Assembly: GCA_035463295.1 (NCBI GenBank)
Contig: DATHTK010000023.1
Coordinates: forward strand, 1,563 to 65,562
Length of the DNA stretch: 64,000 bases
Direction: 5' to 3'
Source of the DNA: Rubrobacteraceae bacterium
GTDB lineage: Bacteria; Actinomycetota; Rubrobacteria; Rubrobacterales; Rubrobacteraceae
Of this stretch, positions 1 to 64,000 are shown piece by piece. Below the pieces are notes generated by a model. That model was not told the DNA's origin, ran no database searches, and saw nothing but the letters and a program-made list of their open reading frames with translations. Positions within the stretch are counted from its first letter, which is position 1. Each line of letters opens with the position of its first letter. The position numbers and the translations under genes are program-made.

Positions 1-892
1 GGCGAGCAACTCAGGAGGCGTGGACCAGCTGCTGCGAGGTGAGATCCAGGAGTACGTCACCGAAAAGAGGTACCTGCGCAAGGACGGAGGGATCGTATGG
101 GCCCAGCTTGCCGTTGCTCTAGTACGCGACAGGGACGGTCGGCCACTGCACTCCGTCGCCATCACGCAGGACATCACCGAGCGCAAGCGTGTCGAGGAGG
201 CGCTTGCGCGGGAGGTACAGGCGAAGAGCAGCTTTCTGGCCGACATATCCCATGAGCTTAGGACGCCCCTGACCGTTATCCAGGGCAACGCCGAGGTCGG
301 TCTAGAGCTTGGGCGCGACTGTGAGCACGGAGAGATCCTGGAGGAGATAGCGAGAGAGTCGGGCTCAATATCACGGATGGTCGAGGACCTGCTGTTCCTT
401 GCCCGTTCGGACTCGGACTCGCTGCCACTGGACCGGCAGAATGTCTCCGTCGAGCAGCTCCTTGGTGGCTTGGCGAGACGGGTCGAGGCCTTAGCCCGCA
501 AGCACGGAGCCGCTTTGCGTAGCACGTTGAGCGGTGAGGGGCACTTGAGGTGCGACGCGCAGCGCATCGAGCAGGCAGCACTCATCCTGGTTGAAAACGC
601 GGCCAAGTACGGTCCGCCGGGAGAGCCGATAACCCTCTGTTCCTCGACGCGTCAAGGCGAACTACTGATGGAGGTCGCCGACCGAGGCCCCGGCATCCCC
701 CAGGAAGTGTTGCCGCACATCTTCGAGCGCTTCTACCGCGGCGAGGACCCGCCAGAGGAGCAAGGTTCGGGGCTGGGGCTAGCCATCGCCAAGACCATAG
801 CCGAAGCCCACGGCGGGAGTGTGGAGATCGAGAGCCACCCCGGCGAGGGGACACGGATGTCTCTCCATCTACCTCTGATCGGCGGCCCTTAG
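1..892 (+). CDS. Sensor histidine kinase, 5'-partial (end of PAS domain + HisKA + HATPase_c)
   Basis: The frame is open to the window edge. PAS-like RYLRKDGGIVWAQ...ITQDITERKR, H-box SHELRTPL, and ATP-binding motifs ENAAKYG, DRGPGIP, GSGLGLAIAK. Confidence 0.9.
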   Translation, partial: ASNSGGVDQLLRGEIQEYVTEKRYLRKDGGIVWAQLAVALVRDRDGRPLHSVAITQDITERKRVEEALAREVQAKSSFLADISHELRTPLTVIQGNAEVGLELGRDCEHGEILEEIARESGSISRMVEDLLFLARSDSDSLPLDRQNVSVEQLLGGLARRVEALARKHGAALRSTLSGEGHLRCDAQRIEQAALILVENAAKYGPPGEPITLCSSTRQGELLMEVADRGPGIPQEVLPHIFERFYRGEDPPEEQGSGLGLAIAKTIAEAHGGSVEIESHPGEGTRMSLHLPLIGGP

Positions 893-1458
893 TCGGCGGG
901 CGGTGAAACGCTCAGGCGTGACGCCCGTCCTTGGGGCTTTCGGTATAGGCCGAGGCGTTCGGGATGGAATGGGTTGCCCGGCCCGGAGAAGGTACGGCGC
1001 CTGGTAGTTATGGGAACCCCCTTCTTCGTCTCCAGGTATCGTTGGCACCTATTTGCGAGGATCTGACGTGTATTGGGCTTGGGCGAACTCTTCATGTACA
1101 CGATGAACTGGCCGTTATTCTAACCTCTCGATGCGTCTGGCGTCGCGCAAGCCAAGCAGGGAGCAGATTCGCTGCCTCTAAGCTAACCTTACCCCAGAGA
1201 CAAAGCGTATGATCTTGCGCATCTACCGGACCGCGGACCAAGAGGAGTCCGATCCCACCACTCGTCGGTCAATATTTCTCGTGCCATACCTCAAGGCTAT
1301 CACCTTTGAAAACAGACCCTAGTCCTACAGCGACTCTTATTTGACCTCCATGTTTCCCTGCTGCTCCCTCCTCTAAAGTGCTGTCCGGCCTCTTTGCCTA
1401 CAACCGACAGTCCATCGTATATTTCGCTCGCACATGGAGATGCGAAGGGAGGAAGGCC

Positions 1459-2295
1459 GTGAACAGCTGGACATTGGGTGAGGAATATTTGACCTGGGGC
1501 GGTACGGTACGCTACGCAACCTTCGGGCAAGGCCCACCGATCGTACTCGTCCACGGCACCCCCTTCTCCTCTTACGTCTGGCGCAAGGTCGCCCCGGCTT
1601 TAGCGCAGACCAGCAGCGTCTATGTTTTCGACCTGTTGGGCTACGGATCCTCCGAAAAACGCAAGAACCAAGATGTCTCTTTGGCTGCTCAGAGCAGGAT
1701 ACTGGCCGAGCTGTTGGATCACTGGGAACTCAGGAACCCTAATGTCGTAGGCCACGATTTCGGCGGCGCGATAGTGTTAAGGACTCACCTGCTAGAGGGT
1801 CGAGATTTCGGCGCTATAGCTCTGATCGATGCGGTGGCGCTCTCTCCTTGGGGATCACCCTTCTACCGGCTCGTGCAGGAGTACAGCGGTGTTTTCAGGC
1901 AGCTTCCCGCGTATATACACAAGGCAATGGCGGCAGCCTACGTGCGGGACGCTACCTACCACCCCATGGACGATAACACGATGGAGCCTTACCTTAAGCC
2001 CTGGCTGGGGGCAGAAGGCCAAGATGCCTTCTACCGTCAGATCTCTCAGAACGACCAACGTTACACCGACGAGATTGAGCATCGCTACGGTGAGATCGAG
2101 CGTCCCGTGCTTATACTATGGGGCGAGGAAGACAGGTGGATACCTCCTTCCATGGGCGAACAACTCCATAAGGCCATTCCCGCTTCAGAGTTGCGAACGA
2201 TCCCTCGATGCGCCCACCTGGCACAGGAAGATGCGCCTGAGACGGTGATCGAACATCTCAGGGAGTTCTTCTCAAGCCATGCCCTCGACTCCTAG
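1459..2295 (+). CDS. Alpha/beta-fold hydrolase (haloalkane dehalogenase / epoxide hydrolase-like)
   Basis: HGTPFSSYVWRK (HGxP oxyanion motif), nucleophile elbow GHDFGG, C-terminal CAHLAQED. The ORF opens at 1378, but GTG 1459 sits 6 nt behind GGGAGGAAGG. Confidence 0.8.
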   Translation: MNSWTLGEEYLTWGGTVRYATFGQGPPIVLVHGTPFSSYVWRKVAPALAQTSSVYVFDLLGYGSSEKRKNQDVSLAAQSRILAELLDHWELRNPNVVGHDFGGAIVLRTHLLEGRDFGAIALIDAVALSPWGSPFYRLVQEYSGVFRQLPAYIHKAMAAAYVRDATYHPMDDNTMEPYLKPWLGAEGQDAFYRQISQNDQRYTDEIEHRYGEIERPVLILWGEEDRWIPPSMGEQLHKAIPASELRTIPRCAHLAQEDAPETVIEHLREFFSSHALDS

Positions 2296-2628
2296 ACACC
2301 CTGCGCGAGCATGCGGCATGGTCGAGAGTCTCGAACTTCTGCAGGGCTGGAAACCCGTACTCACCCCAGGCAGCACCCAAGAGTGTCATGAGGGCTCATG
2401 CTTAATAGACTAGGTGTCGCTGTAGGACTAGAGAAACCGTCTGGAAAGTGCTCAGCGAGCGTGATGGTAGCTTACGCTAAGCTGCATGGAGAGCAGGAGT
2501 ACCCTACGGATCTGTCGCCAGAATTCATCGCGGATTCATCGGCGCCCGATATAAGGTGATCCTGTCCGCCGGCGCGCACTCGAGGCGCCCGGCTGCTTTC
2601 GAGGTGAACCTCGAGTAAGGAGGAGCGT

Positions 2629-3129
2629 GTGAAGCGTCTAATTCTTGTATTGGCGTCGATCGGGATAGCGATGTCCTTGGCTTGCGGGGTGGCCGTGGCG
2701 GCTTCCTTCGTGGGCGATGCAGGCCCGAACACGATATTGGGCACCTCGGCGTCCGACAGCATAGTCGGTTTGGGTGGCGACGACGCCCTCCACGGGGAAG
2801 GCTCCTCCGACGCGGTCTACGGCGGCGACGGTGACGATTTAATCCGGGGCGGTTCCGGCAACGACAACCCGGGCTTCGACATCGGCCCCGGGGTCAAGGG
2901 CCTCTACGGCGGCTTCGGCGACGACCGGGTCGAGGGCAACGGCGGTAAGGACCTGATCGTGGGCGGGGCAGGGGGCGACCTCCTCCTCGGCGGCTCTGGC
3001 GACGACCGGATCGGTGATCCCGGATCGGGGTCCCTCGACCGAATCTCTTGCGGGGCCGGCGTCGACTTCGTGGAGGCCAGCCCGGGCGATCTCGTGGCTT
3101 CCGACTGCGAGATGGTGAACCGCTCCTAG
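2629..3129 (+). CDS. Secreted hemolysin-type (RTX) calcium-binding repeat protein
   Basis: N-terminal signal peptide MKRLILVLASIGIAMSLACGVAVAA. Repeated GGxGxD nonapeptides (GLGGDDALHG, YGGDGDDLIRGGSGND, VGGAGGDLLLGGSGDDRI). SD GGAGG upstream of the GTG start. Confidence 0.85.
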   Translation: MKRLILVLASIGIAMSLACGVAVAASFVGDAGPNTILGTSASDSIVGLGGDDALHGEGSSDAVYGGDGDDLIRGGSGNDNPGFDIGPGVKGLYGGFGDDRVEGNGGKDLIVGGAGGDLLLGGSGDDRIGDPGSGSLDRISCGAGVDFVEASPGDLVASDCEMVNRS

Positions 3130-3135
3130 GTGGCT

Positions 3136-3480
3136 CTAGGTGTTGAGGGAGATCGCGATGTTCGAGTACCCTAGCATCTCTGAGGCAATCTTTGGGTGGA
3201 CGTCCTTCGTGAGCGAGAGCGCGGTGCATAGTGATGCTGCCTTTCCCGCCCTCGCCTCCTCGCGGGCTTAGCAGCTCGACTGGCCGTCTCTCATCTGAGC
3301 CGCAACACGCACCCTCCGCTGCTCATATGGCCACAGATTTGCGGTAGAGGTGCAAATCCAAGATGGTAGATCTTGTCGGTGTGAAGCCGGCGTGTAAGGT
3401 GAAGCTCTGTGAGCCGGCCTTGATCGCATGTGGGGTCAGGGAGAGAGACCTTCGCCGAGATGTACACCGTTCGCCCGTAG
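3136..3480 (-). pseudogene. Tyrosine recombinase (phage-type integrase) remnant, frameshifted and shortened
   Basis: The minus-strand frame 3267->3136 reads ...AASLCTALSLTKDVHPKIASEMLGYSNIAISLNT*. This matches the integrase C-terminal box (RHxxAT...G....i.e.LGH..i..T...Y) with LGH->LGY and a stop just before the catalytic Tyr. A different frame further 5' (about 3440) reads GRLTELHLTRR, resembling the GLRxxEL arginine box. Confidence 0.5.
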
Positions 3481-4897
3481 AGCCACCGTACGGGTATGTC
3501 CTATAGTAAGCTTCAACCAGGCCGTTGCCGATACCCCTCGGCGAAGCGGCCCGCGGAGCGCCTCCTCACCCTAGCGGCTGGTGCAGTATCTCTTTTCTCT
3601 AAGTTCTCGCTAGTTCGATGCGTCGGAAACCGTCGTTTGCGACGAGAACACGCAGTGTGATCTCGGATGATTTTGTACTTCGAGAGTATGACCAACTCTG
3701 TCGTCTGGAAGTGCCACGACACCTTACTTCCTGACCGTTTAGTCGCTGATTCCTTCGCCACGTGGACTCTGAATCTAGATGACCTTAGGATCCAAGTTCT
3801 TGCAGGTCCTCATTAGCACAGTCAGACTGTTACTGGCCTCTTCCATGATGCGTGACCAGCGTGGGCCTTGCTTAGGAAGTACGAGCGTCAGGCAAGATAA
3901 GATGACGAGAGAAGGGTCGTACAATCAGGAGGCAATAAGAGTCCCAATGAACATGGCGGACCTGTCGGGGACGCTCCCAACGGATCGAACCGCGCACGGT
4001 AACGAACAGCAGCGTACGGAAGCATTCTTGACTGGGTTCGAGTCTGGAGACCCAGATGAGTGCAAGTACCTTCTTCGCCGATGGGGCTGATTGCGAAGCA
4101 CTGCTTCATGATGCGCTGCTCTCCTTCTTGCCTGGAACTAACGTCTTGTTATTGCTTGTTGCTCTACCCTGGGCATTTATGAAGGCGTCTCAAACCGATG
4201 CCGCTCTCTTCTAGGACGGACGTCCTATTCGGTCTTTTCTACGCCGCAAGAGCCAATATGCGGATGTTTGACGGAAGTGGTGGCCGCTTATGGGGTCCCT
4301 CCAAACTAGCGTTCCGTCTTGTTGCTCCTCCGCGCGCCAGCCTGCGGCTCGGAGTTCGCGTTGCTGCTTGTCAGCGATACTTTTTTCCACCATGGCTGCA
4401 TCTCTCACTTTGCCGCTCCAACCGGCGAGAAGGCTAGGCCCCTTCCCATTTGTCGGCACGCGCTCTCAGCGGCTTTACATCACCCGGACCAAGGCTTTGC
4501 TTTCTCCATCTATGGTCGGCGAAATACACGGCAGGGCGCGTAGATTGGCTCAATCACAAAGGAGGGAGCTTGCGAGCAGATTACGCAGTGAGCGATAGGT
4601 GGCGAGGGAGTCGCGCGTGGACTCCCAAGAGGTGGCACGCCTCCTCGCGTGAGAAGCGGAATGACCGACCTTCCTCCATGAGGACCTGCTCGCAGCCCGC
4701 AATCGTACAAAGAGCGCGCTTGTGGCTCTTGAAGAGGACGGTGCCACGGCCACAAAGCGGCAACTTGCCGAGGCACAGAGGGCAATAGAGGTGGCCAGTA
4801 TGAGTACGCAGCTGCCGGAGGAGATCTACTTTCGGCGTATTCCTCGCTCAGCTGCGGCGAAGATCTTCAAGGGCAGGCTCAGCGAAGACACTTTAGC

Positions 4898-5167
4898 CAT
4901 CTACCTGGGTGGCTAGATCCTTCTCAGCAGCACAAACCCCGATACGATCAATCCAGAGGCCGCGGAAGCGTGCTTCTCGCCGTGCTGCTGCACGCCTCGA
5001 CCAATCTGTTCGCCGTGTCGCCCGTGGTAGCCGAGGCCGGGGGCATTGCGCTCCCCCTGCTCGCGGCGGTGGCAAAATGGGTGCTGGTAGCCGTGATCGT
5101 GGTGTTGGCCGGGCCGGGCCTTGCGCACGGCTTGCGGCCAGAGGCTTTGCCAAGAACCGTAACCTAG
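4898..5167 (+). pseudogene. C-terminal remnant of a CPBP (CAAX/Abi-type) intramembrane protease
   Basis: The frame reads ...GSVLLAVLLHASTNLFAV... (the last conserved His-x-x-x-Asn helix of the CPBP family) followed by one more TM segment. The upstream catalytic EExxxR region is missing and there is no plausible full-length ORF. Confidence 0.45.
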
Positions 5168-5241
5168 AGTGCCCAGCCCCTATTCACTAACGTGCTCAGT
5201 AACGGGGTTCTACGAAGTCTGGGGGACTTTATCAGTGTCTC

Positions 5242-5997
5242 CTACTTGCGCCGTCCAAGCCGGAATGCCCTGGCCGACGCCGTGGCCAGGACCGCCGTAG
5301 CCCCCACCGCGGTACCCACGCGGGCCGTAACGGTGCGTCTCTCGTCGGCCGCAGTGGTGAGCAGACCCCACGCCGAAGATGCCGCGAGAGGGAGGTAGCC
5401 GCCTCGGCTCCGCCCTACGGCGGCGGCAAGCACACCGGTAGCACCGAGGGCCGCCAGAGTCGCACCCACGACGCTCGTTTTGGAGGTCGCGTCCGCCCCC
5501 AGGAGCTGGGTGCCGGCGGACAGATTCACGGTGGCGGCGAGGCCGGTCCAGCCGAGCAGGAGGCCGGTGCTGACCGAGGCGATGCTCTCTTTGTCGGACG
5601 GGATGCTCTGGATGCGCCGGTAGGCGACCCCGGTGAGGGCGACCGCAGCGGGCAGCAGAGCTGGGGTGTAGCCGAAGCGGTCCGACTGCGCCGCCACCGA
5701 CCAGGCGGTGTTGAGGGCGTAGGCGCCGGCCAGGGGCCAACCGGTCTTGCGGTTCTCCGGTAAGCGCGAGCGGCCCGTCAGGGCGGCTTGCGCCGCGTTA
5801 GCGACGATGCCGGCGAAGATCGGCGCCCACACGGCGAACGCGTACCCGGGTGGCGTGATCGCGGTGTCGTAGCGTTCGACGTTCTCCCGGGTCTTCAGCA
5901 CCAGCGGCCCGAGTGTGGGGACGCTCACCACGGCCGCCGCGGTGGTCCCCAGGGCGATCGACCGAGCAAGGTCGGAGGTGCGGCGGTCGGTCGGCAT
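5242..5997 (-). CDS. Polytopic membrane protein of uncertain function (weak resemblance to TspO/MBR-like Trp-rich proteins)
   Basis: Multiple hydrophobic segments and the motif PPGYAFAVWAPIFAG. ATG 5997 is preceded by GAGGAG at 9 nt. The longer ORF to 6105 has a non-membrane, poorly coding N-terminus. Confidence 0.55.
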   Translation of the reverse strand: MPTDRRTSDLARSIALGTTAAAVVSVPTLGPLVLKTRENVERYDTAITPPGYAFAVWAPIFAGIVANAAQAALTGRSRLPENRKTGWPLAGAYALNTAWSVAAQSDRFGYTPALLPAAVALTGVAYRRIQSIPSDKESIASVSTGLLLGWTGLAATVNLSAGTQLLGADATSKTSVVGATLAALGATGVLAAAVGRSRGGYLPLAASSAWGLLTTAADERRTVTARVGTAVGATAVLATASARAFRLGRRK

Positions 5998-6439
5998 GGC
6001 TCCACGCTCCTCGGTGTCGCTCGATACTGAAACGATGCTAGCATGAACGGTATGCCCCAGCCGAGCCGTGGCCACGGCCGCGGTCGGCTGCCCGTAGGGG
6101 GCCATCCACGCACGAAGCGTCTAGCGTTGGGCCCGGGGCTCTTGGTAGCTTCGGCCCTTCTGATCGCCTTTATTCACCCAACCTTCCGACTTGTTTAACT
6201 CTGGTCAGGAGCTTAGTGGTCTGCAGCCGCTAAGCTTCTAGGGCGCCGGTTATGGGGATCGCTCGCCAACCTCCTGCCGCTCTTCTACAGGGTTGGCTTG
6301 TTCTAGGCCTGCGACCCACCGGCGTCCGGCGAGCGGGGTGACTCAACAGAGGCGTGGATCACGGACTCAAAGTCGGATTGTCCTCCGCGCGCCACGACGA
6401 TGGTGGTGTTGGTAGCGAGCGCGAAGGAGGTCGCCAGAC

Positions 6440-7489
6440 ATGGAGGTAGTGATCGGCGTAGATCCCCACAAGGCAACGAACGTCGTCGCGGGGATCGACG
6501 AGCAAGGAGAATTGGTCGGGCAGGAGACTTTCCCGGCAAACCGGAAAGGACTACGGGCCCTACAGCGGTGGGCCAAACGCTTCCCGGAGCGCCGCTGGGC
6601 GGTGGAGGGCGCATGTGGTATCGGACGTCCGCTGGCACAGAAGCTCCTGGCTGCAGGCGAAAGCGTGGTCGACGTCCCGCCCAAGCTCTCGGCAAGGGTG
6701 AGGGTGCTCTCAACCGGCAACGCCCGAAAGAACGATGCGCTGGACGCTACCTTCACCGCCCTCGCCGCTCTTCGAAATGATCGGCTGAGTTCGGTCCAAC
6801 CTGAGAACGGTCCGCAAGGCCATGCCGAGATTTTGAGGCTACTAACCGAGAGGCGCGAGGACCTGCTCTGCGAACGTACCCGCGCCCTGAACCGCCTCCA
6901 CGTCCTGCTGCGAGACCTCCTCTCCGATCCTGTCAGGAAGCAACTCTCTACCAATGCTGCTGCCAAATTGTTGCGCCGTGCCAGACCCGAGCATCCGGCG
7001 GGACGACTCCGCAGACAGCTGGCCGTCGAGGTGGTACGAGATGTGCGCGCCTTGGACCGGCGGATAGCGGAACTCGACGAGCGTATCGGAGGGGAAGTAG
7101 AATCTTCCGGCACCATGCTCACCGAGATTTTCGGCGTCGGCCCAATCCTGGCCGCGAAGATCGTGGGAATAGTCGGCGACGTTTCGCGCTTCCCGAGCAA
7201 GGCTCACTTCGCTTCCTATGCAGGCGTGGCGCCGATTGAAGCTTCCAGCGGCGAGGTGGTCAGGCACAGGCTCTCGCTTGCCGGGAACCGCAAGCTCAAC
7301 CAGGTCATACACATGATTGCGGTGTGCCAGGCTCGCAGCGATCCTCGCGGCGGGGCGTATCATCGGAAGAAGCTAGCGGAGGGCAAGACCCGTAGGGAAG
7401 CGATGCGCTGCCTCAAGCGGCGCATCTCGGACATGGTGTTTAGGATACTGGTCGCGGATTCGCAGCTCGCTTCGCAAATGGTCTCTTGA
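6440..7489 (+). CDS. IS110-family transposase (DEDD N-terminal domain + Transposase_20 C-terminal domain)
   Basis: Typical N-terminus MEVVIGVDPHKATNVVAGIDEQGE, and a C-terminal FGVGPILAAKIVGIVGDVSRFPSKAHFASYAGVAPIEASSG...RLSLAGNRKLN. SD GAAGGAGG upstream. Confidence 0.93.
   Translation: MEVVIGVDPHKATNVVAGIDEQGELVGQETFPANRKGLRALQRWAKRFPERRWAVEGACGIGRPLAQKLLAAGESVVDVPPKLSARVRVLSTGNARKNDALDATFTALAALRNDRLSSVQPENGPQGHAEILRLLTERREDLLCERTRALNRLHVLLRDLLSDPVRKQLSTNAAAKLLRRARPEHPAGRLRRQLAVEVVRDVRALDRRIAELDERIGGEVESSGTMLTEIFGVGPILAAKIVGIVGDVSRFPSKAHFASYAGVAPIEASSGEVVRHRLSLAGNRKLNQVIHMIAVCQARSDPRGGAYHRKKLAEGKTRREAMRCLKRRISDMVFRILVADSQLASQMVS
6440..7489 (+). mobile_element. IS110-family insertion sequence (minimal extent = transposase ORF; true ends not determinable from one copy)
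   Basis: The transposase ORF is intact. IS110 elements generally lack clear terminal inverted repeats, so I did not call boundaries. Confidence 0.7.
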
Positions 7490-7910
7490 CACAGAGGAGC
7501 CTAGAAGACGAGTTCTCAGAAGTCTATATCGAGGATCTTGCATAGATCGGCCCGCCGGCCACCATGTGACCGCGGTAAGCCCTATCGTCTCCACGTGGCC
7601 GCCCACAATACGTAGCGGTGCCTCATGAACATTCACCAGAGTGCATAGGTGCGCTTGCCCGATCGCTAAGCCCTTGCCGACTCTAACTGCTGGGCACCGT
7701 CCCGCGTGAGCAGGACGCGGAATACCAGCTTGAGCGACGTGAATACTTGCACATTTCAACCGAGACACTGGTGGCACTCGAGAGCAGATCGAGGCCTCAC
7801 GGCGGATACTCGCGTTGTCGCGCGATGTCGGCTTCTAGTTCCGGGCCCGGTGGCCGGAGGTAGACGCGCGAGGAGCTCTACGAGGAGAGGCTAGGGCGGT
7901 ATCCGAAGCG

Positions 7911-8150
7911 GTGAGCCGCTCCTTCTTCGACACCAACGTGCTGGTCTGCCTCTTCGACAACCACGACCCCGAGAAGAAGATCGGAGCCCAGCGAGTCTTC
8001 GCCGAGGAGTCGGAGGGAGGTCGCGCCGTTCTGGGCATGCAGGTCCTGCAGGAGTACTGCTGGGCCGTGACGCGCAAACTGGAGAGTCCGCTATCTGAGG
8101 AGATGGCGGAGCAAAGGGTGCGCGACTTCTGCGTTCGCGAGGTCCCATAG
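7911..8150 (+). pseudogene. PIN-domain (VapC-type) toxin, truncated after about 79 codons
   Basis: N-terminus SFFDTNVLVCLFD (first acidic PIN motif). The ORF stops at about 60% of normal PIN length and downstream frames are broken. The upstream frame ends in a GTGA stop/start overlap with this gene but carries an in-frame TAG at 7861. Confidence 0.55.
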
Positions 8151-8552
8151 CGGTGAGGCCATTGAATGCACCTGCACCTTCCTGTGTCAACACGATCTCA
8201 CCACCAGCACGTTGACGCCCCGGCGCGCCCGCCGCCGTGGAGAAGGGCCCATGCGGTAGCCCGCGACACCGCGACCGGCCGGGCTTGCCGCCGGACACGT
8301 TTTCGGTCAGAATCCCTTGCTGGAGGAGTCCGAGGAGGGGTGAACCAACCTGATGCGTGACCGCGGAGCACCGGCCTTTCGGTCGTGTGACGGAGTACTG
8401 GAATCGGGAGGGGCCGGTCGCGGTGTCGCACTAGTGGTGTCGATAGATGCTATGACCAGGTTCCTGTCCTGGTGTGCTGTTATCGGGGTTGATCTGTTGG
8501 TCTTTCCGCAGAAACCGCTGCTCGCCGCCGCAAGCCACACCAGGCAGACGCC

Positions 8553-10580
8553 GTGAGCCTCATCGCTGGTATCGACGTCGGCGGCACTTTCACCGACGTC
8601 GCCGTGTACGACACTGAGACCGGGTCGGCACGGACTTCGAAGGTTTTCTCCACTCACAACCAGGCCGACGGCCTTCTGCGGGGGCTCCACCAGGTCGTGG
8701 AGATGGTGGGGCAGCTTGCGGCCGTCGTGCACGGTACGACGGTGGCGACCAACGCCATCATCGAACGCAAGGGCGCGAAGGCGGCGCTCGTCACTACCGC
8801 CGGTTTTCGAGATGTGCTGGAGCTTCGCCGGCGTGATCGGCCGGACGCTTACGGGCTTACCGGTGGATACCGCCCGTTGATTCCGCGGAGTCGCTGTGTC
8901 GAGCTGGGTGAGCGGCTCGACGCGAACGGCGACGTCGTAGCGGAGCTCGGCGTGGACGGCGTGCGTAGCGTCGTCAATCAACTCGAGGGGCTCGATGTCG
9001 AGTCAGTGGGCGTGTGCCTGCTCCACAGCTACGCCGACCCCGTGCACGAGAACAGGATCGCCGAGGCCCTGCGGGGCGCCTTGCCGGGCGTCCATCTGAG
9101 CGTCTCGAGCACCCTGGCTGCCGAGGCAGGGGAGTTCGAGCGCGCGTCTACGACGGCCATCAACGCCTTCGTCCACCCCCGCATGGTGGAGTATCTTCGT
9201 GAGGTGCGTCGGCGCCTCACCGAGGAAGACTTCGCGAGGGACGTATGGGTCATGCAGTCGAGCGGGGGGCTGATGCAGATCGACCGTGCAGCGGAGCAGC
9301 CTGTGCGTACGGTTCTCTCCGGTCCGGCAGCCGGCACAGTGGGCGCGGCGGAGCTCGCGGCGCTGGCTGGCATCGAGGATGTGATCTCCTGTGACATGGG
9401 AGGCACCAGCTTTGATGTGGCTCTCATTCCTGGAGGCATGCCGGCCCAGTCAACGGGGCGGCAGATCGCGTACGGCGTCCCGGTGCAGCTTCCGATGGTT
9501 GACATTCATACCATCGGAGCCGGAGGTGGCAGCATCGCCTGGATGGACCGCGGCGGAGTGCTGCAGGTCGGCCCCGAGTCCGCGGGCGCCGAGCCCGGCC
9601 CGGCGGCATACGGCAGGGGTGGGGAACGGCCCACCGTCACCGACGCCAATGCCGTGCTCGGCCGGCTGGACCCGCAGGCGCGACTCGGTACCGAAGAGGG
9701 GTTCCATATCGACGTTGCGGCGGCCGAGAGCGCTATCCGAAAGCAGATCTCCGACCCGCTCGGACTCAGCGTCACCGACGCGGCCCTGGGCATCATCCGG
9801 GTCGCGAACGTCAAGATGGCTGGCGCGATCCGGCGGGTCTCCGTCGACCGGGGCCATGACCCGCGAAGGTTCGCGCTCGTCGGGTTCGGCGGAGCGGGTC
9901 CCGCTCACATCGTCGAGTTGGCCGCGGAGATCGGATCGACGCGCGTGCTGATCCCTCCGCAGCCCGGCATCACCTCCGCCCTTGGTTGCTTGCTCGCCGA
10001 TGTCCGTCATGACTTCGTGCATGCCGTCAATACCGACGTGGACGCGGTAACAGCGGAGCAGGTCCGCAACGTCTTCGCGGCGCAACGAGAGCAGGGGGTG
10101 CGGATTCTTCTCCGGGACCAGTTCCCGGACGAGCGGATCGAAGTGCATCACTTCGCCGATATGGCCTACGCCAGGCAGTTGCACAACCTCTTGGTGCCGC
10201 TGTCAGACGCATCCGGAGAGTGGACCGGCAAACACCTCACGGAGGCCTTTCTGGAGCGCTACGGGGAGACTTACGGGGGTCTTCTACGGCGGGGAAGCGT
10301 GAAGCTCGTCAACCTCCGCACCGTGGTGGTCGGCAAGCGTGAGACGGTGCGCTTCTCGAGCGAACCAGCTGTCGAACACCACGAGCCTCGGCACCGGCCG
10401 GTGACATTCGTAGAGGGCGCGTACGAGACGCCCGTGGTGTCTAGATCGGCCTTGCGACCGGGCGAGCGATGGGAGGGGCCTGTGATCGTGGAGCAGCAGG
10501 ACACCACCACCATCGTCCCGCCCTCGGCGGTTGTCGAGGTGCATCCCACCGGCTCCCTCCTCGTGGAGGTGCAATCGTGA
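8553..10580 (+). CDS. hyuA: Hydantoinase/oxoprolinase family, A (HyuA-type, ATP-binding) subunit, copy 1
   Basis: N-terminal GIDVGGTFTDV, VHGTTVATNAIIERKG, DMGGTSFDV, GAGGGSIAW. 675 aa. Confidence 0.9.
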   Translation: MSLIAGIDVGGTFTDVAVYDTETGSARTSKVFSTHNQADGLLRGLHQVVEMVGQLAAVVHGTTVATNAIIERKGAKAALVTTAGFRDVLELRRRDRPDAYGLTGGYRPLIPRSRCVELGERLDANGDVVAELGVDGVRSVVNQLEGLDVESVGVCLLHSYADPVHENRIAEALRGALPGVHLSVSSTLAAEAGEFERASTTAINAFVHPRMVEYLREVRRRLTEEDFARDVWVMQSSGGLMQIDRAAEQPVRTVLSGPAAGTVGAAELAALAGIEDVISCDMGGTSFDVALIPGGMPAQSTGRQIAYGVPVQLPMVDIHTIGAGGGSIAWMDRGGVLQVGPESAGAEPGPAAYGRGGERPTVTDANAVLGRLDPQARLGTEEGFHIDVAAAESAIRKQISDPLGLSVTDAALGIIRVANVKMAGAIRRVSVDRGHDPRRFALVGFGGAGPAHIVELAAEIGSTRVLIPPQPGITSALGCLLADVRHDFVHAVNTDVDAVTAEQVRNVFAAQREQGVRILLRDQFPDERIEVHHFADMAYARQLHNLLVPLSDASGEWTGKHLTEAFLERYGETYGGLLRRGSVKLVNLRTVVVGKRETVRFSSEPAVEHHEPRHRPVTFVEGAYETPVVSRSALRPGERWEGPVIVEQQDTTTIVPPSAVVEVHPTGSLLVEVQS

Positions 10581-12256
10581 CCAGCGTGGACCCGACGACG
10601 CTCGCTGTCGTCCGCGGTCGGCTCGAGCAGACCACGGACGAGATGGATACCGTCTTCGAGCGCATGGCCTTCTCGCCGGTGATCTCCGATGCCTGGGATC
10701 GCGCGGACGGGATCTATCGTCCGGATAACGGCAGCATGGTCGTACAGGGCGAACGAGGTCTGCCAATTTTTGTCGGGACCATGCAATACGCAACGCGGGC
10801 CGTCATCGACCACGCCGGGAAGCCGCGGGCTGGCGACGTATTCATGATCAACGACCCGTACCTGGGCGGCACGCACATTATGGACGTGAAGATGGTGCGC
10901 CCGTTCTTCCACGACGGTGAGCTGTTTTGCTACCTGGCGAACACCGGTCACTGGCCGGACATCGGCGGTCGCGTTCCCGGTGGCTTCTCATCTGCCGCCA
11001 CCGAGGTCTACCAGGAGGGATTACGCGTCCCGCCGGTTCGACTGTTTTCCGGCGACCGGCTCAATGGCGACATACTCGCCATTCTTCAGGCCAACAGCCG
11101 CATCCCCGAAGACATCGAAGGCGACGTCCGCGCCCAGGCGACCGCCCTGCGGGTAGGTGAGGAACGGCTCGGCGAGTTGCTCGGCGAGTATGGAAAGGAA
11201 ACCGTGCTCGCGTGCATCGACGAGCTCGAGGTACGAGCCGAGCGGCAGATGAGCTCCCATCTCGATGAGGTGCCGGATGGCGCCTACCGCTTTGTGGAGG
11301 AGATGGACAACGACGGCATCGATGACGTGCCGCTGCGTATCGAGGTCGCCGTGACCGTTCGCGGTCAGCGGCTTACGCTGGACTTTACGGGTAGCTCCGG
11401 GCCGTGTGCGGGCCCGATGAACAGCGTGTACGCCGCGACCGTGTCCTCGTGTGCCGTGGCGCTTAAGCACATCTGGCCCGACGTAGCGCTCAACTCGGGC
11501 ATGTTCGTGCCTCTGGAGTTTGTGATCCCCGAGACAACCTTCCTCAACGCAGCCGTTCCCCAACCCGTCGCTGGCTGCGCCGCGGAGACCTCACAGCGCA
11601 TAATCACCGCGGTAATGGGCTGTCTCGGGCAGGCGGTCCCCGATCGCGTCCCGGCGGGATCGTGTGCAACGATCAACAACCTGTCGATGGGCGGCGTCGA
11701 CGCCGGTGGAGACCCCTACGTTATGTACGTGTTCCTCGGGGGTGGCTACGGAGGTCATGCGTCGGGCGACGGCCTGACCAACGGGTGCTCTCTTATGAGC
11801 GTTGCCCGGACGCAGTCGCTGGAGGTTCTCGAGCAGCGCTACCCCATCCGCTTCAACCGCTACGCGGTGCGAGAGGGCTCCGCAGGGTCCGGGCGCTACC
11901 GAGGCGGCTTCGGGGTCGAGTTCGAGTTCACGTTCACCGGCCGCAGCGGACGTGCGTCGCTTCTGGGCGACCAGGCGAAGAGCCCGCCTAAAGGCGTAGG
12001 AGGCGGTAGCAACGGAGCGCCGGCGAGCCCTTACTTCGTGCTCGACGGGGAGCACACTGTCTTACCCATGATCTCCAAGGGTGAGAATATACCCTTGCGC
12101 CCCGGAGACGTCGTCTGCCTGCGGACGGCCGGTGGAGGGGGGTACGGACCTCCCTCACAACGCGACCCTCTGCTCGTGCGCCGGGACGTCGACGACGGAT
12201 ACATCACCGAAGCCGAAGCGTCCGAGCTCTACGGGAGGGTCGAGAGTCATGAATGA
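10577..12256 (+). CDS. hyuB: Hydantoinase B/oxoprolinase family, B (HyuB-type) subunit, copy 1
   Basis: DPTTLAVVRGRLEQTTDEMD start region, NDPYLGGTHIMD motif, C-terminal GGGGYGPP. GTG 10577 overlaps the hyuA stop (GTGA). The ORF-track start at 10469 would overlap hyuA by 112 nt. Confidence 0.9.
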   Translation: MTSVDPTTLAVVRGRLEQTTDEMDTVFERMAFSPVISDAWDRADGIYRPDNGSMVVQGERGLPIFVGTMQYATRAVIDHAGKPRAGDVFMINDPYLGGTHIMDVKMVRPFFHDGELFCYLANTGHWPDIGGRVPGGFSSAATEVYQEGLRVPPVRLFSGDRLNGDILAILQANSRIPEDIEGDVRAQATALRVGEERLGELLGEYGKETVLACIDELEVRAERQMSSHLDEVPDGAYRFVEEMDNDGIDDVPLRIEVAVTVRGQRLTLDFTGSSGPCAGPMNSVYAATVSSCAVALKHIWPDVALNSGMFVPLEFVIPETTFLNAAVPQPVAGCAAETSQRIITAVMGCLGQAVPDRVPAGSCATINNLSMGGVDAGGDPYVMYVFLGGGYGGHASGDGLTNGCSLMSVARTQSLEVLEQRYPIRFNRYAVREGSAGSGRYRGGFGVEFEFTFTGRSGRASLLGDQAKSPPKGVGGGSNGAPASPYFVLDGEHTVLPMISKGENIPLRPGDVVCLRTAGGGGYGPPSQRDPLLVRRDVDDGYITEAEASELYGRVESHE

Positions 12257-13625
12257 TTCGGCACTGCTCGCCCCTCCAGGTTCGCATCTGCCCGTCGTGT
12301 CGCGCGGAGAGGGTGTGTGGCTCGTTGACGAGGCGGGTCGTCGCTATCTCGACGGCAGCTCCGGCGCCGTCGTGACCAGCCTCGGACACGGCAACGCCGA
12401 GATCGCCGCGGCGCTGCAGCAGCAGGCCGTCACGGTGGCCTTCGCGCATCGGACGCAGTTCCGTAACCGTCCCGCCGAGGACCTCGCCGCCGCGCTCGTG
12501 GACCTTGCCCCGCCTGCCCTCGCCCGTGCCGCGCTGCTCTCGTCGGGCTCGGAAGCCAACGAGCTCGCCATGAAGCTCGCCATTCGCTTCTGGCAGGAGC
12601 AGGGGCAACCGCGCAAACACGGCTTCGTTTCACGCTGGACCAGCTATCACGGGTCCACGCTAGGAGCACTCTCCGCGACCGGACACCCGGCCCGCCGAAG
12701 AGCGTTCGCGGACCTGCTGCACCCCTTCCCTCGGGTCTCTCCTCCTTACTGTCTGCGGTGCCCCGCGGGTGCGTCACCGGAGAGCTGCGCCGAGGCGTGC
12801 CTGGACGAGCTCGAAGTTGCGATACAGCGCGAGGGCCCGGAGCGGCTCGCCGCGTTCATCGCTGAGCCGGTGGTAGGCGCCGCGGCCGGTGTACTGGTAC
12901 CCCCTTCCGGCTATCACGAGCGGGTGCGTGAGCTCTGCGATCGGTACGAGCTACTGTGGATCGCCGATGAGGTCATGTCCGGCTGCGGACGCACCGGACG
13001 CTGGCTGGCGGTCGAGCACTGGGACGCCGTTCCCGACCTGGTGACCCTTGGCAAGGGCCTGACAGGCGGCTACGCCCCGCTGTCAGCGGTCCTTTGCACA
13101 TCAAAGGTCGCCGCAGCTCTCGGGTCGGGTGAGCTAGGCGCCGCCTCCGCTCACACGTACACCAACACGCCGTTGTCCGCGGCCGTCGGGCTTGCGGCCG
13201 TGGAGGTGATAAAGCGACAGGATCTGGTCGCGCGTGCCTCCGCCCTCGGCGCGGTGCTCCACGAGGCACTAGCCTCGCTCGGCCGGGAGATCGAGATGAT
13301 CGGGGACGTCCGAGGGCTGGGTCTTCTGCAAGGCGTCGAGCTGGTCGCTGATCGGCGGACGCTCGATCCTTTCGACCCCGAGCTTCGCGTAACCGCCCGC
13401 CTCGTGGCGGCCGCTCGCCATCGCGGCTTGCTTGTGTATCCGGCGGCTTTGGGAATCAACGGGCAGTCGGGCGACGCAATAGTCGTGGCACCGCCCTTGA
13501 TCATCAGCGAGCCCGAGATCGGTGAACTCGTCGCCCGTCTTCGGGAGGCGCTGCTCGATGTTGGCCGCCTCCTTAACGAGGAGCCACCGTCTGTGCAAGA
13601 TGGCAACAGTCGAGAGGAGGAGTAA
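12249..13625 (+). CDS. Class-III (omega-type) PLP-dependent aminotransferase
   Basis: SGSEANELAMKLA, ADEVMSGCGRTG, and PLP-lysine region TLGKGLTGGY. ATG 12249 overlaps the hyuB stop (ATGAATGA). Confidence 0.9.
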   Translation: MNDSALLAPPGSHLPVVSRGEGVWLVDEAGRRYLDGSSGAVVTSLGHGNAEIAAALQQQAVTVAFAHRTQFRNRPAEDLAAALVDLAPPALARAALLSSGSEANELAMKLAIRFWQEQGQPRKHGFVSRWTSYHGSTLGALSATGHPARRRAFADLLHPFPRVSPPYCLRCPAGASPESCAEACLDELEVAIQREGPERLAAFIAEPVVGAAAGVLVPPSGYHERVRELCDRYELLWIADEVMSGCGRTGRWLAVEHWDAVPDLVTLGKGLTGGYAPLSAVLCTSKVAAALGSGELGAASAHTYTNTPLSAAVGLAAVEVIKRQDLVARASALGAVLHEALASLGREIEMIGDVRGLGLLQGVELVADRRTLDPFDPELRVTARLVAAARHRGLLVYPAALGINGQSGDAIVVAPPLIISEPEIGELVARLREALLDVGRLLNEEPPSVQDGNSREEE

Positions 13626-13629
13626 GGAT

Positions 13630-14961
13630 ATGGAACAGGTTGGCGGGGAAGACATAGGTCAGCAATCGTCAGTCAGGAAGGTGGCGGTCGCCAGCTTCGT
13701 GGGCACGGCCCTCGAGTGGTACGACTACTTCATCTACGGCACGGCCGCGGCGCTGGTCTTTCCGGCGCTGTTTTTCCCGGGGTTCTCGACGTTCGCCGGG
13801 ACCCTGGCGTCCTTCGCTACATTCGGGGTCGGGTTCTTCGCTCGTCCGGTAGGAGCGGTGTTCTTCGGCCACTATGGGGACAGAGTGGGTCGCAAGGCGG
13901 TCCTGGTCACCACGCTCCTGATCATGGGCGTCGCCACTTTCCTTATCGGCGTCCTCCCGCCGTACGAAGCGCTCGGGGTACTGGCCCCGGTGGCTCTCGT
14001 CGTACTGCGTCTCTTGCAGGGTTTCGCCGTAGGTGGAGAGTGGGGCGGCGCGGTCCTGATGGCGGTGGAGCATTCCCCCTCCGAGTCCCGGGGATTCTTC
14101 GGGAGCTGGCCGCAGATGGGCGCCCCGGCGGGGCTCGTGCTCTCGACGGCCGCATTCACCCCGTTTGCGGCTCTCCCGGAGGAGCAGTTCCTCTCCTGGG
14201 GCTGGCGTATCCCGTTCCTCCTGAGCATCTTGCTCATAGCGGTCGGGCTGTACATCCGACTCAGGATCACCGAGTCTCCCATCTTCTCTCAGGTCAGGGA
14301 GACACATACCGAGGCGCGCGCGCCGATCATCGACGCTGTGCGCACCTACCCGAAGAATATCGCCCTGGGTACGGGAGCCCGCATAAGCATCGACGTCGCC
14401 TTCTACATATTCGCGGTCTACGCGCTCTCCTACGTCACTGAGCAGCTCGGGATGCCCAGCAGTACGGTCTTGATCGGGCTCCTTATCGCGGGCGTCATCG
14501 AGATCTTCACCATACCCTTTTTCGGATCGCTTTCGGATCGTCTGGGCCAGCGTCAGGTCTTTATCGGGGGCGCGGTATTCCTGGCTTTGTTCGCCCTTCC
14601 TTTCTTCTGGATGCTCGACACGGAGGTCAGCATCATCATCTGGCTCGCCCTGGTACTGGGCCTCAGCGTCGGCCACGCCGCAGCTTACGGCCCGATGGCG
14701 AGTTTCATGGCCAGGCTCTTCGGAGCACGCGTCCGCTACAGCGGAATCTCCTTGAGCTACCAGCTCGCCGGGATACTCGGAGGTGCCCTGGCACCGCTGA
14801 TCGCGACCTTGCTCTACGCGGCGATCGAAGGGCCGGCACTCATAGCGCTCTACATGGCCGCGCTGTGCGGCCTCACCGTAGTATGCGTCTACCTGGCCTC
14901 GGATTTCCCAGGGGACGACCCCGACGAGGGGCGGCTGGCCGCCGAAGAGCGGGTGGGGTAG
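13630..14961 (+). CDS. MFS transporter, metabolite:H+ symporter (MHS; ProP/KgtP/ShiA-like) family
   Basis: FVGTALEWYDYFIYG N-terminal signature, GHYGDRVGRK loop, 12 predicted TM segments. ATG 13630 lies 4 nt after the aminotransferase stop, with AGGAGGAG inside the upstream gene's end. Confidence 0.88.
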   Translation: MEQVGGEDIGQQSSVRKVAVASFVGTALEWYDYFIYGTAAALVFPALFFPGFSTFAGTLASFATFGVGFFARPVGAVFFGHYGDRVGRKAVLVTTLLIMGVATFLIGVLPPYEALGVLAPVALVVLRLLQGFAVGGEWGGAVLMAVEHSPSESRGFFGSWPQMGAPAGLVLSTAAFTPFAALPEEQFLSWGWRIPFLLSILLIAVGLYIRLRITESPIFSQVRETHTEARAPIIDAVRTYPKNIALGTGARISIDVAFYIFAVYALSYVTEQLGMPSSTVLIGLLIAGVIEIFTIPFFGSLSDRLGQRQVFIGGAVFLALFALPFFWMLDTEVSIIIWLALVLGLSVGHAAAYGPMASFMARLFGARVRYSGISLSYQLAGILGGALAPLIATLLYAAIEGPALIALYMAALCGLTVVCVYLASDFPGDDPDEGRLAAEERVG

Positions 14962-15006
14962 ACATGAGCGTCGGTTCGGGACGAATAGGGTAGAGAGACA
15001 GCCACC

Positions 15007-17091
15007 ATGGACAGACGCTACCGTGTTGGAGTAGATATCGGCGGGACGTTCACGGATCTGGTGCTGATCGACGACGCAACGGGCGAGCGGTCCATCGGCA
15101 AGGTCCTGACCACGCCGCAGGACCCCTCGGACGCCGTCGAAAAAGGGTTGGCCGAGCTTCTCGAGAGAGAAGGCGTCGAGGCTTCGCAGATCAAGACCAT
15201 AGTCCACGGCACGACCCTGGTGACGAACGCCCTGATCGAGCGCAAAGGAGCCACGACGGCTCTGCTGACGACGCAAGGGTTCCGGGACGCGATCTCGATC
15301 GGCACCGAGCACCGCTACGACATGTACGACATCTATATCGAGAAGCCCGAGCCTCTGGTGCCGCGAAACCTGCGCTACGGTGTGCGCGAGCGCGTGCTCG
15401 ACGATGGTTCGGTCGCCATCGAACTTGATGAGGAACAGCTGAGGCAGGTCGTCGCGGAGCTGCGCGAGCGGGAAGTAGAGGCCGTCGCAGTGAGCTTCTT
15501 GCACTCTTTTCGCAATTCCACCCACGAGCAGAGGGTCGCCCGGGTTCTCGCGGAGGAGGCGCCGGGGATCACCGTCTCGCTCTCTTCGGACGTTGCGCCG
15601 GAGATCCGGGAGTACGAGCGCACCTCGACGACGATCGCCAACGTCTACGTCAGGCCGCTCGTCGAGCGCTACCTGCGGGTGCTGGAGGAGCGGCTGACAA
15701 ACCTCGGGTTCGGGGGCTCTCTCTACATCATGCTCTCGAACGGAGGCACGGCTAGCGTCGAGACGGCCCGCGAGTTCCCGATCCGGCTCCTCGAGTCCGG
15801 CCCGGCGGCGGGTGCGCTTGCCGCCGCTTTTTACGGCCTGAAGACAGGGTTCTCCGCGGTACTATCCTTCGATATGGGCGGGACGACGGCCAAGGCGTGC
15901 CTGATCGAGGGCGGAGAGCCGCTCACGGCTAGCGAGTTCGAGGTCGCCCGGGTCTACCGGTTCAAGAAAGGCTCGGGGCTGCCGGTCAAGACCTCGGTGA
16001 TCGAGATGATCGAGATCGGCGCCGGTGGCGGCTCTATCGCTCGCGTGGGCCCGCTCGGTTTGCCGAAGGTCGGCCCCGAGAGCGCCGGCGCCGACCCTGG
16101 TCCGGCGTGCTACGGGCGCGGCGGAAGCGAGCCCACGGTAACCGACGCGGACCTGATCCTTGGCTACCTCGACCCTGACTTCTTCCTGGGCGGCAGGATG
16201 CACCTCGACCGCGACGCGGCCTTGAAAGCTATCGAGGAGGGGATAGCCCGTCCCCTCGGCCTCGACCCCATCGAAGCCGCCTGGGGTATCCACCAGGTCG
16301 TCAACGAGAACATGGCCAACGCGGCCAGGATCCACGCCATCGAGCGCGGCAAGGACCCGCGGGCTTATCCTCTGTTTGCCTTCGGCGGCGCCGGACCCGT
16401 GCACGCCTATAGCGTCGCCCGCGCCCTCGGTGTCCCGGGTTTCGTAGCTCCGCTCGGGGCGGGCGCGACCTCGGCGTTCGGCTTCCTGTGCGCCCCGCTC
16501 TCCTTCGACTTCGTGCGCAGCCTCTACGGCCGACTGGACGAGCTCGACTGGTCCGTGGTGAACGGGGCGCTGGAGGAGATGGAGAAGGAGGGACGCGACC
16601 TCCTGCGCGCCTCCGGGGTCGCGGACGCCGACATCCGGGTGCGCCGGCTCTGTGATATGCGCTATACGGGCCAGGGACACGAGGTGACCGTGGAACTGCC
16701 CGTCGGGGCTCTGGGCCCGGACGACACCGGCCGGCTGGCGTCGCTCTACAGCAAGGAGTACCGGAGGCTGTACAACAGGGAGGGTCCGGACGTGCCGCTC
16801 GAGGCGCTCACCTGGCGCCTCGAGGTCGCCGCACCGCCCCCCGAGATACGGCTCGAGGCAGGGGAGGAGAGAGAAGCTGCCTCCGGGGGGCGGAAAGGCG
16901 CGCGTGAGATCTACCTTCCCGAGGAGAAAGGCTTCCGGGAGGTGCCGGTCTACGACCGCTACCGCCTCGGCCCCGGGGCGGCCTTCGAGGGACCGGCGGT
17001 TATAGAGGAGAAGGAGTCTACAGTCATCCTCGGTCCGGAGGGGCGGGCAAAGATCGACGCCGCTCGGAACCTGATCGTGAAGTGGTCATGA
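15007..17091 (+). CDS. hyuA: Hydantoinase/oxoprolinase family, A subunit, copy 2
   Basis: GVDIGGTFTDL, VHGTTLVTNALIERKG, DMGGTTAKA, GAGGGSIAR. 694 aa. Clearly diverged from copy 1. Confidence 0.9.
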   Translation: MDRRYRVGVDIGGTFTDLVLIDDATGERSIGKVLTTPQDPSDAVEKGLAELLEREGVEASQIKTIVHGTTLVTNALIERKGATTALLTTQGFRDAISIGTEHRYDMYDIYIEKPEPLVPRNLRYGVRERVLDDGSVAIELDEEQLRQVVAELREREVEAVAVSFLHSFRNSTHEQRVARVLAEEAPGITVSLSSDVAPEIREYERTSTTIANVYVRPLVERYLRVLEERLTNLGFGGSLYIMLSNGGTASVETAREFPIRLLESGPAAGALAAAFYGLKTGFSAVLSFDMGGTTAKACLIEGGEPLTASEFEVARVYRFKKGSGLPVKTSVIEMIEIGAGGGSIARVGPLGLPKVGPESAGADPGPACYGRGGSEPTVTDADLILGYLDPDFFLGGRMHLDRDAALKAIEEGIARPLGLDPIEAAWGIHQVVNENMANAARIHAIERGKDPRAYPLFAFGGAGPVHAYSVARALGVPGFVAPLGAGATSAFGFLCAPLSFDFVRSLYGRLDELDWSVVNGALEEMEKEGRDLLRASGVADADIRVRRLCDMRYTGQGHEVTVELPVGALGPDDTGRLASLYSKEYRRLYNREGPDVPLEALTWRLEVAAPPPEIRLEAGEEREAASGGRKGAREIYLPEEKGFREVPVYDRYRLGPGAAFEGPAVIEEKESTVILGPEGRAKIDAARNLIVKWS

Positions 17092-18815
17092 GCGAGACGC
17101 GACTGGACCCGGTCCTTCTGGAGGTCCTCTGGAACCGCCTGGTCTCTGTGGTCGAGGAGCAGGCGCGGGCCCTGATGCGCACCTCCTTCACCAGCGTGGT
17201 GCGCGAGGCGGGCGACCTCTCGGCGGGTCTCTTCGACCGGCGGGGGCGGATGGTCGCGCAGGCCGTCACCGGCACCCCCGGCCACGTCAACGCGATGGCG
17301 ACGAGCATGCATCACTTTCTGCGAGAGGTCCCGGCCGAGACCCTGCGGCCCGGTGACGTGCTTGTCACCAACCATCCGTGGCAGACCTCCGGCCACCTCA
17401 ACGACTTCACCGTGATCACCCCGATCTTCCGCGGCGGCGAGATAGTCGCGTACTTCGGCAACTGCTGCCATGCTCTCGACGTCGGAGGCCGGGGCCTGGG
17501 CGCTGACGCCCGGCAGGTCTACGAGGAGGGGCTCTTCGTCCCCGTCACCCGCCTGTTCGGTCGCGGCGAGCCAAACGACGAGCTCTTCCGTCTCCTCCGC
17601 GCCAACGTGCGCACGCCGTTCGAGGTCGTCGGCGACCTCTACGCTCAGGCCGCAAGCAACGACGTCGGCGGCGCGCGGCTCATCGAGATGCTGGAGGAGT
17701 TCGACCTTCCAGATATCGAGGGGCTCTCCGACGAGATCTGCACCCGCTCCGAAAGGGCGATGCGGGAGGCGATCGGGGCTCTGCCCGACGGGATCTACGA
17801 GAACGAGACGTACACCGACGGCTTCGACGACCCGATAAAGCTATCCGTCGCCGTCCGCGTCGAGGGCGAAGAGATCCACCTGGACTACGAGGGCTCCTCG
17901 CCGCAGAGCGATAGAGGTATCAACGTCGTCCTCAACTACACCGTCGCGTACTCCACCTTCGGGGTGAAGTGCGCGATCAGCCCGGAGGTGCCGAATAACG
18001 ATGGCAGCTTCCGCCCGATGCATGTAACAGCGCCCGAGGGGTGCATCCTCAACGCCGCGCACCCGGCACCGGTCGGCGCCCGGCACATCATAGGGCACTT
18101 TCTGCCGGGACTGATCCACGGCGCACTCGCGCAAGCCGTCCCGGACAAGGTGCTGACTCAAGGGGCCGACAGCCTCTGGAACACCCAGATCAGTGGCCAC
18201 CGTGACGACGGAGAGCCCTTTACCTACGTGTTTTTCTCCGGGGGCGGCATGGGAGCGAGTTCCCGAAACGACGGCCTCTCCGCAACGGCGTTTCCAAGCG
18301 GTGTCCGCGGCGTGCCGGCTGAGGTTATCGAGAGCATATCGCCGGTGATCATGCACAAGAGGGAGCTGCGCGCTGATTCTGAGGGAGCGGGCAGACGCCG
18401 GGGAGGTTTCGGCCAGGAGATGGAGATAGGGGTGCGCGGCAACTCGCCATGGACCCTCTCCGCCATGTACGATCGCACACGATGCCCGGCGCGGGGTCTG
18501 CAGGGTGGATGCTCCGGCGGTACCGGAGCCGTGCGCACCGCGAGCGGGGACCTCCTGCACCCCAAGCGCCAGCAACGTATCGATGGCGGCGAGCGGGTGA
18601 TTCTGAGCCTGCCGGGCGGCGGAGGCTTCGGGGCAGCCGCGGAGCGCGAGCCGGAGGCGGTCGCACACGACGTTACGGACGGGCTCGTCTCGGCCGAGCG
18701 CGCTCGCGATGTCTACAAGGTCGCCCTCCACGGGGAGCGCAGCGGTCGGTATACCGTCGATGCGGACGAGACTGCCCGTTTGCGCGCCGAGGCACCTCCT
18801 GCTGGAGCGTCCTGA
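17088..18815 (+). CDS. hyuB: Hydantoinase B/oxoprolinase family, B subunit, copy 2
   Basis: DPVLLEVLWNRLVSVVEEQA start region, NHPWQTSGHLND motif, C-terminal LPGGGGFG. ATG 17088 overlaps the stop of the upstream gene (ATGA). GTG 17082 is an alternative start. Confidence 0.9.
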   Translation: MSETRLDPVLLEVLWNRLVSVVEEQARALMRTSFTSVVREAGDLSAGLFDRRGRMVAQAVTGTPGHVNAMATSMHHFLREVPAETLRPGDVLVTNHPWQTSGHLNDFTVITPIFRGGEIVAYFGNCCHALDVGGRGLGADARQVYEEGLFVPVTRLFGRGEPNDELFRLLRANVRTPFEVVGDLYAQAASNDVGGARLIEMLEEFDLPDIEGLSDEICTRSERAMREAIGALPDGIYENETYTDGFDDPIKLSVAVRVEGEEIHLDYEGSSPQSDRGINVVLNYTVAYSTFGVKCAISPEVPNNDGSFRPMHVTAPEGCILNAAHPAPVGARHIIGHFLPGLIHGALAQAVPDKVLTQGADSLWNTQISGHRDDGEPFTYVFFSGGGMGASSRNDGLSATAFPSGVRGVPAEVIESISPVIMHKRELRADSEGAGRRRGGFGQEMEIGVRGNSPWTLSAMYDRTRCPARGLQGGCSGGTGAVRTASGDLLHPKRQQRIDGGERVILSLPGGGGFGAAAEREPEAVAHDVTDGLVSAERARDVYKVALHGERSGRYTVDADETARLRAEAPPAGAS

Positions 18816-18999
18816 CGCTCGACTTCGGAGAAGATCCCGATGCTTCTTCGCGCAGTTTGTCGGCGACGTGGGGGGCCGTATGGGCCAGGACCGCGAGCAG
18901 AAGACTGTCCCCTGTGCCATTCTAGGAACCCTCGGTACGTTCTGTCGTCGGTGGAGGGATAGGCGGGCCGCATCGGAGCAGGAGGGGTGAGAAGAGAGG

Positions 19000-19743
19000 A
19001 TGAAGTACGGGCTATGCGCCGGGTTGCTGGCGGCGATGGCGGGCGGGTACCTCCTGCGCCGCCAGGGGCTGCGCTGGGGCGCCACCGACGAGGAGGTGAA
19101 CAAACCGTTGCCGGGGGATGGAGTCGTAGCCCATCCCATGGTGGAGACGACCCATGCGATCACCATCAGCGTTCCGCCCAGAGAGGTCTGGCCTTGGCTG
19201 GTGCAGATGGGTTACTACAAGGCCGGCTGGTACACAGACCCCTCCTGGTGGGACAGACCCGCCGACGAGTACCTCAAGTCTCTGAGGCGGGAGGAGGCCG
19301 AGGGATCGGGCGTGGGCGATCGGAAAGCCCCGAGCTCAGAGAGGATCGTCCCGGAGTTCCAGGACCTCGAGGAAGGCGACACCATCCTCGACGGCCCACC
19401 CGGCACGGCCTTCTTCACGGTGCACCTTCTTGAACCTGACCGTGCTCTTGTCCTCTACCCTGATTCGCACCTGCGCTTCGCGGTGCCGAGGCCCATCCGC
19501 GAGAACCCCCGCTACGGCATCTTCGGTGAGTTCAGCTGGGCCTTCGTTCTGGAAGAGAAGGGTAAAAGGAGCACCCGGTTGATATTGAGGACTAGGGCCA
19601 ACTATGGTCCGCGCCTTTACCGGACTTTGAGCAAGCCTTTTATTCTGGCAGGCGGGGAGACTCTAGTCGCTCGCAAGATGCTCTACGGCATCAAGGGACG
19701 GGCCGAACGCGGCGGTCAGGTCAGGGAACCGGCGATCGGCTAG
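19000..19743 (+). CDS. SRPBCC-superfamily (START/cyclase-like fold) protein with N-terminal hydrophobic segment
   Basis: Good coding character. HAITISVPPREVWPWLVQMGYYKAGWY resembles the first strands/helix of SRPBCC proteins. SD GAGAGGA upstream. Confidence 0.5.
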   Translation: MKYGLCAGLLAAMAGGYLLRRQGLRWGATDEEVNKPLPGDGVVAHPMVETTHAITISVPPREVWPWLVQMGYYKAGWYTDPSWWDRPADEYLKSLRREEAEGSGVGDRKAPSSERIVPEFQDLEEGDTILDGPPGTAFFTVHLLEPDRALVLYPDSHLRFAVPRPIRENPRYGIFGEFSWAFVLEEKGKRSTRLILRTRANYGPRLYRTLSKPFILAGGETLVARKMLYGIKGRAERGGQVREPAIG

Positions 19744-19785
19744 ACTCGGATGCTAGAGGGTGAGGAGTTGCGAAAGGAGATTTCT

Positions 19786-20556
19786 GTGCAAGACACACCC
19801 ATAAACATCGATTACCTTGACGCGGAAGACCTGCACCTGCGGATAGCCCTGGGAGCCTGCCGCTTCAGGGCCGAACCCGGCGAGAGAGAAGCCTGGATAA
19901 CCGGCGCGGTTCACGATCCGACCGGCAAGCGTTCCCCCAGGATAGTCGAGGAAGGAGGAACGGTCCGGATCACCGAAACGGAACCCTCCTTCGAGCAGAT
20001 CCCCGCCGTCTTCGGCGGCGTCCCCCGCTACGATATAAGGTTCGGCAAGGCACGGCCCTTCGCTCTGACGATCGAGACCGGAGCAAGCGAGTTCGACCTC
20101 GACCTCGGAGGGGTGCCCCTGCGCAGCGTGACTGTCAGGCAGGGGGCGGGCAAGTTCGAACTCGACTTCTCGGCCCCCAACCCCCATCCTATGGAACTGC
20201 TCGAGGTCTCCAGCGGGGCGGCTGGCATAGAACTGGAGAACCTCGCGAACGCCAACTTCTCCGAGATGCGCCTCTCCGGAGGAGCGGCGGGCTACGAACT
20301 GGACTTCCGCGGCACGCTCGCGAGAGACGCCGAGGCGAAGATCGAAGCCGGCCTGAGTACGGTCGAGATAAAGATCCCCGCTTCCACAGCGGCGATGATA
20401 GTTGCCGAGACGACTCTAGGCAGCGTCGACGTGAGCGACGGTTTTACCAAGAGGGAGGGCGCCTTCTGGACCGAAGCAGGGCTGAGAGAGGACAGGCCAC
20501 TCTTGACGATCCGCGCCGGCGTGAGGCTGGGTTCCCTTCAACTCAGAGCTCTGTGA
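19786..20556 (+). CDS. Toastrack-type beta-repeat protein (DUF2154/DUF4097, LiaF C-terminal-like)
   Basis: Repeated G-x-x-E-L/I-D/E-x strands (GASEFDLDLGG, GAGKFELDF, GAAGIELEN, GAAGYELDF, LSTVEIKIP). GTG 19786 sits 6 nt behind AAGGAG. ATG 19750 is an alternative start. Confidence 0.5.
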   Translation: MQDTPINIDYLDAEDLHLRIALGACRFRAEPGEREAWITGAVHDPTGKRSPRIVEEGGTVRITETEPSFEQIPAVFGGVPRYDIRFGKARPFALTIETGASEFDLDLGGVPLRSVTVRQGAGKFELDFSAPNPHPMELLEVSSGAAGIELENLANANFSEMRLSGGAAGYELDFRGTLARDAEAKIEAGLSTVEIKIPASTAAMIVAETTLGSVDVSDGFTKREGAFWTEAGLREDRPLLTIRAGVRLGSLQLRAL

Positions 20557-20649
20557 GCCGGAACCGCGATCTGCGTTGCTGAGAATGCGAGCATCGGCCG
20601 GGTAGAACTCCGATCCTTCGGCCATCTACCGCGTCCTGGACCGCCCGAG

Positions 20650-21273
20650 CTAGGCGGGATCTCGAGCCCCGAGACCGGCGAAGATGTGTTCTGCTAGGGC
20701 GTCCGCGAAATCCTCGTCTAGCGGAGCGTGAGCGACGAGCAGGCGATAGTAGATCGGCCCGTAAAGGATGTCTACAGCCACCTCCGGATCAAGGTCCTCC
20801 CTCAACTCGCCACGCTCGATGCCAAGCTCGAGGATCTCCCTGGCCTCCGCCCGCCTTACCGAAAGCCAGCGCGAACGCAGGGCCTCGGCGAGCTCCGTAT
20901 CAGCCTGACCCTCGGCGATCAGGGCCCCCACCGTCCGCCCCATCTTGCCGCTGAACGCCTCGGTGAGCCTGCGCATGTGCAGCCGGATGTCTTCCCACGC
21001 ATGACCCGTGTGCGGGAAGGGAACCTCGGACGAGACAGTCGAGAGGAAACCATCCATTACTACCGCCGCCTTGTTGGGCCACCAGCGGTAGACCGTGGCC
21101 TTGGAGACCCCGGCGCGCTCCGCTATGGCTTCTACCGTCGTGGCGGCGAACCCCTCCTTCTCGAGTAACTTGTTGGCAGCCTGCAAAATCGCACGGCGCG
21201 CCTTCTCGCTGCGAGGGCGTCCCGGTGGCCGGGTCCCCGAATGGTTCGTCGTCGCTTGTTCCACGTCCCACAT
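20650..21273 (-). CDS. TetR/AcrR-family transcriptional regulator
   Basis: HTH region RRAILQAANKLLEKEGFAATTVEAIAERAGVSKATVYRWWPNKAAV. Confidence 0.92.
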   Translation of the reverse strand: MWDVEQATTNHSGTRPPGRPRSEKARRAILQAANKLLEKEGFAATTVEAIAERAGVSKATVYRWWPNKAAVVMDGFLSTVSSEVPFPHTGHAWEDIRLHMRRLTEAFSGKMGRTVGALIAEGQADTELAEALRSRWLSVRRAEAREILELGIERGELREDLDPEVAVDILYGPIYYRLLVAHAPLDEDFADALAEHIFAGLGARDPA

Positions 21274-21305
21274 ACTAGCAGCCTATACCGGTGTAGTATT
21301 ACTAG

Positions 21306-21324
21306 ACAAAACGTTTCGTTTTGT
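21306..21324. promoter_or_regulatory. Candidate TetR operator: perfect 8-bp inverted repeat ACAAAACG-ttt-CGTTTTGT
   Basis: Perfect palindrome in the 165-bp divergent region between the TetR gene (start 21273) and the EamA gene (start 21439). Confidence 0.5.
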
Positions 21325-21438
21325 TATCCTGTATTGGAGACTACGGAGCGAGTGATGCACTCGGGACACATAGTGAGAGATAGAGGACTTTGAGGAACCT
21401 ACCACAAGGCGCCCCCGCCGCGATGAGAAGCTAGCGAG

Positions 21439-22398
21439 ATGGCCAAGACGCTACTTACCAGCCGGAGTGGCGGGATGTCGCACGTCGACGACGCACCGGG
21501 TGGGGCAGAACGCGGGCGTGAACGCACAAAGGTGATCCCTCGGGCGGAAGTTGTCCTGCTCCTGGCGGTCTTCCTCTTGGGCACCAATCCTGTGGCCGTC
21601 AAGTATGCGGTCTCCGCCGTTCCTGCCCTACCCTATGTGGCTGTGAGGTTCATCGTGGCGGGTCTGATCCTGCTCGTCGCGGTACGTTACGTCCTGGGCT
21701 CCGGAGGAGGTCTCCAGCGGAAGGATCTGCTCGCCATGGTGGGGGTGGGCGCTGTAGGCGTGGGGTTGACCAACATACTATTCACCATGGGTGTGAGCCT
21801 CACGAGCGCGTCGGACACTGCCCTTCTGTACGCGATTGTGCCGGTGTGGGGCATGATCTTAGGCTCTGTGCTGGGGCTGGAGAAGCCCACTCCGAGGGGC
21901 ATCCTCGGGGTGGGGATAGCCTTCCTGGGCATGGGCGTCGTCGTGTACGGGGGCTTGGGCGGGGGCAACTCCAACCTCACAGGGAACCTCCTGGTCCTGG
22001 GGGCCACGGTGTGTTGGGGATCGTACACCGTGCTCTCCTTGCCCCTTCTCAAGAAGTATCCACCTCTGGTAGTCGCGGCCTATACCATGCTCTTCGGAGG
22101 GCTGGCCGCCCTGCCGTTCGCTCTGCCGAGCTTCCCGAGCGTGGGCTGGGATACGATCAGCGTAGGGGTGGGGGTGGCGGTCGCCTACTCGACCATCCTG
22201 GTGGCCGCGTTCGGGTTCTTCGCCTGGCAGAAAGGGGCCTCCGCTCTCGGTGCCAACAAAGTCCTCGTCTACCAGTATCTCATCACCTTTGTCGGGGTCG
22301 TCTCGGGCATCATGCTCCTGGGTGAGGAGCTCGGGGCCGAGAAGATCATCGGAGGAGTCGTCATCCTCTTCGGCGTGTATCTAGCCCGGCGCCAGTAG
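21439..22398 (+). CDS. DMT-superfamily (EamA-type) transporter
   Basis: Ten hydrophobic segments in two EamA halves. Typical LLGTNPVAVKY and WGSYTVL regions. Confidence 0.85.
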   Translation: MAKTLLTSRSGGMSHVDDAPGGAERGRERTKVIPRAEVVLLLAVFLLGTNPVAVKYAVSAVPALPYVAVRFIVAGLILLVAVRYVLGSGGGLQRKDLLAMVGVGAVGVGLTNILFTMGVSLTSASDTALLYAIVPVWGMILGSVLGLEKPTPRGILGVGIAFLGMGVVVYGGLGGGNSNLTGNLLVLGATVCWGSYTVLSLPLLKKYPPLVVAAYTMLFGGLAALPFALPSFPSVGWDTISVGVGVAVAYSTILVAAFGFFAWQKGASALGANKVLVYQYLITFVGVVSGIMLLGEELGAEKIIGGVVILFGVYLARRQ

Positions 22399-22795
22399 TA
22401 GTAAAGATCTCACGTTCGTTTCCCCTCTGGCCTTGCGAAGAGAAGGAGGACGCCGGTTTCCGCGACGAGGCTCTAGAGAGCGGGCAATGATACACTTTCA
22501 TGGCTCAAAGGGCTATAAGGTGGCCCGGGAGGGACCGATGGGTCGGGCGCATCACCGGTCTGTCTCAGCGCGTCTCCCTGAGGTGTTTGGTTGCCTCTTC
22601 TTCAGAGAGGATCGGCCCTCAAAAAGGGGAGAAACGCTCGCCGTAGTATTTGCTACAGTTGATCCGATATCTTCCTTCTCCATTCACGAGATGGCTTGTA
22701 TGTATTTTTTCGAGATGTCATGATAGCCTGATGGAGCTGGGAGAGAGAAGTGGAAGATGACCTGCGTCATCGGATGATCGCGAGGGAGGTCGATC

Positions 22796-24220
22796 ATGAC
22801 GTCGGATGGACTGCAAGAAGTACTGCCAGAGGTGGAACGCGGGGCCGATGCTTATCATCTGACCCCCGAGGGCATCAGAGAGCCACCCGAGGGCTGGGGG
22901 CCGAGCCTCCGCTACTTCGGGCCCGGCCTGATCCTGAGCGCCTCCATCGTCGGTTCGGGCGAGCTCATCGCCACCACCACCTTGGGCGCCCAGGTCGGCT
23001 TCGCCATCCTGTGGCTGGTCATTTTCAGCACCCTCGTCAAGGTGGCCGTGCAGATAGAGCTCGCCCGCTGGACCATCTCGACCGGCGAGCCGGCGCTAAC
23101 GGGCTACGACAAGGTTCCGCCCAGGTTCGGACGGGTCGGGTGGATCAACATCCTGTGGATCGTGGTGGCCCTCTCGAAGCTACTCCAGCTCGGCGGCATC
23201 GTCGGCGGCGTGGCGGTAGCCTTGAGCGTCCTGTTCCCCTTCGGCGGTGACCCGCTGGGGTTCGCGTCCCTCCTGGTCTGGACGATCGTCGTCGTAGTAG
23301 GCAGCATCGCCCTGCTGTACTCCAACAAGTACAGCCTGGTCGAGCGCGGGGCCATCCTCCTGGTGGTGATCTTCTCGATCATCACCATCGTCATCGCCTT
23401 GGGGCTGCCGCTCACGCCGTTCGCCTATGGCACGAGCGACCTTCTCAGCGGCCTCACCTTCGCTCTCCCCGCCGGCGCTCTGGGCGCGGCCCTCGCCATG
23501 TTCGGGATCACCGGCGTCGGTGCAGATGAGATCACCTACTACACCTACTGGTGCGTCGAGAAGGGTTACGCTCGCTGGGCGGGCCCGAACGATGGCAGCG
23601 AGGAGTGGGTCCGGCGGGCCAACGGCTGGATCAACGTCATGTACAAGGACGCCGTCGTCTCCTGGTTCATCTACACCTTCGGCACGCTGGCCTTCTTCAT
23701 CATGGGCGCTGCCGTCCTGCATCCGCAGGACCTCGTACCCGAGGGTAACGAGATGATCACCACCCTCTCGCGCATGTACACCGACGTGCTCGGCGAATGG
23801 GCTGGCATCGGCTTCCTTGTCGGCGCCATCGCTGTGCTCGGCTCGACCTTGTGGGCCGGGCTGCCGAGCTGGGCGCGGATGTACACCAACCTCCTGGCCA
23901 CCGTAGGCGTCCTGAACTGGCAGGATACACGGGCGCGACTGCGCTGGCTGCGTATCTTCACCGTAGCGCTGCCGATCATCTGGGGCGCCGCCTACCTGTT
24001 CATCCAGTCGCCGGTGCTCATGGTTCAGATCGGCGGAGTCATGACCGGCGTATTCCTGCTGGCCGTCGTGGTGGCGGTGTGGTATCTGCGCAACACCGAG
24101 GTCGATCCCCGACTGCACGGTGGCCGCCTGTTCAACGTGGCGCTAATCATCAGTAGCATCGCCATCGCCTTGCTGGGGGTCTACTCGGTCCTGGATGCCT
24201 TCGGTCTCACACCCGGCTAG
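22796..24220 (+). CDS. Nramp-fold (PF01566-like) transporter, non-canonical: metal-site motifs absent
   Basis: LRYFGPGLILSASIVGSGELIATT is Nramp TM1-like, but the canonical DPGN is replaced by VGSGEL. The TM6 region reads GVGADEITYYTYW instead of the Met-Pro-His motif. 11-12 TM segments. Confidence 0.75.
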   Translation: MTSDGLQEVLPEVERGADAYHLTPEGIREPPEGWGPSLRYFGPGLILSASIVGSGELIATTTLGAQVGFAILWLVIFSTLVKVAVQIELARWTISTGEPALTGYDKVPPRFGRVGWINILWIVVALSKLLQLGGIVGGVAVALSVLFPFGGDPLGFASLLVWTIVVVVGSIALLYSNKYSLVERGAILLVVIFSIITIVIALGLPLTPFAYGTSDLLSGLTFALPAGALGAALAMFGITGVGADEITYYTYWCVEKGYARWAGPNDGSEEWVRRANGWINVMYKDAVVSWFIYTFGTLAFFIMGAAVLHPQDLVPEGNEMITTLSRMYTDVLGEWAGIGFLVGAIAVLGSTLWAGLPSWARMYTNLLATVGVLNWQDTRARLRWLRIFTVALPIIWGAAYLFIQSPVLMVQIGGVMTGVFLLAVVVAVWYLRNTEVDPRLHGGRLFNVALIISSIAIALLGVYSVLDAFGLTPG

Positions 24221-24474
24221 GTGAACCCGGCGGCACGCGAGGCATCGCGACGTGTGCGAGTGGCAACCAGGGACCGAGGATTCGAAGCTCATATAGTATT
24301 CCAGCCGGTAGGTTGGGGGACAGGGCCCGCAACTGAGGAGTCGGCGACTACTTCGCGGATGTCTCTCTGGCGGCTACAGGGCGCGCGGTCCGCTTTGTCC
24401 TCTACCAGCGACCGGAGTTCGCTGGCACACGTGCCCCCGATCCCTATCCGTCTAAACGTGGGAGGTCAACAGAT

Positions 24475-25953
24475 ATGGAGGGTAGTACGCCGAGGGGAGA
24501 GCGTCCAGTAGACGAGCAAGAGTATCTGGCCTCGCAGCCGCCCGAGCGGCGCATCGAGGGAGGCCTGGATGAGATCCAGCGTCGCGTGGCCCGAAGCGGA
24601 CGGCGCGTGGTCGTGCTCGACGACGACCCGACCGGCGTCCAGAGCGTACACGGCGTTCCTGTCCTTACCACCTGGACGGTCGAGGACCTTCGCTGGGCGC
24701 TCGCGCAACCGAGCCCGACTTTCTACATCCTCACCAACTCCCGCAGCCTGCCGGAGAAGGAGGCCGTTGCCCTGAACCGGGACGTCGCCCGGAACCTGTC
24801 GGAGGCCGCCGATGGATTACCGGGAACGGACTTCGACGTGGTGAGCCGCAGCGACTCGACCCTGCGCGGCCACTACCCGGCGGAGACCGATGCGCTAGCC
24901 GTAGCTCTTGGGGAGGCCGGGCGTGGCCCCGACGCGCTCGTCATCTGTCCGGCGTTCTTCGAGGCGGGCAGGATCACGGTGGACGACGTCCACTGGGTGC
25001 GCCAGGATGGGGAGCTGGTCCCGGCGGGACAGACGGAGTTCGCCGCCGACCACAGCTTCGGCTACCGCTCCTCGAACCTCAAGGCGTGGGTCGAGGAGAA
25101 GACCGGAGGACGTTTCAAGGCCGCAGAGGTTCTGAGCGTGAGCCTCGCCGACCTTCGCGAAGGTGGTCCCGACCGCGTCCTGGAGCTCCTCGGGGAGACG
25201 AGTGCCGGGAGACCGGTGGTGGTCAACGCGGCGACCTATGCGGATCTTGAGGTCTTCGTTCTGGGCTTGCTTGCGGCGGAGGGCAAGCGCTTTCTCTACC
25301 GGACGGGTCCGTCTTTCGTTCGGTCGCGCGGGGGCATCACCGAGCCCAAGATATTGGGACCTGCCGAACTCTACCGCAGGAGGCCTCGATCCGGACACGG
25401 GCTCGTACTCGTCGGCTCCTACGTACCGACTACCACGCGCCAGCTCGAGGGGGCGCTCGCGCTCGAGGGGGTGCGCGCCGTCGAGATGTCGGTGCCGCGA
25501 CTCCTGGAGCCGGAGAGCAGGGAGGAAGAGCTGGGGCGCGTGGTCGAGGAAGTGAACGGCTCCCTGGTCTCCTCCGAAGTCATTGTCTACACCAGCCGCG
25601 AGCTCGTGACGGGCGGGGCCGGAAGGGCGAGAGATGCGAGGCTCACGAACTTCGAGATCGGGGCCTCTGTCTCCGGCGCTCTGGTGGAGGTCATGCGGCG
25701 GGTGGACCGGGTCTTGCCGCTCTCTTTCGTGCTCGCGAAGGGCGGCATTACCTCCAGCGACATCGCGACGAAGGGGCTCGAGGTTCGGAGGGCCGAGGTC
25801 GCGGGACCACTCCTGCCGCCGGGGATCGTCCCGGTCTGGATCCTGCCCGATGAGAACGACTTCCCGGGGTTGCCGTACGTGATCTTCCCGGGCAACGTCG
25901 GCGGACCTGATTCTCTGGCCCACGCCATAGAGATCCTGCGTGGGGAGCAGTAG
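24475..25953 (+). CDS. Four-carbon acid-sugar kinase family protein (DUF1537; OtnK/DtnK-like)
   Basis: N-terminal VVVLDDDPTGVQSVHG, C-terminal nucleotide-binding domain with LAKGGITSSD. SD GGGAGG upstream of ATG 24475. Confidence 0.85.
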   Translation: MEGSTPRGERPVDEQEYLASQPPERRIEGGLDEIQRRVARSGRRVVVLDDDPTGVQSVHGVPVLTTWTVEDLRWALAQPSPTFYILTNSRSLPEKEAVALNRDVARNLSEAADGLPGTDFDVVSRSDSTLRGHYPAETDALAVALGEAGRGPDALVICPAFFEAGRITVDDVHWVRQDGELVPAGQTEFAADHSFGYRSSNLKAWVEEKTGGRFKAAEVLSVSLADLREGGPDRVLELLGETSAGRPVVVNAATYADLEVFVLGLLAAEGKRFLYRTGPSFVRSRGGITEPKILGPAELYRRRPRSGHGLVLVGSYVPTTTRQLEGALALEGVRAVEMSVPRLLEPESREEELGRVVEEVNGSLVSSEVIVYTSRELVTGGAGRARDARLTNFEIGASVSGALVEVMRRVDRVLPLSFVLAKGGITSSDIATKGLEVRRAEVAGPLLPPGIVPVWILPDENDFPGLPYVIFPGNVGGPDSLAHAIEILRGEQ

Positions 25954-25986
25954 GATGTCGCGATGGCGCCAGGGGGAGCCGGACGG

Positions 25987-26207
25987 ATGGTGACCGCAGC
26001 GGAGACCAGGTTCGGAGAGGTTCTGGCCCTGGCAAGGGAGGAGGGCCGTGCAGTCGGCGCGTTCACCTGCTACGGCCTGCTGGGCTCGAGGCCGAACTCG
26101 GCCGCAAGGTTGCTGCGCTCGATCTCAAGGGCCTCGGCGACGGTGTCGTGGAGCCGGTGGTGGAGGCGAAGCTCTCCGCCTTTGGCTGGATAGAAAAGGA
26201 GGCGTAG
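25987..26207 (+). pseudogene. Class-II fructose/tagatose-bisphosphate aldolase family remnant with large internal deletion and frameshift
   Basis: The N-terminal about 30 codons TRFGEVLALAREEGRAVGAFTCYGL match the aldolase start (ll..A....yAvgAFN). A shifted frame then reads AELGRKVAALDLKGLGDGVVEPVVEAKLSAFGWIEKEA*, matching the C-terminal helix/tail. About 220 bp remain. Confidence 0.55.
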
Positions 26208-26209
26208 CT

Positions 26210-27094
26210 GTGAAACGTCTGGGGTTTGTGGGGCTAGGGGCGATGGGACTCCCCATGGCCGGCCGGCTGGCGGGCGCGGGATTCGAGCTCAAGGTCTTCG
26301 ACTTACTGACCGAGCGAGTCCGGCCCCTCGTCGAGCTCGGGGCCGTAAGCACCGCCTCCCCAGCAGAGGTGGCGGAGGGCACCGACGCGCTCGTACTAAT
26401 GGTCGCCAACGCCGATCAGGCGAAGGGCGTCCTCTTCGGCGAGGGAGGAGTCGCCGGAGCCCTGCCAGAGGGCGCGGCCGTGATCGTCATGAGCACCATA
26501 GGGCCCGAGGCGGTCCGCGAGCTCGCCGACGGCCTGGCCGAGCGCAGCCTGCTGACTCTGGACGCACCCGTGAGCGGCGGCGTCGCGCGGGCCGAGAGAG
26601 GGGATCTGCTCATAATGGCCGGGGGGCCGGAAGACCTCTTCGAGAAGTTGCGCCCGGCTCTCGGGACGATGGGCTCGAGCGTCGTGCACTGCGGTCCCCG
26701 GGTGGGCGACGGCCAGGCCGTCAAGCTCGTCAACCAGCTCCTCTGCGGGGTGCACATCGCGGTGGCGGGCGAGGCGCTGGCCTACGCCGAGGCTCTGGGC
26801 CTGGATCCGCGTTTCGTCTTCGAGACGATCCGGCACGGCGCCGCCAACTCCTTCATGCTTGAGGATCGGGGCGAGCGGATGCTCGAAGCGGAGTTCGTGC
26901 CCCCCAGGAGCGCTCTGGACATCTTTGTCAAGGACATGGGTCTCGTACGCACCGCCGCCGAGGAGCGGGACTTCGAAACCCCGCTGGCTTCAGCAGCGCT
27001 CGCATTGTACGCGGCGGGCCACGATGCGGGCCTGGGTGGGGAGGACGACGCTGGGGTCATCCGCATGTTCCGGCCGAGGGCGAGTAGGGGCTGA
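26210..27094 (+). CDS. NAD(P)-dependent beta-hydroxyacid dehydrogenase (HIBADH family; LtnD / tartronate-semialdehyde reductase-like)
   Basis: Rossmann start GFVGLGAMGLPMAGRL and mid-protein GDGQAVKLVNQLL. GTG 26210 sits 6 nt behind AAAAGGAGG. The ORF-track start at 26048 covers the aldolase remnant. Confidence 0.88.
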   Translation: MKRLGFVGLGAMGLPMAGRLAGAGFELKVFDLLTERVRPLVELGAVSTASPAEVAEGTDALVLMVANADQAKGVLFGEGGVAGALPEGAAVIVMSTIGPEAVRELADGLAERSLLTLDAPVSGGVARAERGDLLIMAGGPEDLFEKLRPALGTMGSSVVHCGPRVGDGQAVKLVNQLLCGVHIAVAGEALAYAEALGLDPRFVFETIRHGAANSFMLEDRGERMLEAEFVPPRSALDIFVKDMGLVRTAAEERDFETPLASAALALYAAGHDAGLGGEDDAGVIRMFRPRASRG

Positions 27095-27133
27095 CACAAC
27101 GTGTGACGGAGGGCTAGCGAGAGGAGCCGCACC

Positions 27134-27886
27134 GTGTTCTTGGAACTGTCAGAAAGGGTCGCGATCGTTACCGGGGCGGCGCGGGGTATAGGGTTCGCAA
27201 CCGCCGAGCGCCTGTCACGGGCCGGCGCGCGCGTGGTGATCGCCGACATCGATCGAGAAAGCGCCGCTGCGGCCGTCGAACGACTGCGCGCAGAGGGCGC
27301 GGAGGCCGCGGAAGCGGTCGCGGACGTCACCAGCCCTGACGAGGTCGGCGCGATGGTCGAGCGTGCCCTGGACGCCTTCGGCCAGCTCGACATACTGGTG
27401 AACAACGCCGGTATCACGGGCCGCGACGCCTCACTCCTGGAGATCACCGACGAGGATTGGGAGAAGGTTCTGCGCCTGAACCTGACCGCCACCTTCTACT
27501 GCTGCCGGGCGGTGGTCCCTCATATGCGCGAACGCAAGAGCGGCGCGATAGTCAACGTGGCCTCCATCTCGGGCAAGGAGGGGAACCCGAACATGATCCC
27601 CTACTCGGTCTCCAAGGCCGGGGTGATCTGCCTGACCAAGGCGCTGGCGAAGGAGCTGATCCACGACGGTGTGAGGGTGAACTGTGTGGCGCCGGCCGTC
27701 ATCGAGACACCGCTGCTCGAGCACCTTCGACCGGAAGCCATCGAGTACATGACGACCAAGGTCCCGATGGGAAGGATGGGACGACCGGAGGAAGTGGCCG
27801 CGGTGGTGCATTTTCTGGCCTCCGATGATGCGAGCTTCGTCACGGGGCAGTGCTACGACGTCAGCGGTGGGAGGGCGACGTACTAG
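27134..27886 (+). CDS. Short-chain dehydrogenase/reductase (FabG-like)
   Basis: TGAARGIG cofactor motif, NNAG, catalytic YSVSKAG. Confidence 0.9.
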   Translation: MFLELSERVAIVTGAARGIGFATAERLSRAGARVVIADIDRESAAAAVERLRAEGAEAAEAVADVTSPDEVGAMVERALDAFGQLDILVNNAGITGRDASLLEITDEDWEKVLRLNLTATFYCCRAVVPHMRERKSGAIVNVASISGKEGNPNMIPYSVSKAGVICLTKALAKELIHDGVRVNCVAPAVIETPLLEHLRPEAIEYMTTKVPMGRMGRPEEVAAVVHFLASDDASFVTGQCYDVSGGRATY

Positions 27887-27977
27887 AGAGACCCTCTGCG
27901 ACACGGTGGGGCGGCTTGGGCGGGACCTGCGCTGAGATATACTCGTGCTTCAAGCTAGACTTTGAGGAGAAAGAGCC

Positions 27978-30779
27978 TTGAACACCGAAGGTCGTCCACG
28001 AGAGTTCAGCCGAGTCGGGAGGCTGCCCGCTGCTGGCGATAACGTGGCGATAGCCACGGAGAGGCTGGAGGCGGGGACCGTCGTAGAGCGCGGTGGCTCG
28101 CGCTTCACGATAAGCCACACGGTCCTGGAGGGACACCGCTTCGCTGCGGAGTCTATTGCCGAAGGCGAGGATCTGCTCTCGTGGGACCTGCCGTTCGGGC
28201 GGGCCACCAGGGACATCGCCCCCGGGGACTACGTGTGCAACGAGAAGATCCTGCGCGTGTTGCACGAGCGCCATGGGACCTACCCTTTCCATTCTGAGAA
28301 CGAAGCCCCAGAGGGCACTCACGACCAGGGTGGGGGCCGGGTACCGGGAGGGTTTCGTAACGTCGAGTTCCGGTTACCCGGGGAGCCTAACTTCCGCGAC
28401 GCGGAGCTCGCGGCCTACGAGCTCGATGAGGAGGGCTTCGAGCCCGGCTCCCCGGTGTCGCTCTACGACGGGCCGGGCACCTTCATGGGCTACCGGCGGC
28501 CCGGCGGCCGCGGGGTGGGAACCAGGAACTACGTCGTGATCCTGGGCGTCACCTCCCGCACCGGGGGGTTCGCGAAGGGCCTCGAGTGGCGGCTGCGAGG
28601 GGTTGCGGACGCTTACGAAGACGTGAGCGGCGTGGTCGCCGTCGCGCATACTGAGGGCGGCGAAGAGCGGGTACCGAACAACCTGGAGCTCTTGCTGCGT
28701 ACCCTGAGCGGCTTCGTGGTCCACCCGAACGTCGGTGCCGTGCTCGTGGTGGACGAGGAGGAGGGAGCCGTCAACAACCGCATGCTCCGCTCGTATATGG
28801 AGGAGCACGGCTATCCGCTGTCGGACGTGCGCCACGAGTTCATGAGCCTGGGGAGGAGCTTCGGGCTCGACCTCAATAGGGGCGAGGGGATCGTGCGCGG
28901 CTGGCTCGACGCGGTAGACGCAATGAAGCGTACCGAGGAGCCCCTGTCGGAGTTGAAGGTGGCCTTGCAGTGCGGAGGGTCGGACGCCTTCTCGGGGGTC
29001 TCCGCCAACCCGCTCGTAGGCCGGGTGGCCAGAGACGTCATCAAGAACGGCGGCGGTGCCGTACTCGCCGAGACGGACGAGCTGATCGGGGCCGAACCCT
29101 ACGTCCTGAAGAACGTCAAGGACCTCGAGACGGCGAAGCGCTTTCTCGCGGCGGTCGAGCGGTTCAAGGAGCTGGTCGGTTGGCACGGACACACCGCCGA
29201 GGGAAACCCTTCGGGCGGGAATAACTACCGCGGGCTGTACAACATCTCCATAAAGTCCATCGGCGCCGCCACCAAGCGCGACCCGGAGGTCCGCATCGAA
29301 GACGTTATCGAGTACGCCGAGAGGATGAAGGGGCCCGGCTTCCACTTCATGGACAGCCCCGGCAACGACCTGGAGAGCGTCGCGGGGGAGGTCGCCTCGG
29401 GCTGCAACGTGATCTTCTTCACCACCGGCAACGGCTCCATAACGAACTTCCCGTTCGTCCCCACGGTCAAGGTCGTTACCACCACCGGCCGCTACGAGCT
29501 CCTCCCGAACGAGATGGACGTCAACGCCGGCGCCTACCTCGACGGGACTCCCATGGAGGACCTCGGCGCAGATATGTTCGACCTCACCGTTCGGGTAGCA
29601 AGCGGGGAGAGGACCGCCGGGGAGCAGGCCGGGCACTCGCAGGTCTCCATCTGGCGCGACTGGAAGCAGACCGGCACCGAGAACCTGGAGAGCATCCTGC
29701 GCGCCCCGGCACCAGACGGTGAGCCCCTGCCGATCGAGGCCACCGGCTCCAGGGACGCCGGAGATTACGCGCTGGAGGCCGTCAGGACGGAGCGCCTCGG
29801 ATACGCCACGGACCAGGTCGGGCTCGTGATGCCAACCAGCCTGTGTTCCGGCCAGATCGCGCTCATGATCGCCGACCGCTTGAACGAGCGCGGCTACGGC
29901 GACGGCAAGGTGTCCCGTTTCGTCGCGCTGCCCCATACCGAAGGCTGCGGCAACTCCGCCGGCTCCTCGGAGGCCCTGTTCGCCCGCACCGTGCTCGGCC
30001 ACCTCGACCATCCGCTCGTACGGTTCGGGTTGCTTCTAGAGCACGGCTGCGAGAAGACGCACAACGACTACTTCAGAAGCCGCCTGATCGAGGCCGACCT
30101 CGACCCCGACCGTTACGGATGGGCGAGCGTGCAGCTCGACGGTGGGATCGAGAAGGTGACCCGCCGGGTCGAGGACTGGTTCGCCCGGGCTCTCGAGCGA
30201 GCGGACGAGCTGGCGTACGACACCGTGGGTATCGGGCACCTGCGTCTCGGGCTCGACGCTGCCGGACCGCTCCCCGACGAGGCGGCTGGGAGTCTGGCGG
30301 AGCTCACGGCCATCGTGGTCGGGGCGGGGGGCACGGTGGTGATCCCGGAGACTGCCTCCCTGCTTCGCTCGCAGGTATATCTGGAGGGGACCGTGGGAGA
30401 GGCGCGAAATACCCTGGCTTACGGGCAGGTCGCCCGAAAGCCGGGGTTCCACGTCATGGAGGCGCCGACGAACAACCCCGCGGAGACGGCGACCGGCCTG
30501 GGGGCGACCGGGATCGAGGTGATGCTGGCCCACGTTTCGGGCCGCCCGTTGCAGGCGCACCGCATGATCCCGCTCCTCCAGGTCTCCGCTGACACCGAGA
30601 CCCCGCAGAGCTACGGTGAGGATCTGGACCTGATCCTCGACGGCGACCCCTCCGGCTGGACGCACGACCTCCTCGGTAGCGTCCTAGCCGTCGCCTCGCG
30701 CCGGTACACGCCGAGACTCTACGCTCAGGGCAACACGGGCTTTCAACTCACCCGGGGGCTCCTGGGCGTCTCGATGTAG
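27978..30779 (+). CDS. Double-module UxaA/GarD-family (altronate/galactarate dehydratase-like) protein: SAF domain + full dehydratase module + second SAF-less dehydratase-like module
   Basis: SAF: AAGDNVAIATERLEAGTVV...EGHRFA. Module 1: GTRNYVVILGV, LQCGGSDAFSGVSANPLVG, FHFMDSPGNDLESVAG, IFFTTGNGSITNFPFVPTVKV. Module 2 (from about aa 600): PTSLCSGQ, LPHTEGCGNS, LLLEHGCEK, FHVMEAPTNNPAETATG. TTG 27978 sits 8 nt behind GAGGAG. Confidence 0.8.
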   Translation: MNTEGRPREFSRVGRLPAAGDNVAIATERLEAGTVVERGGSRFTISHTVLEGHRFAAESIAEGEDLLSWDLPFGRATRDIAPGDYVCNEKILRVLHERHGTYPFHSENEAPEGTHDQGGGRVPGGFRNVEFRLPGEPNFRDAELAAYELDEEGFEPGSPVSLYDGPGTFMGYRRPGGRGVGTRNYVVILGVTSRTGGFAKGLEWRLRGVADAYEDVSGVVAVAHTEGGEERVPNNLELLLRTLSGFVVHPNVGAVLVVDEEEGAVNNRMLRSYMEEHGYPLSDVRHEFMSLGRSFGLDLNRGEGIVRGWLDAVDAMKRTEEPLSELKVALQCGGSDAFSGVSANPLVGRVARDVIKNGGGAVLAETDELIGAEPYVLKNVKDLETAKRFLAAVERFKELVGWHGHTAEGNPSGGNNYRGLYNISIKSIGAATKRDPEVRIEDVIEYAERMKGPGFHFMDSPGNDLESVAGEVASGCNVIFFTTGNGSITNFPFVPTVKVVTTTGRYELLPNEMDVNAGAYLDGTPMEDLGADMFDLTVRVASGERTAGEQAGHSQVSIWRDWKQTGTENLESILRAPAPDGEPLPIEATGSRDAGDYALEAVRTERLGYATDQVGLVMPTSLCSGQIALMIADRLNERGYGDGKVSRFVALPHTEGCGNSAGSSEALFARTVLGHLDHPLVRFGLLLEHGCEKTHNDYFRSRLIEADLDPDRYGWASVQLDGGIEKVTRRVEDWFARALERADELAYDTVGIGHLRLGLDAAGPLPDEAAGSLAELTAIVVGAGGTVVIPETASLLRSQVYLEGTVGEARNTLAYGQVARKPGFHVMEAPTNNPAETATGLGATGIEVMLAHVSGRPLQAHRMIPLLQVSADTETPQSYGEDLDLILDGDPSGWTHDLLGSVLAVASRRYTPRLYAQGNTGFQLTRGLLGVSM

Positions 30780-30786
30780 GCTACGC

Positions 30787-31656
30787 CTATATGCGAGCTA
30801 CCTCGGCGAGCTCGAGGATAGAGGTAGGATCGTAGTCAGTGGGGGCCGAGGTCAGCGGCGGACGCACCGTGCCCATGGATGCGCCGTTGCGGGCCTGGGC
30901 CAGCTTCTTGAGCACCGCGGCGGAGGTATACTCCTTTGTCCCCGCCCGGACCCTCTTTAGCTGCTCGGAGAGCGCCTTGCCCCCGTCCTCGTCACCGGCC
31001 CTGGCCTTGCGGTACATCTCGACTATCCGTTCGGGAACGAAGTTCGCGAGGGCGCTGATCGCTCCCTGAGCTCCCAGGTTCAGCCGCTCCCAGAGGTCGT
31101 CCTCGGTGCCAAGCAATACGCCCTTGCCCCCCGAGAGCACCGTCTCGGCGTATCCGGGCTCGCCTCCGGAATCCTTTACCCCCCATACCGAGAGGCTCGT
31201 TACCACCTCCGCCGGGACTGGGACGGCGTACTTGGGGATATGGTAGACGATAGCGGGATGACGAGTAGCGGCTATGGCGGGCTCGTAGAAGAGTCTCAGC
31301 CCTTCGTCGGAGACGGGCTTCATGTAGTAAGGCGGCAGGATCAGGACGGCCGTCGCCGGATAGGGCTCCAGGAAGGAGAGCATCTTCAGAGTGTCTGGCA
31401 GGTTGCCCTCCATGACGGTGGGGATGATCTCGATGGGCAACTCCCGGGCGAACAGGGCGTCGAGAACCCTGCGCTTCTCGGCCATCGTCACCGAGGTTCC
31501 CTCGCCGTTGGTGCCGAAGGGCACTACGCCCGCAATACCGCTCTCGGCCAGCCAGGAGACGTGCTCCAGGTATGCGCGCACGTCCAGCTCGTAAGAAGGA
31601 TCTCCTTCTCTGAACGGCGTCACGTTGGCGACGTACACGCCTTCTATGGCCCGCAT
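30787..31656 (-). CDS. DHDPS/NAL-family lyase (2-keto-3-deoxy-sugar-acid aldolase or dehydratase-like)
   Basis: GVYVANVTPFRE..., GVVPFGTNGEG, PPYYMKP, IVYHIP. ATG 31656 is preceded by GAGGAG. The ORF-track extension to 31848 overlaps kdgK. Confidence 0.82.
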   Translation of the reverse strand: MRAIEGVYVANVTPFREGDPSYELDVRAYLEHVSWLAESGIAGVVPFGTNGEGTSVTMAEKRRVLDALFARELPIEIIPTVMEGNLPDTLKMLSFLEPYPATAVLILPPYYMKPVSDEGLRLFYEPAIAATRHPAIVYHIPKYAVPVPAEVVTSLSVWGVKDSGGEPGYAETVLSGGKGVLLGTEDDLWERLNLGAQGAISALANFVPERIVEMYRKARAGDEDGGKALSEQLKRVRAGTKEYTSAAVLKKLAQARNGASMGTVRPPLTSAPTDYDPTSILELAEVARI

Positions 31657-31666
31657 CTCGATCTCC

Positions 31667-32605
31667 TCATCTCCCCAACGTCTTGCGGCCGTCGATGAAG
31701 TCCTGCAATTCCTCCCTGCCAGGCAGACCTTCGTAGTCGCCCAGCGTCGAGACGCTGAGAGCCCCCATCGCGTTCGCGGTGCGCAGGCGTTCCTCCGGTC
31801 CCAGGCCCCACATGTGTCCTGCGAGGTACCCAGCGTTGAAGGCGTCACCCGCTCCGATGGGATCTACTTCCACCACCGAGAAGCCCGAATGTTCGAGGAT
31901 ATCCCCCTCGAGCAGGACGAGGCTTCCTCTCTTACCCTTCTTGAGCACCACCTCCCGGGCTCCACCGGAGAGCTCCCGCACGAACTCCTCGTCCTCCCGG
32001 CCCCAGAGGACTCGGGATTCCTCGTCGCCGACGAACAGCAGATCTACGAGCGGCAATACCTCTTCCGCGAACCCTCTGGCCTCCGCTGCGGACCAGAGTT
32101 TGGAGCGGTAATTCACGTCGAAGCTCACCCGCACCCCGCTCGCGCGGGCCTGTTGCGCAGCCCACACGACGAAAGCGCGGCAATCTGCGGAGAGGGCGGG
32201 GGTGATGCCGGTCAGGTGGAGGAACGTCGCTCCCCGAAGGTACTCGGGGTCGAAGGCCTCTGGGCCCATCCTGGAGGCGGCCGAGCTCCGCCGGTAGTAG
32301 TAGACGCGAACCTCCGTGCCGATCTTCTCGCGCAGGTAGAGCCCCGTGGACGCCTCCTCCAGACGTCGAACTCGCGAAGTGTCCACCCCCTCGGCCCGGA
32401 CGCGGTCGAGGACGATCTGGCCGGGCTCGTCCGCGCTCAGGTAGCTCACCCAGCCCGCCGATACGCCCAGGCGCGAGAGGGCGATAGCCACGTTTGACTC
32501 CGCGCCGCCGACCTTGAGCTCCAGGCCCGCAGCGTGTCTGAGGCGCCCCGGCATGGCCGGGACCCCGAGGATCATGGTCTCACCGGCCGTCACTACCTCA
32601 GGCAT
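31667..32605 (-). CDS. kdgK: PfkB-family sugar kinase, 2-dehydro-3-deoxygluconokinase-like
   Basis: VTAGETMI...GGAESNVAIALSRLG N-terminus and C-terminal DPIGAGDAFNAGY. The stop lies 10 nt before the lyase start. Confidence 0.85.
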   Translation of the reverse strand: MPEVVTAGETMILGVPAMPGRLRHAAGLELKVGGAESNVAIALSRLGVSAGWVSYLSADEPGQIVLDRVRAEGVDTSRVRRLEEASTGLYLREKIGTEVRVYYYRRSSAASRMGPEAFDPEYLRGATFLHLTGITPALSADCRAFVVWAAQQARASGVRVSFDVNYRSKLWSAAEARGFAEEVLPLVDLLFVGDEESRVLWGREDEEFVRELSGGAREVVLKKGKRGSLVLLEGDILEHSGFSVVEVDPIGAGDAFNAGYLAGHMWGLGPEERLRTANAMGALSVSTLGDYEGLPGREELQDFIDGRKTLGR

Positions 32606-33021
32606 CGTATTCTCCTCTCGGTCGAAATTACCAGGAGACCTTCCCGACCGTCCGATAGATCGGCGGTCAACGCGCCCCCGTATATATACGCTCCGCTACC
32701 AGATGTCTCTATGTTGCCCAAGCTTGGAGGCAGCAGCAACAGCCCGGCCTGAAAGCAAGAAAAGAAACCCATATTATGAAACACAGCTGGGGATATTTCG
32801 GGAGGCCAGAGGTGGCAAGACGAAAACGCGCTTCCGAGCGCCAGCCGAACAGCGCCCATGAGGTGCACCCTCGCGGCTGGCGCGTGCATTGCAGGAACTG
32901 TGCGGAGCGAGGGCGGGTAACCCCGAAAGCTCGGGCACATCAACGAACCGGAGGTGGGTGGTTTGGAGTCTGCGTTCGGTAGACACCGTTCTCCTTGCGC
33001 GTGTTCCGAGGATGGAGTCTG

Positions 33022-34611
33022 ATGGCGCTCGATCTGCTGATAAAGGGAGCAAGGGTCTTTCCCGGTGACGGTCCCGCACTGCCGGCGGACGTCGGCATCT
33101 CTGGCGGACGTATAGGGGCGGTCGAACCCTCCCTGCCGGCGAAGAACGCCGCGGAGGTGATCGACGCCGCCGGCCTGATGCTGTGTCCTGGTTTCATAGA
33201 TATGCACGCCCACACGGCTCTCGAGTCGTTCCGCGATCCGCGGCTGGTGCCGAAGGTGGCGCAGGGCTTCACCACGGAGGTGGTCAACCCCGACGGTCTG
33301 GCTCCGGCACCGGTAGCCGTGGAGGCTCGCGAGGGGCGTCGAGCCTACCTGCAACCGCTTGAAGGACCCGGGCCCTCGACCTGGCCGTGGTCGACGTTCT
33401 CGGAGTACCTGGAAGCCCTCGAGGCGACGCGACCCGCGACGACGCTCGTCCCCTCCATCGGGCACAATGCCGTGCGGGACCTGGTTATGGGCGGCGCCGA
33501 CCGGCGGCCTGATCGAGAAGAGGTGCTGGCCATGAGGAGAGAGGTGCGGCTCGGTATCGAGGCCGGAGCACGCACGCTGTCGTTCGGGTTGATCTACATG
33601 CCGGGCGCGTTCTCGGAGACCGGGGAACTCGTGGAGCTGGCCGAAGAAGCCGCCCCCTTTGGAGCACCACTCGTTCCGCACGTTCGCACCGAGGCGGACG
33701 GCGTACTCGGCGCGGTGGGGGAGATGATCGAGGTCGCTCGCCGTTCTGGTGCGCCTTTGCATCTCTCACATCTCAAGGTGGTCGGCAACCCCGAATTGGT
33801 CGAACCCCTTCTCGGGCTCATAGAGGAGGCCAGCGCCGACGTGGACATCACCTTCGACCAGTACCCTTACGGCGCCGGTAGCACCGTACTGTCGTCGTTG
33901 CTACCGCCCTGGGCGCAGGCGGGTGGTGCATCCGACACGCTGGAGCGCTTGGAAGACCCGGGTCAGCGGGAAGCGATGGTTCGCGACGTGGAGAGGGGAC
34001 TGCCCGACTGGGATAACGCGTACCGCGCATGCGGACCGGCGAACATCGTCATCATCCACGCACCGCCAGCGCAGACCGGGGCCGTCGGCAAGTCGCTCGC
34101 CGAGCTGGGCGAGGAGCGCGGCTGCGACCCGTTCGTCGCGGCACTGGATCTCTTGAAGGAGGCGGAACTCAACGTCGCGATGATCAACCATTATGCCGAT
34201 GAGAGAGCGGTGCAAACCGTCTATCGGCATCCGCTGCAACTGGTCGGCTCGGATGGCATATTCGGAGATAGGCCCCATCCCAGGTTGTACGGCACGGCGG
34301 CTCGGGCGCTCGGGAGATACGCGCTGAGAGAGCGACTCATACCCGTCGAGGAGGCGGTTGCTCGTCTTACTAGCCGGGCGGCGGATCGCCTGGGCCTGGA
34401 GGATCGCGGACGCATCGAGGAAGGGCTGCGTGCCGACCTGGTACTGCTCGATCCCGAACGGTTTACCGACACGGCGACCTACGAAGATCCCAAACAGGTC
34501 CCCACGGGCGTCGAGCGGGTGCTCGTGGCCGGCCGGGCGGTGTGGGCGGGTGCCGAGCACACGGGAGAACGGCCGGGCGGCGTCGTTCGCGAGCCGCTCC
34601 CAGAACGTTAG
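33022..34611 (+). CDS. D-aminoacylase / N-acyl-D-amino-acid deacylase family amidohydrolase
   Basis: DLLIKGARVFPGDG...GISGGRIGAV...PGFIDMHAHT (metal-binding HxH) and C-terminal ADLVLLDPERFTDTATYEDP. ATG 33022 behind GGATGGAG. Confidence 0.85.
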   Translation: MALDLLIKGARVFPGDGPALPADVGISGGRIGAVEPSLPAKNAAEVIDAAGLMLCPGFIDMHAHTALESFRDPRLVPKVAQGFTTEVVNPDGLAPAPVAVEAREGRRAYLQPLEGPGPSTWPWSTFSEYLEALEATRPATTLVPSIGHNAVRDLVMGGADRRPDREEVLAMRREVRLGIEAGARTLSFGLIYMPGAFSETGELVELAEEAAPFGAPLVPHVRTEADGVLGAVGEMIEVARRSGAPLHLSHLKVVGNPELVEPLLGLIEEASADVDITFDQYPYGAGSTVLSSLLPPWAQAGGASDTLERLEDPGQREAMVRDVERGLPDWDNAYRACGPANIVIIHAPPAQTGAVGKSLAELGEERGCDPFVAALDLLKEAELNVAMINHYADERAVQTVYRHPLQLVGSDGIFGDRPHPRLYGTAARALGRYALRERLIPVEEAVARLTSRAADRLGLEDRGRIEEGLRADLVLLDPERFTDTATYEDPKQVPTGVERVLVAGRAVWAGAEHTGERPGGVVREPLPER

Positions 34612-34752
34612 GAGCCACGGGCCGGATGGAAGGGGAGGGAATGGATCGTAGGCAGGAAGATCACTTCGGGGAGGACGGCCGCTATCGGCAGTGCAACAGA
34701 GAACCACTGATCTCCGTCGCGGAGCGACCGGAGGGTTTCGACGCTGTCGTAC

Positions 34753-35136
34753 GTGGCCACGCTGGCCATCGGCGTGGGCGTGATACTCATCTCCCTTACG
34801 CTCCCCGACTACGTGCGGTTCGTCGTTGCATTCGCCCCTGGCGGATCGCAGTCAACGTTTATCGTTCCCACCGTCTTCGGGCTCTTCTGGAAGCGGGCAA
34901 CCAAGTGGGGCGGCATCGCTTCGATGTACGCGGGGCTCGTTGCCTGCCTGACGCCCGAGGTGTTCTTCCCCGACCTGTTCGGCGACGTGGTCAACCTGGT
35001 TCCGGCGCTCGCCTTGTCTATCGTGACGATGGTCGCCGTGCGCCTGCTGACGCCGGGGCCCCCGGAAGAGATCATCCGGTTGTTCTGGAGAGCGAGCGTG
35101 CCTTCGGATAAACAGGAGGCGACCCTGCAGCGGTAG
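34753..35136 (+). pseudogene. C-terminal remnant (last about 3 TM helices) of a sodium:solute symporter (SSF) family transporter
   Basis: FAPGGSQSTFIVPTVFGLFWKRATKWGGIASMYAGL is typical of SSF TM10-12. Only 127 codons remain versus the roughly 480-500 aa I recall as typical for the family, and no upstream continuation is present. Confidence 0.6.
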
Positions 35137-35171
35137 AGGCCCGTCCTGGCCCAGCAACTCCGGAGGTTCTC

Positions 35172-36287
35172 GTGGAGTGGACACTAGGGAGAAGTGAGGT
35201 AGTGGAGACGCCGCGTCTGTTGATCGATGCCGCAAGAATGAGGAAGAATATCGCGAAGCTGGCGGTCGTCGCCAGGACCAGCGGGGTCGCACTGAGGCCC
35301 CACGTGAAGACGCACAAGATCCCCGCGATAGCCCGGGAACAGATCGAAGCGGGCGCGGTCGGGATCACGGTGGCAAAGATCTCCGAGGCCGAGGTCATGG
35401 CCGAGGGTGGTCTCGAGGATATCTTCGTTGCTTACCCGCTGGTGACGGAATCCAAGATCCGGCGGGCGCTGAGGTTGAAGGAGAGACTGAGGAACCTCAC
35501 CGTAGGGGTGGACAGCTTGGAAGGAGCACGCAGGCTTTCGCTGGCCGCGGCGAACGACGTTGTGGACGTCAGGCTGGAAGTAGATACCGGGCTGAGAAGG
35601 ACCGGTGTTCCCTACGGCGAAGCCGTCGAGCTCGCCCGGTCCATAGTCACCCTCGACAACCTGAACCTGACGGGGATCTACACCTACCGTGGGGCGGTCC
35701 TGGGTGGCTCGCCGACGCGCAATCTCGAAGGAGCGGGTGTCGAGGAGGGGAGATTGATGGTCTCCCTGGCCGACAGGATAAGAGGGGAAGGCATCGAGTT
35801 GAAGGACGTGAGCCTGGGGTCGACACCTACGGCGCAATATGCAGCGGAGGTCGAGGGAGTGACCGAGATTCGACCGGGCACATACGTTTTCTACGACCGG
35901 ATGCAGGCCGCGCTCGGGGCCTGCTCCCTCGAGGAGTGTGCAGCGATGGTTCTGGTTACCGTCGTAAGCAGGCCAACCCCCGACCTCGCCGTGATCGATG
36001 GGGGAAGCAAGACCTTCGCTACCGACGTAGCGCCCGGGCGAGAACCACTGGATCTGCAAGGCTTCGGTCATGTGATGGAGTACCCAGAGGCCCGGCTGGA
36101 GAGGCTGACGGAAGAGCATGGCATGCTTGCTGTAAGCCCTGACCAGGGCCTCGCGGTGGGCGACACGCTGCGCGTCGTCCCGAACCACATCTGCAGTACG
36201 GTAAACCTGCATGATACGGTCTGCATGATCGACGCTGACGGCGGAGTGGAGGAGTTGCGTGTGCTGGCCCGCGGAAAGGTAGATTAG
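35172..36287 (+). CDS. Fold-type-III PLP enzyme, DSD1 / D-threonine aldolase / D-serine dehydratase-like
   Basis: LRPHVKTHKIPAIA (PLP-lysine motif), ITVAKISEAEV, C-terminal LRVVPNHICSTVNL. Confidence 0.82.
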   Translation: MEWTLGRSEVVETPRLLIDAARMRKNIAKLAVVARTSGVALRPHVKTHKIPAIAREQIEAGAVGITVAKISEAEVMAEGGLEDIFVAYPLVTESKIRRALRLKERLRNLTVGVDSLEGARRLSLAAANDVVDVRLEVDTGLRRTGVPYGEAVELARSIVTLDNLNLTGIYTYRGAVLGGSPTRNLEGAGVEEGRLMVSLADRIRGEGIELKDVSLGSTPTAQYAAEVEGVTEIRPGTYVFYDRMQAALGACSLEECAAMVLVTVVSRPTPDLAVIDGGSKTFATDVAPGREPLDLQGFGHVMEYPEARLERLTEEHGMLAVSPDQGLAVGDTLRVVPNHICSTVNLHDTVCMIDADGGVEELRVLARGKVD

Positions 36288-36332
36288 ACGAGGAAGACCG
36301 GGTCACGACCCCAGTACTGGACAGGAGGATCG

Positions 36333-36713
36333 ATGAGGAAGACGGTAATGGCCGAAAAGGGACCGCAACCGGCGGGCCCCTACTCTCACGCCGTGGTCGC
36401 CAACGGGTTCGTCTTCGTGTCGGGCCAGGGGCCCGCGGATCCCGCGACGGGCACGATGCCCGACGCGTTCGCGGATCAGGTCCGTCAGACCCTGACCAAT
36501 TTGCAGACGATCCTGGAGGCCGCGGGATCCAGCCTCGACGACGTCGTAAAGGTCAACGCCTACGTGACGGACCTCACGCGTTTCGCCGAGTTCAACGAGG
36601 TATACAAGGAGTTCTTCTCGAACGACCCGCCGGCCCGCACCACCGTGGCCGCTGCGCTGCTCGGTATGCTGGTGGAGGTGGATTGTGTGGCTCAGCTGAG
36701 CGACGAAGCATAA
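36333..36713 (+). CDS. ridA: RidA/YjgF-family reactive enamine/imine deaminase
   Basis: GPYSHAVVANGFVFVSGQ, KVNAYVTDL, PARTTVAAAL...VEVDCVA. SD AGGAGG upstream. Confidence 0.92.
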   Translation: MRKTVMAEKGPQPAGPYSHAVVANGFVFVSGQGPADPATGTMPDAFADQVRQTLTNLQTILEAAGSSLDDVVKVNAYVTDLTRFAEFNEVYKEFFSNDPPARTTVAAALLGMLVEVDCVAQLSDEA

Positions 36714-36728
36714 CGGCGCTTGCGCCGT
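36713..36728 (+). terminator. Short GC hairpin directly after the ridA stop (ACGGCGC-tt-GCGCCGT), no U-tract
   Basis: Perfect 7-nt inverted repeat starting in the stop codon, in a convergent intergenic region. Confidence 0.25.
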
Positions 36729-36810
36729 CGAGCGTGACGGTGGAAAGGTGAGGTTGGTGGAGTTACTAGAGTATTTCCCTATGACGTAGGGCGCACGGGG
36801 GAGCGAACGA

Positions 36811-38025
36811 TCAAGGAGCGACGAGGGACTCCCTGATCCAGTCCAGAGAGCGTAGCCGAGAGAACCCGTAATGGTAGAAGTCGATGCGCTCCAGCCCCCG
36901 CTCGCGCGCGAGGGCCACCTTCGCAGCGAGGTTGTCGGCCGACCGGCAGTCGGGAGGCATGGGACGCAGCACGAGTCCGAGCCGCGAGTCCTCCCCGAGC
37001 AGGGCCTGGTAAGCGTCGATGTCGAGCCTCAGTCGCTCGGGGTCGGAAGCGTAGCCGGTCGCCGCTACGGTGTCGCATACCTCCCCCAAGGAGGCAACGT
37101 CGACGCCAGTCTGCCACCCGATCGTCGGCGCTGGACCCCCCTGGGGATCTCCTGTTGCGAAGCCCTTCTCTGCGCCCGAGAGGTCCAGGTAAACGACGCT
37201 CGTGTCGTCGCCTGCGGCCGCCGTCACCTCGGCGGCGAGCGAGGCAACCGTCTCCGTGCGGGTCTCGAGGTACCCCAGCAGTTGCTCGCCCCCGAAGGTA
37301 GCGAGGCGTTCCCGATCAAGCTCGCCTGGAACCTCGCTCTCCCCCTCTAGCAGGCGTACTAGTTCGTCACGCACCAGGCGATGGACCATTTCGGCGTCGA
37401 CCCCGGCCCGGCGGGCGGCGGCGAGGCAATGGGCACAGAAGCATAGACCGAGCAGGTACGTGCCCACGGGGTCCAGGGGCTCGAAGTAGCGCTCGTGATG
37501 GTATCCGTGACCGAGGCCGTGAAACTGGAGTGACTCCGCGAGGATAGTGGACACCTCGTAGCGGGCGATGTCCGAAGTCAGGGCCCGCACGTATGACCGG
37601 ACCTCCGGGTTGGATGGGCAGAGATCGGTGAGGTAGCGGTCGCCGAACGCGTTCTGCGTGGCGCACCTGGGGTGCTCGAAGCCGAGTCGGTCGCTGTGCA
37701 GGAAGACCACCCACGCGTTTGCCGTCATTCCCCGCTCATTAGCGGCCGCGCAGAGGTCTCCGAGGGGATCCGTGGTCCTGGCGAGCTTGGCGACGTGAGG
37801 CCGGAGACCCTCGTAGTTTCCCTCCTCCGGGTGGAAAAAAACGGCTCCGCCCTCGAGGTAAAGGACTCTGTGTACGGGGTTGTGCGGAAAGATGTCCCGC
37901 GCGTCGTGGTAGGCGACCGCCATCGTCAGCGCTCCTACCCCCGCCCGTTCCTGGACGTTTGTGAGGACGGTGTCGAGCCCCTCGTCTCGAAGGTCGGTGG
38001 CAAACGCGAGGATCGATGTCTCCAT
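36811..38025 (-). CDS. Uncharacterised 404-aa protein (possibly a glycoside-hydrolase-like TIM barrel)
   Basis: Long ORF with good codon character and alternating beta/alpha-like pattern. Cys/His-rich stretch LGHGYHHERYF...LGLCFCAHCLAAARRAG. I recognise no family motif and there is no SD before ATG 38025. Confidence 0.6.
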   Translation of the reverse strand: METSILAFATDLRDEGLDTVLTNVQERAGVGALTMAVAYHDARDIFPHNPVHRVLYLEGGAVFFHPEEGNYEGLRPHVAKLARTTDPLGDLCAAANERGMTANAWVVFLHSDRLGFEHPRCATQNAFGDRYLTDLCPSNPEVRSYVRALTSDIARYEVSTILAESLQFHGLGHGYHHERYFEPLDPVGTYLLGLCFCAHCLAAARRAGVDAEMVHRLVRDELVRLLEGESEVPGELDRERLATFGGEQLLGYLETRTETVASLAAEVTAAAGDDTSVVYLDLSGAEKGFATGDPQGGPAPTIGWQTGVDVASLGEVCDTVAATGYASDPERLRLDIDAYQALLGEDSRLGLVLRPMPPDCRSADNLAAKVALARERGLERIDFYHYGFSRLRSLDWIRESLVAP

Positions 38026-38155
38026 AGAGCAAGACTACACAAGCGGAGACCCCGCAATCAAGGGAGGGTGGGTGTGCCGCAGACGCTCTCGCCCCCACCC
38101 GCGCCGGAGGTCCTCGACCTCTATGCGCTCTGGCTCTCCTGGATCAGTTGCCAGC

Positions 38156-38956
38156 TCACGCGCCGCGCTCGTCGGACTCGGCGAGGATGTCGCGCACCAC
38201 CCGCGTGTTGCCGGCCGTCAGTCCTCCGTCGACGGGAAGCACGGCCCCCGAGATCCAGGCTGCCGCGCTCGACGCGAGGAAGAGCGCGGCTTCTGCCACG
38301 TCTTCCGGGTCACCGATGCGGCCTAGCGGATACCACTTCGCGACGCGCTCGAAGATGCCGGGGTCTCTCTGGAGACGCCGCTCCCACGCCGGTGTCTTCA
38401 GCGTCCCGGGAGCTATGGCGTTCACGCGCACGCCGGAGGGTCCGTATCGAACCGCCAGGCTCCTCGTCAGGCTGAGCATCCCCGCCTTGGCCGCGCTGTA
38501 GGCCTCGTTGCCGAAATAGCCCAGGGCGTTCACCGAGCTGATGTTGAGGATGACCCCCGAACCCTTCTCTACCATCTCTGGCAGTACGGCCTGCGAGCAG
38601 AGGAACGCTCCCTTCAGCGTAATTGCCACGTCTTCGTCCCAGACCTCCGGGCTCACATCGAGAAAATCCGTGTCGGTGGCCTTCGCCGCGTTGTTGATGA
38701 GTATATCGGCCGGCCCGAACGCCGCGCGAGTCGCCTCGATCATGGCTTCGACCTCCGCTGTCACGGTCACGTCGGTCGTCTGCGCCAGAGCCCTGCCGCC
38801 CGCCCCGGAGATCTCCCGGGCTACCGCATCCGCACGCTGGCCCGCCACGTCCGCGACGATGACCGCAGCGCCTTCCGCCGCAAAACGGTGCGCCATCACC
38901 CGCCCGAGTCCCGAGCCGCTGCCCGTGATGATCGCTACCCGATCCTGGAACCTCAC
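38156..38956 (-). CDS. Short-chain dehydrogenase/reductase
   Basis: TGSGSGLG, NNAA, catalytic YSAAKAG. GTG 38956 sits 5 nt behind AGGAGG. The ORF-track start at 39205 overlaps the divergent transporter gene. Confidence 0.85.
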   Translation of the reverse strand: MRFQDRVAIITGSGSGLGRVMAHRFAAEGAAVIVADVAGQRADAVAREISGAGGRALAQTTDVTVTAEVEAMIEATRAAFGPADILINNAAKATDTDFLDVSPEVWDEDVAITLKGAFLCSQAVLPEMVEKGSGVILNISSVNALGYFGNEAYSAAKAGMLSLTRSLAVRYGPSGVRVNAIAPGTLKTPAWERRLQRDPGIFERVAKWYPLGRIGDPEDVAEAALFLASSAAAWISGAVLPVDGGLTAGNTRVVRDILAESDERGA

Positions 38957-39092
38957 CTTCACCTCCTGCGCGCGGCTGGCGTTGACCACGTACGACGGTA
39001 CGATACAGCAATCCCCGTCTGCGTCGCTTGCGTTACGCACTAGGGGGTCGCTAAGATAATCGCCAGGGGAAGGGCGAGAGCGGGGGGTAGCG

Positions 39093-40526
39093 ATGTCGGA
39101 GAGAGAAGCGAGCAACTCTGATCGGCGCGCGGGCGGCGGTCTTAGCGGGTCTATATCGAGGCTAAACATGATGATCGCGGGCGCGGCCGCGATCATCGGC
39201 ATCATCTACGGGTATGACCTGGGATCTATAGCCGGTGCGATCCTCTTCTTGAAACCGGACCTGGGTCTCTCTACCTTCATGGTCTCCGTGGTGACCGCCA
39301 CGGTTGTGCTGGGGCAGCTGTTCGGCGCTTTCAACGCCGGCCGGATCACCAACCGCATAGGGCGCAAGCGCACCATGGTCGGGATCGCGCTCGGTTACGC
39401 CGTGTTTGCCGCGCTCCAGGGCCTCGCGCCCAACGAGTGGTTCCTGATAGTCGTCAGGTTCCTTCTCGGGTTCACTATCGGCGTCTCGATCGTCACGGTC
39501 CCGGCGTACATCGCGGAGTCCTCGCCCAGAAGCGTCCGGGGGTCGATGATCGTCACCTTCCAGGTCGCCACGGTCGCGGGCATCGCCGTCGCTTACTTCG
39601 TGGCAGCGGCTCTTGCGGGCTTGGAGAGCTGGCGTCTGATCCTCTCGCTTTCGGCGATCCCCGCCCTTGTCGTGCTGTTCCTCGTCCTGCGCCTCCCCGA
39701 GACGCCGCGCTGGCTCCTGATGAACGACCAGCGCGAACGAGCACTGGACCTCGTGCGTAGGGTGCAGGGCGACGTGGAGCCCGAAGAGGAGGTGATGAGG
39801 ATCGAAGAGGACCTCGCCTACGAGGAGAAGGGTAACTTCCTCGAGCTCTTCCAGGGAAGGTTCCGGCTCGCCGGGATCTTCGTCGTTACGCTCGGGTTCT
39901 TGGTACAGATCACCGGTATCAACGCTATCGTCTACTACAGCCCGACGATTATCCAGCAGGTGGGCGTGACCGATCCGTTCCAGGCGATCCTGGTCAACGG
40001 CTTTATCCAGGTCGCCGGCGTAGCGGCCGTGGTAGTCTCGTTCCTGGTGGTCGACAGGTGGGGGCGCAGGCCCACCCTGCTGACAGGGGTGGGCACCATG
40101 GCGGCCGCCAACGCGCTCCTTATCGTCGCTTTTGCCCTGGGACCGTCCGCGGTTCTGGCTCTCGCCGGTATCCTTCTGTTCATAGTGGGGTTCAACTTCG
40201 GCTACGGAGCGCTCGTGTGGGTCTACGCCTCCGAGAGTTTTCCCGCGCGTCTTCGCACCCAGGGCGGATCGGCCATGCTGACCTCGGATCTCCTGGCGAA
40301 CTTTATCGTCGGCGTGGTGTTCCTCAGCGCGCTCGGCGCCCTCGGCGGGTCACTGACCTTCGGTATCTTCCTGGTGCTGGCGATAATCTCCTTTGTCTTT
40401 ATCTACGCCCTGGCCCCCGAGACGAAGGGACGTCAGCTGGAGTCGATCCGGTACTACTGGTACAACGGCGCCAGCTGGCCAGAGGAGACGGTGAGCCCGG
40501 ACGAGGCCGAACAGACACGCAAGTAG
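39093..40526 (+). CDS. MFS sugar-porter family transporter (sugar/polyol:H+ symporter)
   Basis: GRITNRIGRKRTM, PETPRWLL, ASESFPARLR, PETKGRQLE signatures, 12 TM segments. An alternative start is the first ATG of the MMIAG run, about 39168. Confidence 0.88.
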   Translation: MSEREASNSDRRAGGGLSGSISRLNMMIAGAAAIIGIIYGYDLGSIAGAILFLKPDLGLSTFMVSVVTATVVLGQLFGAFNAGRITNRIGRKRTMVGIALGYAVFAALQGLAPNEWFLIVVRFLLGFTIGVSIVTVPAYIAESSPRSVRGSMIVTFQVATVAGIAVAYFVAAALAGLESWRLILSLSAIPALVVLFLVLRLPETPRWLLMNDQRERALDLVRRVQGDVEPEEEVMRIEEDLAYEEKGNFLELFQGRFRLAGIFVVTLGFLVQITGINAIVYYSPTIIQQVGVTDPFQAILVNGFIQVAGVAAVVVSFLVVDRWGRRPTLLTGVGTMAAANALLIVAFALGPSAVLALAGILLFIVGFNFGYGALVWVYASESFPARLRTQGGSAMLTSDLLANFIVGVVFLSALGALGGSLTFGIFLVLAIISFVFIYALAPETKGRQLESIRYYWYNGASWPEETVSPDEAEQTRK

Positions 40527-40694
40527 AGCGAACGAGGACCCCGGTAGCGCACCTGGGTGGTCTCACTCCGCCTGGTACCCGCTCGTCACCCTACCGGGCT
40601 TGGGGACTGGCCCCGGTCGACGCGCTCCTGGAACCCGCTCTCATGCTGCACGAGGTAGATGGAAAGGCTCTCGGGATGCTTGGCGTCGAGCGCC

Positions 40695-41723
40695 TCAAGT
40701 CCTCCCGTCGCGCTCCAACCCGAAGGTTTGAGCCAGCAGCTCGTAGGACCCGAGTCTCTCCCGGTGGTCGTGGACCATGGTGGTGACCATGATCTCGTCG
40801 GCTCCGGTGCTCTCGGCCAGATCGAGCAGCCGCTCTTGCACCGCGGACGGGTCACCGACTACCTGCATGGAGCGGTAGCTCTCGAATACCCGGCGCTCGG
40901 CCGGCGTGTACGGGTAGGCCAGCGCCTCTTCGGGAGTGGGTAGCGGGCCGGGTTTACCGGTTCGCAAGCGGACCCAGGCGAGCCCCATCGAGGAGGCCAG
41001 CTCCTCGGCTCGCTCGTCGGTCTCGGCGCAGACGACCGACGCGGCGAGGATGGCGTGGGGTTCGGCGAAACTCCCTGAGGGCCTGAAGCTCTCGCGGTAG
41101 GCGCGCATCGGGGGCGCGGGGTCCACGGGGCTGAAGTGGGAGGCGAAGGCGTAGCCCAGGCCCATCTCTCCGGCCGCCCGTGCGGAGTACCCGCTCGATC
41201 CCAGAAGCCAGACCGGCGGCAGCTCCACGTCCTCCGGCACGGCGACCACCGAGCGGAACGGGTGCTCCTTCGGAAAGCCGCTCCCCGAAAACGCCAGGAG
41301 CTCCCCGAACTGCTCGGGAAAATCCTCGGCCCCCGCCGCGCCCCGAGGCCCGCGTAGCGCAGTAGCCGTCACAGGATCGGTGCCCGGCGCGCGTCCGATA
41401 CCGAGGTCAATGCGACCCGGGTGCAGCGCCTCCAGCACCTTGAAGATCTCCGCTACCCTTAAAGGCGCGTGGTTGGGGAGCATGATGCCCCCGGCCCCGA
41501 CCCGGATGCGGGAGGTCTCGCTCGCCACGTGCCCGATCATCACCTCCGGTGCCGAGCTCGCGGTGCTCGGCAGGTTGTGGTGCTCGGCCAGCCAGTAGCG
41601 GCTGTAGCCGAGCCGGTCGGCGAGACGGGCCAGCTCCAGGGTGTTACGCAACGCCAGAGTAGCACTCGATCCGGAGCCGACCGGCGAGAGATCCAGGACA
41701 GAGAAGGAGAGATCCACCATCAC
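40695..41723 (-). CDS. Luciferase-like (LLM class) flavin-dependent oxidoreductase
   Basis: FSVLDLSPV...LARLADRLGYSRYWLAEHHN...GGIMLPNHAPLRVAE. Confidence 0.88.
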   Translation of the reverse strand: MMVDLSFSVLDLSPVGSGSSATLALRNTLELARLADRLGYSRYWLAEHHNLPSTASSAPEVMIGHVASETSRIRVGAGGIMLPNHAPLRVAEIFKVLEALHPGRIDLGIGRAPGTDPVTATALRGPRGAAGAEDFPEQFGELLAFSGSGFPKEHPFRSVVAVPEDVELPPVWLLGSSGYSARAAGEMGLGYAFASHFSPVDPAPPMRAYRESFRPSGSFAEPHAILAASVVCAETDERAEELASSMGLAWVRLRTGKPGPLPTPEEALAYPYTPAERRVFESYRSMQVVGDPSAVQERLLDLAESTGADEIMVTTMVHDHRERLGSYELLAQTFGLERDGRT

Positions 41724-41873
41724 AACCTCCGTCTTGAGGGTTCGGTCCGCCCGCCATCCGCGACAGGAAGGCCGGCGGGGAGAACAGTGAGCCCGAAGAG
41801 CGCGAGAACGATGGAACGCGGCGGCGCCGGAACGGCGTTGCAGAAAAAGAGTTGACCGGGCGCAGATGAGGAC

Positions 41874-42392
41874 TCAGCAATCGCTGGGGGTCTCGGGCGG
41901 CGGACACCCTTCCTCGTTTCCGCTCGCGAGGTTGTCGCGCAGCGTGACCAGCACGGCGCCTAGTTGTTGGCGCTGGTCGTCCTCGAGACCGCGGAACAGC
42001 GCGTCTTCGGCCTCACGCTGGGCACGCGTCGCACTGTCGAAGTGCCGCCAACCGGCCGCGGTGAGCGTGACGATGTGGCGGCGACGGTCTACCGAGTCCC
42101 GCTCGCGTGAGACGAAGCCTTCGTCTTCGAGCGGGTTGAGCAACGTCACGAGAATGCTGGGATCTACTCCCATGATCTGTCCGAGCTCGCGCTGGCCCAT
42201 CGCGCCGTGGTCGTGTAGAAGCCCTAGAAGCTGGAACTGGCGCGGCTTGAGGTTGTGCGCGGTGTGTGCCTCCCGCAGGCGGCGCATCGCCACCTGGCCG
42301 AGCAGCGCGAGCAATAAGCCAGGGCTGGACCGACACTCCTCGAGAACGCTACCGGAAGTGGAAGTCTCGGCCATACGTGCGTCACCGGTCAT
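41874..42392 (-). CDS. MarR-family transcriptional regulator
   Basis: Winged-helix region LKPRQFQLLGLLHDHGAMGQRELGQIMGVDPSILVTLLNPLEDEGFVSRERDSVDRRRHIVTLT. Confidence 0.92.
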   Translation of the reverse strand: MTGDARMAETSTSGSVLEECRSSPGLLLALLGQVAMRRLREAHTAHNLKPRQFQLLGLLHDHGAMGQRELGQIMGVDPSILVTLLNPLEDEGFVSRERDSVDRRRHIVTLTAAGWRHFDSATRAQREAEDALFRGLEDDQRQQLGAVLVTLRDNLASGNEEGCPPPETPSDC

Positions 42393-42538
42393 GGGCTAGA
42401 AAGTATAGCACTATTAACGATTGAACATGATATATTGTTGGCCGTAATAAATAATATAAGGAGCCATACCATGAAGACCCTTACCATCGTGTGGGCTGGG
42501 CCTGGTGTCGCCATCTCTCTTGGAAAGGGAGACCACTG

Positions 42539-42726
42539 ATGAGGGCTTTTACCCTGGACCGTTTCGACGTGCCTCCCGGCTTGCGCGAGGATTTCCCCGC
42601 ACCTGTGCTCCGGCCGAAAACGGAACCGGGGAGGAATCCTCCTCGCCCGCTCCGGACCTATTGGTGTTCGACGCTGGCAGTGAGGTGGCTTGCACCGGCG
42701 ACACATGCATGGTAGAGGACGGCTGA
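42539..42726 (+). pseudogene. N-terminal remnant of a medium-chain (zinc-type/quinone) oxidoreductase
   Basis: MRAFTLDRFDVPPGLREDFPAPVL matches the MDR/QOR N-terminus (MrA....fG.p..l.l.d.p.P). A shifted frame gives ...LLVFDAGSEVAC..., reminiscent of the GxExAG strand. It ends directly before the dsbA-like start. Confidence 0.35.
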
Positions 42727-42729
42727 GCA

Positions 42730-43389
42730 ATGCGGGTAGAAATCTGGTCCGATGTGGTGTGCCCGTGGTGCTACATCGGCAAGAGGCGATTCGAGAGAGC
42801 ACTCGCCGGGTTCGACCACTCGGAGGAGGTCGAGGTCGTGTGGCGAAGCTTCCAGTTGCATCCGGAGCGTCCCAGGGGCGTACGAGAACCGCTTGAGGAG
42901 TCGCTCGCTGCCAAGATCGGCTGCACGGTCGATCAGGTCCGCGCCATGAACGACCATGTGAAGATCCTCGCCGCCGCCGAGGGGTTGGACTACGACTTCG
43001 AGAGATACAACCTCGTGAACACCCTCGACGCGCACCGGCTGACACACCTGGCCAGAGTGCACGGACTGGGTGCGCAGCTGCACGAGCGTTTTCTTCGGGC
43101 GCAGCTCATCGAGGGCGAGGATCTCGAGGACGCCGACACGCTCGTCCGACTGTCGGCCGAGGTCGGTGTCCCCGAGGGTGAGGCTCGCCGGGTGCTCGTA
43201 GGAGACGATTACGTGGCCGACGTCGATAAAGACATCCGTGAGCTCCGAGCACTCGGCGGCAATGGGGTACCGTTCTTCGTCATCGACCGCCGCTACGGCG
43301 TTGCGGGTGCACAACCAGCCGAGGTGTTCCTGCGCGCGCTCGAGACAGCTCGGGCCGAGGAGGCCCAGAGGTGGAGGTCCACCCGCTGA
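42730..43389 (+). CDS. DsbA-family thiol:disulfide oxidoreductase (FrnE / HCCA-isomerase-like)
   Basis: VEIWSDVVCPWCYIGKRRFE (CPxC active site) and C-terminal GVPFFVIDRRYGVAGAQ. Confidence 0.9.
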   Translation: MRVEIWSDVVCPWCYIGKRRFERALAGFDHSEEVEVVWRSFQLHPERPRGVREPLEESLAAKIGCTVDQVRAMNDHVKILAAAEGLDYDFERYNLVNTLDAHRLTHLARVHGLGAQLHERFLRAQLIEGEDLEDADTLVRLSAEVGVPEGEARRVLVGDDYVADVDKDIRELRALGGNGVPFFVIDRRYGVAGAQPAEVFLRALETARAEEAQRWRSTR

Positions 43390-43584
43390 CGTTGCTTGCG
43401 CCCGTCTTTCTGCCGGGCTCGGCACGCGCGGGGGTAGCGGATTTCGGGGATCCTTGAAGTTGGACGAAGCTCTGCGTCTCATGACCCGGATGCGCGCCGG
43501 CGAGGGAGTCGCTGCGAAGAGGGCGCAAAGACGGGGCAAGAGCGGTAGTCTACGACGAGCCGGACCGGAAGGAGCAAGGTAACC

Positions 43585-45072
43585 GTGCCGAACGAGAAGC
43601 CAGCGGATTCGAACACGAACGGCTCGTGGGGAGAACCGCTGGACCGGGCGCTCGGGCGCGCGAGCGACGCGCCCTTGCGGACCGGCAACCAGCTTACCCT
43701 GCTCCGCAACGGTCCGGAGGCCTTCGACGAGTGGCTGGAAGAGATCGGATGCGCCGAGAAGTGGGTGCACCTGGAGCTCTTCCAGTTCGAGGGCGACCGG
43801 ACCGGACGTCGTTTCGCGGAGGCGATCACACAGAAGGCGCGGGAAGGCGTACGCGTGCGCGTCCTCTACGATTGGTTGGGCTCTTTCATGGTGCCGCACT
43901 CCTTCTGGCGGGAGTTGCGCCGTGCGGGGGTGGAGGTGCGCGTCGTCAACCCCCCGCAGGTAAGCTCGCCGCTGCGGGTCTTCGAGCGGGACCACCGCAA
44001 GCTCCTCACCGTGGACGGCCTCTATGCCTCCACGGGCGGGGTGAGCGTCGCCGACCTCTGGATGCAGCGGTCGCCGGAGACGGGGCTTCCCTACCGCGAC
44101 ACGTCGGTCGGCGTCCGCGGACCCGCGGTCGCCGACCTGGAGCGGGCCTTCGCCGGGGTGTGGGACCTCTCGGGGTCGCCGTTGCCCCGTGAGGAGCTTC
44201 CGGCGGCCTCCGAGATACCCGCTGCCGGAGACCAGGACGCGCGGGTTATAGTCCAGGAGCCCGGCAAGATGCGCGTCCTCAGGACGCTAGAGTTGCTGAC
44301 CGCCACGGTAGAGGAGAGGATGTGGATCGCCGACGCCTACTTCCTCTCGATGACGACGCTGACGCGGGGGCTCCTGTCCGCTGCCCACGATGGGGTGGAC
44401 GTCCGCATCCTGGTGCCCACGCCCGCGACCAACGACCAGCCCCCGGTGGGCACCCTCTCTCGCGCGGGCTACCGCCAGCTCCTGGAGGCGGGGGTGCGGA
44501 TCTTCGAGTACGGCGGCCCGATGATGCACGCCAAGACCACCGTCGCCGACGCCAGACTCTGCCGCATAGGCTCCACCAACCTCAACTTCGCGGGCCTCGT
44601 CACGAACTGGGAGATAGACCTCCTCGCTCAGGATAGGGACTTCGGCGCCCGGATGGAATGGATGTTCGAGGAGGACCTCGACGACGCCCGAGAGGTGATC
44701 CTGGAGTCCCGCGGCCCGGGGCGCAACCCCCGCCCGCGCCCGGAGAGCCCGGCCACGAGGCCCGAGCAGCGCGCGCAGCGCCGTCCGCGGGAGGCCGCGC
44801 CCCGCGCTCTGGCAGCGGCCACGCGCCTCGGGCGGACGGCCTTCGAGATGACGAGTAGCGAGGGCCTCAGGCGACACGAGCGGTCCGTGGTCGCGGCCGT
44901 CGCGGGCGCCGCGCTCGCCGCCGGCCTCGCCGGGGCGCGCTTCCCGAAGGTGCTGGCGTGGCCGCTTTCCGCTCTGCTCAGCCTCCTGGGCGCGACCGGC
45001 CTCTTGCACGCCGCCCGGCCCGCCGAGGAACGGCGGCCGGAGAGCCCGGAGTCGGGGACTAGAGCGAGGTAG
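43585..45072 (+). CDS. Phospholipase-D superfamily protein (cardiolipin-synthase-like) with C-terminal TM segments
   Basis: Two HKD motifs, HRKLLTVDG and HAKTTVADA...GSTNLN. Hydrophobic tail VVAAVAGAALAAGLAG...LSALLSLLGATGLL. Confidence 0.85.
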   Translation: MPNEKPADSNTNGSWGEPLDRALGRASDAPLRTGNQLTLLRNGPEAFDEWLEEIGCAEKWVHLELFQFEGDRTGRRFAEAITQKAREGVRVRVLYDWLGSFMVPHSFWRELRRAGVEVRVVNPPQVSSPLRVFERDHRKLLTVDGLYASTGGVSVADLWMQRSPETGLPYRDTSVGVRGPAVADLERAFAGVWDLSGSPLPREELPAASEIPAAGDQDARVIVQEPGKMRVLRTLELLTATVEERMWIADAYFLSMTTLTRGLLSAAHDGVDVRILVPTPATNDQPPVGTLSRAGYRQLLEAGVRIFEYGGPMMHAKTTVADARLCRIGSTNLNFAGLVTNWEIDLLAQDRDFGARMEWMFEEDLDDAREVILESRGPGRNPRPRPESPATRPEQRAQRRPREAAPRALAAATRLGRTAFEMTSSEGLRRHERSVVAAVAGAALAAGLAGARFPKVLAWPLSALLSLLGATGLLHAARPAEERRPESPESGTRAR

Positions 45073-45089
45073 CGGCTCGGGTAGATGGC

Positions 45090-45860
45090 TCAGACGCCGA
45101 GCTTCAGACCGTCTTCTGCCACGACCACATCGCCCGCGTAACCACGGGCGACCTGCGAGACCAGGTCCAGGCGCTCGGCCTGCGGGCTGATGTGCGTGAG
45201 GACCACGCGCTCGACGCCGGCCTCGGAGGCGATCCTGGCGACGCCGCTCGGCGTGAGGTGTCCGGGGAACGGACGGTCGTCGGGGAAGGTGCAGTCGATC
45301 AGGAGCGTGTTCGCGCCGCGCGCGAGCTTGACGACGGACTCCGCGTACCCAGTGTCGCCGGTGTAGACGAAGGACCCGCGATCCGAGTCCAGGCGATAAG
45401 CGATGCTCTCCGGGCGGTGGTCGCTCGGAGCCCAGCTGAGACCGCACCCCGGAAGCTCCAGAGGCCCTCCGTGGTCCCGCGGTAGCTCGGAGATCTCCGC
45501 CGGGTTGCCCCCGAGCAACCACTGCCCCCAGGAGCGTGTGCCCCGGCGCCATAAACGGAGGAAAGGCTCGGGACCGCTCATGGAGAACGGTCGCGAGGAG
45601 GACGCTCTACCGCCGTCTCCAGCGGCGAACCTTCGCCGGAAGAGAAACGGGACCACGTCGATCGTATGGTCGCCGTGGAAGTGGGTGAAGAACACGCGGT
45701 CCACCCCCGAAGGGTAGATGCCGGCGCTCCTCATACCGCGGACCGCGCGGAAACCGAGGTCGAAGACGAGCGTCTCCGCTTCTGTCTCGACCACGACGCA
45801 GCTCTGCCGTCGCCGGAGACGAAGCGAGGCTGTGCCCGTGCCGATAACCGTCACATCCAC
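45090..45860 (-). CDS. MBL-fold metallo-hydrolase (RNase Z/BN-like)
   Basis: FTHFHGDHTID metal motif. DTGY and GHLT distal motifs. Confidence 0.85.
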   Translation of the reverse strand: MDVTVIGTGTASLRLRRRQSCVVVETEAETLVFDLGFRAVRGMRSAGIYPSGVDRVFFTHFHGDHTIDVVPFLFRRRFAAGDGGRASSSRPFSMSGPEPFLRLWRRGTRSWGQWLLGGNPAEISELPRDHGGPLELPGCGLSWAPSDHRPESIAYRLDSDRGSFVYTGDTGYAESVVKLARGANTLLIDCTFPDDRPFPGHLTPSGVARIASEAGVERVVLTHISPQAERLDLVSQVARGYAGDVVVAEDGLKLGV

Positions 45861-46220
45861 CTCGAAAGCCTTCTCTCCTCTTCTGTACTTGCGCTACCCC
45901 GGGGCACGCCTCGGTCTCCACCCTGTGGTGTGGCTTCGGAGCAACGCCCTACGAGTACGCTAGCTTATCAGGAAGTACTCGGGAGAGCCGACGCTCGGAC
46001 CGACCGGAAGGACCCGGCAGTTCCGGAACGTTCTTACGCCCCGCCGAACGACATCCACAGATCACCACCCCGCGCGAGACGAGCACGGCCAGGATCAGGG
46101 CCGTGCTGGTGCGTCTGTAGATCCGGATCGGCGGTCATGTCCAGCTCGGATGTCACGTCGGGCTCGGCACATGCCCGACTATGTTAAGGTCCGGCTCGGT
46201 GATCTAGCCGGGAGCGAGTC

Positions 46221-46835
46221 GTGCTCGAGAACTTAGGCCAGTGGATCCAGAGCGTCATGGGGTCTCTGGGCTATCTCGGCCTTGCCCTGCTCCTGGTCCT
46301 CGAGAACCTCTTCCCGCCGATCCCCTCCGAAGTGGTCTTGCCGCTCGCCGGCTTCTTCGTCGGAAGGGGGGTTTTCTCCTTCTGGGGAGCGCTGCTCGCC
46401 GCGACGGTCGGGGCGACGTCCGGGGCGCTCGTCCTGTATGGCCTGGGCCGGAGCGGCGGGAGGGCGCTGGTGCTGCGCTATGGCAAATGGCTGCACGTGA
46501 CGGCGGAGGACCTGAACCGGGCGGAGGGCTGGTTCCGGCGCTACGGCGACTGGGTGGTGCTGGGCGCCCGCCTGGTGCCCTTTGCCCGCAGCGTCGTCTC
46601 GGTGCCGGCCGGCACCTCCAGGATGCCGTTGCTCCGATTCACCATCCTCACCACCATCGGCTCCGCCGTCTGGAACACCGTTCTCATCGTGGCCGGTTAT
46701 GCTCTAGGCGCCAGCTGGGAGCGGGTGAGCGGATGGGTGGGCGCCTACTCCGATGTCATCCTCGTGGCCGTGATCGCCGCGGCTATCCTCTACCCCCCGA
46801 TCAGATACCTCCGTCGCCGAATGAGAGAAGGTTAG
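46221..46835 (+). CDS. DedA-family (SNARE-associated) membrane protein
   Basis: LLVLENLFPPIPSEVVLPLAGF and GARLVPFARSVVSVPAG signatures. Confidence 0.9.
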   Translation: MLENLGQWIQSVMGSLGYLGLALLLVLENLFPPIPSEVVLPLAGFFVGRGVFSFWGALLAATVGATSGALVLYGLGRSGGRALVLRYGKWLHVTAEDLNRAEGWFRRYGDWVVLGARLVPFARSVVSVPAGTSRMPLLRFTILTTIGSAVWNTVLIVAGYALGASWERVSGWVGAYSDVILVAVIAAAILYPPIRYLRRRMREG

Positions 46836-47197
46836 GGTGCGCTGCCCGCCTAGCATCGGCGATCCTACTGACTGGGATTCGTTCGGGGTTCGCCGGGGCT
46901 ATAGTCTGAAACGGTCGTCGAATTCGTCCCCGACGCCCTGGAATAGACCCGTAACGACCTCGTCGTAGTTACGCGCGCCGTGCCGACCATGAACGCCTCC
47001 GGCTCTTGACCCGGTCTCTGGCGATAGAATTATCGAGATGGTTCCGGACGGACCGGAAGGAGAACGACAGGACCATGCAGGCGAACAGTAAGCCCTCGAC
47101 GTCCAGCTCCTCAGGCGCCTCGACCCGCGCCCGAGCGTGAGCACCGCAAGTGGGGGGGAACCGAAGAGCGAGCATGACCTGGAAAGGAGATCCGACC

Positions 47198-47299
47198 ATG
47201 ACTGAAGAGAAGCGCACCACCCTGGAGGAGGCTCGCCGGAGGGGCGACGAGATCGGCGTGGAGTGGGCCCAGAGGCGCCGCGCTGGTGAGAGCTCCTGA
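47198..47299 (+). other. 33-codon ORF with strong SD (MTEEKRTTLEEARRRGDEIGVEWAQRRRAGESS)
   Basis: AAAGGAG sits 8 nt upstream of the ATG. No recognisable family; it may be a leader peptide or a gene remnant. Confidence 0.25.
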
Positions 47300-47309
47300 G
47301 CACCGGAAC

Positions 47310-47429
47310 ATGTCCGCTGAAGATTCAACCGGGTCAGCGCCGGTACTCCGGACCGAGCACTTGATCCGTAAGGTGGAGGGCCAGACCATCGCCAGCGATC
47401 TCTCCGTCGAGGCCGGGGAGAGGTCTTGA
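47310..47429 (+). pseudogene. N-terminal 39-codon remnant of an ABC-transporter ATP-binding protein
   Basis: PVLRTEHLIRKVEGQTIASDLSVEAGE is the canonical beta-strand lead-in that normally precedes Walker A. The ORF stops (TGA 47427) right there, overlapping the P-type ATPase start. Confidence 0.5.
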
Positions 47430-50191
47430 ACGTGCTGTCCGCTGCCGAGGCCGCCGCCCGGAGCGCGGAAGAGCTCCTCGAGACGCTGGAGAGCTCGGCG
47501 CAGAAAGGTCTGAGTTCCGGGGAGGCGAGGAGGAGGCTGGAAGAGCTCGGGCCGAACGTGCTCGACCGCGCCTCCGGCGAGGGGGTCTGGAAGATCCTGT
47601 GGCGCCAGGTGAACGACCCTCTGATCTGGGTGCTCCTGGCGTCGTCTGTGCTGGCGCTCTTGCTGGGAGAGACCGTGGACGCCTTCGTGGTGCTCGCGGT
47701 CGTGGTCCTCAACACCATCATCGGCTTCGTGCAAGAGTATCGAGCGAGCAAGGAGATAGAGGCGCTCGTGGACCTCGTCCCCCGGCGGGCGACCGTACTG
47801 CGCGACGGCGAGCGCGTCGCGGTCTCCGCCGACGACCTGGTCCCCGGCGACGTCGTGCTCCTTGCGGCCGGAGACCAGGTGCCGGCCGACGCGAGGGTGC
47901 TCTCCTCGAAGAGCCTCCAGGTGGACGAGTCCGCCCTGACAGGGGAATCGGTCCCGGTGGAGAAGGGCACTGAGCCCGTCGAGGACGGCTCGGAGATAGG
48001 CGGCAGGACCGGCGTGGTCCATGGCGGGACGCTCGCCACCTACGGTAGGGGCACGGCCGTCATCTTCACGACCGGAAGCGGAACCGAGATCGGGCGCATC
48101 TCCTCGATGCTCGGTGAGGCGACGGAGGTCGAGACGCCGCTGACACGCCAGATCTCCGTGTTCAGCAAGTGGCTGACAGTGGCAATCGTCGTCGTGGCCG
48201 TTCTACTTTTCCCGCTGGGTCTCCTGCGCGAGTTCCCGACCGCGGACGCGCTGCTCGCCGCGATCGCGCTGGCGGTCGCCGCTATCCCGGAGGGCCTGCC
48301 CGCGATCATCACCATAGCCCTGGCCGTCGGTGTGCGGCGCATGGCGGGACGCCGCGCCATTATCCGCCGTCTGCCCGCGGTCGAAACCCTCGGCTCCACC
48401 ACCGTGATCAACACCGACAAGACCGGCACCCTCACCAGAAACGAGATGACCGTCAAGGAGCTATGGACCCCGCGCGAGGGTTCCCATGGCGAAGCCGGCG
48501 GCGCCTACGCCCTGGACGGCGCGGGCTACGACCCCGAGGGAGAGCTCCTGGATCTGGACGGCAACCCGGTGGACGAGGTTCCGGACGACCTCGTGGAGAT
48601 GGTGCGCGCCGGGCTCCTGTGCAACGACGCCACGATCAACGACGGTGAGGACGGGCGAACCGTCGCCGGCGACCCGACCGAGGGCGCGCTCATCGTCGCC
48701 GCGGAGAAGCTGGGCCTCGACGTCGGAGAGACCCGCCGCCGTTTCAGGCGCGTGGACTCGGTCCCGTTCGAGTCCGAGCGACGATACATGGCGACGCTGA
48801 ACGATACGCCCGGCGGCGAGCGCCGCGTGTACCTGAAGGGCGCCCCGGGGGTCGTTCTGGAGCGGTGCGACACCATGACCGGCGGAGCGCCGCTTGATGG
48901 TGAGGCGGTGTTGGGCGAGGTCGAGCGCATGTCCTCCGGGGGGATGCGCGTGCTGGCGCTCGCCTCGAAGCCGGCCCTCGGGCTGGACGCAGTCGAAGAG
49001 ACCGGCGTACAGGACGGCTTCGTGTTCCTCGGCCTCGTGGGGATGACCGATCCGCCGCGCGAGGAGGCCATAGAGGCGATCGCCGCCTGCCACGACGCTG
49101 GGATCACGGTAAAGATGATAACCGGCGACTACGCCGGCACCGCCGCCGCCATAGGGCGTCAGGTCGGCCTGATCGGGGAGCACGAAATGGACGGCGCCAT
49201 GACCGGCCGCGAGCTCGACCGGCTCTCCGATGATGAGCTGAGGGAGGCCGCCGCCCGCACGAACGTCTTCGCCCGCGTCGCCCCCGAGCACAAGATACGC
49301 CTCGTGCGCGCGTTGCAGGAAAACGGCGAGATCGCGGCGATGACCGGCGACGGGGTCAACGACGCCCCGGCCCTCAAGCAGGCCGACATAGGCGTAGCGA
49401 TGGGCATAACCGGCACCGACGTCTCCAAGGAGTCGGCCGACGTCGTCCTCACCGACGACAACTTCGCCACGATCGCGGCGGCCGTGGAAGAAGGCCGCCG
49501 GGTCTACGACAACCTCCGCAAAGCCCTGGCGTTCCTCCTGCCGACGAACCTGGGGGAGGCCCTGATCATCCTGCTCGCCGTGGCGTTCTTCCCGGTGACC
49601 GCCGCGGGACAGGCGCTGCTGCCCATCCAGCCCGTGCAGATACTCTGGATCAACCTCGTCGCCGCGGTCGCCCTCGGCCTTCCCCTGGCCTTCGAGGCCA
49701 GGGAGCCCGACATAATGAGCCGGCCGCCGCTCGACCCGAAACGCCAGATCCTCGACCGTTTCCTCCTCTTCAGGACCGTGGTGGTGGGTCTGCTGATGGC
49801 CGCCGGGGCCATCGGGCTCTTTATCCTCCGCTACTTCGGTAGCGATGCCTCGAGCGGTGATCTCGGCGGCGCCCAGACGGAGGCGGTGACGACCGTGATA
49901 CTGTTCCAGATCTTCTACCTCCTGGAATGCCGCTCGTTGCGCGGCTCGTCGCTCAAGATGGGGCTCTTTTCGAACCGCTGGATCTACGTTGGCATCGGGG
50001 CGATCCTCGTCCTCCAGCTCGGCTTTGTGTACCTGCCGTTCATGAACGTCCTGTTCGGGTCTGCTCCCCTCGGCCCCACCGATTGGATGTGGGCGACGCT
50101 AGCCGCTCTCGTGGTGCTGCCCGTGGTCGAGGTCGAGAAGTGGTGGCGCGAGCGCCGCTACCGGCGAAGGATCGGACGATCAGGCCCGTGA
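47426..50191 (+). CDS. P-type cation-transporting ATPase (P2-type, Ca2+/Mg2+-ATPase-like)
   Basis: LTGESVPVEKG (A domain), DKTGTLTRNEMT (phosphorylation site), KGAPGVV, MITGDYAGTA, TGDGVNDAPALKQADIGVAMG. The start could be TTG 47426 or GTG 47432. Confidence 0.92.
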   Translation: MNVLSAAEAAARSAEELLETLESSAQKGLSSGEARRRLEELGPNVLDRASGEGVWKILWRQVNDPLIWVLLASSVLALLLGETVDAFVVLAVVVLNTIIGFVQEYRASKEIEALVDLVPRRATVLRDGERVAVSADDLVPGDVVLLAAGDQVPADARVLSSKSLQVDESALTGESVPVEKGTEPVEDGSEIGGRTGVVHGGTLATYGRGTAVIFTTGSGTEIGRISSMLGEATEVETPLTRQISVFSKWLTVAIVVVAVLLFPLGLLREFPTADALLAAIALAVAAIPEGLPAIITIALAVGVRRMAGRRAIIRRLPAVETLGSTTVINTDKTGTLTRNEMTVKELWTPREGSHGEAGGAYALDGAGYDPEGELLDLDGNPVDEVPDDLVEMVRAGLLCNDATINDGEDGRTVAGDPTEGALIVAAEKLGLDVGETRRRFRRVDSVPFESERRYMATLNDTPGGERRVYLKGAPGVVLERCDTMTGGAPLDGEAVLGEVERMSSGGMRVLALASKPALGLDAVEETGVQDGFVFLGLVGMTDPPREEAIEAIAACHDAGITVKMITGDYAGTAAAIGRQVGLIGEHEMDGAMTGRELDRLSDDELREAAARTNVFARVAPEHKIRLVRALQENGEIAAMTGDGVNDAPALKQADIGVAMGITGTDVSKESADVVLTDDNFATIAAAVEEGRRVYDNLRKALAFLLPTNLGEALIILLAVAFFPVTAAGQALLPIQPVQILWINLVAAVALGLPLAFEAREPDIMSRPPLDPKRQILDRFLLFRTVVVGLLMAAGAIGLFILRYFGSDASSGDLGGAQTEAVTTVILFQIFYLLECRSLRGSSLKMGLFSNRWIYVGIGAILVLQLGFVYLPFMNVLFGSAPLGPTDWMWATLAALVVLPVVEVEKWWRERRYRRRIGRSGP

Positions 50192-50588
50192 AGGCGCTCC
50201 GACACGAGACCCCTTTGTTGTCTCTGGAGGGGTTCCCGCTATTTCTGATGAGGCGCTGGAGATCGAAGCGCCCGGGTACCGGCTGCCGTGAGAAGACCCC
50301 TCTCCTCTAGGAACAGAGGCTGGGGCTAGGCAATCTGGCCCGCCAACTGGCCTTCGATACGCCTGAGGAAATCCTTTGGTTGCCTCCTGAGAATACCGCA
50401 AAGTGATGAGACAGGAGTCCGACTAAGGTCCTAGGTGACGTTTCTTCTTTAGCCCGATGCCGCATCTTGTCCAAACCCCTATCCTGTATTTCGACAGGTG
50501 ATCCGGGACACGTGGAGAAGCCCCCGGCCCCGCGGCTGTTACCCACAGCGGATCGCGGGGATGAGAGACACACAGGAGGAGAGAGACC

Positions 50589-50783
50589 ATGACGACGACC
50601 AGCGTTATCGACGCGACGACAGAATTGGGTTCGTACGCTCCCGGCGGAAGCGGCGAACGGACGTTGTCGCTCTTGCTCGCTACCAGAGAGGTGAGGGACA
50701 GCATCAAGCGCACCCACGAGGATGCGGCCATAGACGAGGAGGATATCCTCACGCAGGACGAGGAGGCTCTCGTCCTGGGATAG
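50589..50783 (+). CDS. Small acidic hypothetical protein (64 aa)
   Basis: AGGAGGAG SD 7-8 nt upstream of the ATG. No recognisable domain. Lies in the lower-G+C islet. Confidence 0.4.
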   Translation: MTTTSVIDATTELGSYAPGGSGERTLSLLLATREVRDSIKRTHEDAAIDEEDILTQDEEALVLG

Positions 50784-50823
50784 TAGAGAACAGTCTTGCA
50801 GCTGGAGACGGTGGAACACGAAC

Positions 50824-51393
50824 TTGGGAGAGGCCAAACGGCTTATGATCGCTCAGATGAACGTCGAGGCGCAGGTGGAGGCCGACTTCGACCATGCCCA
50901 TAGAAGAGCTTTCATCCGGCGCGTGATAGAGGCGCTGCATAACCACACCACTGATCTGCCTGCGTTTGAGAAGCTCAGGAAGTCGCTTGGAGTTTCGAAT
51001 CGAGTTGCGCTTGCTGGAATAAAGACGGTCGAGGTCGAGAAGATAGTGGGCAGTGTAGGTCGCTACAAGGACTTCGACTCCTGCTTTCTTCCGGCAAGAT
51101 CGAACGTGTCGGCGCGCTGGGAGCGCGTAGACCAAGCCTTTCTCAGGGGTGATGAGCTACCGCCAGTGAGCTTGTACAAGGTGGGGAATGTTTACTTTGT
51201 AAACGACGGCAACCACAGGGTCTCGGTGGCCCGTTATCACGGCGTAGAGGAGATCGACGCCGAAGTGGTAGAGTTCGGCTCGTCAGGATCGTCCACTGCC
51301 AGGCTCTTGAATGCCTTGCCAAACTGCTCGGGCCTACTATCTCGACTCAGCGGCAAGCTCAGGTCCGCCCTCTCGCTCCACGGGCGCGAATAG
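50824..51393 (+). CDS. ParB/Srx-fold (ParB N-terminal nuclease-like) domain protein
   Basis: VEVEKIVGSVGRYKDFDSCFLP...PPVSLYKVGNVYFVNDGNHRVSVARYHGVEEIDAEVVE matches the ParB-like DG(N/H)HR core. Start uncertain (TTG 50824, ATG 50845 or ATG 50857). Confidence 0.55.
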   Translation: MGEAKRLMIAQMNVEAQVEADFDHAHRRAFIRRVIEALHNHTTDLPAFEKLRKSLGVSNRVALAGIKTVEVEKIVGSVGRYKDFDSCFLPARSNVSARWERVDQAFLRGDELPPVSLYKVGNVYFVNDGNHRVSVARYHGVEEIDAEVVEFGSSGSSTARLLNALPNCSGLLSRLSGKLRSALSLHGRE

Positions 51394-51764
51394 AATCTCC
51401 ATCACATACCGGGGGACTCCGAAACCTGAGAAGGGGAACTGCTCCCTACCGGACGCCGACAATGTCCTTCACGCTGGATAAGGGGGGCACCTGACTGCGC
51501 GACGCTTGGGACATAAGGGACATCGAAAACGGCGCCAATTGGCTCGGATCTCTCAGGCTGAAGAGGTCTGGAAGTTGTTCCTGCCCCCGAGAACATGGTC
51601 GCCTGGGTACAAGCGAACCCACTAAGCGTTGGGGGCGAGAAGGGCGTGCCGAGGGCAGCGCGGCGCTGGCGCAGATCATAGTCAGAGCCATTCGAAGGAG
51701 GTTCGAAGGAAGGGCGCCGCCACAAAGAGGGCGGTCTTCACTTCATTCGATCCGTAGGGATCGC

Positions 51765-52544
51765 CTACGCTCGTCCGTTGCCGGTCTCGCGGGCGCGGCG
51801 GTACTCGGAGACCATGAGCTCGGTGAGCTCCTCGACGGAGGTCTCGCTCGTCGGCCTGTCGTAGCTAATGCTACCGTGCTGGAGGACGTTCACGCGGTCG
51901 CAGACCTCGAAGACGTGAGCGTAGTTGTGGACTATAAGGATGATCGAGACCTCCCCCTCGTCGCGCAGGCGTTGTATGAGGTCGAGGATCATCGCGCCCT
52001 CTTTGGCGCCCATCGCCGCCAGCGGCTCGTCGAGGAGCAGTATCTTCGCGTTCGAGTAGACGGAGCGGGCGACCGCTATCGCCTGGCGCTGGCCGCCGGA
52101 GAGCATCGCTACCGTCGTGTCGATGGAGGGGATGTTGACCCCGATCTCATCCAGGTAGCGGCGGGTCTTCTCCTTCATAGCGCGGTTGTTGAGAAGGGGG
52201 AGGGGGCGGCGTGTGATCTCGGAGTTCAGGAACATGTTGTGGTAGACGCTGAGGTCGTTGACGAGCGCGAGGTCCTGGAAGACGGTCTGGATCCCCAGGC
52301 TCTGCGCGTGTGAGACCGACTTCAGCTCGATCTCCTCGTCCTCTATAAAGATCCTGCCGGCGTCGGGCTTGTGGAAGCCGGTGATGATCTTGATCAGGGT
52401 GGACTTCCCGGCCCCGTTGTCCCCGATGAGGCCGAGCACCTCGCCCCTGCGCAGGTGCAGGCTGACGTCGCTCAGGGCGACGTTCGGTCCGAACCGTTTG
52501 ACGATGTTCTCCGCGCGCAGTACGTCCGGGGCCCCATCGTTCAC
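51765..52544 (-). CDS. Sugar ABC transporter ATP-binding protein (single-NBD, FrcA-like)
   Basis: Walker A GDNGAGKST, signature LSGGQRQ, Walker B ILLLDEP. GTG 52544 overlaps the permease stop (GTGA) behind GAGGAGGA. The ORF-track extension to 53006 lies inside the permease gene. Confidence 0.9.
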   Translation of the reverse strand: MNDGAPDVLRAENIVKRFGPNVALSDVSLHLRRGEVLGLIGDNGAGKSTLIKIITGFHKPDAGRIFIEDEEIELKSVSHAQSLGIQTVFQDLALVNDLSVYHNMFLNSEITRRPLPLLNNRAMKEKTRRYLDEIGVNIPSIDTTVAMLSGGQRQAIAVARSVYSNAKILLLDEPLAAMGAKEGAMILDLIQRLRDEGEVSIILIVHNYAHVFEVCDRVNVLQHGSISYDRPTSETSVEELTELMVSEYRRARETGNGRA

Positions 52545-53557
52545 GAGATCCTCCTCGCCGTCCGCATCCTGCCGACGTAGATGTTGAGAACCATGACGAT
52601 CAGGATGGCGATCCCGAGGATGACGTTGAAGGTGAACGCGCCTATGCCCTGCAGCGTGAACCCGTTGCGCAATACCGAGAGCACCAGCGTCCCGATAAAG
52701 GCCCCGATCATGGTCCCCACCCCGCCGGCGAGCGGCGTCCCCCCGATGACCGCCGCCGAGATCGCCAGGAACATCACGCCCGCCCCGCCCGCCAGGGGGT
52801 CTATGGACTCGATGCGCATCGCCTCCAGAATCCCGGCGAACCCGGCGAGCGTGCTGCAGATCATGAAGTTCACGATCCTCACCCGGTCGACCTTTATGCC
52901 CGCTTCCTTGGCCCCAATGAAGTTGCCGCCGGTCGCGAAGGTGTAGATCCCCCAGCGCGTGTAGTTGAGCAGCACGTGCATGATGATGAAGACGGCGACG
53001 CACCACAGGATGCCCGCGTACGGGTACTCCCCGAGCGCCCGGGTGATGGCGCTCTCCTCCGGCGTGGTCTTGGGGAAGCCCGCTACGAGTATGACGTTCA
53101 CCCCGCCCAGCAGGAAGTACATCCCCAGGGTCGCCACGAAAGACGGCACCCCGAAGTAGACCCTCAAGACCCCGTTCACGAATCCTACGACCGCGGTCAG
53201 GAGCAGCCCCAGTACCACCGCGAGCGGCAGGACCAGGAAGAACTGCTCGTAGGCTATGTACATCGCGATCGGCGCGAACGCGAAGGCCTGGCCGACGGAG
53301 AGGTCGATCTCGCCGAGGATCATCACCATCACGAGCCCGGCGGCTACGATGGCGGTCGCGGCTATGGACTGCGCGAGACCTCGCAGGTTCCCCTGCTGCA
53401 GGAACGCCGGGTTTGAGGCCTGGAAGTAGATCACCAGCGCCACCGCGACGACGAAGATGCTGATCTCCTGCCGCCGCAACAGCGTCTCGGCCACGCGGGC
53501 GAAGAGCCCGGGACCCTGAGTCTCCGCCTCGTCCCTTGTCGGTGCCCGGGTAGCCAT
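52541..53557 (-). CDS. Sugar ABC transporter permease (BPD_transp_2, RbsC/FrcC-like)
   Basis: Roughly 9-10 TM segments. GEIDLSVGQ and GGTPLAGGVGT signatures. Confidence 0.9.
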   Translation of the reverse strand: MATRAPTRDEAETQGPGLFARVAETLLRRQEISIFVVAVALVIYFQASNPAFLQQGNLRGLAQSIAATAIVAAGLVMVMILGEIDLSVGQAFAFAPIAMYIAYEQFFLVLPLAVVLGLLLTAVVGFVNGVLRVYFGVPSFVATLGMYFLLGGVNVILVAGFPKTTPEESAITRALGEYPYAGILWCVAVFIIMHVLLNYTRWGIYTFATGGNFIGAKEAGIKVDRVRIVNFMICSTLAGFAGILEAMRIESIDPLAGGAGVMFLAISAAVIGGTPLAGGVGTMIGAFIGTLVLSVLRNGFTLQGIGAFTFNVILGIAILIVMVLNIYVGRMRTARRIS

Positions 53558-53570
53558 CGAACTCGACGGC

Positions 53571-54650
53571 CTAGCCGTTGGAACGGCCCAGGATCTTCTG
53601 TTGCTCGGCGTCCCCCTCGAAGCGCGACTCGGTGTTCAGGTACTGCGCCGCGTCGTCCTGCTCGACGAATAGCAGACCCGTGTTGGTCTCGGCCGGACCC
53701 GTGAGCCCGTCGGAGATCTTGTACAGGTAGAGCTGCATCACCGGGTAGAACCCTTGCAGGTAGGGTTGCTGATCTATCGTGAAGTCGATGTGGCCCGCAT
53801 CTAGCAGCTCCAGCGTCTTGGGGAGCAGGTCGTACCCGCCGCCCCTCACGCCCTGCTCGTGCAACCCGTAGCGCTCCATGACCTGCGCGACGCCCTGGGT
53901 GCTCCCCGCGTCCACGGCGAACATGCCCGCTACGTCCTTGTGCCCCTGGTAGTACGCGTCGATCCTGTTCAGCTCCTCCGGCAGGTCCGCGCCGGTCGTG
54001 ATCGGCTCCACCTCTATGTTCGCACCCGATGACTCTATGGCCTGCCGCGCCCCGTCTATGCGCGGCTGGATGTTGAGCTGGCCCGGGGTCGCGATGAAGA
54101 GCGCGACCAGACCCTCGCCTACCAGCTCCACGATCTGCTTGCCCATCTCCTGGCCCGACCCGAAGAGGTCCTGCCCGACGTATGCGAGCGCCGGGTTTGT
54201 CCCCGGTCCCTCACCGTTGGCGTTGTAGGCGATGACCGGGATGTCGTTGTCCAGGGCCTCCTGGATCGGGTCGTTGAACGCCTGGGGGTCGACGACGGAG
54301 ACCGCGATGCCGTCGGCGTTGCCCGAGATCGCCGTGTTCATGGCGTCCACCATCTCCTGCACGTCAGAGGTCTCCGAACCCGTCCACTGAGACTTCGTAC
54401 CGACAAGCGCCTGAGCGTCCTCGATGCCGTAACGCGTCGGGGTGAAGAAGGGGTTGGTCGTCACGTGATTGACGAAGACGAAGTTGTACTCGGGTGTCTC
54501 CGGGAAGTTGCCAGCGCCCCCGCCGCCACCTCCCTGAGAGGCCTCCTCGCGCCTGCACCCGGCGAACAGTAACCCCGCGCTCGCTAGCGCCCCCGCCGCC
54601 AGAAACTGCCGACGCCCCAGCGTGTAGCTCCCTACGCCGTTTTCCTTCAT
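53571..54650 (-). CDS. Sugar ABC transporter substrate-binding lipoprotein (RbsB/Peripla_BP_4-like) with Tat-type signal
   Basis: RRQFLAAGALASAGLLFAGC signal/lipobox, periplasmic-binding fold. ATG 54650 chosen because the promoter/operator at 54701-54730 overlaps the longer GTG 54701 start. Confidence 0.85.
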   Translation of the reverse strand: MKENGVGSYTLGRRQFLAAGALASAGLLFAGCRREEASQGGGGGGAGNFPETPEYNFVFVNHVTTNPFFTPTRYGIEDAQALVGTKSQWTGSETSDVQEMVDAMNTAISGNADGIAVSVVDPQAFNDPIQEALDNDIPVIAYNANGEGPGTNPALAYVGQDLFGSGQEMGKQIVELVGEGLVALFIATPGQLNIQPRIDGARQAIESSGANIEVEPITTGADLPEELNRIDAYYQGHKDVAGMFAVDAGSTQGVAQVMERYGLHEQGVRGGGYDLLPKTLELLDAGHIDFTIDQQPYLQGFYPVMQLYLYKISDGLTGPAETNTGLLFVEQDDAAQYLNTESRFEGDAEQQKILGRSNG

Positions 54651-54700
54651 GCGGTTACCCCTGTCGACTCCGCTACCACGATGATGCCTTTCCCGAGACA

Positions 54701-54730
54701 CATTGTTATACCAATTTCAATCCCTGTCAA
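54701..54730 (-). promoter_or_regulatory. Promoter/GntR-operator copy 1. Minus strand: TTGACAgggattgaaATTGGTATAACAATg
   Basis: The 17 bases at the + strand left end and the 7 bases at the right end are identical to 58361-58390. -35 TTGACA, 17-nt spacer, -10-like AACAAT, overlapped by the near-palindrome ATTGGTATAACAAT (FadR/GntR-type t.GT...AC.a core). Confidence 0.6.
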
Positions 54731-54747
54731 GCCGTCTGGCGGGGCTG

Positions 54748-55530
54748 CTACGGTCCGTTCTCCTGTTCCCACCACAGACCCATCCGGGCGGTGGTACCGC
54801 CGTCGACATAAAGAGTCTGTCCGGTGACGAAATCGGCGGCGTCGGAGACGAGGAAGGCGACGGCAGGGGCGACGTCTCTCGGGTATCCCAGACGGCCGAT
54901 GGGGACCAGGGTGTTCCCGAACTCGGTAGTGTAGCCGGGCATATCGAAATAGCGGGGGACCTCGATAAGGCCGGGGCCGACGGCGTTGACGCGGATCTTG
55001 CGGTCTGCGAGCTCGATGGCGAGCTCGCGGGTGAAGGCGATGACGGCGCCCTTGGTAGCGGCGTAGGCCGCGTGGCGGGGGAAACCGCTGTGGCCGTGGA
55101 TCGAGGTGATGTTGACGATTGCGCCTCCGCCCGCCTCGAGCATGAAGGGCACCGCACTCTTCGCGCAGAAGAAGCAGCCCTTCATGTTCAGGTCGAACAT
55201 CTCGTCGTAGATGGACTCCCGGGTCTCCAGGAAGTCGAGGGCGCGCGTCACGCCGGCGTTGTTGACGAGGACGTCTAGGCCGTCCAGAGAGCCGGCCGCC
55301 TCCTCGACGACCCGCTCGCACTCGGAGACCTCCCGCAGGTCCCCCCGCACGGCGACGGGCGTCGCGCCGAGGCGCTCTATCTCGGCGACCGTCTCGGCCG
55401 GGTACTCTTCGATCGGGGGATAGTGTACGGCGACGGCGGTGCCCCGGCGGGCGAGCTCTATGGCGACGCCCTGCCCGATGCCCGTGCCTGCGCCCGTCAC
55501 CAGCGCCCTCTTGTCCGTGAGGTCTGTCAT
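54748..55530 (-). CDS. Short-chain dehydrogenase/reductase
   Basis: [21 protein letters not shown]. The start lies 4 nt after the dehydratase stop. Confidence 0.9.
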
Positions 55531-55534
55531 TGCC

Positions 55535-56704
55535 TCATGTTCCTCGCCTTCGCGTTGTCTCGCGCTTCTCCCATCCCTCGGCGAAGAGGTTGAAGTGCAC
55601 GTCCCTCTTCGGGTGCGCAGAGATCACGTCCTCGTCCAGCTCGACGCCGAGACCGGGACCTCTCGGCAGCCCGAAGTAGCCGTCGACGACCTCGGGGAGG
55701 CCGGGGGCGGTGTCGCGGACCCAGGGGTCGGCGAAGTCGTTGAAGTACTCCTGGATGCGGAAGTTCGTCGTCGAGGCCGCCAGGTGCAGAGCGGCGGCCG
55801 TATTGATCTGACCCCCCACGTTGTGCGGGGCGACGGTGACGTAGTAGGCGTCGGCCCAGGCGGCGAGCTTCTTGGTCTCCAGGAGACCGCCGATGTGGCT
55901 GATGTCCGGCTGTATCACGTCCGCCGCCTGCAGCTCGAAGAGCTCGCGGTACTCGAGCCGCTGGTGGATGCGTTCGCCGGTCGCCACCGGGATGCCGGGT
56001 GGGATCTTCTCGGAGGCTTTCTTCAGCGCCTTCAGGTTCACCGGCGGCACCGGCTCCTCGACCCACCCGAGCCCGTACGGCTCGAGCATACGGGCCATCT
56101 CGGCGGCGGTCGCCGGGGAGAAGCGACCGTGCATCTCCAGCAGGATCTCGGGCTCCGGCCCGACCGCGTCGCGCACCGCCTCGACGAGCGCGGCCGCCCG
56201 CAGCTTCTCGTCCCGCTCCAGCTCGTAGTGCCCCGGCCCGAAGGGGTCGAGCTTGAGGGCCTTGTAGCCCTTCTCGACGACCTTCCGCGCGGCGGTGTGG
56301 AACTCCTCGGGTTCCCTCTCGACCCGGTACCAGCCGTTGGCGTAGGCTTTGATGCGATCTCGTACCGGGCCGCCGAGGAGATTGTAGACCGGTTGGTCCA
56401 GGGCCTTCCCGATTATGTCCCAGCAGGCCGTCTCGAAGGCGGCTATCCCGCTGCTCATCACCTCTCCCGCGCGCGAGAAGTCGTCGCGGGAGAGCTTCCT
56501 TACCAGCTCCTCGATGCGGAAGGGGTCGTGCCCGATCACGTGCCGCGGCGCTGCCTCTTTGAGGTAGCCGACCAGAGCGTCGGTGTGGTTGACCATCCGC
56601 ACCTCGCCGAGACCCGTCAGTCCTTCGTCGGTGTGGAGCCTCACGATGGTCAGGTTACGCCAGTCGGTGCCGACGACGAAGGTCTCGGCGTCCGTGATCT
56701 TCAT
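55535..56704 (-). CDS. Enolase-superfamily dehydratase (mandelate racemase/muconate lactonizing family; galactonate/mannonate dehydratase-like)
   Basis: [11 protein letters not shown]...[39 protein letters not shown], and a C-terminal tail typical of the acid-sugar dehydratase subgroup. ATG 56704 overlaps the upstream stop (ATGA). The Arg-rich ORF-track extension to 57409 is rejected. Confidence 0.88.
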
Positions 56705-57648
56705 GCCCCCTCCTCCGCGGTGGTATCGATCGGAATGCCCGGGAAGGCCGTCCCCTCCGCGCTGACCTCGGCCCCCGGGTAGTAACGGTCGAGCATCGCG
56801 AGCCCGATCTCCGCCCGCCGTACTCTCTCGCGGCCCAGCGCGATCGCGGTCGCCTCCAGATGGGTCCCGCTCGGGTAGATGTTCGGGGCGTTGCGCAGGC
56901 CGAACTTGACGAACACGGGAGAGGCCACCCGGACGAGGTCGGGGATCTCGTAGTGCCGGACGAACCCGCCGAAGTCGTCGGGCACCTCTACGTAGACGTC
57001 GAGCGGGAGGTCCGTAACGGCCCTTATGGCGGCGAGCTGCGCGAGGCTGAGGTCGGTCGGGACGTTGTAGGTTCCGGCCCCGAGGTCCTCCATCGCCTTT
57101 ACGGCCGCCGCGTTCGCCGCGGAGAGCTGTACCGAGACCTTCACGACCAGGTCCTCGGGCAACTCTTCGCGGGCTTTCAGGTCTCTGAGCACCCACAGAA
57201 GCCCCGCGTCGGCGACGAGCACCCCGCGCAGCCCTAGAGAGACGCCGCGCAGCACGTCCTCGAGAGCGTAGGCGAGCTGGTCCTGTCCGCGGTGCTGGGC
57301 GCCGAGGACCTTCCCCGCGCCGGAGACCACGGCGGCCCCAGTCTCCCAGGCGGCGCGCGGCCCGACGAAGAGCGAGAGCTCCAGCCCCTTCTCGCGCGCC
57401 ATGTCGCACATCTCGAGGATCTCGGCGTCCGTGAGCAACACTATCCCCGAACCCTGGGAGACCCGGTGCAGCTGTACCCCGCGCTTCTCCGCCTCGTCGA
57501 GGACCGCCTCGAGCACCCGCGGCCCCTCGACGCTCGGGATCTCTACCCTGTACCGGGCGCCGTCCGGGAAACGTTTCTCCGAGTCCGGGAGATCGTGGAG
57601 ATCCCCCGCCGGCAGACCCAAGCCTCCGAGTAACTCGCGTGCCTTCAC
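56701..57648 (-). CDS. Uncharacterised 315-aa protein (predicted alpha/beta, possibly TIM-barrel), operonic with the enolase-superfamily dehydratase
   Basis: Good coding character. GTG 57648 sits behind GGGGAGG and overlaps the GntR stop (GTGA). Its own stop overlaps the dehydratase start. I recognise no family motif (RFPDGARYRVEIPSVEGP...). Confidence 0.7.
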   Translation of the reverse strand: MKARELLGGLGLPAGDLHDLPDSEKRFPDGARYRVEIPSVEGPRVLEAVLDEAEKRGVQLHRVSQGSGIVLLTDAEILEMCDMAREKGLELSLFVGPRAAWETGAAVVSGAGKVLGAQHRGQDQLAYALEDVLRGVSLGLRGVLVADAGLLWVLRDLKAREELPEDLVVKVSVQLSAANAAAVKAMEDLGAGTYNVPTDLSLAQLAAIRAVTDLPLDVYVEVPDDFGGFVRHYEIPDLVRVASPVFVKFGLRNAPNIYPSGTHLEATAIALGRERVRRAEIGLAMLDRYYPGAEVSAEGTAFPGIPIDTTAEEGA

Positions 57649-58349
57649 GTTACCTCCCCTTCTTCGAGGGCCGCCTCGATGTCCCGGGCCGTGTTCGCCA
57701 GGTGCGACCTCATCTCCTCCCGGGCGCCTTCGGCGTCTCCGCTCTCCACCCGGCGCAGTATCCTCTCGTGCTCCTCCAGCGCGCGCTCCGCGTTGCCGGG
57801 GCGCGCAGCGCTTACCCGTCGGCTCGCCCGCAGCAGATCCACGACTGGCTCGAGCATCGTGAGAAGAACGCCGTTGCGGACGCTGCGCGCGAGCAAGGCG
57901 TGAAACTCCACGTCAGCGTCGACGTAACCCTCAGGTACGCCTATGGAGTCGCGCATCCTCTCCAGTTGTTCCTCCATGGCCCGCACGTCCTCAGGCCCCG
58001 CCCGCCGGGCGGCGAGACCCGCGATCTCGACCTCCAGAATCCGCCTCATCTCCAGGAGCTCCCTCAACGTGCCCGGCTGGACGCGTAACAGCAGACCCAG
58101 CGTGTCCCGCACGGCGCGCGTGTCGCCGCCGCTGACCACCGCCCCCCGACCGTGCTCGATGCTTATGAGACCCCGCGCCTCTAGCAAGTTCAGCGCCTCG
58201 CGTACCACCGTCCGGCTGACCTCCAACCGGGCGCACAACTCGCGCTCGGGCGGGAGCCGCTCACCCGGACTGAGGCCGCCCGAGACGACCAGGTCCAGTA
58301 ACTGCTCCGCCGCCCGGTCCCTCAGCCTCGTGCGCGGCGTCCGTTCCAT
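57645..58349 (-). CDS. GntR-family (FadR/FCD subfamily) transcriptional regulator
   Basis: wHTH LPPERELCARLEVSRTVVREALNLLEARGLI and a helical FCD-type C-terminal domain. ATG 58349 chosen because the promoter/operator lies at 58361-58390, implying a very short or absent leader. Confidence 0.88.
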   Translation of the reverse strand: MERTPRTRLRDRAAEQLLDLVVSGGLSPGERLPPERELCARLEVSRTVVREALNLLEARGLISIEHGRGAVVSGGDTRAVRDTLGLLLRVQPGTLRELLEMRRILEVEIAGLAARRAGPEDVRAMEEQLERMRDSIGVPEGYVDADVEFHALLARSVRNGVLLTMLEPVVDLLRASRRVSAARPGNAERALEEHERILRRVESGDAEGAREEMRSHLANTARDIEAALEEGEVT

Positions 58350-58360
58350 CACCCCAAGGG

Positions 58361-58390
58361 CATTGTTATACCAATTTGGGGGTCTGTCAA
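58361..58390 (-). promoter_or_regulatory. Promoter/GntR-operator copy 2. Minus strand: TTGACAgacccccaaATTGGTATAACAATg
   Basis: Same architecture and conserved blocks as 54701-54730. It lies 12 nt upstream of the GntR start. Confidence 0.6.
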
Positions 58391-58416
58391 ATGGCGATAT
58401 CGGGGAGGAGCGTACG

Positions 58417-60114
58417 CTAGCGGTAATGCTGGGCTGGCGAGCGGGTATAGAGCCTGACATCCGAGGCGTGCTGGTCGTTCATGGAGCTGATTTCGGGGTA
58501 GCCCCGCTTTATGTAGAGCGTCCAGGGGCCGACCTGGTCTCTATCGTAGTGGTTCCCCAGCCAGTCGAGCATTCTCTGCTTGTGCGGGCCGCTCGTCTCG
58601 CCGACGGCGATCACGGCCGGGTCGTATCGCTTGAGGTTCCGGAGCCATCCGCTGAAACCGCCGGGGGTCTCGGCAGCGATCTGGCGGTCGATACCCCGGA
58701 TGACGAAGGGGTAGGGGTTCGGGTTCTCGGCGCCGAGGAGCACCAGGAGCTGCGGCACGCCGATAGAGACCACCCTCGCGTTCGCGCCGAACCGGTTTTC
58801 GATCTCGTAGGCGGCTCGTTCCTGGTAGTCGAGGTCGCCCGCGGCGGGACCGCGGTCGTCGGTGGCCAGGGAGCTCGCCCGGGCCCCGAGGTCGACGGTA
58901 ATCAGGGAGCTCACCACGGCCATAGCTGTGAGGGCCACGCAGACCATGACGGCGATCGCGTGCCTCGGCCCGGAGGGTACTCTCGTGCCGCCCGCGTTCT
59001 CGATCCGGTTGACGGCGAGGTAGAGAAATCCGCCGAACCCCAGCGCCACGTAGGGGATAAAGACAAAGAAGTCCGGGTATCCCTGGAAGTCCATTACGGA
59101 CCAGACAATGGGTAACGGGAGCGAGAGGAGGATCGGGGCGAACGCACCGGTGCGCACGGCCTCTCCGAAGAGGCCGCCCTCCGGACGCGTCCGGGGTATA
59201 TAGAGGCGCGCGAGCATGACGGTGGCGACAATCACGGAGAGGAGCATCGCGACGCTGACTATGGGGATCAGGGGCGTACTGTAGCCCCGGAATATGGCCT
59301 GGGCGGGCGCGAAGAGGACGGGGACCAGGGAGGAGAACTCCTCGCTCTCCAGGTAGCGGAAGTTGAAGAGGATGGTGCCGTTCAGCAGCTCGTAGAGGGC
59401 CCCCTCCAGGTAGAAGTACGCGACGGTCAGCGCTACGGGAAGACCTCCCCCGGCCAGCGCGCGCCAGACGGCCGAAGACCTCGGGCCGCCGGGACGGAAA
59501 AGGGCGAGGGCGAGGGTTACGAGGAGAAAGACCGCCATCGGCTGCCAGACGAGAAAGGCGAGGGAGCCGAAGAGGCCGGCGCGAAACCACTTTCTCTGAC
59601 TGGTGAAGAGCAACGCCAGTACCTCGAAGAGGAGCATCGGCGTCTTCGCCTCCGGTTCGGCGGTCGCGTACCGCCCGAAACAGAAGAGCGCGAGAAAGGT
59701 GAGAGCGGTGTAGAGGCCCGCCCTGTGGGACTTGAACAGGTGGCTGCCGAGCAGATAGCTCGACGCGACCGCGAGACAGCCGAGCATAAAGAAGAGGACC
59801 CGAACGGACATTATGTCGTCCGCGCCCAGGAAGTTCGACAGGATCACACCCGCGCCCGCGAGCATCGGAGCCAGCGGTCCCTTGTGGTCGAAGACGCTCA
59901 CGTACGGAGGGACGCCCTCGGCCATCATCTGGCCGCTGTAGAGGTAGATAGCGCCGTCCCTGGACATGCCGCCCATGAGCCCGAAGCGGTAGTACAGGAC
60001 CGCGGTGAGTACGGAGATGGCGAGGAGTATGACCCCGGCCGGTATGCCTAGGGTACGCAACCTGTCGAGAGCCCCAACCTCGCGGCTTTTCACCCTTGTG
60101 TTATCTCTGTGCAT
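58417..60114 (-). CDS. GT-C-fold membrane glycosyltransferase-like protein (ArnT/PMT, GT39/GT83-like) with C-terminal soluble domain
   Basis: About 12 TM segments. First loop SRDGAIYLYSGQMMAEG...VFDHKGPLAPML (Asp-containing loop plus a K-P-P-L-like motif typical of PMT_2/ArnT). ATG 60114 (TTG 60120 is an alternative). Confidence 0.65.
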   Translation of the reverse strand: MHRDNTRVKSREVGALDRLRTLGIPAGVILLAISVLTAVLYYRFGLMGGMSRDGAIYLYSGQMMAEGVPPYVSVFDHKGPLAPMLAGAGVILSNFLGADDIMSVRVLFFMLGCLAVASSYLLGSHLFKSHRAGLYTALTFLALFCFGRYATAEPEAKTPMLLFEVLALLFTSQRKWFRAGLFGSLAFLVWQPMAVFLLVTLALALFRPGGPRSSAVWRALAGGGLPVALTVAYFYLEGALYELLNGTILFNFRYLESEEFSSLVPVLFAPAQAIFRGYSTPLIPIVSVAMLLSVIVATVMLARLYIPRTRPEGGLFGEAVRTGAFAPILLSLPLPIVWSVMDFQGYPDFFVFIPYVALGFGGFLYLAVNRIENAGGTRVPSGPRHAIAVMVCVALTAMAVVSSLITVDLGARASSLATDDRGPAAGDLDYQERAAYEIENRFGANARVVSIGVPQLLVLLGAENPNPYPFVIRGIDRQIAAETPGGFSGWLRNLKRYDPAVIAVGETSGPHKQRMLDWLGNHYDRDQVGPWTLYIKRGYPEISSMNDQHASDVRLYTRSPAQHYR

Positions 60115-60160
60115 CCGCAATGTATACCCGATTTGACACGAAAACGTACTATACAGGGTC

Positions 60161-60182
60161 GGGCGTGCTCATTGCCACGCCC
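60161..60182 (-). terminator. Hairpin GGGCGTG-n8-CACGCCC about 46 nt downstream of the 714-aa gene's stop
   Basis: Perfect 7-bp stem. A short T-run (gtttt) follows at a distance on the minus strand. A weak intrinsic-terminator candidate. Confidence 0.25.
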
Positions 60183-60227
60183 CCGCCGAACGTCCCAGCG
60201 GTCGGGTTGCGCTCGACGATTCGCGGA

Positions 60228-62372
60228 TCAGGCGGGATCTTCGAGGTCCACCGCGTAGAGGCTGAACCCTTCCCTCGGGGCGTCCTCCACGGCGGAGAAC
60301 CCGGGCAGGGTCTTCAGGCGCTCATCGAGGGGTTCGCCTGCGTCTACCATCACGTAGTCCACGTCGTAGCGGCGCAGCGTCTCGTACCCGTCCTCGAGGC
60401 TGAAGTCGTGGAAGAACCTGTGCACGTCCAGGTAGCGCTGGGGGATATCTATCTCCGACCCTGCGACCCGCTCCAGCTCCTCGCGGTCCCTTATCATCGC
60501 CGCGCCCCTGAGGCTCACCACGTCCACCGAGGCCGAGTAGGCGGGGATGGCGGTGTTGGCGCTGTCCCGCGCGAGCAAGACGCTCGGTCTCTCGATGTTG
60601 TCTCCTATCCAGGGGTATATGGGGTCCGGGTGGTAGTTCGAGGTCCGCGCGACCTCGTACTTGCGGTACAGGTCTATGGCCTTCGCCACGGACGGCGGCG
60701 CGGCCGTCGCCACCAGCACGGTCACGAGCGCCAGCGGCACGGCCCGGATCACGCGATGTCCGACGCCGAGCCCGACAAGGCGAGTCTTTGCGTAGCGGGA
60801 TCCCTCCCACGCCATCCAGCCCGCCGTCAGCAGGGCGAGGAGCGAGATGGGCCACGACAACCGCCACAGTTGGCCGGGGGCGATCAGCTCTTCCCCGACG
60901 AACGTAGCGACGGGGGGTACGTAGACCGCAACGGTCACCATGGCGAGCCCGCCGAGGAGGAGCTGGGCCGCGAGGCTGCTCTTTAGCCGCCACATCAGGA
61001 AGGGTGTCCCGAGCACGTACGTTCCCAGGATAACCGGGTTCAGCAGTAGCCAGGGGTGCATCGTGTACGAGCCGTCGTCGAACTCGTAGATGTGCCTCCA
61101 CTTCTCCTCGATAAACACCGTGGCGTCGAGGACCTCCGGGGGGGTCGCGTTGATATCCGCCGAGTAGAGCACGGCGGCGGGCGACTCCCCGGCGAACAAC
61201 AGCAGCGCGGGACCGAGGGCGACGCTGAGCAGCGCGAACGCCAGGGCGGACATCCCCATCCAGGCAGCCCTTCGCTGCCCGTCCGTCGCCACGTGAGCCA
61301 GCCCGAAACCGAGCATGCACAGCCCGATGGCCGGCAGCACGATCGGGTGCACGGCTATCACCGCCCAGCAGAAGAACGTGAAGAGGGCCAGGTGCCGGAG
61401 CTTCCGGCCCTCCAGGTAGAGCACGGCGAACAGGAGCGCCATCGGCAGCATGAGAAACCTCGCGGCGTGCTTGTCCTCCGGTATGCGGGCGGCTAGCTCC
61501 ACCCCGATGTTGTGCACCGAAGGCTCCATAAAGACTATGTGAAACAGGGCGTATACCGAACCGGTCAAGACCGCCGCGCGCTCGCTCTTGAAGAGGGTTC
61601 GAGCCAGGGCGTAGACCGCGAGCAGAGCCACGACCACCAGCGTCGGGGTCAGGTATCTGAGCACCAGCTCGATCGTATCCAGGCCGGAGACGCGGGAGAG
61701 GGCGGCCTGCTCCAGCAGCCACCCGTTGACGTGCACGCGCGAGAGTTCGCCGGTCTTCTCGCTGAAGTACGGCTCGCGCAGCGCGAGCCTGTCCGCGCTC
61801 GCGAAGTCCCGCACCCACGATAGGTACACCCAGATGTCGTCGTTGTCGTTCGGCACCCTCCTGGTCGCCACGAAAGCCAGTACCCCACCCAGCAACGCGA
61901 AGGGCACCCACAGAGGGCCGGCCGACGGGTCGTACTTGACACCCCGTCGCGTACCCGATTCCCCTCCGCGGAACGCCCTCCACGCCGCCACCGCGAGAAA
62001 GGCCGCCAGCACCGCCCCCGATGCCCATAGGTAGGCTCCGATGCCCGCGTGCGCGATCAGTGTGGGCACCGCTAGAAGGCCGAAGATTCCCGTGCTTGTC
62101 GCGAAAGCCACGGGGACCAGGGCGGGACCCGCGACGTCGTCTCTCAGGAACCAGTGCGTCAGGAGTACCCCGGGCGCCGCGAAGAGCACTAGGGTGGCCG
62201 CGAAAAAACCAGGAGGGAAGGCTTCGGAGACACCGCGAAAGACCACGAGCACGAACGCGCTCACGGCGCTCGATACCGGGACCAGGACGTCTGGGGACTT
62301 GACCCGGTGCGTCAACTCGCCACCGCCGGCACCACGCGGGCGCGGGAGAGAGATCCCCGGTTGGGAAGACAA
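60228..62372 (-). CDS. Very large polytopic membrane protein (714 aa), GT-C-like architecture with C-terminal soluble domain
   Basis: At least 14 hydrophobic segments. Acidic first-loop motif RRVPNDNDDIWVYLSWVRDF. About 170-aa non-membrane C-terminus. No specific family recognised. Confidence 0.6.
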   Translation of the reverse strand: MSSQPGISLPRPRGAGGGELTHRVKSPDVLVPVSSAVSAFVLVVFRGVSEAFPPGFFAATLVLFAAPGVLLTHWFLRDDVAGPALVPVAFATSTGIFGLLAVPTLIAHAGIGAYLWASGAVLAAFLAVAAWRAFRGGESGTRRGVKYDPSAGPLWVPFALLGGVLAFVATRRVPNDNDDIWVYLSWVRDFASADRLALREPYFSEKTGELSRVHVNGWLLEQAALSRVSGLDTIELVLRYLTPTLVVVALLAVYALARTLFKSERAAVLTGSVYALFHIVFMEPSVHNIGVELAARIPEDKHAARFLMLPMALLFAVLYLEGRKLRHLALFTFFCWAVIAVHPIVLPAIGLCMLGFGLAHVATDGQRRAAWMGMSALAFALLSVALGPALLLFAGESPAAVLYSADINATPPEVLDATVFIEEKWRHIYEFDDGSYTMHPWLLLNPVILGTYVLGTPFLMWRLKSSLAAQLLLGGLAMVTVAVYVPPVATFVGEELIAPGQLWRLSWPISLLALLTAGWMAWEGSRYAKTRLVGLGVGHRVIRAVPLALVTVLVATAAPPSVAKAIDLYRKYEVARTSNYHPDPIYPWIGDNIERPSVLLARDSANTAIPAYSASVDVVSLRGAAMIRDREELERVAGSEIDIPQRYLDVHRFFHDFSLEDGYETLRRYDVDYVMVDAGEPLDERLKTLPGFSAVEDAPREGFSLYAVDLEDPA

Positions 62373-62537
62373 TCGACGACCGGATCCGAGGCGCCTCGTG
62401 TGAGCCGTCGCGGTTCACCTTGGGGGAGGTGAGCTCCTGTCTTCGTGGGTCCGCACGATGCTCTGAGGGTACACTCCCAAAGACCGCTCCCGGCGACGTC
62501 TGATAACTCGTGTGGCGGGGGCTCACTCCTTACGGTT

Positions 62538-64000
62538 CTAGCGTACACTGCGCGCGGGTTCATCGGACCTCGGGGGAAGCAGTTCGTACAGTCCTGTGTT
62601 CTGGCCTGCCCGGACTACTTCGAAGCCGGCGTTGCGAAACCCGGAGAGGTACGCCTTCTCGGGGTCCAGCACGTAGACGGGACCCGTCTTTGCGGACTCG
62701 CGCGCGGTCGCGACGCCCGTGATGTCGTCCGTTGCGTAACGGGCGGCTGCTTCTGCCGCGTCGATGGAGTCCGGCCAGACTATGTCCTCGTAGCGCACCC
62801 ACGAAGTCTCGAAAGGGTCGATCAGGGTGAGGTCGCGGCGTCTCTCCTCCACCAGAACCATGTACCAGAGCGCGCTGCGGTGGTGGAGCACGGTGGCGCC
62901 CGGCTCGACGTTCTCCGTTACCGCCTCTATCGTGCGGCGGCCCTCGTAGTCTGCGCTACGGTCCTCCTCCGCGTAGGTGCCCCACGCGCCGACCAGCGGC
63001 GCGGCGAGCGCCACCGCGCAGAGCGCGATCAGGAGGACGTGCCTGAGCATGGGGGAGGCCGCCGTCCTTTCCACCCATCGCATCACTGCGGCCAGCCCCG
63101 CGGCCACCAGCAGGCCGAAGACCAGGTAGGCGGGGATCAGGAACAAGAAGTAATCCTCGAAGCCGTAGAGCAGCCCGTGCAGGAGCGAGCCCGCAAAGGG
63201 CACACCCAGCAGCGCTGCTGCCGGCAGGTCCGTGGAGATCAGGCACACAATCCCGATAACCCCGAAAAACAACAGCACCATCGGGAACTGATCGGAGACG
63301 AAGCCCCAGTAGTCTGGCAGCCGGGCGAGCAGGGGATCGAGGACCGATTGCGGCGAGGCTGCAGGCTCGTCAGGACCGGGGGTGACGCCCCCCGCGTCCC
63401 GCAGGTTCTTTAGCAGGAAACTCCCACCCGTGACGAGGAGCAGGAAGCGCCCGAGGGTTGAGGGGTCCGCCTCGTTGAGCGGCGCCTCCATCGCGGCCCG
63501 CAGGGGGAGGTAGAGGTAGGGGGTGAGGCCGACGAGAAAGAGGCCCGCGCCCTTCAGCAACAGCTTTGAGTCAAGCAACCTGCGTCCGTCGGTCAGGATC
63601 ACGAAGACGATCGCGGCCGGCAAGAGCGGCGCGCTCGTGAGGTGGTGGGTGAGCGAGAGGCCCATAAGGAAGGCGGCGAGGAGCAGGTGGCGGTCCCGCC
63701 GGTGCTCCCGCCACAGGAGCAATACAAAGAGAACGAGCGCGATAAAGAGGGCGTTCAGCGTGTAGACCTCGGCGATGGTGGCCTGCGACCAGAACGTCGG
63801 GCTGACGGCGAACCCCAGCGCCCCGGCTGCCGCGGCGTAGACCCTCCGGCTCAGCAGAAGACCGGCGGCGTAGAGCGCTCCCACCGCGGCGGCGGCGTAG
63901 ACGGCGGAGGCGAGGTTCGTCCGGTAGCCGGGGTCGCCGAAGGGCAGGTAGGTGAAGAGGTGCGTCAGCGTCATATAGGTCGGGTAGCCGGTCGGGTGGC
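62538..64000 (-). CDS. DUF2723 / TMEM260-like GT-C membrane protein, 5'-partial (continues past window end)
   Basis: The frame is open to the window edge and reads ...HPTGYPTYMTLTHLFTYLPFGDPGYRTNLASAVYAA, the conserved DUF2723 N-terminal region. Multiple TM segments plus a C-terminal soluble domain. Confidence 0.75.
   Translation of the reverse strand, partial: HPTGYPTYMTLTHLFTYLPFGDPGYRTNLASAVYAAAAVGALYAAGLLLSRRVYAAAAGALGFAVSPTFWSQATIAEVYTLNALFIALVLFVLLLWREHRRDRHLLLAAFLMGLSLTHHLTSAPLLPAAIVFVILTDGRRLLDSKLLLKGAGLFLVGLTPYLYLPLRAAMEAPLNEADPSTLGRFLLLVTGGSFLLKNLRDAGGVTPGPDEPAASPQSVLDPLLARLPDYWGFVSDQFPMVLLFFGVIGIVCLISTDLPAAALLGVPFAGSLLHGLLYGFEDYFLFLIPAYLVFGLLVAAGLAAVMRWVERTAASPMLRHVLLIALCAVALAAPLVGAWGTYAEEDRSADYEGRRTIEAVTENVEPGATVLHHRSALWYMVLVEERRRDLTLIDPFETSWVRYEDIVWPDSIDAAEAAARYATDDITGVATARESAKTGPVYVLDPEKAYLSGFRNAGFEVVRAGQNTGLYELLPPRSDEPARSVR

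Follow-up and report, generated by a model that had tools for sequence, protein, structure and literature searches.

A six-gene block with two HyuA/HyuB pairs in a Rubrobacter-like actinobacterium: two probable modules around predicted cyclic-amide hydrolases

Introduction

The caprolactam cluster of Pseudomonas jessenii GO3 encodes the lactamase CapAB, the pyruvate-dependent omega-aminotransferase PjAT and a 6-oxohexanoate dehydrogenase (PMC6061476). The caprolactamase is an (alpha-beta)2 assembly with a two-site mechanism and described metal ligands, and was expressed from a capB-capA construct with a 36-bp spacer (PMC8453981). In Pseudomonas putida KT2440, the HyuAB-type OplBA hydrolyses valerolactam and caprolactam in an ATP-dependent manner, and the resulting omega-amino acid passes to a class-III aminotransferase (bioRxiv 10.1101/2021.12.09.472016; PMC8453981). 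With 80-86% identity to CapAB (PMC8453981), OplBA is equally distant from both HyuAB pairs described here. Annotation by analogy has failed before in this family: an actinobacterial HyuAB from Gulosibacter left caprolactam undegraded in E. coli (PMC9477822), and OplBA expressed in the same host was inactive (PMC8453981).

The locus described here lies in a window of 64,000 nucleotides, which is the whole stretch of DNA analysed. A previous sequence-only reading saw in it an unusual layout, with a single transporter and a single aminotransferase serving two distinct ring-opening enzymes, and pointed to a Pseudomonas precedent that is real, namely CapAB and the omega-aminotransferase of P. jessenii. 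The comparison with other genomes indicates that the block combines two separable modules whose enzymes are of a known kind, and that it does not represent a new kind of system.

The six-gene block

ORFs, independent gene calls (contig ENA ERZ27272648 k141_661993) and direct reading of the sequence agree on exactly six genes, all on the + strand, with the order and junctions previously described. HyuA1 (8553-10580, 675 aa) is the ATP-binding (ASKHA-type) large subunit of a predicted ATP-dependent cyclic-amide hydrolase and HyuB1 (10577-12256, 559 aa) its predicted metal-dependent hydrolytic subunit, the start of B1 overlapping the stop of A1 at GTGA (10577-10580). The gene of the class-III (omega-type) PLP aminotransferase (AT, 12249-13625, 458 aa) overlaps the end of B1 by the 8 nt ATGAATGA (12249-12256). 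A 4-nt gap, GGAT (13626-13629), separates it from the gene of a metabolite:H+ symporter (MHS) type transporter, the presumed importer (MFS, 13630-14961, 443 aa). After a 45-nt gap (14962-15006) come HyuA2 (15007-17091, 694 aa) and HyuB2 (17088-18815, 575 aa), joined by an ATGA overlap (17088-17091), the ATP-binding and predicted hydrolytic subunits of a second, separately distributed predicted ATP-dependent cyclic-amide hydrolase. The six genes are long ORFs with family E-values far beyond chance. They probably form a real catabolic block of a Rubrobacter-like actinobacterium of soil and are probably co-transcribed, with no terminator-like sites between the genes, the 45-nt gap included.

Genes for a carbamoylase, an amidase, an aldehyde dehydrogenase or a regulator are absent from the block, as the sequence-only reading had stated, and Pfam scans of the larger ORFs at 19-50 kb revealed no aldehyde dehydrogenase, amidase or IclR gene either. 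The sole regulator among those ORFs is a divergent TetR gene (20650-21273). The claim that a regulator is missing holds for the window block; orthologous clusters, however, carry a conserved IclR gene, whose products gave no tblastn match to the whole window.

Upstream of A1, a conserved non-coding stretch (8268-8445, + strand) may be a promoter or leader. Only contigs with the six-gene layout share it (86% in L027; 73% in L024, with an internal 25-nt duplication), and it has no Rfam match. Its predicted fold has an MFE z-score of -2.78, with one compensatory pair only among three sequences. An IS110-family transposase gene (6440-7489, + strand; DEDD_Tnp_IS110 and Transposase_20) lies about 1 kb upstream of the block. 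Different transposase genes lie upstream in other carriers of the block, an IS630-like one in L002, as judged from the ORF translation, and one with DDE_3 in L107/L108.

The encoded proteins

Very strong Pfam matches confirm the family assignments of all six proteins. Both A subunits have the three-domain HyuA architecture (Hydant_A_N, central Hydantoinase_A and Hydant_A_C), with central-domain E-values of 2e-99 for A1 and 2e-87 for A2. Their ATP motifs are intact: DVGGTFTD (residues 8-15), DMGGT (281-285) and GAEPGP (345-350) in A1, and DIGGTFTD (10-17), DMGGT (289-293) and GADPGP (361-366) in A2. The B subunits match Hydantoinase_B (E 1e-163 for B1 and 2e-154 for B2). The metal ligands D41/H100/D103/H125 of B1 align to D41/H99/D102/H124 of CapB, and D43/H103/D106/H128 are present in B2. 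B1 shares 33% identity with CapB and 32% with N-methylhydantoinase, and B2 30% and 31%, respectively. Among PDB entries, A1 scores highest against N-methylhydantoinase 7hk5 (426 bits), followed by caprolactamase 6yra_A (374 bits).

The two pairs share 37% (A1/A2) and 33% (B1/B2) identity and thus do not come from a recent duplication, as had been judged by eye. At the positions of the CapB pocket, the residues are nearly invariant inside the B1 clade and inside the B2 clade and differ between them. Against the NCBIfam CapA and CapB models the window proteins reach 22-57% of the cut-off scores, with A1 scoring 506 bits for CapA (cut-off 1000).

The aminotransferase matches Aminotran_3 (E 3e-91) and scores 529.1 bits against NCBIfam PRK06917 (cut-off 535). 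It contains DEVMSGCGRTG (240-250) and a GKG motif whose lysine, K269, is presumed to bind PLP. In the PDB it is closest to 3i4j, 6io1 and omega-transaminases, among them 6g4b (255 bits), which we take to be the P. jessenii enzyme. The transporter matches Sugar_tr and MFS_1 and scores 424.7 bits against TIGR00883, the metabolite/H+ symporter model (cut-off 443.45), followed by the ShiA, ProP and TcuC models.

Distribution of the two modules

The first four genes, A1-B1-AT-MFS, constitute module 1 and are found in L002, L003, L029, L024, L027 and L107/L108. Rubrobacter-like contigs carry B1 orthologues of 87-93% identity, and MFS orthologues (76-93%) accompany A1B1 in every case, in three gene orders. 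Two close relatives of module 1, L018 (MFS-A-B) and L019 (A-B-MFS-SSF), lack the aminotransferase. In cultured actinomycetes the module 1 orthologues are 52-56% (A) and 64-72% (B) identical. The cluster is IclR-A-B-MFS-AT in Saccharopolyspora pogona, in Rhodococcus koreensis (with glutamate dehydrogenase) and in Arthrobacter sp. (with RidA and a second aminotransferase), and IclR-SSF-A-B-AT in Qaidamihabitans albus. The IclR proteins of these actinomycetes are mutually orthologous (50-63% identity). A plasmid of Rhizobium sp. Q54 carries TRAP-IclR-A-B-AT, with a B subunit 48% identical to B1. None of these five cultured-organism clusters contains a second HyuAB pair, and no linked aldehyde dehydrogenase is present across the clusters examined. 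Literature searches on the cluster of IclR, HyuAB, transporter and class-III aminotransferase retrieved nothing.

The aminotransferases of module 1 belong to two non-orthologous class-III subfamilies, PRK06917-like and HemL-like, according to lineage. Their independent recruitment argues that the product of module 1 needs class-III amine transfer, and is consistent with a ring opened to an amino acid that is then deaminated. For pair 1, the previously proposed sequence of import, ring opening and transamination gains some backing from these comparisons, since B1 orthologues recur beside a transporter gene and a gene of a class-III PLP enzyme.

Module 2 is the A2-B2 pair. Pair 2 is lacking after the MFS gene in L003, L029 and L030, all closely related to the window, and the similarity between L003 and the window stops 15 nt past the MFS stop. 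A2 orthologues at 77-92% are found both with and without module 1. Pair 2 orthologues of about 80% identity sit in other contexts without aminotransferase (L025 and L026), the former holding a further cluster in which two HyuAB pairs surround an MHS gene, and no aminotransferase was found near the pair 2 homologues (50-55%) of proteobacterial plasmids. B2 relatives occur in more than 120 soil metagenome clusters, at 79-92% identity.

The six-gene layout is not unique: at least four further metagenome contigs (L024, L027, L107 and L108) have it. L024 and L027 share about 89% nucleotide identity with the window and 88-93% amino acid identity in the proteins. Their DNA similarity to the window stops at 18793, some 20 nt short of the B2 stop codon, and their flanking regions are unrelated. 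L107 and L108 keep the gene order, and their B2 (P0126) is 91% identical. In L032/L033, the same two pairs have a divergent layout, with pair 2 beside MFS-A1. The six-gene block is, judging from these comparisons, inherited as a unit.

Proposed function and alternatives

On balance, we favour two separable modules, A1-B1-AT-MFS and A2-B2, that are neighbours in one Rubrobacter sub-lineage. The MHS-type proton symporter would bring in a cyclic amide, HyuA1 would activate the ring with ATP to a phospho-lactim and HyuB1 would hydrolyse it at the Asp/His/Asp/His metal site, both steps by analogy with caprolactamase. The class-III PLP aminotransferase would then remove the amino group of the ring-opened amino acid. 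Organic acid uptake is known for MHS and DctP-type TRAP carriers. The compound imported for module 1 probably carries a carboxylate, since the carriers of the relatives are MHS, SSF or TRAP; against this, no cationic residue occupies the mapped CapB-pocket positions of B1 in a low-identity alignment. A2-B2 would be a second ATP-dependent cyclic-amide hydrolase of another clade, presumably for a different ring compound, that works without module 1 and without an aminotransferase. The modules would have become adjacent in the sub-lineage and then been co-inherited.

Since the block is composite, the earlier interpretation found only partial support. An integrated pathway, in which the two pairs handle one family of imported compounds and share the transporter and aminotransferase, either by two sequential ring openings or by dealing with two stereoisomers or homologues, is an unlikely reading that retains some weight. 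The tight packing with only 45 nt and no terminator-like site before A2, the similar divergence of all six proteins, the layout kept in L024/L027 despite unrelated flanks and in the same order in L107/L108, and the divergent architecture of L032/L033 are consistent with it. On the other hand, L003, L029 and L030 keep module 1 alone, pair 2 orthologues exist without module 1 or any aminotransferase, and a second pair is missing from all module 1 orthologues of cultured organisms. Both architectures come from related genomes and may reflect shared ancestry with a local inversion rather than independent selection. Nevertheless, with pair 2 beside module 1 in two architectures, a functional link could be underrated by treating the modules as independent. 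It is improbable that pair 2, or both pairs, are plain 5-oxoprolinases that convert pyroglutamate to glutamate, with the aminotransferase and transporter as loosely related neighbours. This enzyme belongs to the HyuA/HyuB family, B2-like genes are very abundant in varied soil metagenome contexts, as expected for a common metabolite, MHS transporters carry zwitterions such as proline, and glutamate dehydrogenase adjoins module 1 in R. koreensis; the characterised references compared were caprolactamase, N-methylhydantoinase and the acetone/acetophenone carboxylases. However, glutamate does not need the class-III aminotransferase that module 1 recruits from two subfamilies, and two clades at 33% identity are unlikely to share one substrate in one operon.

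Hydantoinases or N-methylhydantoinases yielding N-carbamoyl amino acids, in creatinine or hydantoin catabolism, are very unlikely. A1, A2 and B2 find their best or joint-best PDB match in 7hk5, and JGI annotates homologues as N-methylhydantoinase B, but the identity to 7hk5 is only 31-32%, equal to that with CapB. Carbamoylase, N-carbamoylsarcosine amidase and creatinine deaminase are absent beside either pair (Pfam, NCBIfam and annotation tables of the window and related loci), and an N-carbamoyl product is no aminotransferase substrate. Acetone/acetophenone-type ATP-dependent carboxylases, acting on a ketone or aldehyde made by the aminotransferase from an imported amine, are scarcely credible. 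They belong to the same superfamily, caprolactamase itself requires bicarbonate (PMC8453981), and a ketone-consuming step after the aminotransferase is chemically sensible. Clustering with carboxylases had been named as contrary to the lactam interpretation, yet both pairs match the hydrolases (6yra, 7hk5) far better: B1 scores 115 and 83 bits against carboxylases versus 237 against a hydrolase, and A1 243 and 225 against carboxylase structures versus 374-426. The NCBIfam Apc models stay far under their cut-offs, the B subunits have 559 and 575 aa versus 684-776 aa in carboxylases, and the position of CapB-D41 is Asp, not Glu. The small extra subunit gene is absent, and the 67-aa ORF upstream of A1 evolves unlike a coding region. 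By their scores, the two pairs are neither caprolactamase equivalogs nor carboxylases.

Comparison with known systems

Like module 1, the cultured IclR-HyuAB clusters bring together HyuAB, a transporter and a PLP enzyme of class III. All of them include an IclR regulator and none a second HyuAB pair, whereas the window is the opposite on both counts. Their enzyme is mostly HemL-like and the usual order A-B-MFS-AT, while the window aminotransferase is PRK06917-like in the order A-B-AT-MFS.

N-methylhydantoinase (7hk5/9h03) and the 5-substituted hydantoinase HyuAB of Pseudomonas sp. NS671 belong to the same superfamily and follow the same two-domain logic. The former is a fused A-B chain of 1288 aa, whereas the window genes are separate, and it has Gln at the CapB-His124 position, where B1 and B2 keep His in our alignment. 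Unlike the hydantoinase systems compared, the window has no carbamoylase partner. The aminotransferase that serves OplBA is encoded elsewhere, whereas that of the window is clustered with HyuAB; OplBA is controlled by a neighbouring dedicated regulator, whereas the window lacks a linked one and the orthologous clusters have IclR.

Compared with P. jessenii, the window has a dedicated MHS transporter, a second HyuAB pair and no aldehyde dehydrogenase, and places A before B with overlapping codons, unlike the capB-capA construct. The CapB pocket residues differ from those of B1 and B2, which lack the vicinal Cys410-Cys411 pair. Nevertheless, both loci cluster two-subunit HyuA/HyuB-type genes with a class-III aminotransferase, CapAB and both window pairs share the conserved ATP motifs and the Asp/His/Asp/His metal site, and the presumed logic would be alike, from a lactam to an omega-amino acid and then to an oxo-acid.

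Organization of the six-gene block

The block comprises six genes on the + strand, in the order HyuA1 (A1; 8553-10580, 675 aa), HyuB1 (B1; 10577-12256, 559 aa), class-III aminotransferase (AT; 12249-13625, 458 aa), MHS-type transporter (MFS; 13630-14961, 443 aa), HyuA2 (A2; 15007-17091, 694 aa) and HyuB2 (B2; 17088-18815, 575 aa). The ORFs derived here were compared with the independent gene calls on the 74 kb soil-metagenome contig of which the window is a part (ENA ERZ27272648, k141_661993) and coincide with them. The gene order and families proposed by the sequence-only reading agree with these calls and with the Pfam domains found for all six proteins. Its junctions, namely overlaps of GTGA (A1/B1), ATGAATGA (B1/AT) and ATGA (A2/B2) and gaps of 4 nt (AT/MFS) and 45 nt (MFS/A2), are all read in the sequence, and its description of the two pairs as diverged is borne out by identities of 37% between A1 and A2 and 33% between B1 and B2. 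Its claim that genes for a carbamoylase, an amidase, an aldehyde dehydrogenase and a regulator are all missing from the block also holds.

The block has the features of an operon, namely a single strand, overlapping or very short junctions and gaps free of terminator-like sites, and the latter are compatible with one transcript across all six genes. The predicted terminator-like sites all fall within genes and are about as many as chance would give. Internal promoters and terminators were rejected, with counts at chance and none in the intergenic gaps. Among the larger ORFs of the 19-50 kb portion of the window, Pfam searches revealed no aldehyde dehydrogenase, amidase, carbamoylase or IclR, and the sole regulator met was a divergent TetR gene (20650-21273). 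A relic of an IclR gene was also sought in the window, with no tblastn match better than E = 0.05.

Identity of the HyuA/HyuB pairs

Both A subunits contain the Hydant_A_N, Hydantoinase_A and Hydant_A_C domains and both B subunits the Hydantoinase_B domain (E 1e-163 for B1 and 2e-154 for B2), all above the Pfam gathering scores. The ASKHA-type ATP-binding motifs of CapA, from the caprolactamase CapAB of Pseudomonas jessenii, were defined as DxGGTxTD, DMGGT and GxxPGP (PMC8453981). All three are retained in A1 (residues 8-15, 281-285 and 345-350) and in A2 (residues 10-17, 289-293 and 361-366). The metal site of CapB is formed by D41, H99, D102 and H124, which are essential by mutagenesis (PMC8453981). 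It corresponds to D41/H100/D103/H125 in B1 and D43/H103/D106/H128 in B2, and this Asp/His/Asp/His arrangement is invariant across all aligned relatives.

In the PDB, both pairs match hydrolases (caprolactamase, 6yra, and the fused N-methylhydantoinase, 7hk5) two to three times better than acetone/acetophenone carboxylases. In chain A of 7hk5, a Gln is aligned at the position of CapB His124, the fourth metal ligand, which is His in CapB, B1, B2 and all relatives; this Gln may be a real difference of the metal site or an alignment artefact.

Caprolactamase orthology was rejected for either pair. The scores against the CapAB equivalog models of NCBIfam (NF050156 and NF050157) were 506.5 bits for A1, 568.5 for A2, 308.5 for B1 and 222.1 for B2, all below the cut-off of 1000 bits. 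The identities of B1 and B2 with CapB, with N-methylhydantoinase and with one another are 30-33%, and CapB and N-methylhydantoinase are as distant from one another as B1 and B2 are from either. At the positions of the CapB pocket, the residues are near-invariant inside the B1 clade and inside the B2 clade and are different from one clade to the other and from those of CapB, in a comparison that is indicative only, given that single columns of a 30-33%-identity alignment are uncertain. In the same low-identity alignment, none of the mapped pocket positions of B1 carries a cationic residue. The vicinal disulfide Cys410-Cys411 of CapB is also absent, with gaps at both positions in B1 and B2. Because of the identities of about 30-33%, the equivalog scores below cut-off and the clade-specific pocket residues, pairs 1 and 2 are assigned to two distinct clades of the ATP-dependent lactamase family. 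Their substrates are most likely different.

Two further candidates were set aside. The use of 'Lys40' of CapA to discriminate lactamases/hydantoinases from oxoprolinases failed, as the published numbering did not fit the alignment with the PDB sequence. A polyubiquitin match to residues 30-71 of A2 is an artefact, since its apparent significance arises by summing repeats that individually have per-domain E values of about 7.

The aminotransferase and the transporter

AT contains the Aminotran_3 domain (PF00202, E 3e-91) and the motifs DEVMSGCGRTG and GKG, the latter with K269 as the predicted PLP lysine. Its score against the NCBIfam model PRK06917, a family to which no substrate is assigned, is 529.1 bits, for a cut-off of 535. 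In the PDB it is matched best by 3i4j, 6io1 and omega-transaminases, among them 6g4b, presumably the P. jessenii aminotransferase. AT is thus classified, from its homology, as a class-III aminotransferase of the omega-transaminase type. An identity as alpha-amino-epsilon-caprolactam racemase is not favoured, as 2zuk ranks about 60th with 176 bits versus 294 for the best transaminase. The transporter matches Sugar_tr and MFS_1 above the Pfam cut-offs; its best NCBIfam model by far is TIGR00883 (metabolite/H+ symporter), with 424.7 bits for a cut-off of 443.45.

Module 1 in Rubrobacter and its relatives

Related loci were gathered via AT (genomes), via MFS (metagenomes) and via homologues of B1 and B2 looked up as exact proteins, and the six proteins were then mapped on them. 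The sequence-only reading had treated the hyuAB-AT-MFS-hyuAB layout as unusual and proposed a census of it; the same six-gene order turned out to be present also in the related contigs L024 (identical to L028), L027 and L107/L108. The proteins of L024 and L027 are 88-93% identical to the six of the window. The DNA similarity to these two contigs runs from about 8269/8526 to 18793 and covers the six-gene block only, the flanks being unrelated.

The nearest genome-derived loci, L003 from a Rubrobacter sp. MAG and L002 from an unclassified Actinomycetota MAG, encode proteins 87-93% identical to those of the window. Both carry A1-B1-AT-MFS (module 1). The contig of L002 ends in the MFS gene, and L003 has nothing related downstream for 4.8 kb past MFS, its similarity to the window ending 15 nt past the MFS stop, within the 45-nt spacer. 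The same four genes with nothing related downstream (2.7 kb) are found in L029. L030, cut at the 5' end of the contig, retains AT-MFS, again with nothing related downstream (1.2 kb). The aminotransferase is missing from two close relatives of module 1: L018, which has MFS-A1-B1 without pair 2 (an arrangement shared by L031, whose contig ends within A1), and L019, which has A1-B1-MFS-SSF. Finally, L032 and L033 have a divergent layout, in which minus-strand B2 and A2 face plus-strand MFS-A1. None of the clusters examined has a linked aldehyde dehydrogenase.

Module 1 beyond Rubrobacter

The B1 orthologues of cultured actinomycetes are 64-72% identical to B1 and all lie within one cluster type. 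This is arranged as IclR-A-B-MFS-AT in Saccharopolyspora pogona, in Rhodococcus koreensis (with a glutamate dehydrogenase) and in an Arthrobacter sp. (with RidA and a second aminotransferase), and as IclR-SSF-A-B-AT in Qaidamihabitans albus. The four IclR proteins are mutual orthologues with 50-63% identity. The functional set of module 1 extends to the alphaproteobacterium Rhizobium sp. Q54, in which a plasmid cluster (2045-11030) encodes TRAP DctPQM, a divergent IclR, HyuA, HyuB (48% identical to B1) and a HemL-like class-III aminotransferase. No account of an IclR-HyuAB-MFS-aminotransferase cluster was found in the literature.

HemL-like aminotransferases occur in three of the actinomycete clusters and in the Rhizobium plasmid cluster, and PRK06917-like ones in the window and in Qaidamihabitans. 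Therefore, a class-III PLP enzyme has been recruited to the HyuAB-plus-transporter core from two subfamilies. This recruitment is the best available support for a ring-opened product that would bear an amino group in need of transfer. The transporters of these clusters are of the MHS, SSF or TRAP type. MHS and DctP-type TRAP carriers are involved in the uptake of organic acids, so the substrate of module 1 probably bears a carboxylate.

A separate observation concerns plasmid-borne homologues of A1B1 (about 50% identical) that adjoin a 6-hydroxynicotinate reductase in Pseudosulfitobacter (L109, 1-8677), Neorhizobium (L110, 1241-8701) and Sagittula stellata (L111, 1-9677). On the two Roseobacter plasmids (L109 and L111), a ferredoxin-NADP reductase and a xanthine-dehydrogenase-type molybdenum hydroxylase are also adjoining. 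Such neighbours suggest that these homologues provide the ATP-dependent lactamase step of a nicotinate-type pathway that is aerobic. It provides a lead towards carboxylated piperidone/pyridone lactams, which is no evidence for the locus of the window.

Distribution of pair 2

Homologues of B2 with 79-92% identity form more than 120 clusters in soil metagenomes, and a B2 homologue is also present in a Rubrobacter MAG. In the contig L025 (6750-18459), two HyuAB pairs flank an MHS gene, in the order M24 peptidase, A2-like, B2-like, ProP-like MHS, Xaa-Pro-dipeptidase-like amidohydrolase, a HyuAB pair of a third kind (658 and 512 aa) and MOSC. The A2-like and B2-like proteins are 77-81% identical to A2 and B2; that this cluster might handle cyclic dipeptides or cyclic amides that contain proline is pure speculation. 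In another contig (L026), the order is a GntR regulator, an enolase-superfamily gene, A2-like, B2-like and a 3-hydroxyisobutyrate-dehydrogenase-like gene. The proteobacterial plasmid homologues of pair 2 (50-55%) lie beside DUF4286 and MFS genes, or beside oxidoreductases and GntR, and no aminotransferase was found near them. Since pair 2 is found in unrelated contexts outside the six-gene and divergent layouts, and its plasmid homologues do without an aminotransferase, it is regarded as an autonomous unit, with AT assigned to pair 1.

Upstream region and flanks

A non-coding stretch of 178 nt upstream of A1 (8268-8445, +) is conserved solely among carriers of the six-gene layout, L027 (303-480) and L024 (615-795, with a 25-nt internal duplication), at 86% and 73% identity, and is absent 5' of A1 in L002, L003 and L029. 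Folding of this stretch gives a z-score of -2.78, and with only three sequences covariation is uninformative. A riboswitch or other known RNA was rejected, with no Rfam match save a sub-threshold sRNA match inside B1. A 67-aa ORF (8353-8556) that overlaps the start of A1 was likewise rejected as an extra subunit: its translation is, by eye, about 55% identical to those of L027/L107 for a DNA identity of about 86%, and it is absent in L024, L002, L003 and L029.

Upstream of the block lie an IS110 transposase gene in the window (6440-7489, +), a DDE_3 transposase gene in L107/L108 (L107 539-1024, -) and an IS630-like ORF, identified from its translation, in L002 (475-957, -). The transposases differ between carriers. 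The block lies in a variable, possibly mobile region, as the flanks are unrelated between contigs. Directly 3' of B2, outside the conserved six-gene region, two ORFs of 247 and 268 aa (19000-20556, +) have no Pfam match. Farther downstream, a cluster at 24475-31848 that has no relation to the block is probably for the catabolism of sugar acids. It contains genes for four-carbon acid sugar kinase-like (SBD_N/NBD_C), 3-hydroxyisobutyrate-dehydrogenase-like, SDR, galactarate/altronate dehydratase-family and, on the minus strand, DHDPS-family proteins. At 933 aa, the dehydratase-family protein is unusually long; no Pfam domain extends past about residue 562, and the last 370 or so residues are unmatched.

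Proposed function and alternative readings

The reading of the block as a composite of two modules is considered reasonably probable. Module 1 would import a cyclic amide, probably bearing a carboxylate. Subsequently, by analogy with caprolactamase, A1 would spend ATP to activate it as a lactim phosphate and the metal site of B1 would hydrolyse the activated ring. Caprolactamase is an (alpha-beta)2 enzyme in which a tunnel joins the two sites (PMC8453981). AT would then convert the amino acid so formed to an oxo-acid, and pair 2 would open a different ring. The two units lie side by side in one Rubrobacter sub-lineage and have been inherited together there, since the extent of divergence is similar for all six proteins. 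Either pair is predicted to couple the hydrolysis of a cyclic amide to ATP. Such assignments call for caution: an actinobacterial HyuAB from Gulosibacter did not degrade caprolactam in E. coli (PMC9477822), and OplBA, the lactamase of Pseudomonas putida KT2440, showed no activity upon expression in E. coli (PMC8453981). Caution is also advised by the lack of AT in L018 and L019, of a linked aldehyde dehydrogenase and of a cationic residue at the mapped pocket positions of B1.

The sequence-only reading had placed both pairs in one pathway with a shared transporter and aminotransferase. This is rather unlikely: the pairs are indeed adjacent in two different architectures, the six-gene and the divergent one, but both come from related genomes and close relatives do without pair 2. 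With a lower probability, the B1 clade, a carboxylate-type transporter, IclR and a class-III PLP enzyme would form a widespread, unrecognised pathway for a natural carboxylated lactam. One candidate substrate is a piperidone/pyridone carboxylate, as in nicotinate-type N-heterocycle breakdown. A2B2 would be functionally coupled to this pathway in the Rubrobacter lineage, for a second ring or for the other stereoisomer or a homologue, and the six genes would together serve a single family of compounds with two lactamases.

The remaining readings concern the chemistry of the pairs. That they act as plain 5-oxoprolinase is improbable, and a role as hydantoinase is very improbable, as the Pfam and annotation tables of the window and related loci contain no linked carbamoyl-amino-acid/N-carbamoylsarcosine amidohydrolase or creatinine deaminase. 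An acetone/acetophenone-type carboxylase is the least to be expected. B1 and B2 (559 and 575 aa) have the length of hydrolase subunits, against 684-776 aa for the carboxylase subunit, the NCBIfam Apc scores are 100-328 bits for cut-offs of 1250-1500, the carboxylase matches in the PDB are two to three times weaker than those to hydrolases, and the extra small-subunit gene is absent, the sole small ORF (8353-8556) evolving unlike coding DNA.

Significance and comparison with known systems

ATP-dependent lactamases are sought as a means to hydrolyse stable lactams with 5- to 7-membered rings, such as nylon monomers, under mild conditions. To our knowledge, they are few and their substrates are known for only a handful. 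The present analysis delimits two clades that are as yet uncharacterised and whose identity to any characterised member is about 30-33%. Its most useful outcome is the recognition that the HyuAB of one of these clades belongs to a cluster conserved across phyla, together with IclR, a transporter and a class-III aminotransferase. Among the carriers are strains of Rhodococcus, Arthrobacter, Saccharopolyspora and Rhizobium that can be cultivated, and substrate discovery is therefore approachable by genetics and IclR-ligand screening. The block itself represents no new type of system and settles no long-standing question.

The block would work like the caprolactam system (CapAB with the omega-aminotransferase PjAT) and the valerolactam system (OplBA with a separate aminotransferase), yet it falls outside both orthologous groups. 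Compared with these systems, it lacks an aldehyde dehydrogenase and a linked regulator, whereas it includes a dedicated MHS importer and an added second lactamase pair.

What the first reader, a model, noticed from the sequence alone, without database searches (positions are those of the whole stretch)
56701..57648. Uncharacterised 315-aa protein translationally coupled between the GntR regulator and an enolase-superfamily acid-sugar dehydratase
The gene overlaps the GntR stop (GTGA at 57645-57648) and the dehydratase start (ATGA at 56701-56704), and it has its own GGGGAGG SD, so it is almost certainly expressed with the pathway. I cannot assign it to any family from motifs. Its alternating hydrophobic-strand/helix pattern suggests an alpha/beta or TIM-like fold.

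The operon has a dehydratase and an SDR but no recognisable 2-keto-3-deoxy-acid aldolase or kinase. This protein is therefore a candidate for the missing downstream step (aldolase, isomerase or decarboxylase) of an unassigned acid-sugar pathway.
Basis: partly seen in the sequence, partly recalled or inferred. Interest (0 to 1): 0.6.

Follow-up and report, generated by a model that had tools for sequence, protein, structure and literature searches.

The report
Cysteine-less U32-like enzyme of sugar-acid operons
This gene encodes a real, widespread but unstudied barrel-shaped enzyme that travels with sugar-acid dehydratases in at least four bacterial phyla, so it probably carries out an unrecognised step in oxidative sugar breakdown.

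Summary
A 315-aa gene (56701-57648, minus strand) overlaps the GntR stop (GTGA) and the start of an enolase-superfamily dehydratase (ATGA), and has a GGGGAGG Shine-Dalgarno. The genome is a Rubrobacter.

The protein does have a family signal: a weak, partial Pfam Peptidase_U32 match. It has one non-conserved cysteine, so it lacks the four-cysteine Fe-S motif of the U32 hydroxylases. AlphaFold gives a confident (β/α)8 barrel (pLDDT 93.5) with no close solved relative.

The family is large and sits in sugar or sugar-acid clusters in Actinomycetota, Chloroflexota, Bacillota and Acidobacteriota. It is often directly next to dehydratases of three unrelated superfamilies, dehydrogenases of five families, or α-ketoglutarate-semialdehyde-type aldehyde dehydrogenases. 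In 401 Actinomycetota genomes it co-occurs almost perfectly with this operon's dehydratase ortholog.

- **Best reading (about 0.45):** a lyase acting on the dehydratase's 2-keto-3-deoxy acid product, either an aldolase or a second dehydratase forming α-ketoglutarate semialdehyde.
- **Main rival (about 0.2):** a sugar lactonase.

No publication in the library searched describes this family. Only biochemistry can settle the reaction.

The parts
58361..58390 (-). Promoter/operator copy 1 (TTGACA...AAATTGGTATAACAATG) upstream of the GntR gene
   Evidence: Direct repeat D5 and sequence. The 16-nt core AAATTGGTATAACAAT occurs exactly twice in the whole genome.
57645..58349 (-). GntR/FCD-family regulator. 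The likely start is ATG 58349. The mechanical ORF runs on to 58460 and would overlap the operator and the upstream gene's end.
   Evidence: Pfam GntR and FCD domains. Homologues start at the MERT/MEQS position (cluster c6). An SD-like GGGGTGA precedes ATG 58349.
57653..57659 (-). Shine-Dalgarno GGGGAGG of the U32-like gene, inside the end of the GntR gene
   Evidence: Sequence read
56701..57648 (-). The finding: a 315-aa cysteine-less U32-like TIM-barrel protein ('U32L')
   Evidence: ORF; PF01136 partial match; AlphaFold barrel; conserved E36, R62, D147, K170, S172, D217, R231, K248; no conserved Cys
55535..56704 (-). Enolase-superfamily (MR_MLE) acid-sugar dehydratase, 389 aa, with its start overlapping the U32L stop
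   Evidence: Pfam MR_MLE_N and MR_MLE_C. The best NCBIfam models are gluconate/galactonate dehydratases, below their cut-offs. The nearest PDB entry, 2poz, is a 'putative dehydratase' with no assigned substrate.
54748..55530 (-). Short-chain dehydrogenase/reductase, 260 aa
   Evidence: Pfam adh_short_C2. It passes the NCBIfam PRK07231 'glucose 1-dehydrogenase' subfamily model (225 bits against a cut-off of 215). The nearest PDB entries are FabG and glucose 1-dehydrogenases.
54701..54730 (-). Promoter/operator copy 2 upstream of the ABC transporter genes
53571..54650 (-). Sugar-binding protein of a CUT2-type ABC transporter (Peripla_BP_4). The likely start is ATG 54650; the ORF extends to 54701.
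52541..53557 (-). ABC transporter permease (BPD_transp_2)
51765..52544 (-). ABC transporter ATPase. The start is approximate; the mechanical ORF extends to 53006.
   Evidence: The ABC_tran domain starts at residue 178 of the long ORF

Best explanation
**What it is.** The gene encodes a soluble (β/α)8-barrel enzyme from an uncharacterised, cysteine-less offshoot of the Peptidase_U32 superfamily. It is not a peptidase and not an Fe-S hydroxylase.

**Where it works.** It is made from one GntR-controlled transcript together with an enolase-superfamily aldonate dehydratase and an SDR. A second copy of the same operator controls a sugar ABC transporter. These genes form a self-contained module for oxidative, non-phosphorylative sugar catabolism.

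**Most likely role (inferred, not shown).** It takes the dehydratase's 2-keto-3-deoxy sugar acid and converts it by 2-oxo-acid/enolate chemistry. Either of two reactions fits:
- (a) Aldol cleavage to pyruvate plus an aldehyde. This would make the module a bacterial analogue of the archaeal glucose dehydrogenase, gluconate dehydratase and KDG aldolase trio.
- (b) A second dehydration to α-ketoglutarate semialdehyde, as in the Weimberg and glucarate routes. An aldehyde dehydrogenase encoded elsewhere would then oxidise the product.

I rate (a) and (b) about equal, 0.2-0.25 each.

**Candidate catalytic residues (inferred).** K170 (β5) or K248 (β8) could form a Schiff base or act as base. E36, D147 and D217 could act as acid/base or metal ligands. 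R62 and R231 could bind carboxylate.
For: **Shown**
- Both gene junctions overlap by 4 nt.
- The operator occurs only before the GntR gene and before the binding-protein gene in the whole genome.
- The model is a confident TIM barrel, with the conserved polar residues at the C-terminal ends of the strands.
- There is one non-conserved Cys.

**Association with dehydratases**
- 25 of 83 non-Rubrobacter loci have an ENOL, long IlvD/EDD-like or UxaA/SAF dehydratase as immediate neighbour. 36 of 83 have one in the same predicted operon.
- In 401 Actinomycetota genomes, 32 of the 35 with this dehydratase ortholog also have U32L. Two of the three exceptions are contig-end truncations.

**Post-dehydratase placement**
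- L041 (Chloroflexi): ENOL | fuconolactonase-like Amidohydro_2 | ABC | GFO_IDH dehydrogenase | U32L. Every earlier step is already assigned.
- L047 (Pseudalkalibacillus): a cassette between housekeeping genes reads IclR | L-rhamnonate-dehydratase equivalog | U32L | GucD α-KGSA dehydrogenase equivalog (899 bits against a cut-off of 770) | TctCBA acid transporter. It has no dehydrogenase and no lactone source.
- U32L|ALDH or ALDH|U32L pairs occur in Bacillota, Actinomycetota and Chloroflexota.
- Thermomicrobium roseum has ENOL | MBL | permease | U32L with no dehydrogenase.

**2-oxo-acid theme in distant members**
- Neighbours include PrpD and DHDPS with a Tct transporter, a translationally coupled aminotransferase and an ALDH, a ComB-like phosphatase and 2-hydroxyacid dehydrogenases.

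**Fold neighbours**
- The weak fold neighbours are enolate-handling barrels: class II aldolases, ICL/PEP-mutase enzymes, KPHMT and KDPG aldolase.

**Sequence conservation**
- Identity is 57-71% across phyla while the partner dehydratase superfamily changes. This fits an enzyme acting on a shared intermediate.
Against: - No activity has been measured, and no structural or sequence match identifies a catalytic mechanism. Foldseek TM-scores are only 0.4-0.55.
- In Bacillota islands U32L coexists with FAH, DHDPS and PfkB+Eda. Those already outnumber the dehydratases present.
- In close Rubrobacter relatives a FAH|ALDH pair lies 3-4 kb from the operon. In other actinobacteria a full Weimberg set (mutarotase, dehydrogenase, IlvD, FAH, ALDH) lacks only a lactonase. 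Both patterns fit a lactonase.
- A dehydrogenase from one of five families sits immediately upstream of U32L in 15 of 83 loci. That is the position where a lactonase would be expected.
- The own genome has Eda, HpcH-type and DHDPS-type genes elsewhere, so nothing is strictly missing.
- The co-occurrence statistics are not corrected for phylogeny or for island-level linkage.
Confidence: 0.45

Rival explanations
1. Sugar (aldono- or aldaro-) lactonase, or lactone isomerase. It would act between the sugar 1-dehydrogenase and the dehydratase, possibly through a K170/S172 dyad or a carboxylate-bound metal.
For: - A dehydrogenase lies directly upstream of U32L in 15 of 83 loci. Five families are involved: ADH_Zn, SDR, GFO_IDH, NAD-epimerase-like and 2-hydroxyacid dehydrogenase.
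- The gene orders ABC|ADH_Zn|U32L|ENOL (L065) and SDR|U32L|IlvD (L035) follow the pathway order.
- In L135-137, mutarotase, dehydrogenases, IlvD, FAH and ALDH are all present and only a lactonase is missing.
- In Rubrobacter relatives FAH|ALDH sits beside the operon, so the lower Weimberg steps are already covered.
- Known lactonase families appear in only 7 of 83 U32L operons.
Against: - L047 and the P0146-type operons import acids through Tct transporters and have no dehydrogenase, so no lactone is formed.
- L041, T. roseum and the Phototrophicaceae loci already carry Amidohydro_2, MBL or SGL lactonase-type genes next to U32L.
- The conserved cationic residues (R34, R62, R231, K170, K248) suit an anionic substrate better than a neutral lactone.
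- Distant members sit with aminotransferases in biosynthetic clusters.
Confidence: 0.2
2. C-C hydrolase of a 2,4-diketo-3-deoxy acid. This is route III of non-phosphorylative pentose or 6-deoxyhexose catabolism: dehydratase, then 4-dehydrogenase, then hydrolase giving pyruvate plus glycolate or lactate. U32L would replace the usual FAH-family hydrolase.
For: - The gene order ENOL|ADH_Zn|U32L in Streptomyces-like genomes follows this reaction order.
- The Rubrobacter operon holds exactly a dehydratase, a dehydrogenase and U32L.
- Foldseek lists oxaloacetate acetylhydrolase and oxaloacetate decarboxylase barrels among the matches.
Against: - The transporter is a neutral-sugar type, so a sugar 1-dehydrogenase would also be needed, and the operon has only one dehydrogenase.
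- L041 has only one dehydrogenase, a GFO_IDH.
- L047 and T. roseum have none.
Confidence: 0.1
3. Isomerase or epimerase of a sugar acid or 2-keto-3-deoxy acid. Examples would be C4 epimerisation, keto-group migration, or a uronate-isomerase-like step that feeds KDG to the PfkB kinase and Eda aldolase.
For: - The order IlvD|U32L|PfkB|Eda occurs in three Bacillota loci, and U32L|SAF|UxaA|PfkB|Eda occurs in Geobacillus-type loci.
- These islands also carry LarA-type 2-hydroxyacid epimerases.
- An isomerase, reductase and dehydratase trio would resemble the hexuronate isomerase pathway.
Against: - It does not explain the pairing with α-KGSA-type ALDH.
- No metal-binding His/Glu pattern of the known sugar-isomerase barrels is conserved.
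- There is no Pfam or structural match to UxaC or the xylose-isomerase-like barrels.
Confidence: 0.1
4. Canonical U32 function: a collagenase-type peptidase, or a prephenate-dependent, O2-independent Fe-S hydroxylase like UbiU/UbiV, TrhP or RlhA.
For: Pfam PF01136 matches above its gathering threshold. NCBIfam gives weak hits to TrhP and UbiU over the same 90 residues.
Against: - The match covers only profile positions 13-90 of 233.
- The protein has a single cysteine (C81), and that column is Cys in only 29 of 113 relatives. The CX6CX15CX3/4C Fe-S motif that is essential in UbiU/UbiV and conserved in 8 of 10 U32 families is therefore absent (PMC6747719).
- The genomic context is sugar catabolism, not quinone, tRNA or rRNA modification.
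Confidence: 0.02

Closest known systems
Peptidase_U32 family (PF01136): UbiU/UbiV, TrhP, RlhA, PrtC
   Same: Detectable sequence homology over barrel strands β4-β7 (33.7 bits; TrhP and UbiU models). Same TIM-barrel fold as U32 protein Mk0906, PDB 5d88 (Foldseek E 2e-6, 19% identity).
   Different: - Only a third of the Pfam profile aligns.
- There is no four-cysteine [4Fe-4S] motif, no C-terminal U32 or DUF3656 domain, and a different genomic context.
- The genome has no canonical U32 gene at all.
Cysteine-less U32 subfamilies PepU32#5 and #6 noted by Pelosi et al. 2019 (PMC6747719)
   Same: U32-related proteins without the conserved cysteines and without a known function.
   Different: I could not obtain those reference sequences (H3NJ45, D5MIQ1). 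Whether this family is one of them is untested.
KD(P)G aldolase of the archaeal non-phosphorylative Entner-Doudoroff pathway (DHDPS family), with KDPG aldolase Eda and HpcH/HpaI aldolases as other classes
   Same: Candidate functional analogue. The operon pairs a sugar dehydrogenase and an enolase-superfamily aldonate dehydratase with one further TIM-barrel enzyme, as the archaeal GDH, GAD and KDGA trio does (family knowledge; operon).
   Different: There is no sequence or Pfam relationship. U32L coexists with Eda and DHDPS genes in Bacillota islands. Activity is untested.
2-keto-3-deoxy-pentonate and 5-keto-4-deoxyglucarate dehydratases: XylX (FAH family), KdaD/KdgD (DHDPS family)
   Same: Candidate functional analogue. 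U32L sits directly beside GucD-type α-KGSA dehydrogenases, as B. subtilis ycbC (KdgD) sits beside ycbD (GucD). See L047 and L074.
   Different: The fold family is unrelated. FAH genes often co-occur with U32L. Activity is untested.
Class II fructose- and tagatose-bisphosphate aldolases (PF01116; PDB 1rvg, 1gvf)
   Same: These are the best Foldseek matches (E about 1e-6, TM 0.46-0.55). A short profile match falls at the β7 'DVPL(D/V)(L/I)(H/Y)' segment.
   Different: The zinc-binding histidines are not conserved: this protein has Y219 where AgaY has His208. The matches are at generic TIM-barrel level.

Membership tests
Peptidase_U32 (PF01136) superfamily | Pfam model match above the gathering threshold | tested here: met
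   33.7 bits against a cut-off of 22.4, but only residues 137-220 on profile positions 13-90 of 233
Peptidase_U32 Fe-S hydroxylases (UbiU/UbiV, TrhP, RlhA) | Four conserved cysteines (CX6CX15CX3/4C) binding a [4Fe-4S] cluster | tested here: not met
   The protein has one Cys (C81). No alignment column exceeds 45% Cys in 113 relatives. The motif definition comes from PMC6747719.
Peptidase_U32 Fe-S hydroxylases | Full-length U32 domain, with or without C-terminal U32_C or DUF3656 domains | tested here: not met
   No further Pfam domain was found. NCBIfam TrhP and UbiU score 21 and 19 bits against cut-offs of 534 and 440.
Class I pyruvate aldolases / DHDPS-NAL and KDPG-aldolase families | Family profile match and a Schiff-base lysine on a barrel strand | tested here: inconclusive
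   No Pfam match to PF00701 or PF01081, so it is not a member. Two strand lysines (K170, K248) are 98% conserved, so a Schiff-base mechanism stays possible. Only borohydride trapping can test it.
Class II aldolases (F_bP_aldolase, PF01116) | Three zinc-binding histidines at the strand ends | tested here: not met
   The best-conserved His columns are H61 (81%), H263 (80%) and H232 (51%), and no triad is present. Position 219 is Tyr in 98 of 113 sequences and His in 11.
Known sugar lactonases (SMP-30/SGL, Amidohydro_2, MBL fold) | Family profile match | tested here: not met
   No Pfam or NCBIfam match. Members of these families occur as separate genes beside U32L in some loci.
Sugar-acid catabolic operon component (functional class) | Gene-neighbourhood association with acid-sugar dehydratases conserved across distant taxa | tested here: met
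   The association is seen in four phyla. 32 of the 35 Actinomycetota genomes carrying the dehydratase ortholog also carry U32L.
2-keto-3-deoxy-acid lyase (aldolase or dehydratase), by activity | Turnover of 2-keto-3-deoxy sugar acids | not testable with these tools
   This needs enzyme assays

The most novel reading that the evidence does not exclude
U32L founds a new, non-homologous class of 2-keto-3-deoxy-sugar-acid lyases. It would be either a third type of KDG/KD-pentonate aldolase or a third type of α-KGSA-forming dehydratase, beside the FAH and DHDPS types. It would have evolved from the U32 Fe-S hydroxylase barrel by losing the cluster while keeping a 2-oxo-acid binding site. Distant branches would use the same chemistry to build unusual 2-oxo or amino acids in natural-product clusters.
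Probability: 0.4. Interest if true: 0.7.

Novelty: new variant of a known kind. Interest (0 to 1): 0.55.

Why it matters
- **Pathway gaps.** Oxidative, non-phosphorylative sugar and sugar-acid pathways are still full of gaps, and they matter for turning plant-biomass sugars into chemicals.
- **Abundance.** This family is common in soil Rubrobacter, Chloroflexota, Streptomyces-like genomes and thermophilic bacilli. Databases label it 'U32 family peptidase' or 'hypothetical', which is probably wrong.
- **Annotation and assignment.** Finding its reaction would correct thousands of annotations. It would help assign the unassigned dehydratase family next to it (nearest PDB entry 2poz). It would also show what a U32 barrel does without its iron-sulfur cluster.
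- **Practical use.** A new thermostable aldolase or 2-keto-3-deoxy-acid dehydratase scaffold would be useful in enzyme cascades.

Tried and rejected
- **PDB sequence searches.** phmmer with the protein found nothing. The family profile gave only E > 0.04 fragments.
- **Foldseek against PDB.** Only generic barrel matches came back, so it cannot assign a function.
- **The search for related loci with the 29-sequence alignment.** It failed for lack of a conserved peptide stretch. A closer 11-sequence alignment worked.
- **Regulon extension.** Searching the genome for the operator found only the two local sites plus one weak 3-mismatch site. No trans-encoded partner was revealed.
- **'Missing enzyme' logic in the own genome.** Eda, HpcH-type and DHDPS-type genes and a GucD-like ALDH all exist elsewhere, so absence arguments fail.
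- **Counting dehydratases against second-step enzymes in Bacillota islands.** Second-step candidates already exceed dehydratases without U32L, so the count is uninformative.
- **Substrate clues from the neighbours.** PDB relatives of the dehydratase, SDR and binding protein gave no assigned ligands.
- **Non-orthologous displacement.** The dehydratase-positive, U32L-negative genomes turned out to be contig-end truncations.
- **Literature.** Searches for U32 together with sugar-acid terms found nothing on this family.
- Several look-ups of distant members returned contigs too short to show context.
- **Rejected readings.** Peptidase or Fe-S hydroxylase, because the cysteines are absent. A spurious ORF, because of its conservation.
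Full report
**1. Observation**

The ORF at 56701-57648 (minus strand) is 315 aa with a GTG start.
- Its GTG (57648-57646) overlaps the stop of the upstream GntR/FCD gene (TGA 57647-57645).
- Its stop (TGA 56703-56701) overlaps the ATG (56704-56702) of the downstream gene.
- GGGGAGG lies 4 nt before the GTG.

The minus-strand operon reads as follows:
- GntR/FCD regulator
- this gene (U32L)
- MR_MLE (enolase-superfamily) dehydratase, 55535-56704
- SDR, 54748-55530
- Peripla_BP_4 sugar-binding protein, permease and ABC ATPase

A 30-nt promoter/operator element (TTGACA...AAATTGGTATAACAATG) occurs before the GntR gene (58361-58390) and before the binding-protein gene (54701-54730). Its 16-nt core occurs nowhere else in the 3.19-Mb genome. 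The regulon is therefore this locus alone. The GntR gene probably starts at ATG 58349, not at the first ATG of the long ORF.

**2. Is it a real gene?**

Yes.
- The closest named relative is a Rubrobacter tropicus protein (89% identity). 7,874 of the 8,000 candidates scored matched, most of them from soil metagenomes.
- The 50%-identity library gave 1,180 representative clusters.
- Hosts include Rubrobacteraceae, many Chloroflexota, Bacillota (Geobacillus, Parageobacillus, Brevibacillus, Cytobacillus, Alicyclobacillus and others), Acidobacteriota and Streptomyces-like actinobacteria.
- Identity between phyla is unusually high, at 57-71%.

**3. What kind of protein?**

Pfam gives a partial Peptidase_U32 match: 33.7 bits, residues 137-220 on profile positions 13-90 of 233. 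NCBIfam gives weak hits to TrhP and UbiU over the same stretch.

*Missing U32 hallmark.* The characterised U32 proteins are O2-independent hydroxylases that bind a [4Fe-4S] cluster through four conserved cysteines. Eight of ten U32 families keep that motif, and two unstudied families lack it (PMC6747719). This protein has one cysteine, and no cysteine column is conserved among 113 relatives. It fails the family's defining feature. The genome has no canonical U32 gene.

*Fold.* AlphaFold2 with a 29-sequence alignment gives a confident (β/α)8 barrel: pLDDT 93.5, pTM 0.92. Foldseek against the PDB gives only distant barrel matches (TM 0.4-0.55): class II FBP and tagatose-BP aldolases, U32 protein Mk0906, ICL/PEP-mutase enzymes, KPHMT and KDPG aldolase.

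*Conserved residues.* Conserved polar residues sit on or just after the strands:

| Position | Residues |
|---|---|
| β1 | R34, E36 |
| β2 | H61 (81%), R62 |
| β4 | D147 |
| β5 | K170, S172 |
| β6 | N195 |
| β7 | D217 |
| loop after β7 | G227, G228, R231 |
| β8 | K248 |
| N-terminal motif | S23, F27, D29 |

This looks like an enzyme for an anionic substrate.

**4. Genomic context**

*Method.* I clustered all ORFs within 7 kb of U32L in 80 loci. I added 18 loci from Actinomycetota genomes and two plasmid records. Clusters were labelled with Pfam or NCBIfam.

*Conserved operon.* All Rubrobacteraceae loci share the GntR|U32L|ENOL|SDR|ABC operon. The U32L search hit 49 of the 401 Actinomycetota genomes sampled.

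*Other architectures:*
- ENOL|ADH_Zn|U32L|ABC (Streptomyces-like genomes)
- ABC|ADH_Zn|U32L|ENOL (Ktedonobacteraceae)
- U32L|ENOL (many Chloroflexota)
- ENOL|Amidohydro_2|ABC|GFO_IDH|U32L (L041)
- IclR|ABC|ENOL|MBL|permease|U32L (Thermomicrobium roseum megaplasmid, TRD_RS11835)
- SGL|U32L(|Amidohydro_2) (Phototrophicaceae)
- U32L|ALDH or ALDH|U32L (Bacillota, Actinomycetota, Chloroflexota)
- IlvD-like (about 735 aa)|U32L, and DHDPS|U32L|SAF|UxaA, inside large Bacillota sugar-acid islands. Those islands also hold TRAP transporters, LarA with LarBCE, FAH, PfkB+Eda, 2-hydroxyacid dehydrogenases and GucD-type ALDH.

*Neighbour counts in the 83 non-Rubrobacter loci:*

| Neighbour class | Immediate neighbour | Same predicted operon |
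|---|---|---|
| Dehydratase (three unrelated superfamilies) | 25 | 36 |
| Dehydrogenase | 20 (15 directly upstream) | 28 |
| ALDH | 9 | 17 |
| FAH/DHDPS/Eda/PfkB | 13 | 20 |
| Known lactonase family | 5 | 7 |

*Co-occurrence with the dehydratase.* Of the 35 genomes in the 401-genome sample with the ortholog of this operon's dehydratase, 32 also have U32L. The uncorrected Fisher p is 2e-31. Two of the three exceptions are contig-end truncations: L145 carries U32L residues 1-38 at its very end. Within Rubrobacteraceae, 15 genomes have both genes and 17 have neither.

**5. What does it do?**

Nothing here measures activity, so this part is inference.

*Evidence for a step after the dehydratase:*
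- In L041 the dehydrogenase, a fuconolactonase-like lactonase, the dehydratase and the transporter are all assigned, and U32L is left over.
- In L047 a cassette set between housekeeping genes reads IclR | L-rhamnonate-dehydratase equivalog | U32L | GucD α-ketoglutarate-semialdehyde dehydrogenase equivalog (899 bits against 770) | TctCBA. The substrate is an imported acid and no lactone can arise.
- A distant member sits in GntR|U32L|TctCBA|PrpD|DHDPS.
- T. roseum has no dehydrogenase in the operon.
- Distant members in biosynthetic clusters are coupled to aminotransferases, ALDH, 2-hydroxyacid dehydrogenases or a ComB-like phosphatase. All of these handle 2-oxo acids or PEP-derived acids.
- Very high cross-phylum conservation with changing dehydratase partners suggests a shared intermediate. 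After dehydration only the stereocentres from C4 onward remain, so different aldonates converge on few products (established chemistry).

*Two reactions fit a post-dehydratase role:*
- Aldol cleavage to pyruvate plus an aldehyde. This makes the Rubrobacter, Streptomyces and Ktedonobacter modules self-contained, like the archaeal GDH, GAD and KDG-aldolase trio.
- A second dehydration to α-KGSA. The GucD pairing favours this. So does the co-occurrence of a GucD-like ALDH with U32L in Rubrobacteraceae: 12 of 15 genomes against 1 of 17.

*Evidence for a lactonase instead:*
- Dehydrogenases of five families lie directly upstream of U32L.
- L135-137 carry mutarotase, dehydrogenases, IlvD, FAH and ALDH, and lack only a lactonase.
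- In Rubrobacter relatives a FAH|ALDH pair lies 3-4 kb beyond the operon. The own genome has that pair on another contig. FAH could therefore already be the second dehydratase.

*My weighting:*

| Reading | Probability |
|---|---|
| Post-dehydratase 2-oxo-acid lyase (aldolase and α-KGSA-forming dehydratase about equal) | about 0.45 |
| Lactonase or lactone isomerase | about 0.2 |
| 2,4-diketo-acid hydrolase | about 0.1 |
| Isomerase or epimerase | about 0.1 |
| Canonical U32 function | about 0.02 |
| Unknown | remainder |

**6. Comparison with known systems and novelty**

By sequence it is a divergent branch of the U32 superfamily that fails the Fe-S test. By context it belongs to oxidative sugar and sugar-acid catabolism. 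It matches no known aldolase, lactonase, FAH or DHDPS family.

Full-text searches of the paper library found nothing linking U32-like proteins to sugar acids. Public names are 'U32 family peptidase' or 'hypothetical protein'.

I class it as a new variant of a known kind: a new functional branch of a known fold family, with its reaction unresolved.

**7. Limits**
- Co-occurrence statistics are not corrected for phylogeny or island linkage.
- ORF calling in high-GC loci was mechanical.
- The model coordinates could not be inspected, so active-site geometry is inferred from strand positions.

Noticed in passing
window 57645-58460 and 58361-58390: The mechanical GntR ORF starts at 58460, but that would place the promoter/operator element inside the gene. 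ATG 58349, preceded by GGGGTGA, matches the start of homologues. Likewise the binding-protein gene probably starts at ATG 54650, not GTG 54701.
   Followed up: partly
L039:7770-9980, also L046, L049, L050, L061, L068, L069, L072 (directly beside U32L): An unusually long (about 730-775 aa) IlvD/EDD-like protein is the immediate neighbour of U32L in many Bacillota and some Chloroflexota. Only the N- and C-terminal parts match the dihydroxy-acid dehydratase models, far below their cut-offs. It looks like an unstudied dehydratase subfamily.
   Followed up: no
L048:5886-8786, L051:6793-7602, L068:5318-6580 and related Bacillota loci: The Bacillota sugar-acid islands around U32L carry LarA-like genes plus LarB, LarC and LarE, the genes for nickel-pincer cofactor synthesis. 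This implies Ni-dependent 2-hydroxyacid epimerisation of sugar acids in these pathways.
   Followed up: no
L130:7095-8930 and L131 (actinobacterial genomes of 1.2-1.6 Mb): In very small actinobacterial genomes U32L lies 40 bp downstream of panB (ketopantoate hydroxymethyltransferase), with no sugar-acid genes nearby. Ketopantoate is also a 4-hydroxy-2-oxo acid.
   Followed up: no
L150:3182-5524, L151:14093-16459, L152:8152-10780 (own genome contig C57): In Rubrobacter relatives a FAH-family gene and a GucD-like aldehyde dehydrogenase form a pair 3-4 kb beyond the U32L operon's ABC genes. In one relative the pair sits next to a 910-aa double UxaA-type dehydratase. In the window's own genome the pair is on another contig.
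   Followed up: partly
L157:5649-10478, L159:149-3642, L163:230-5562, L092:7835-12779: Distant family members (30-38% identity) sit in natural-product-like clusters. Neighbours include aminotransferases, ATP-grasp and TauD enzymes, adenylation-PCP proteins, a ComB-like phosphatase and 'iron-containing redox enzyme' genes. One such cluster is on an Enterobacter plasmid.
   Followed up: no
G000:C93:16966-16981: This is the only other genome site resembling the operator (AGATTGGTAAAACAAG, 3 mismatches). Its neighbourhood was not examined.
   Followed up: no
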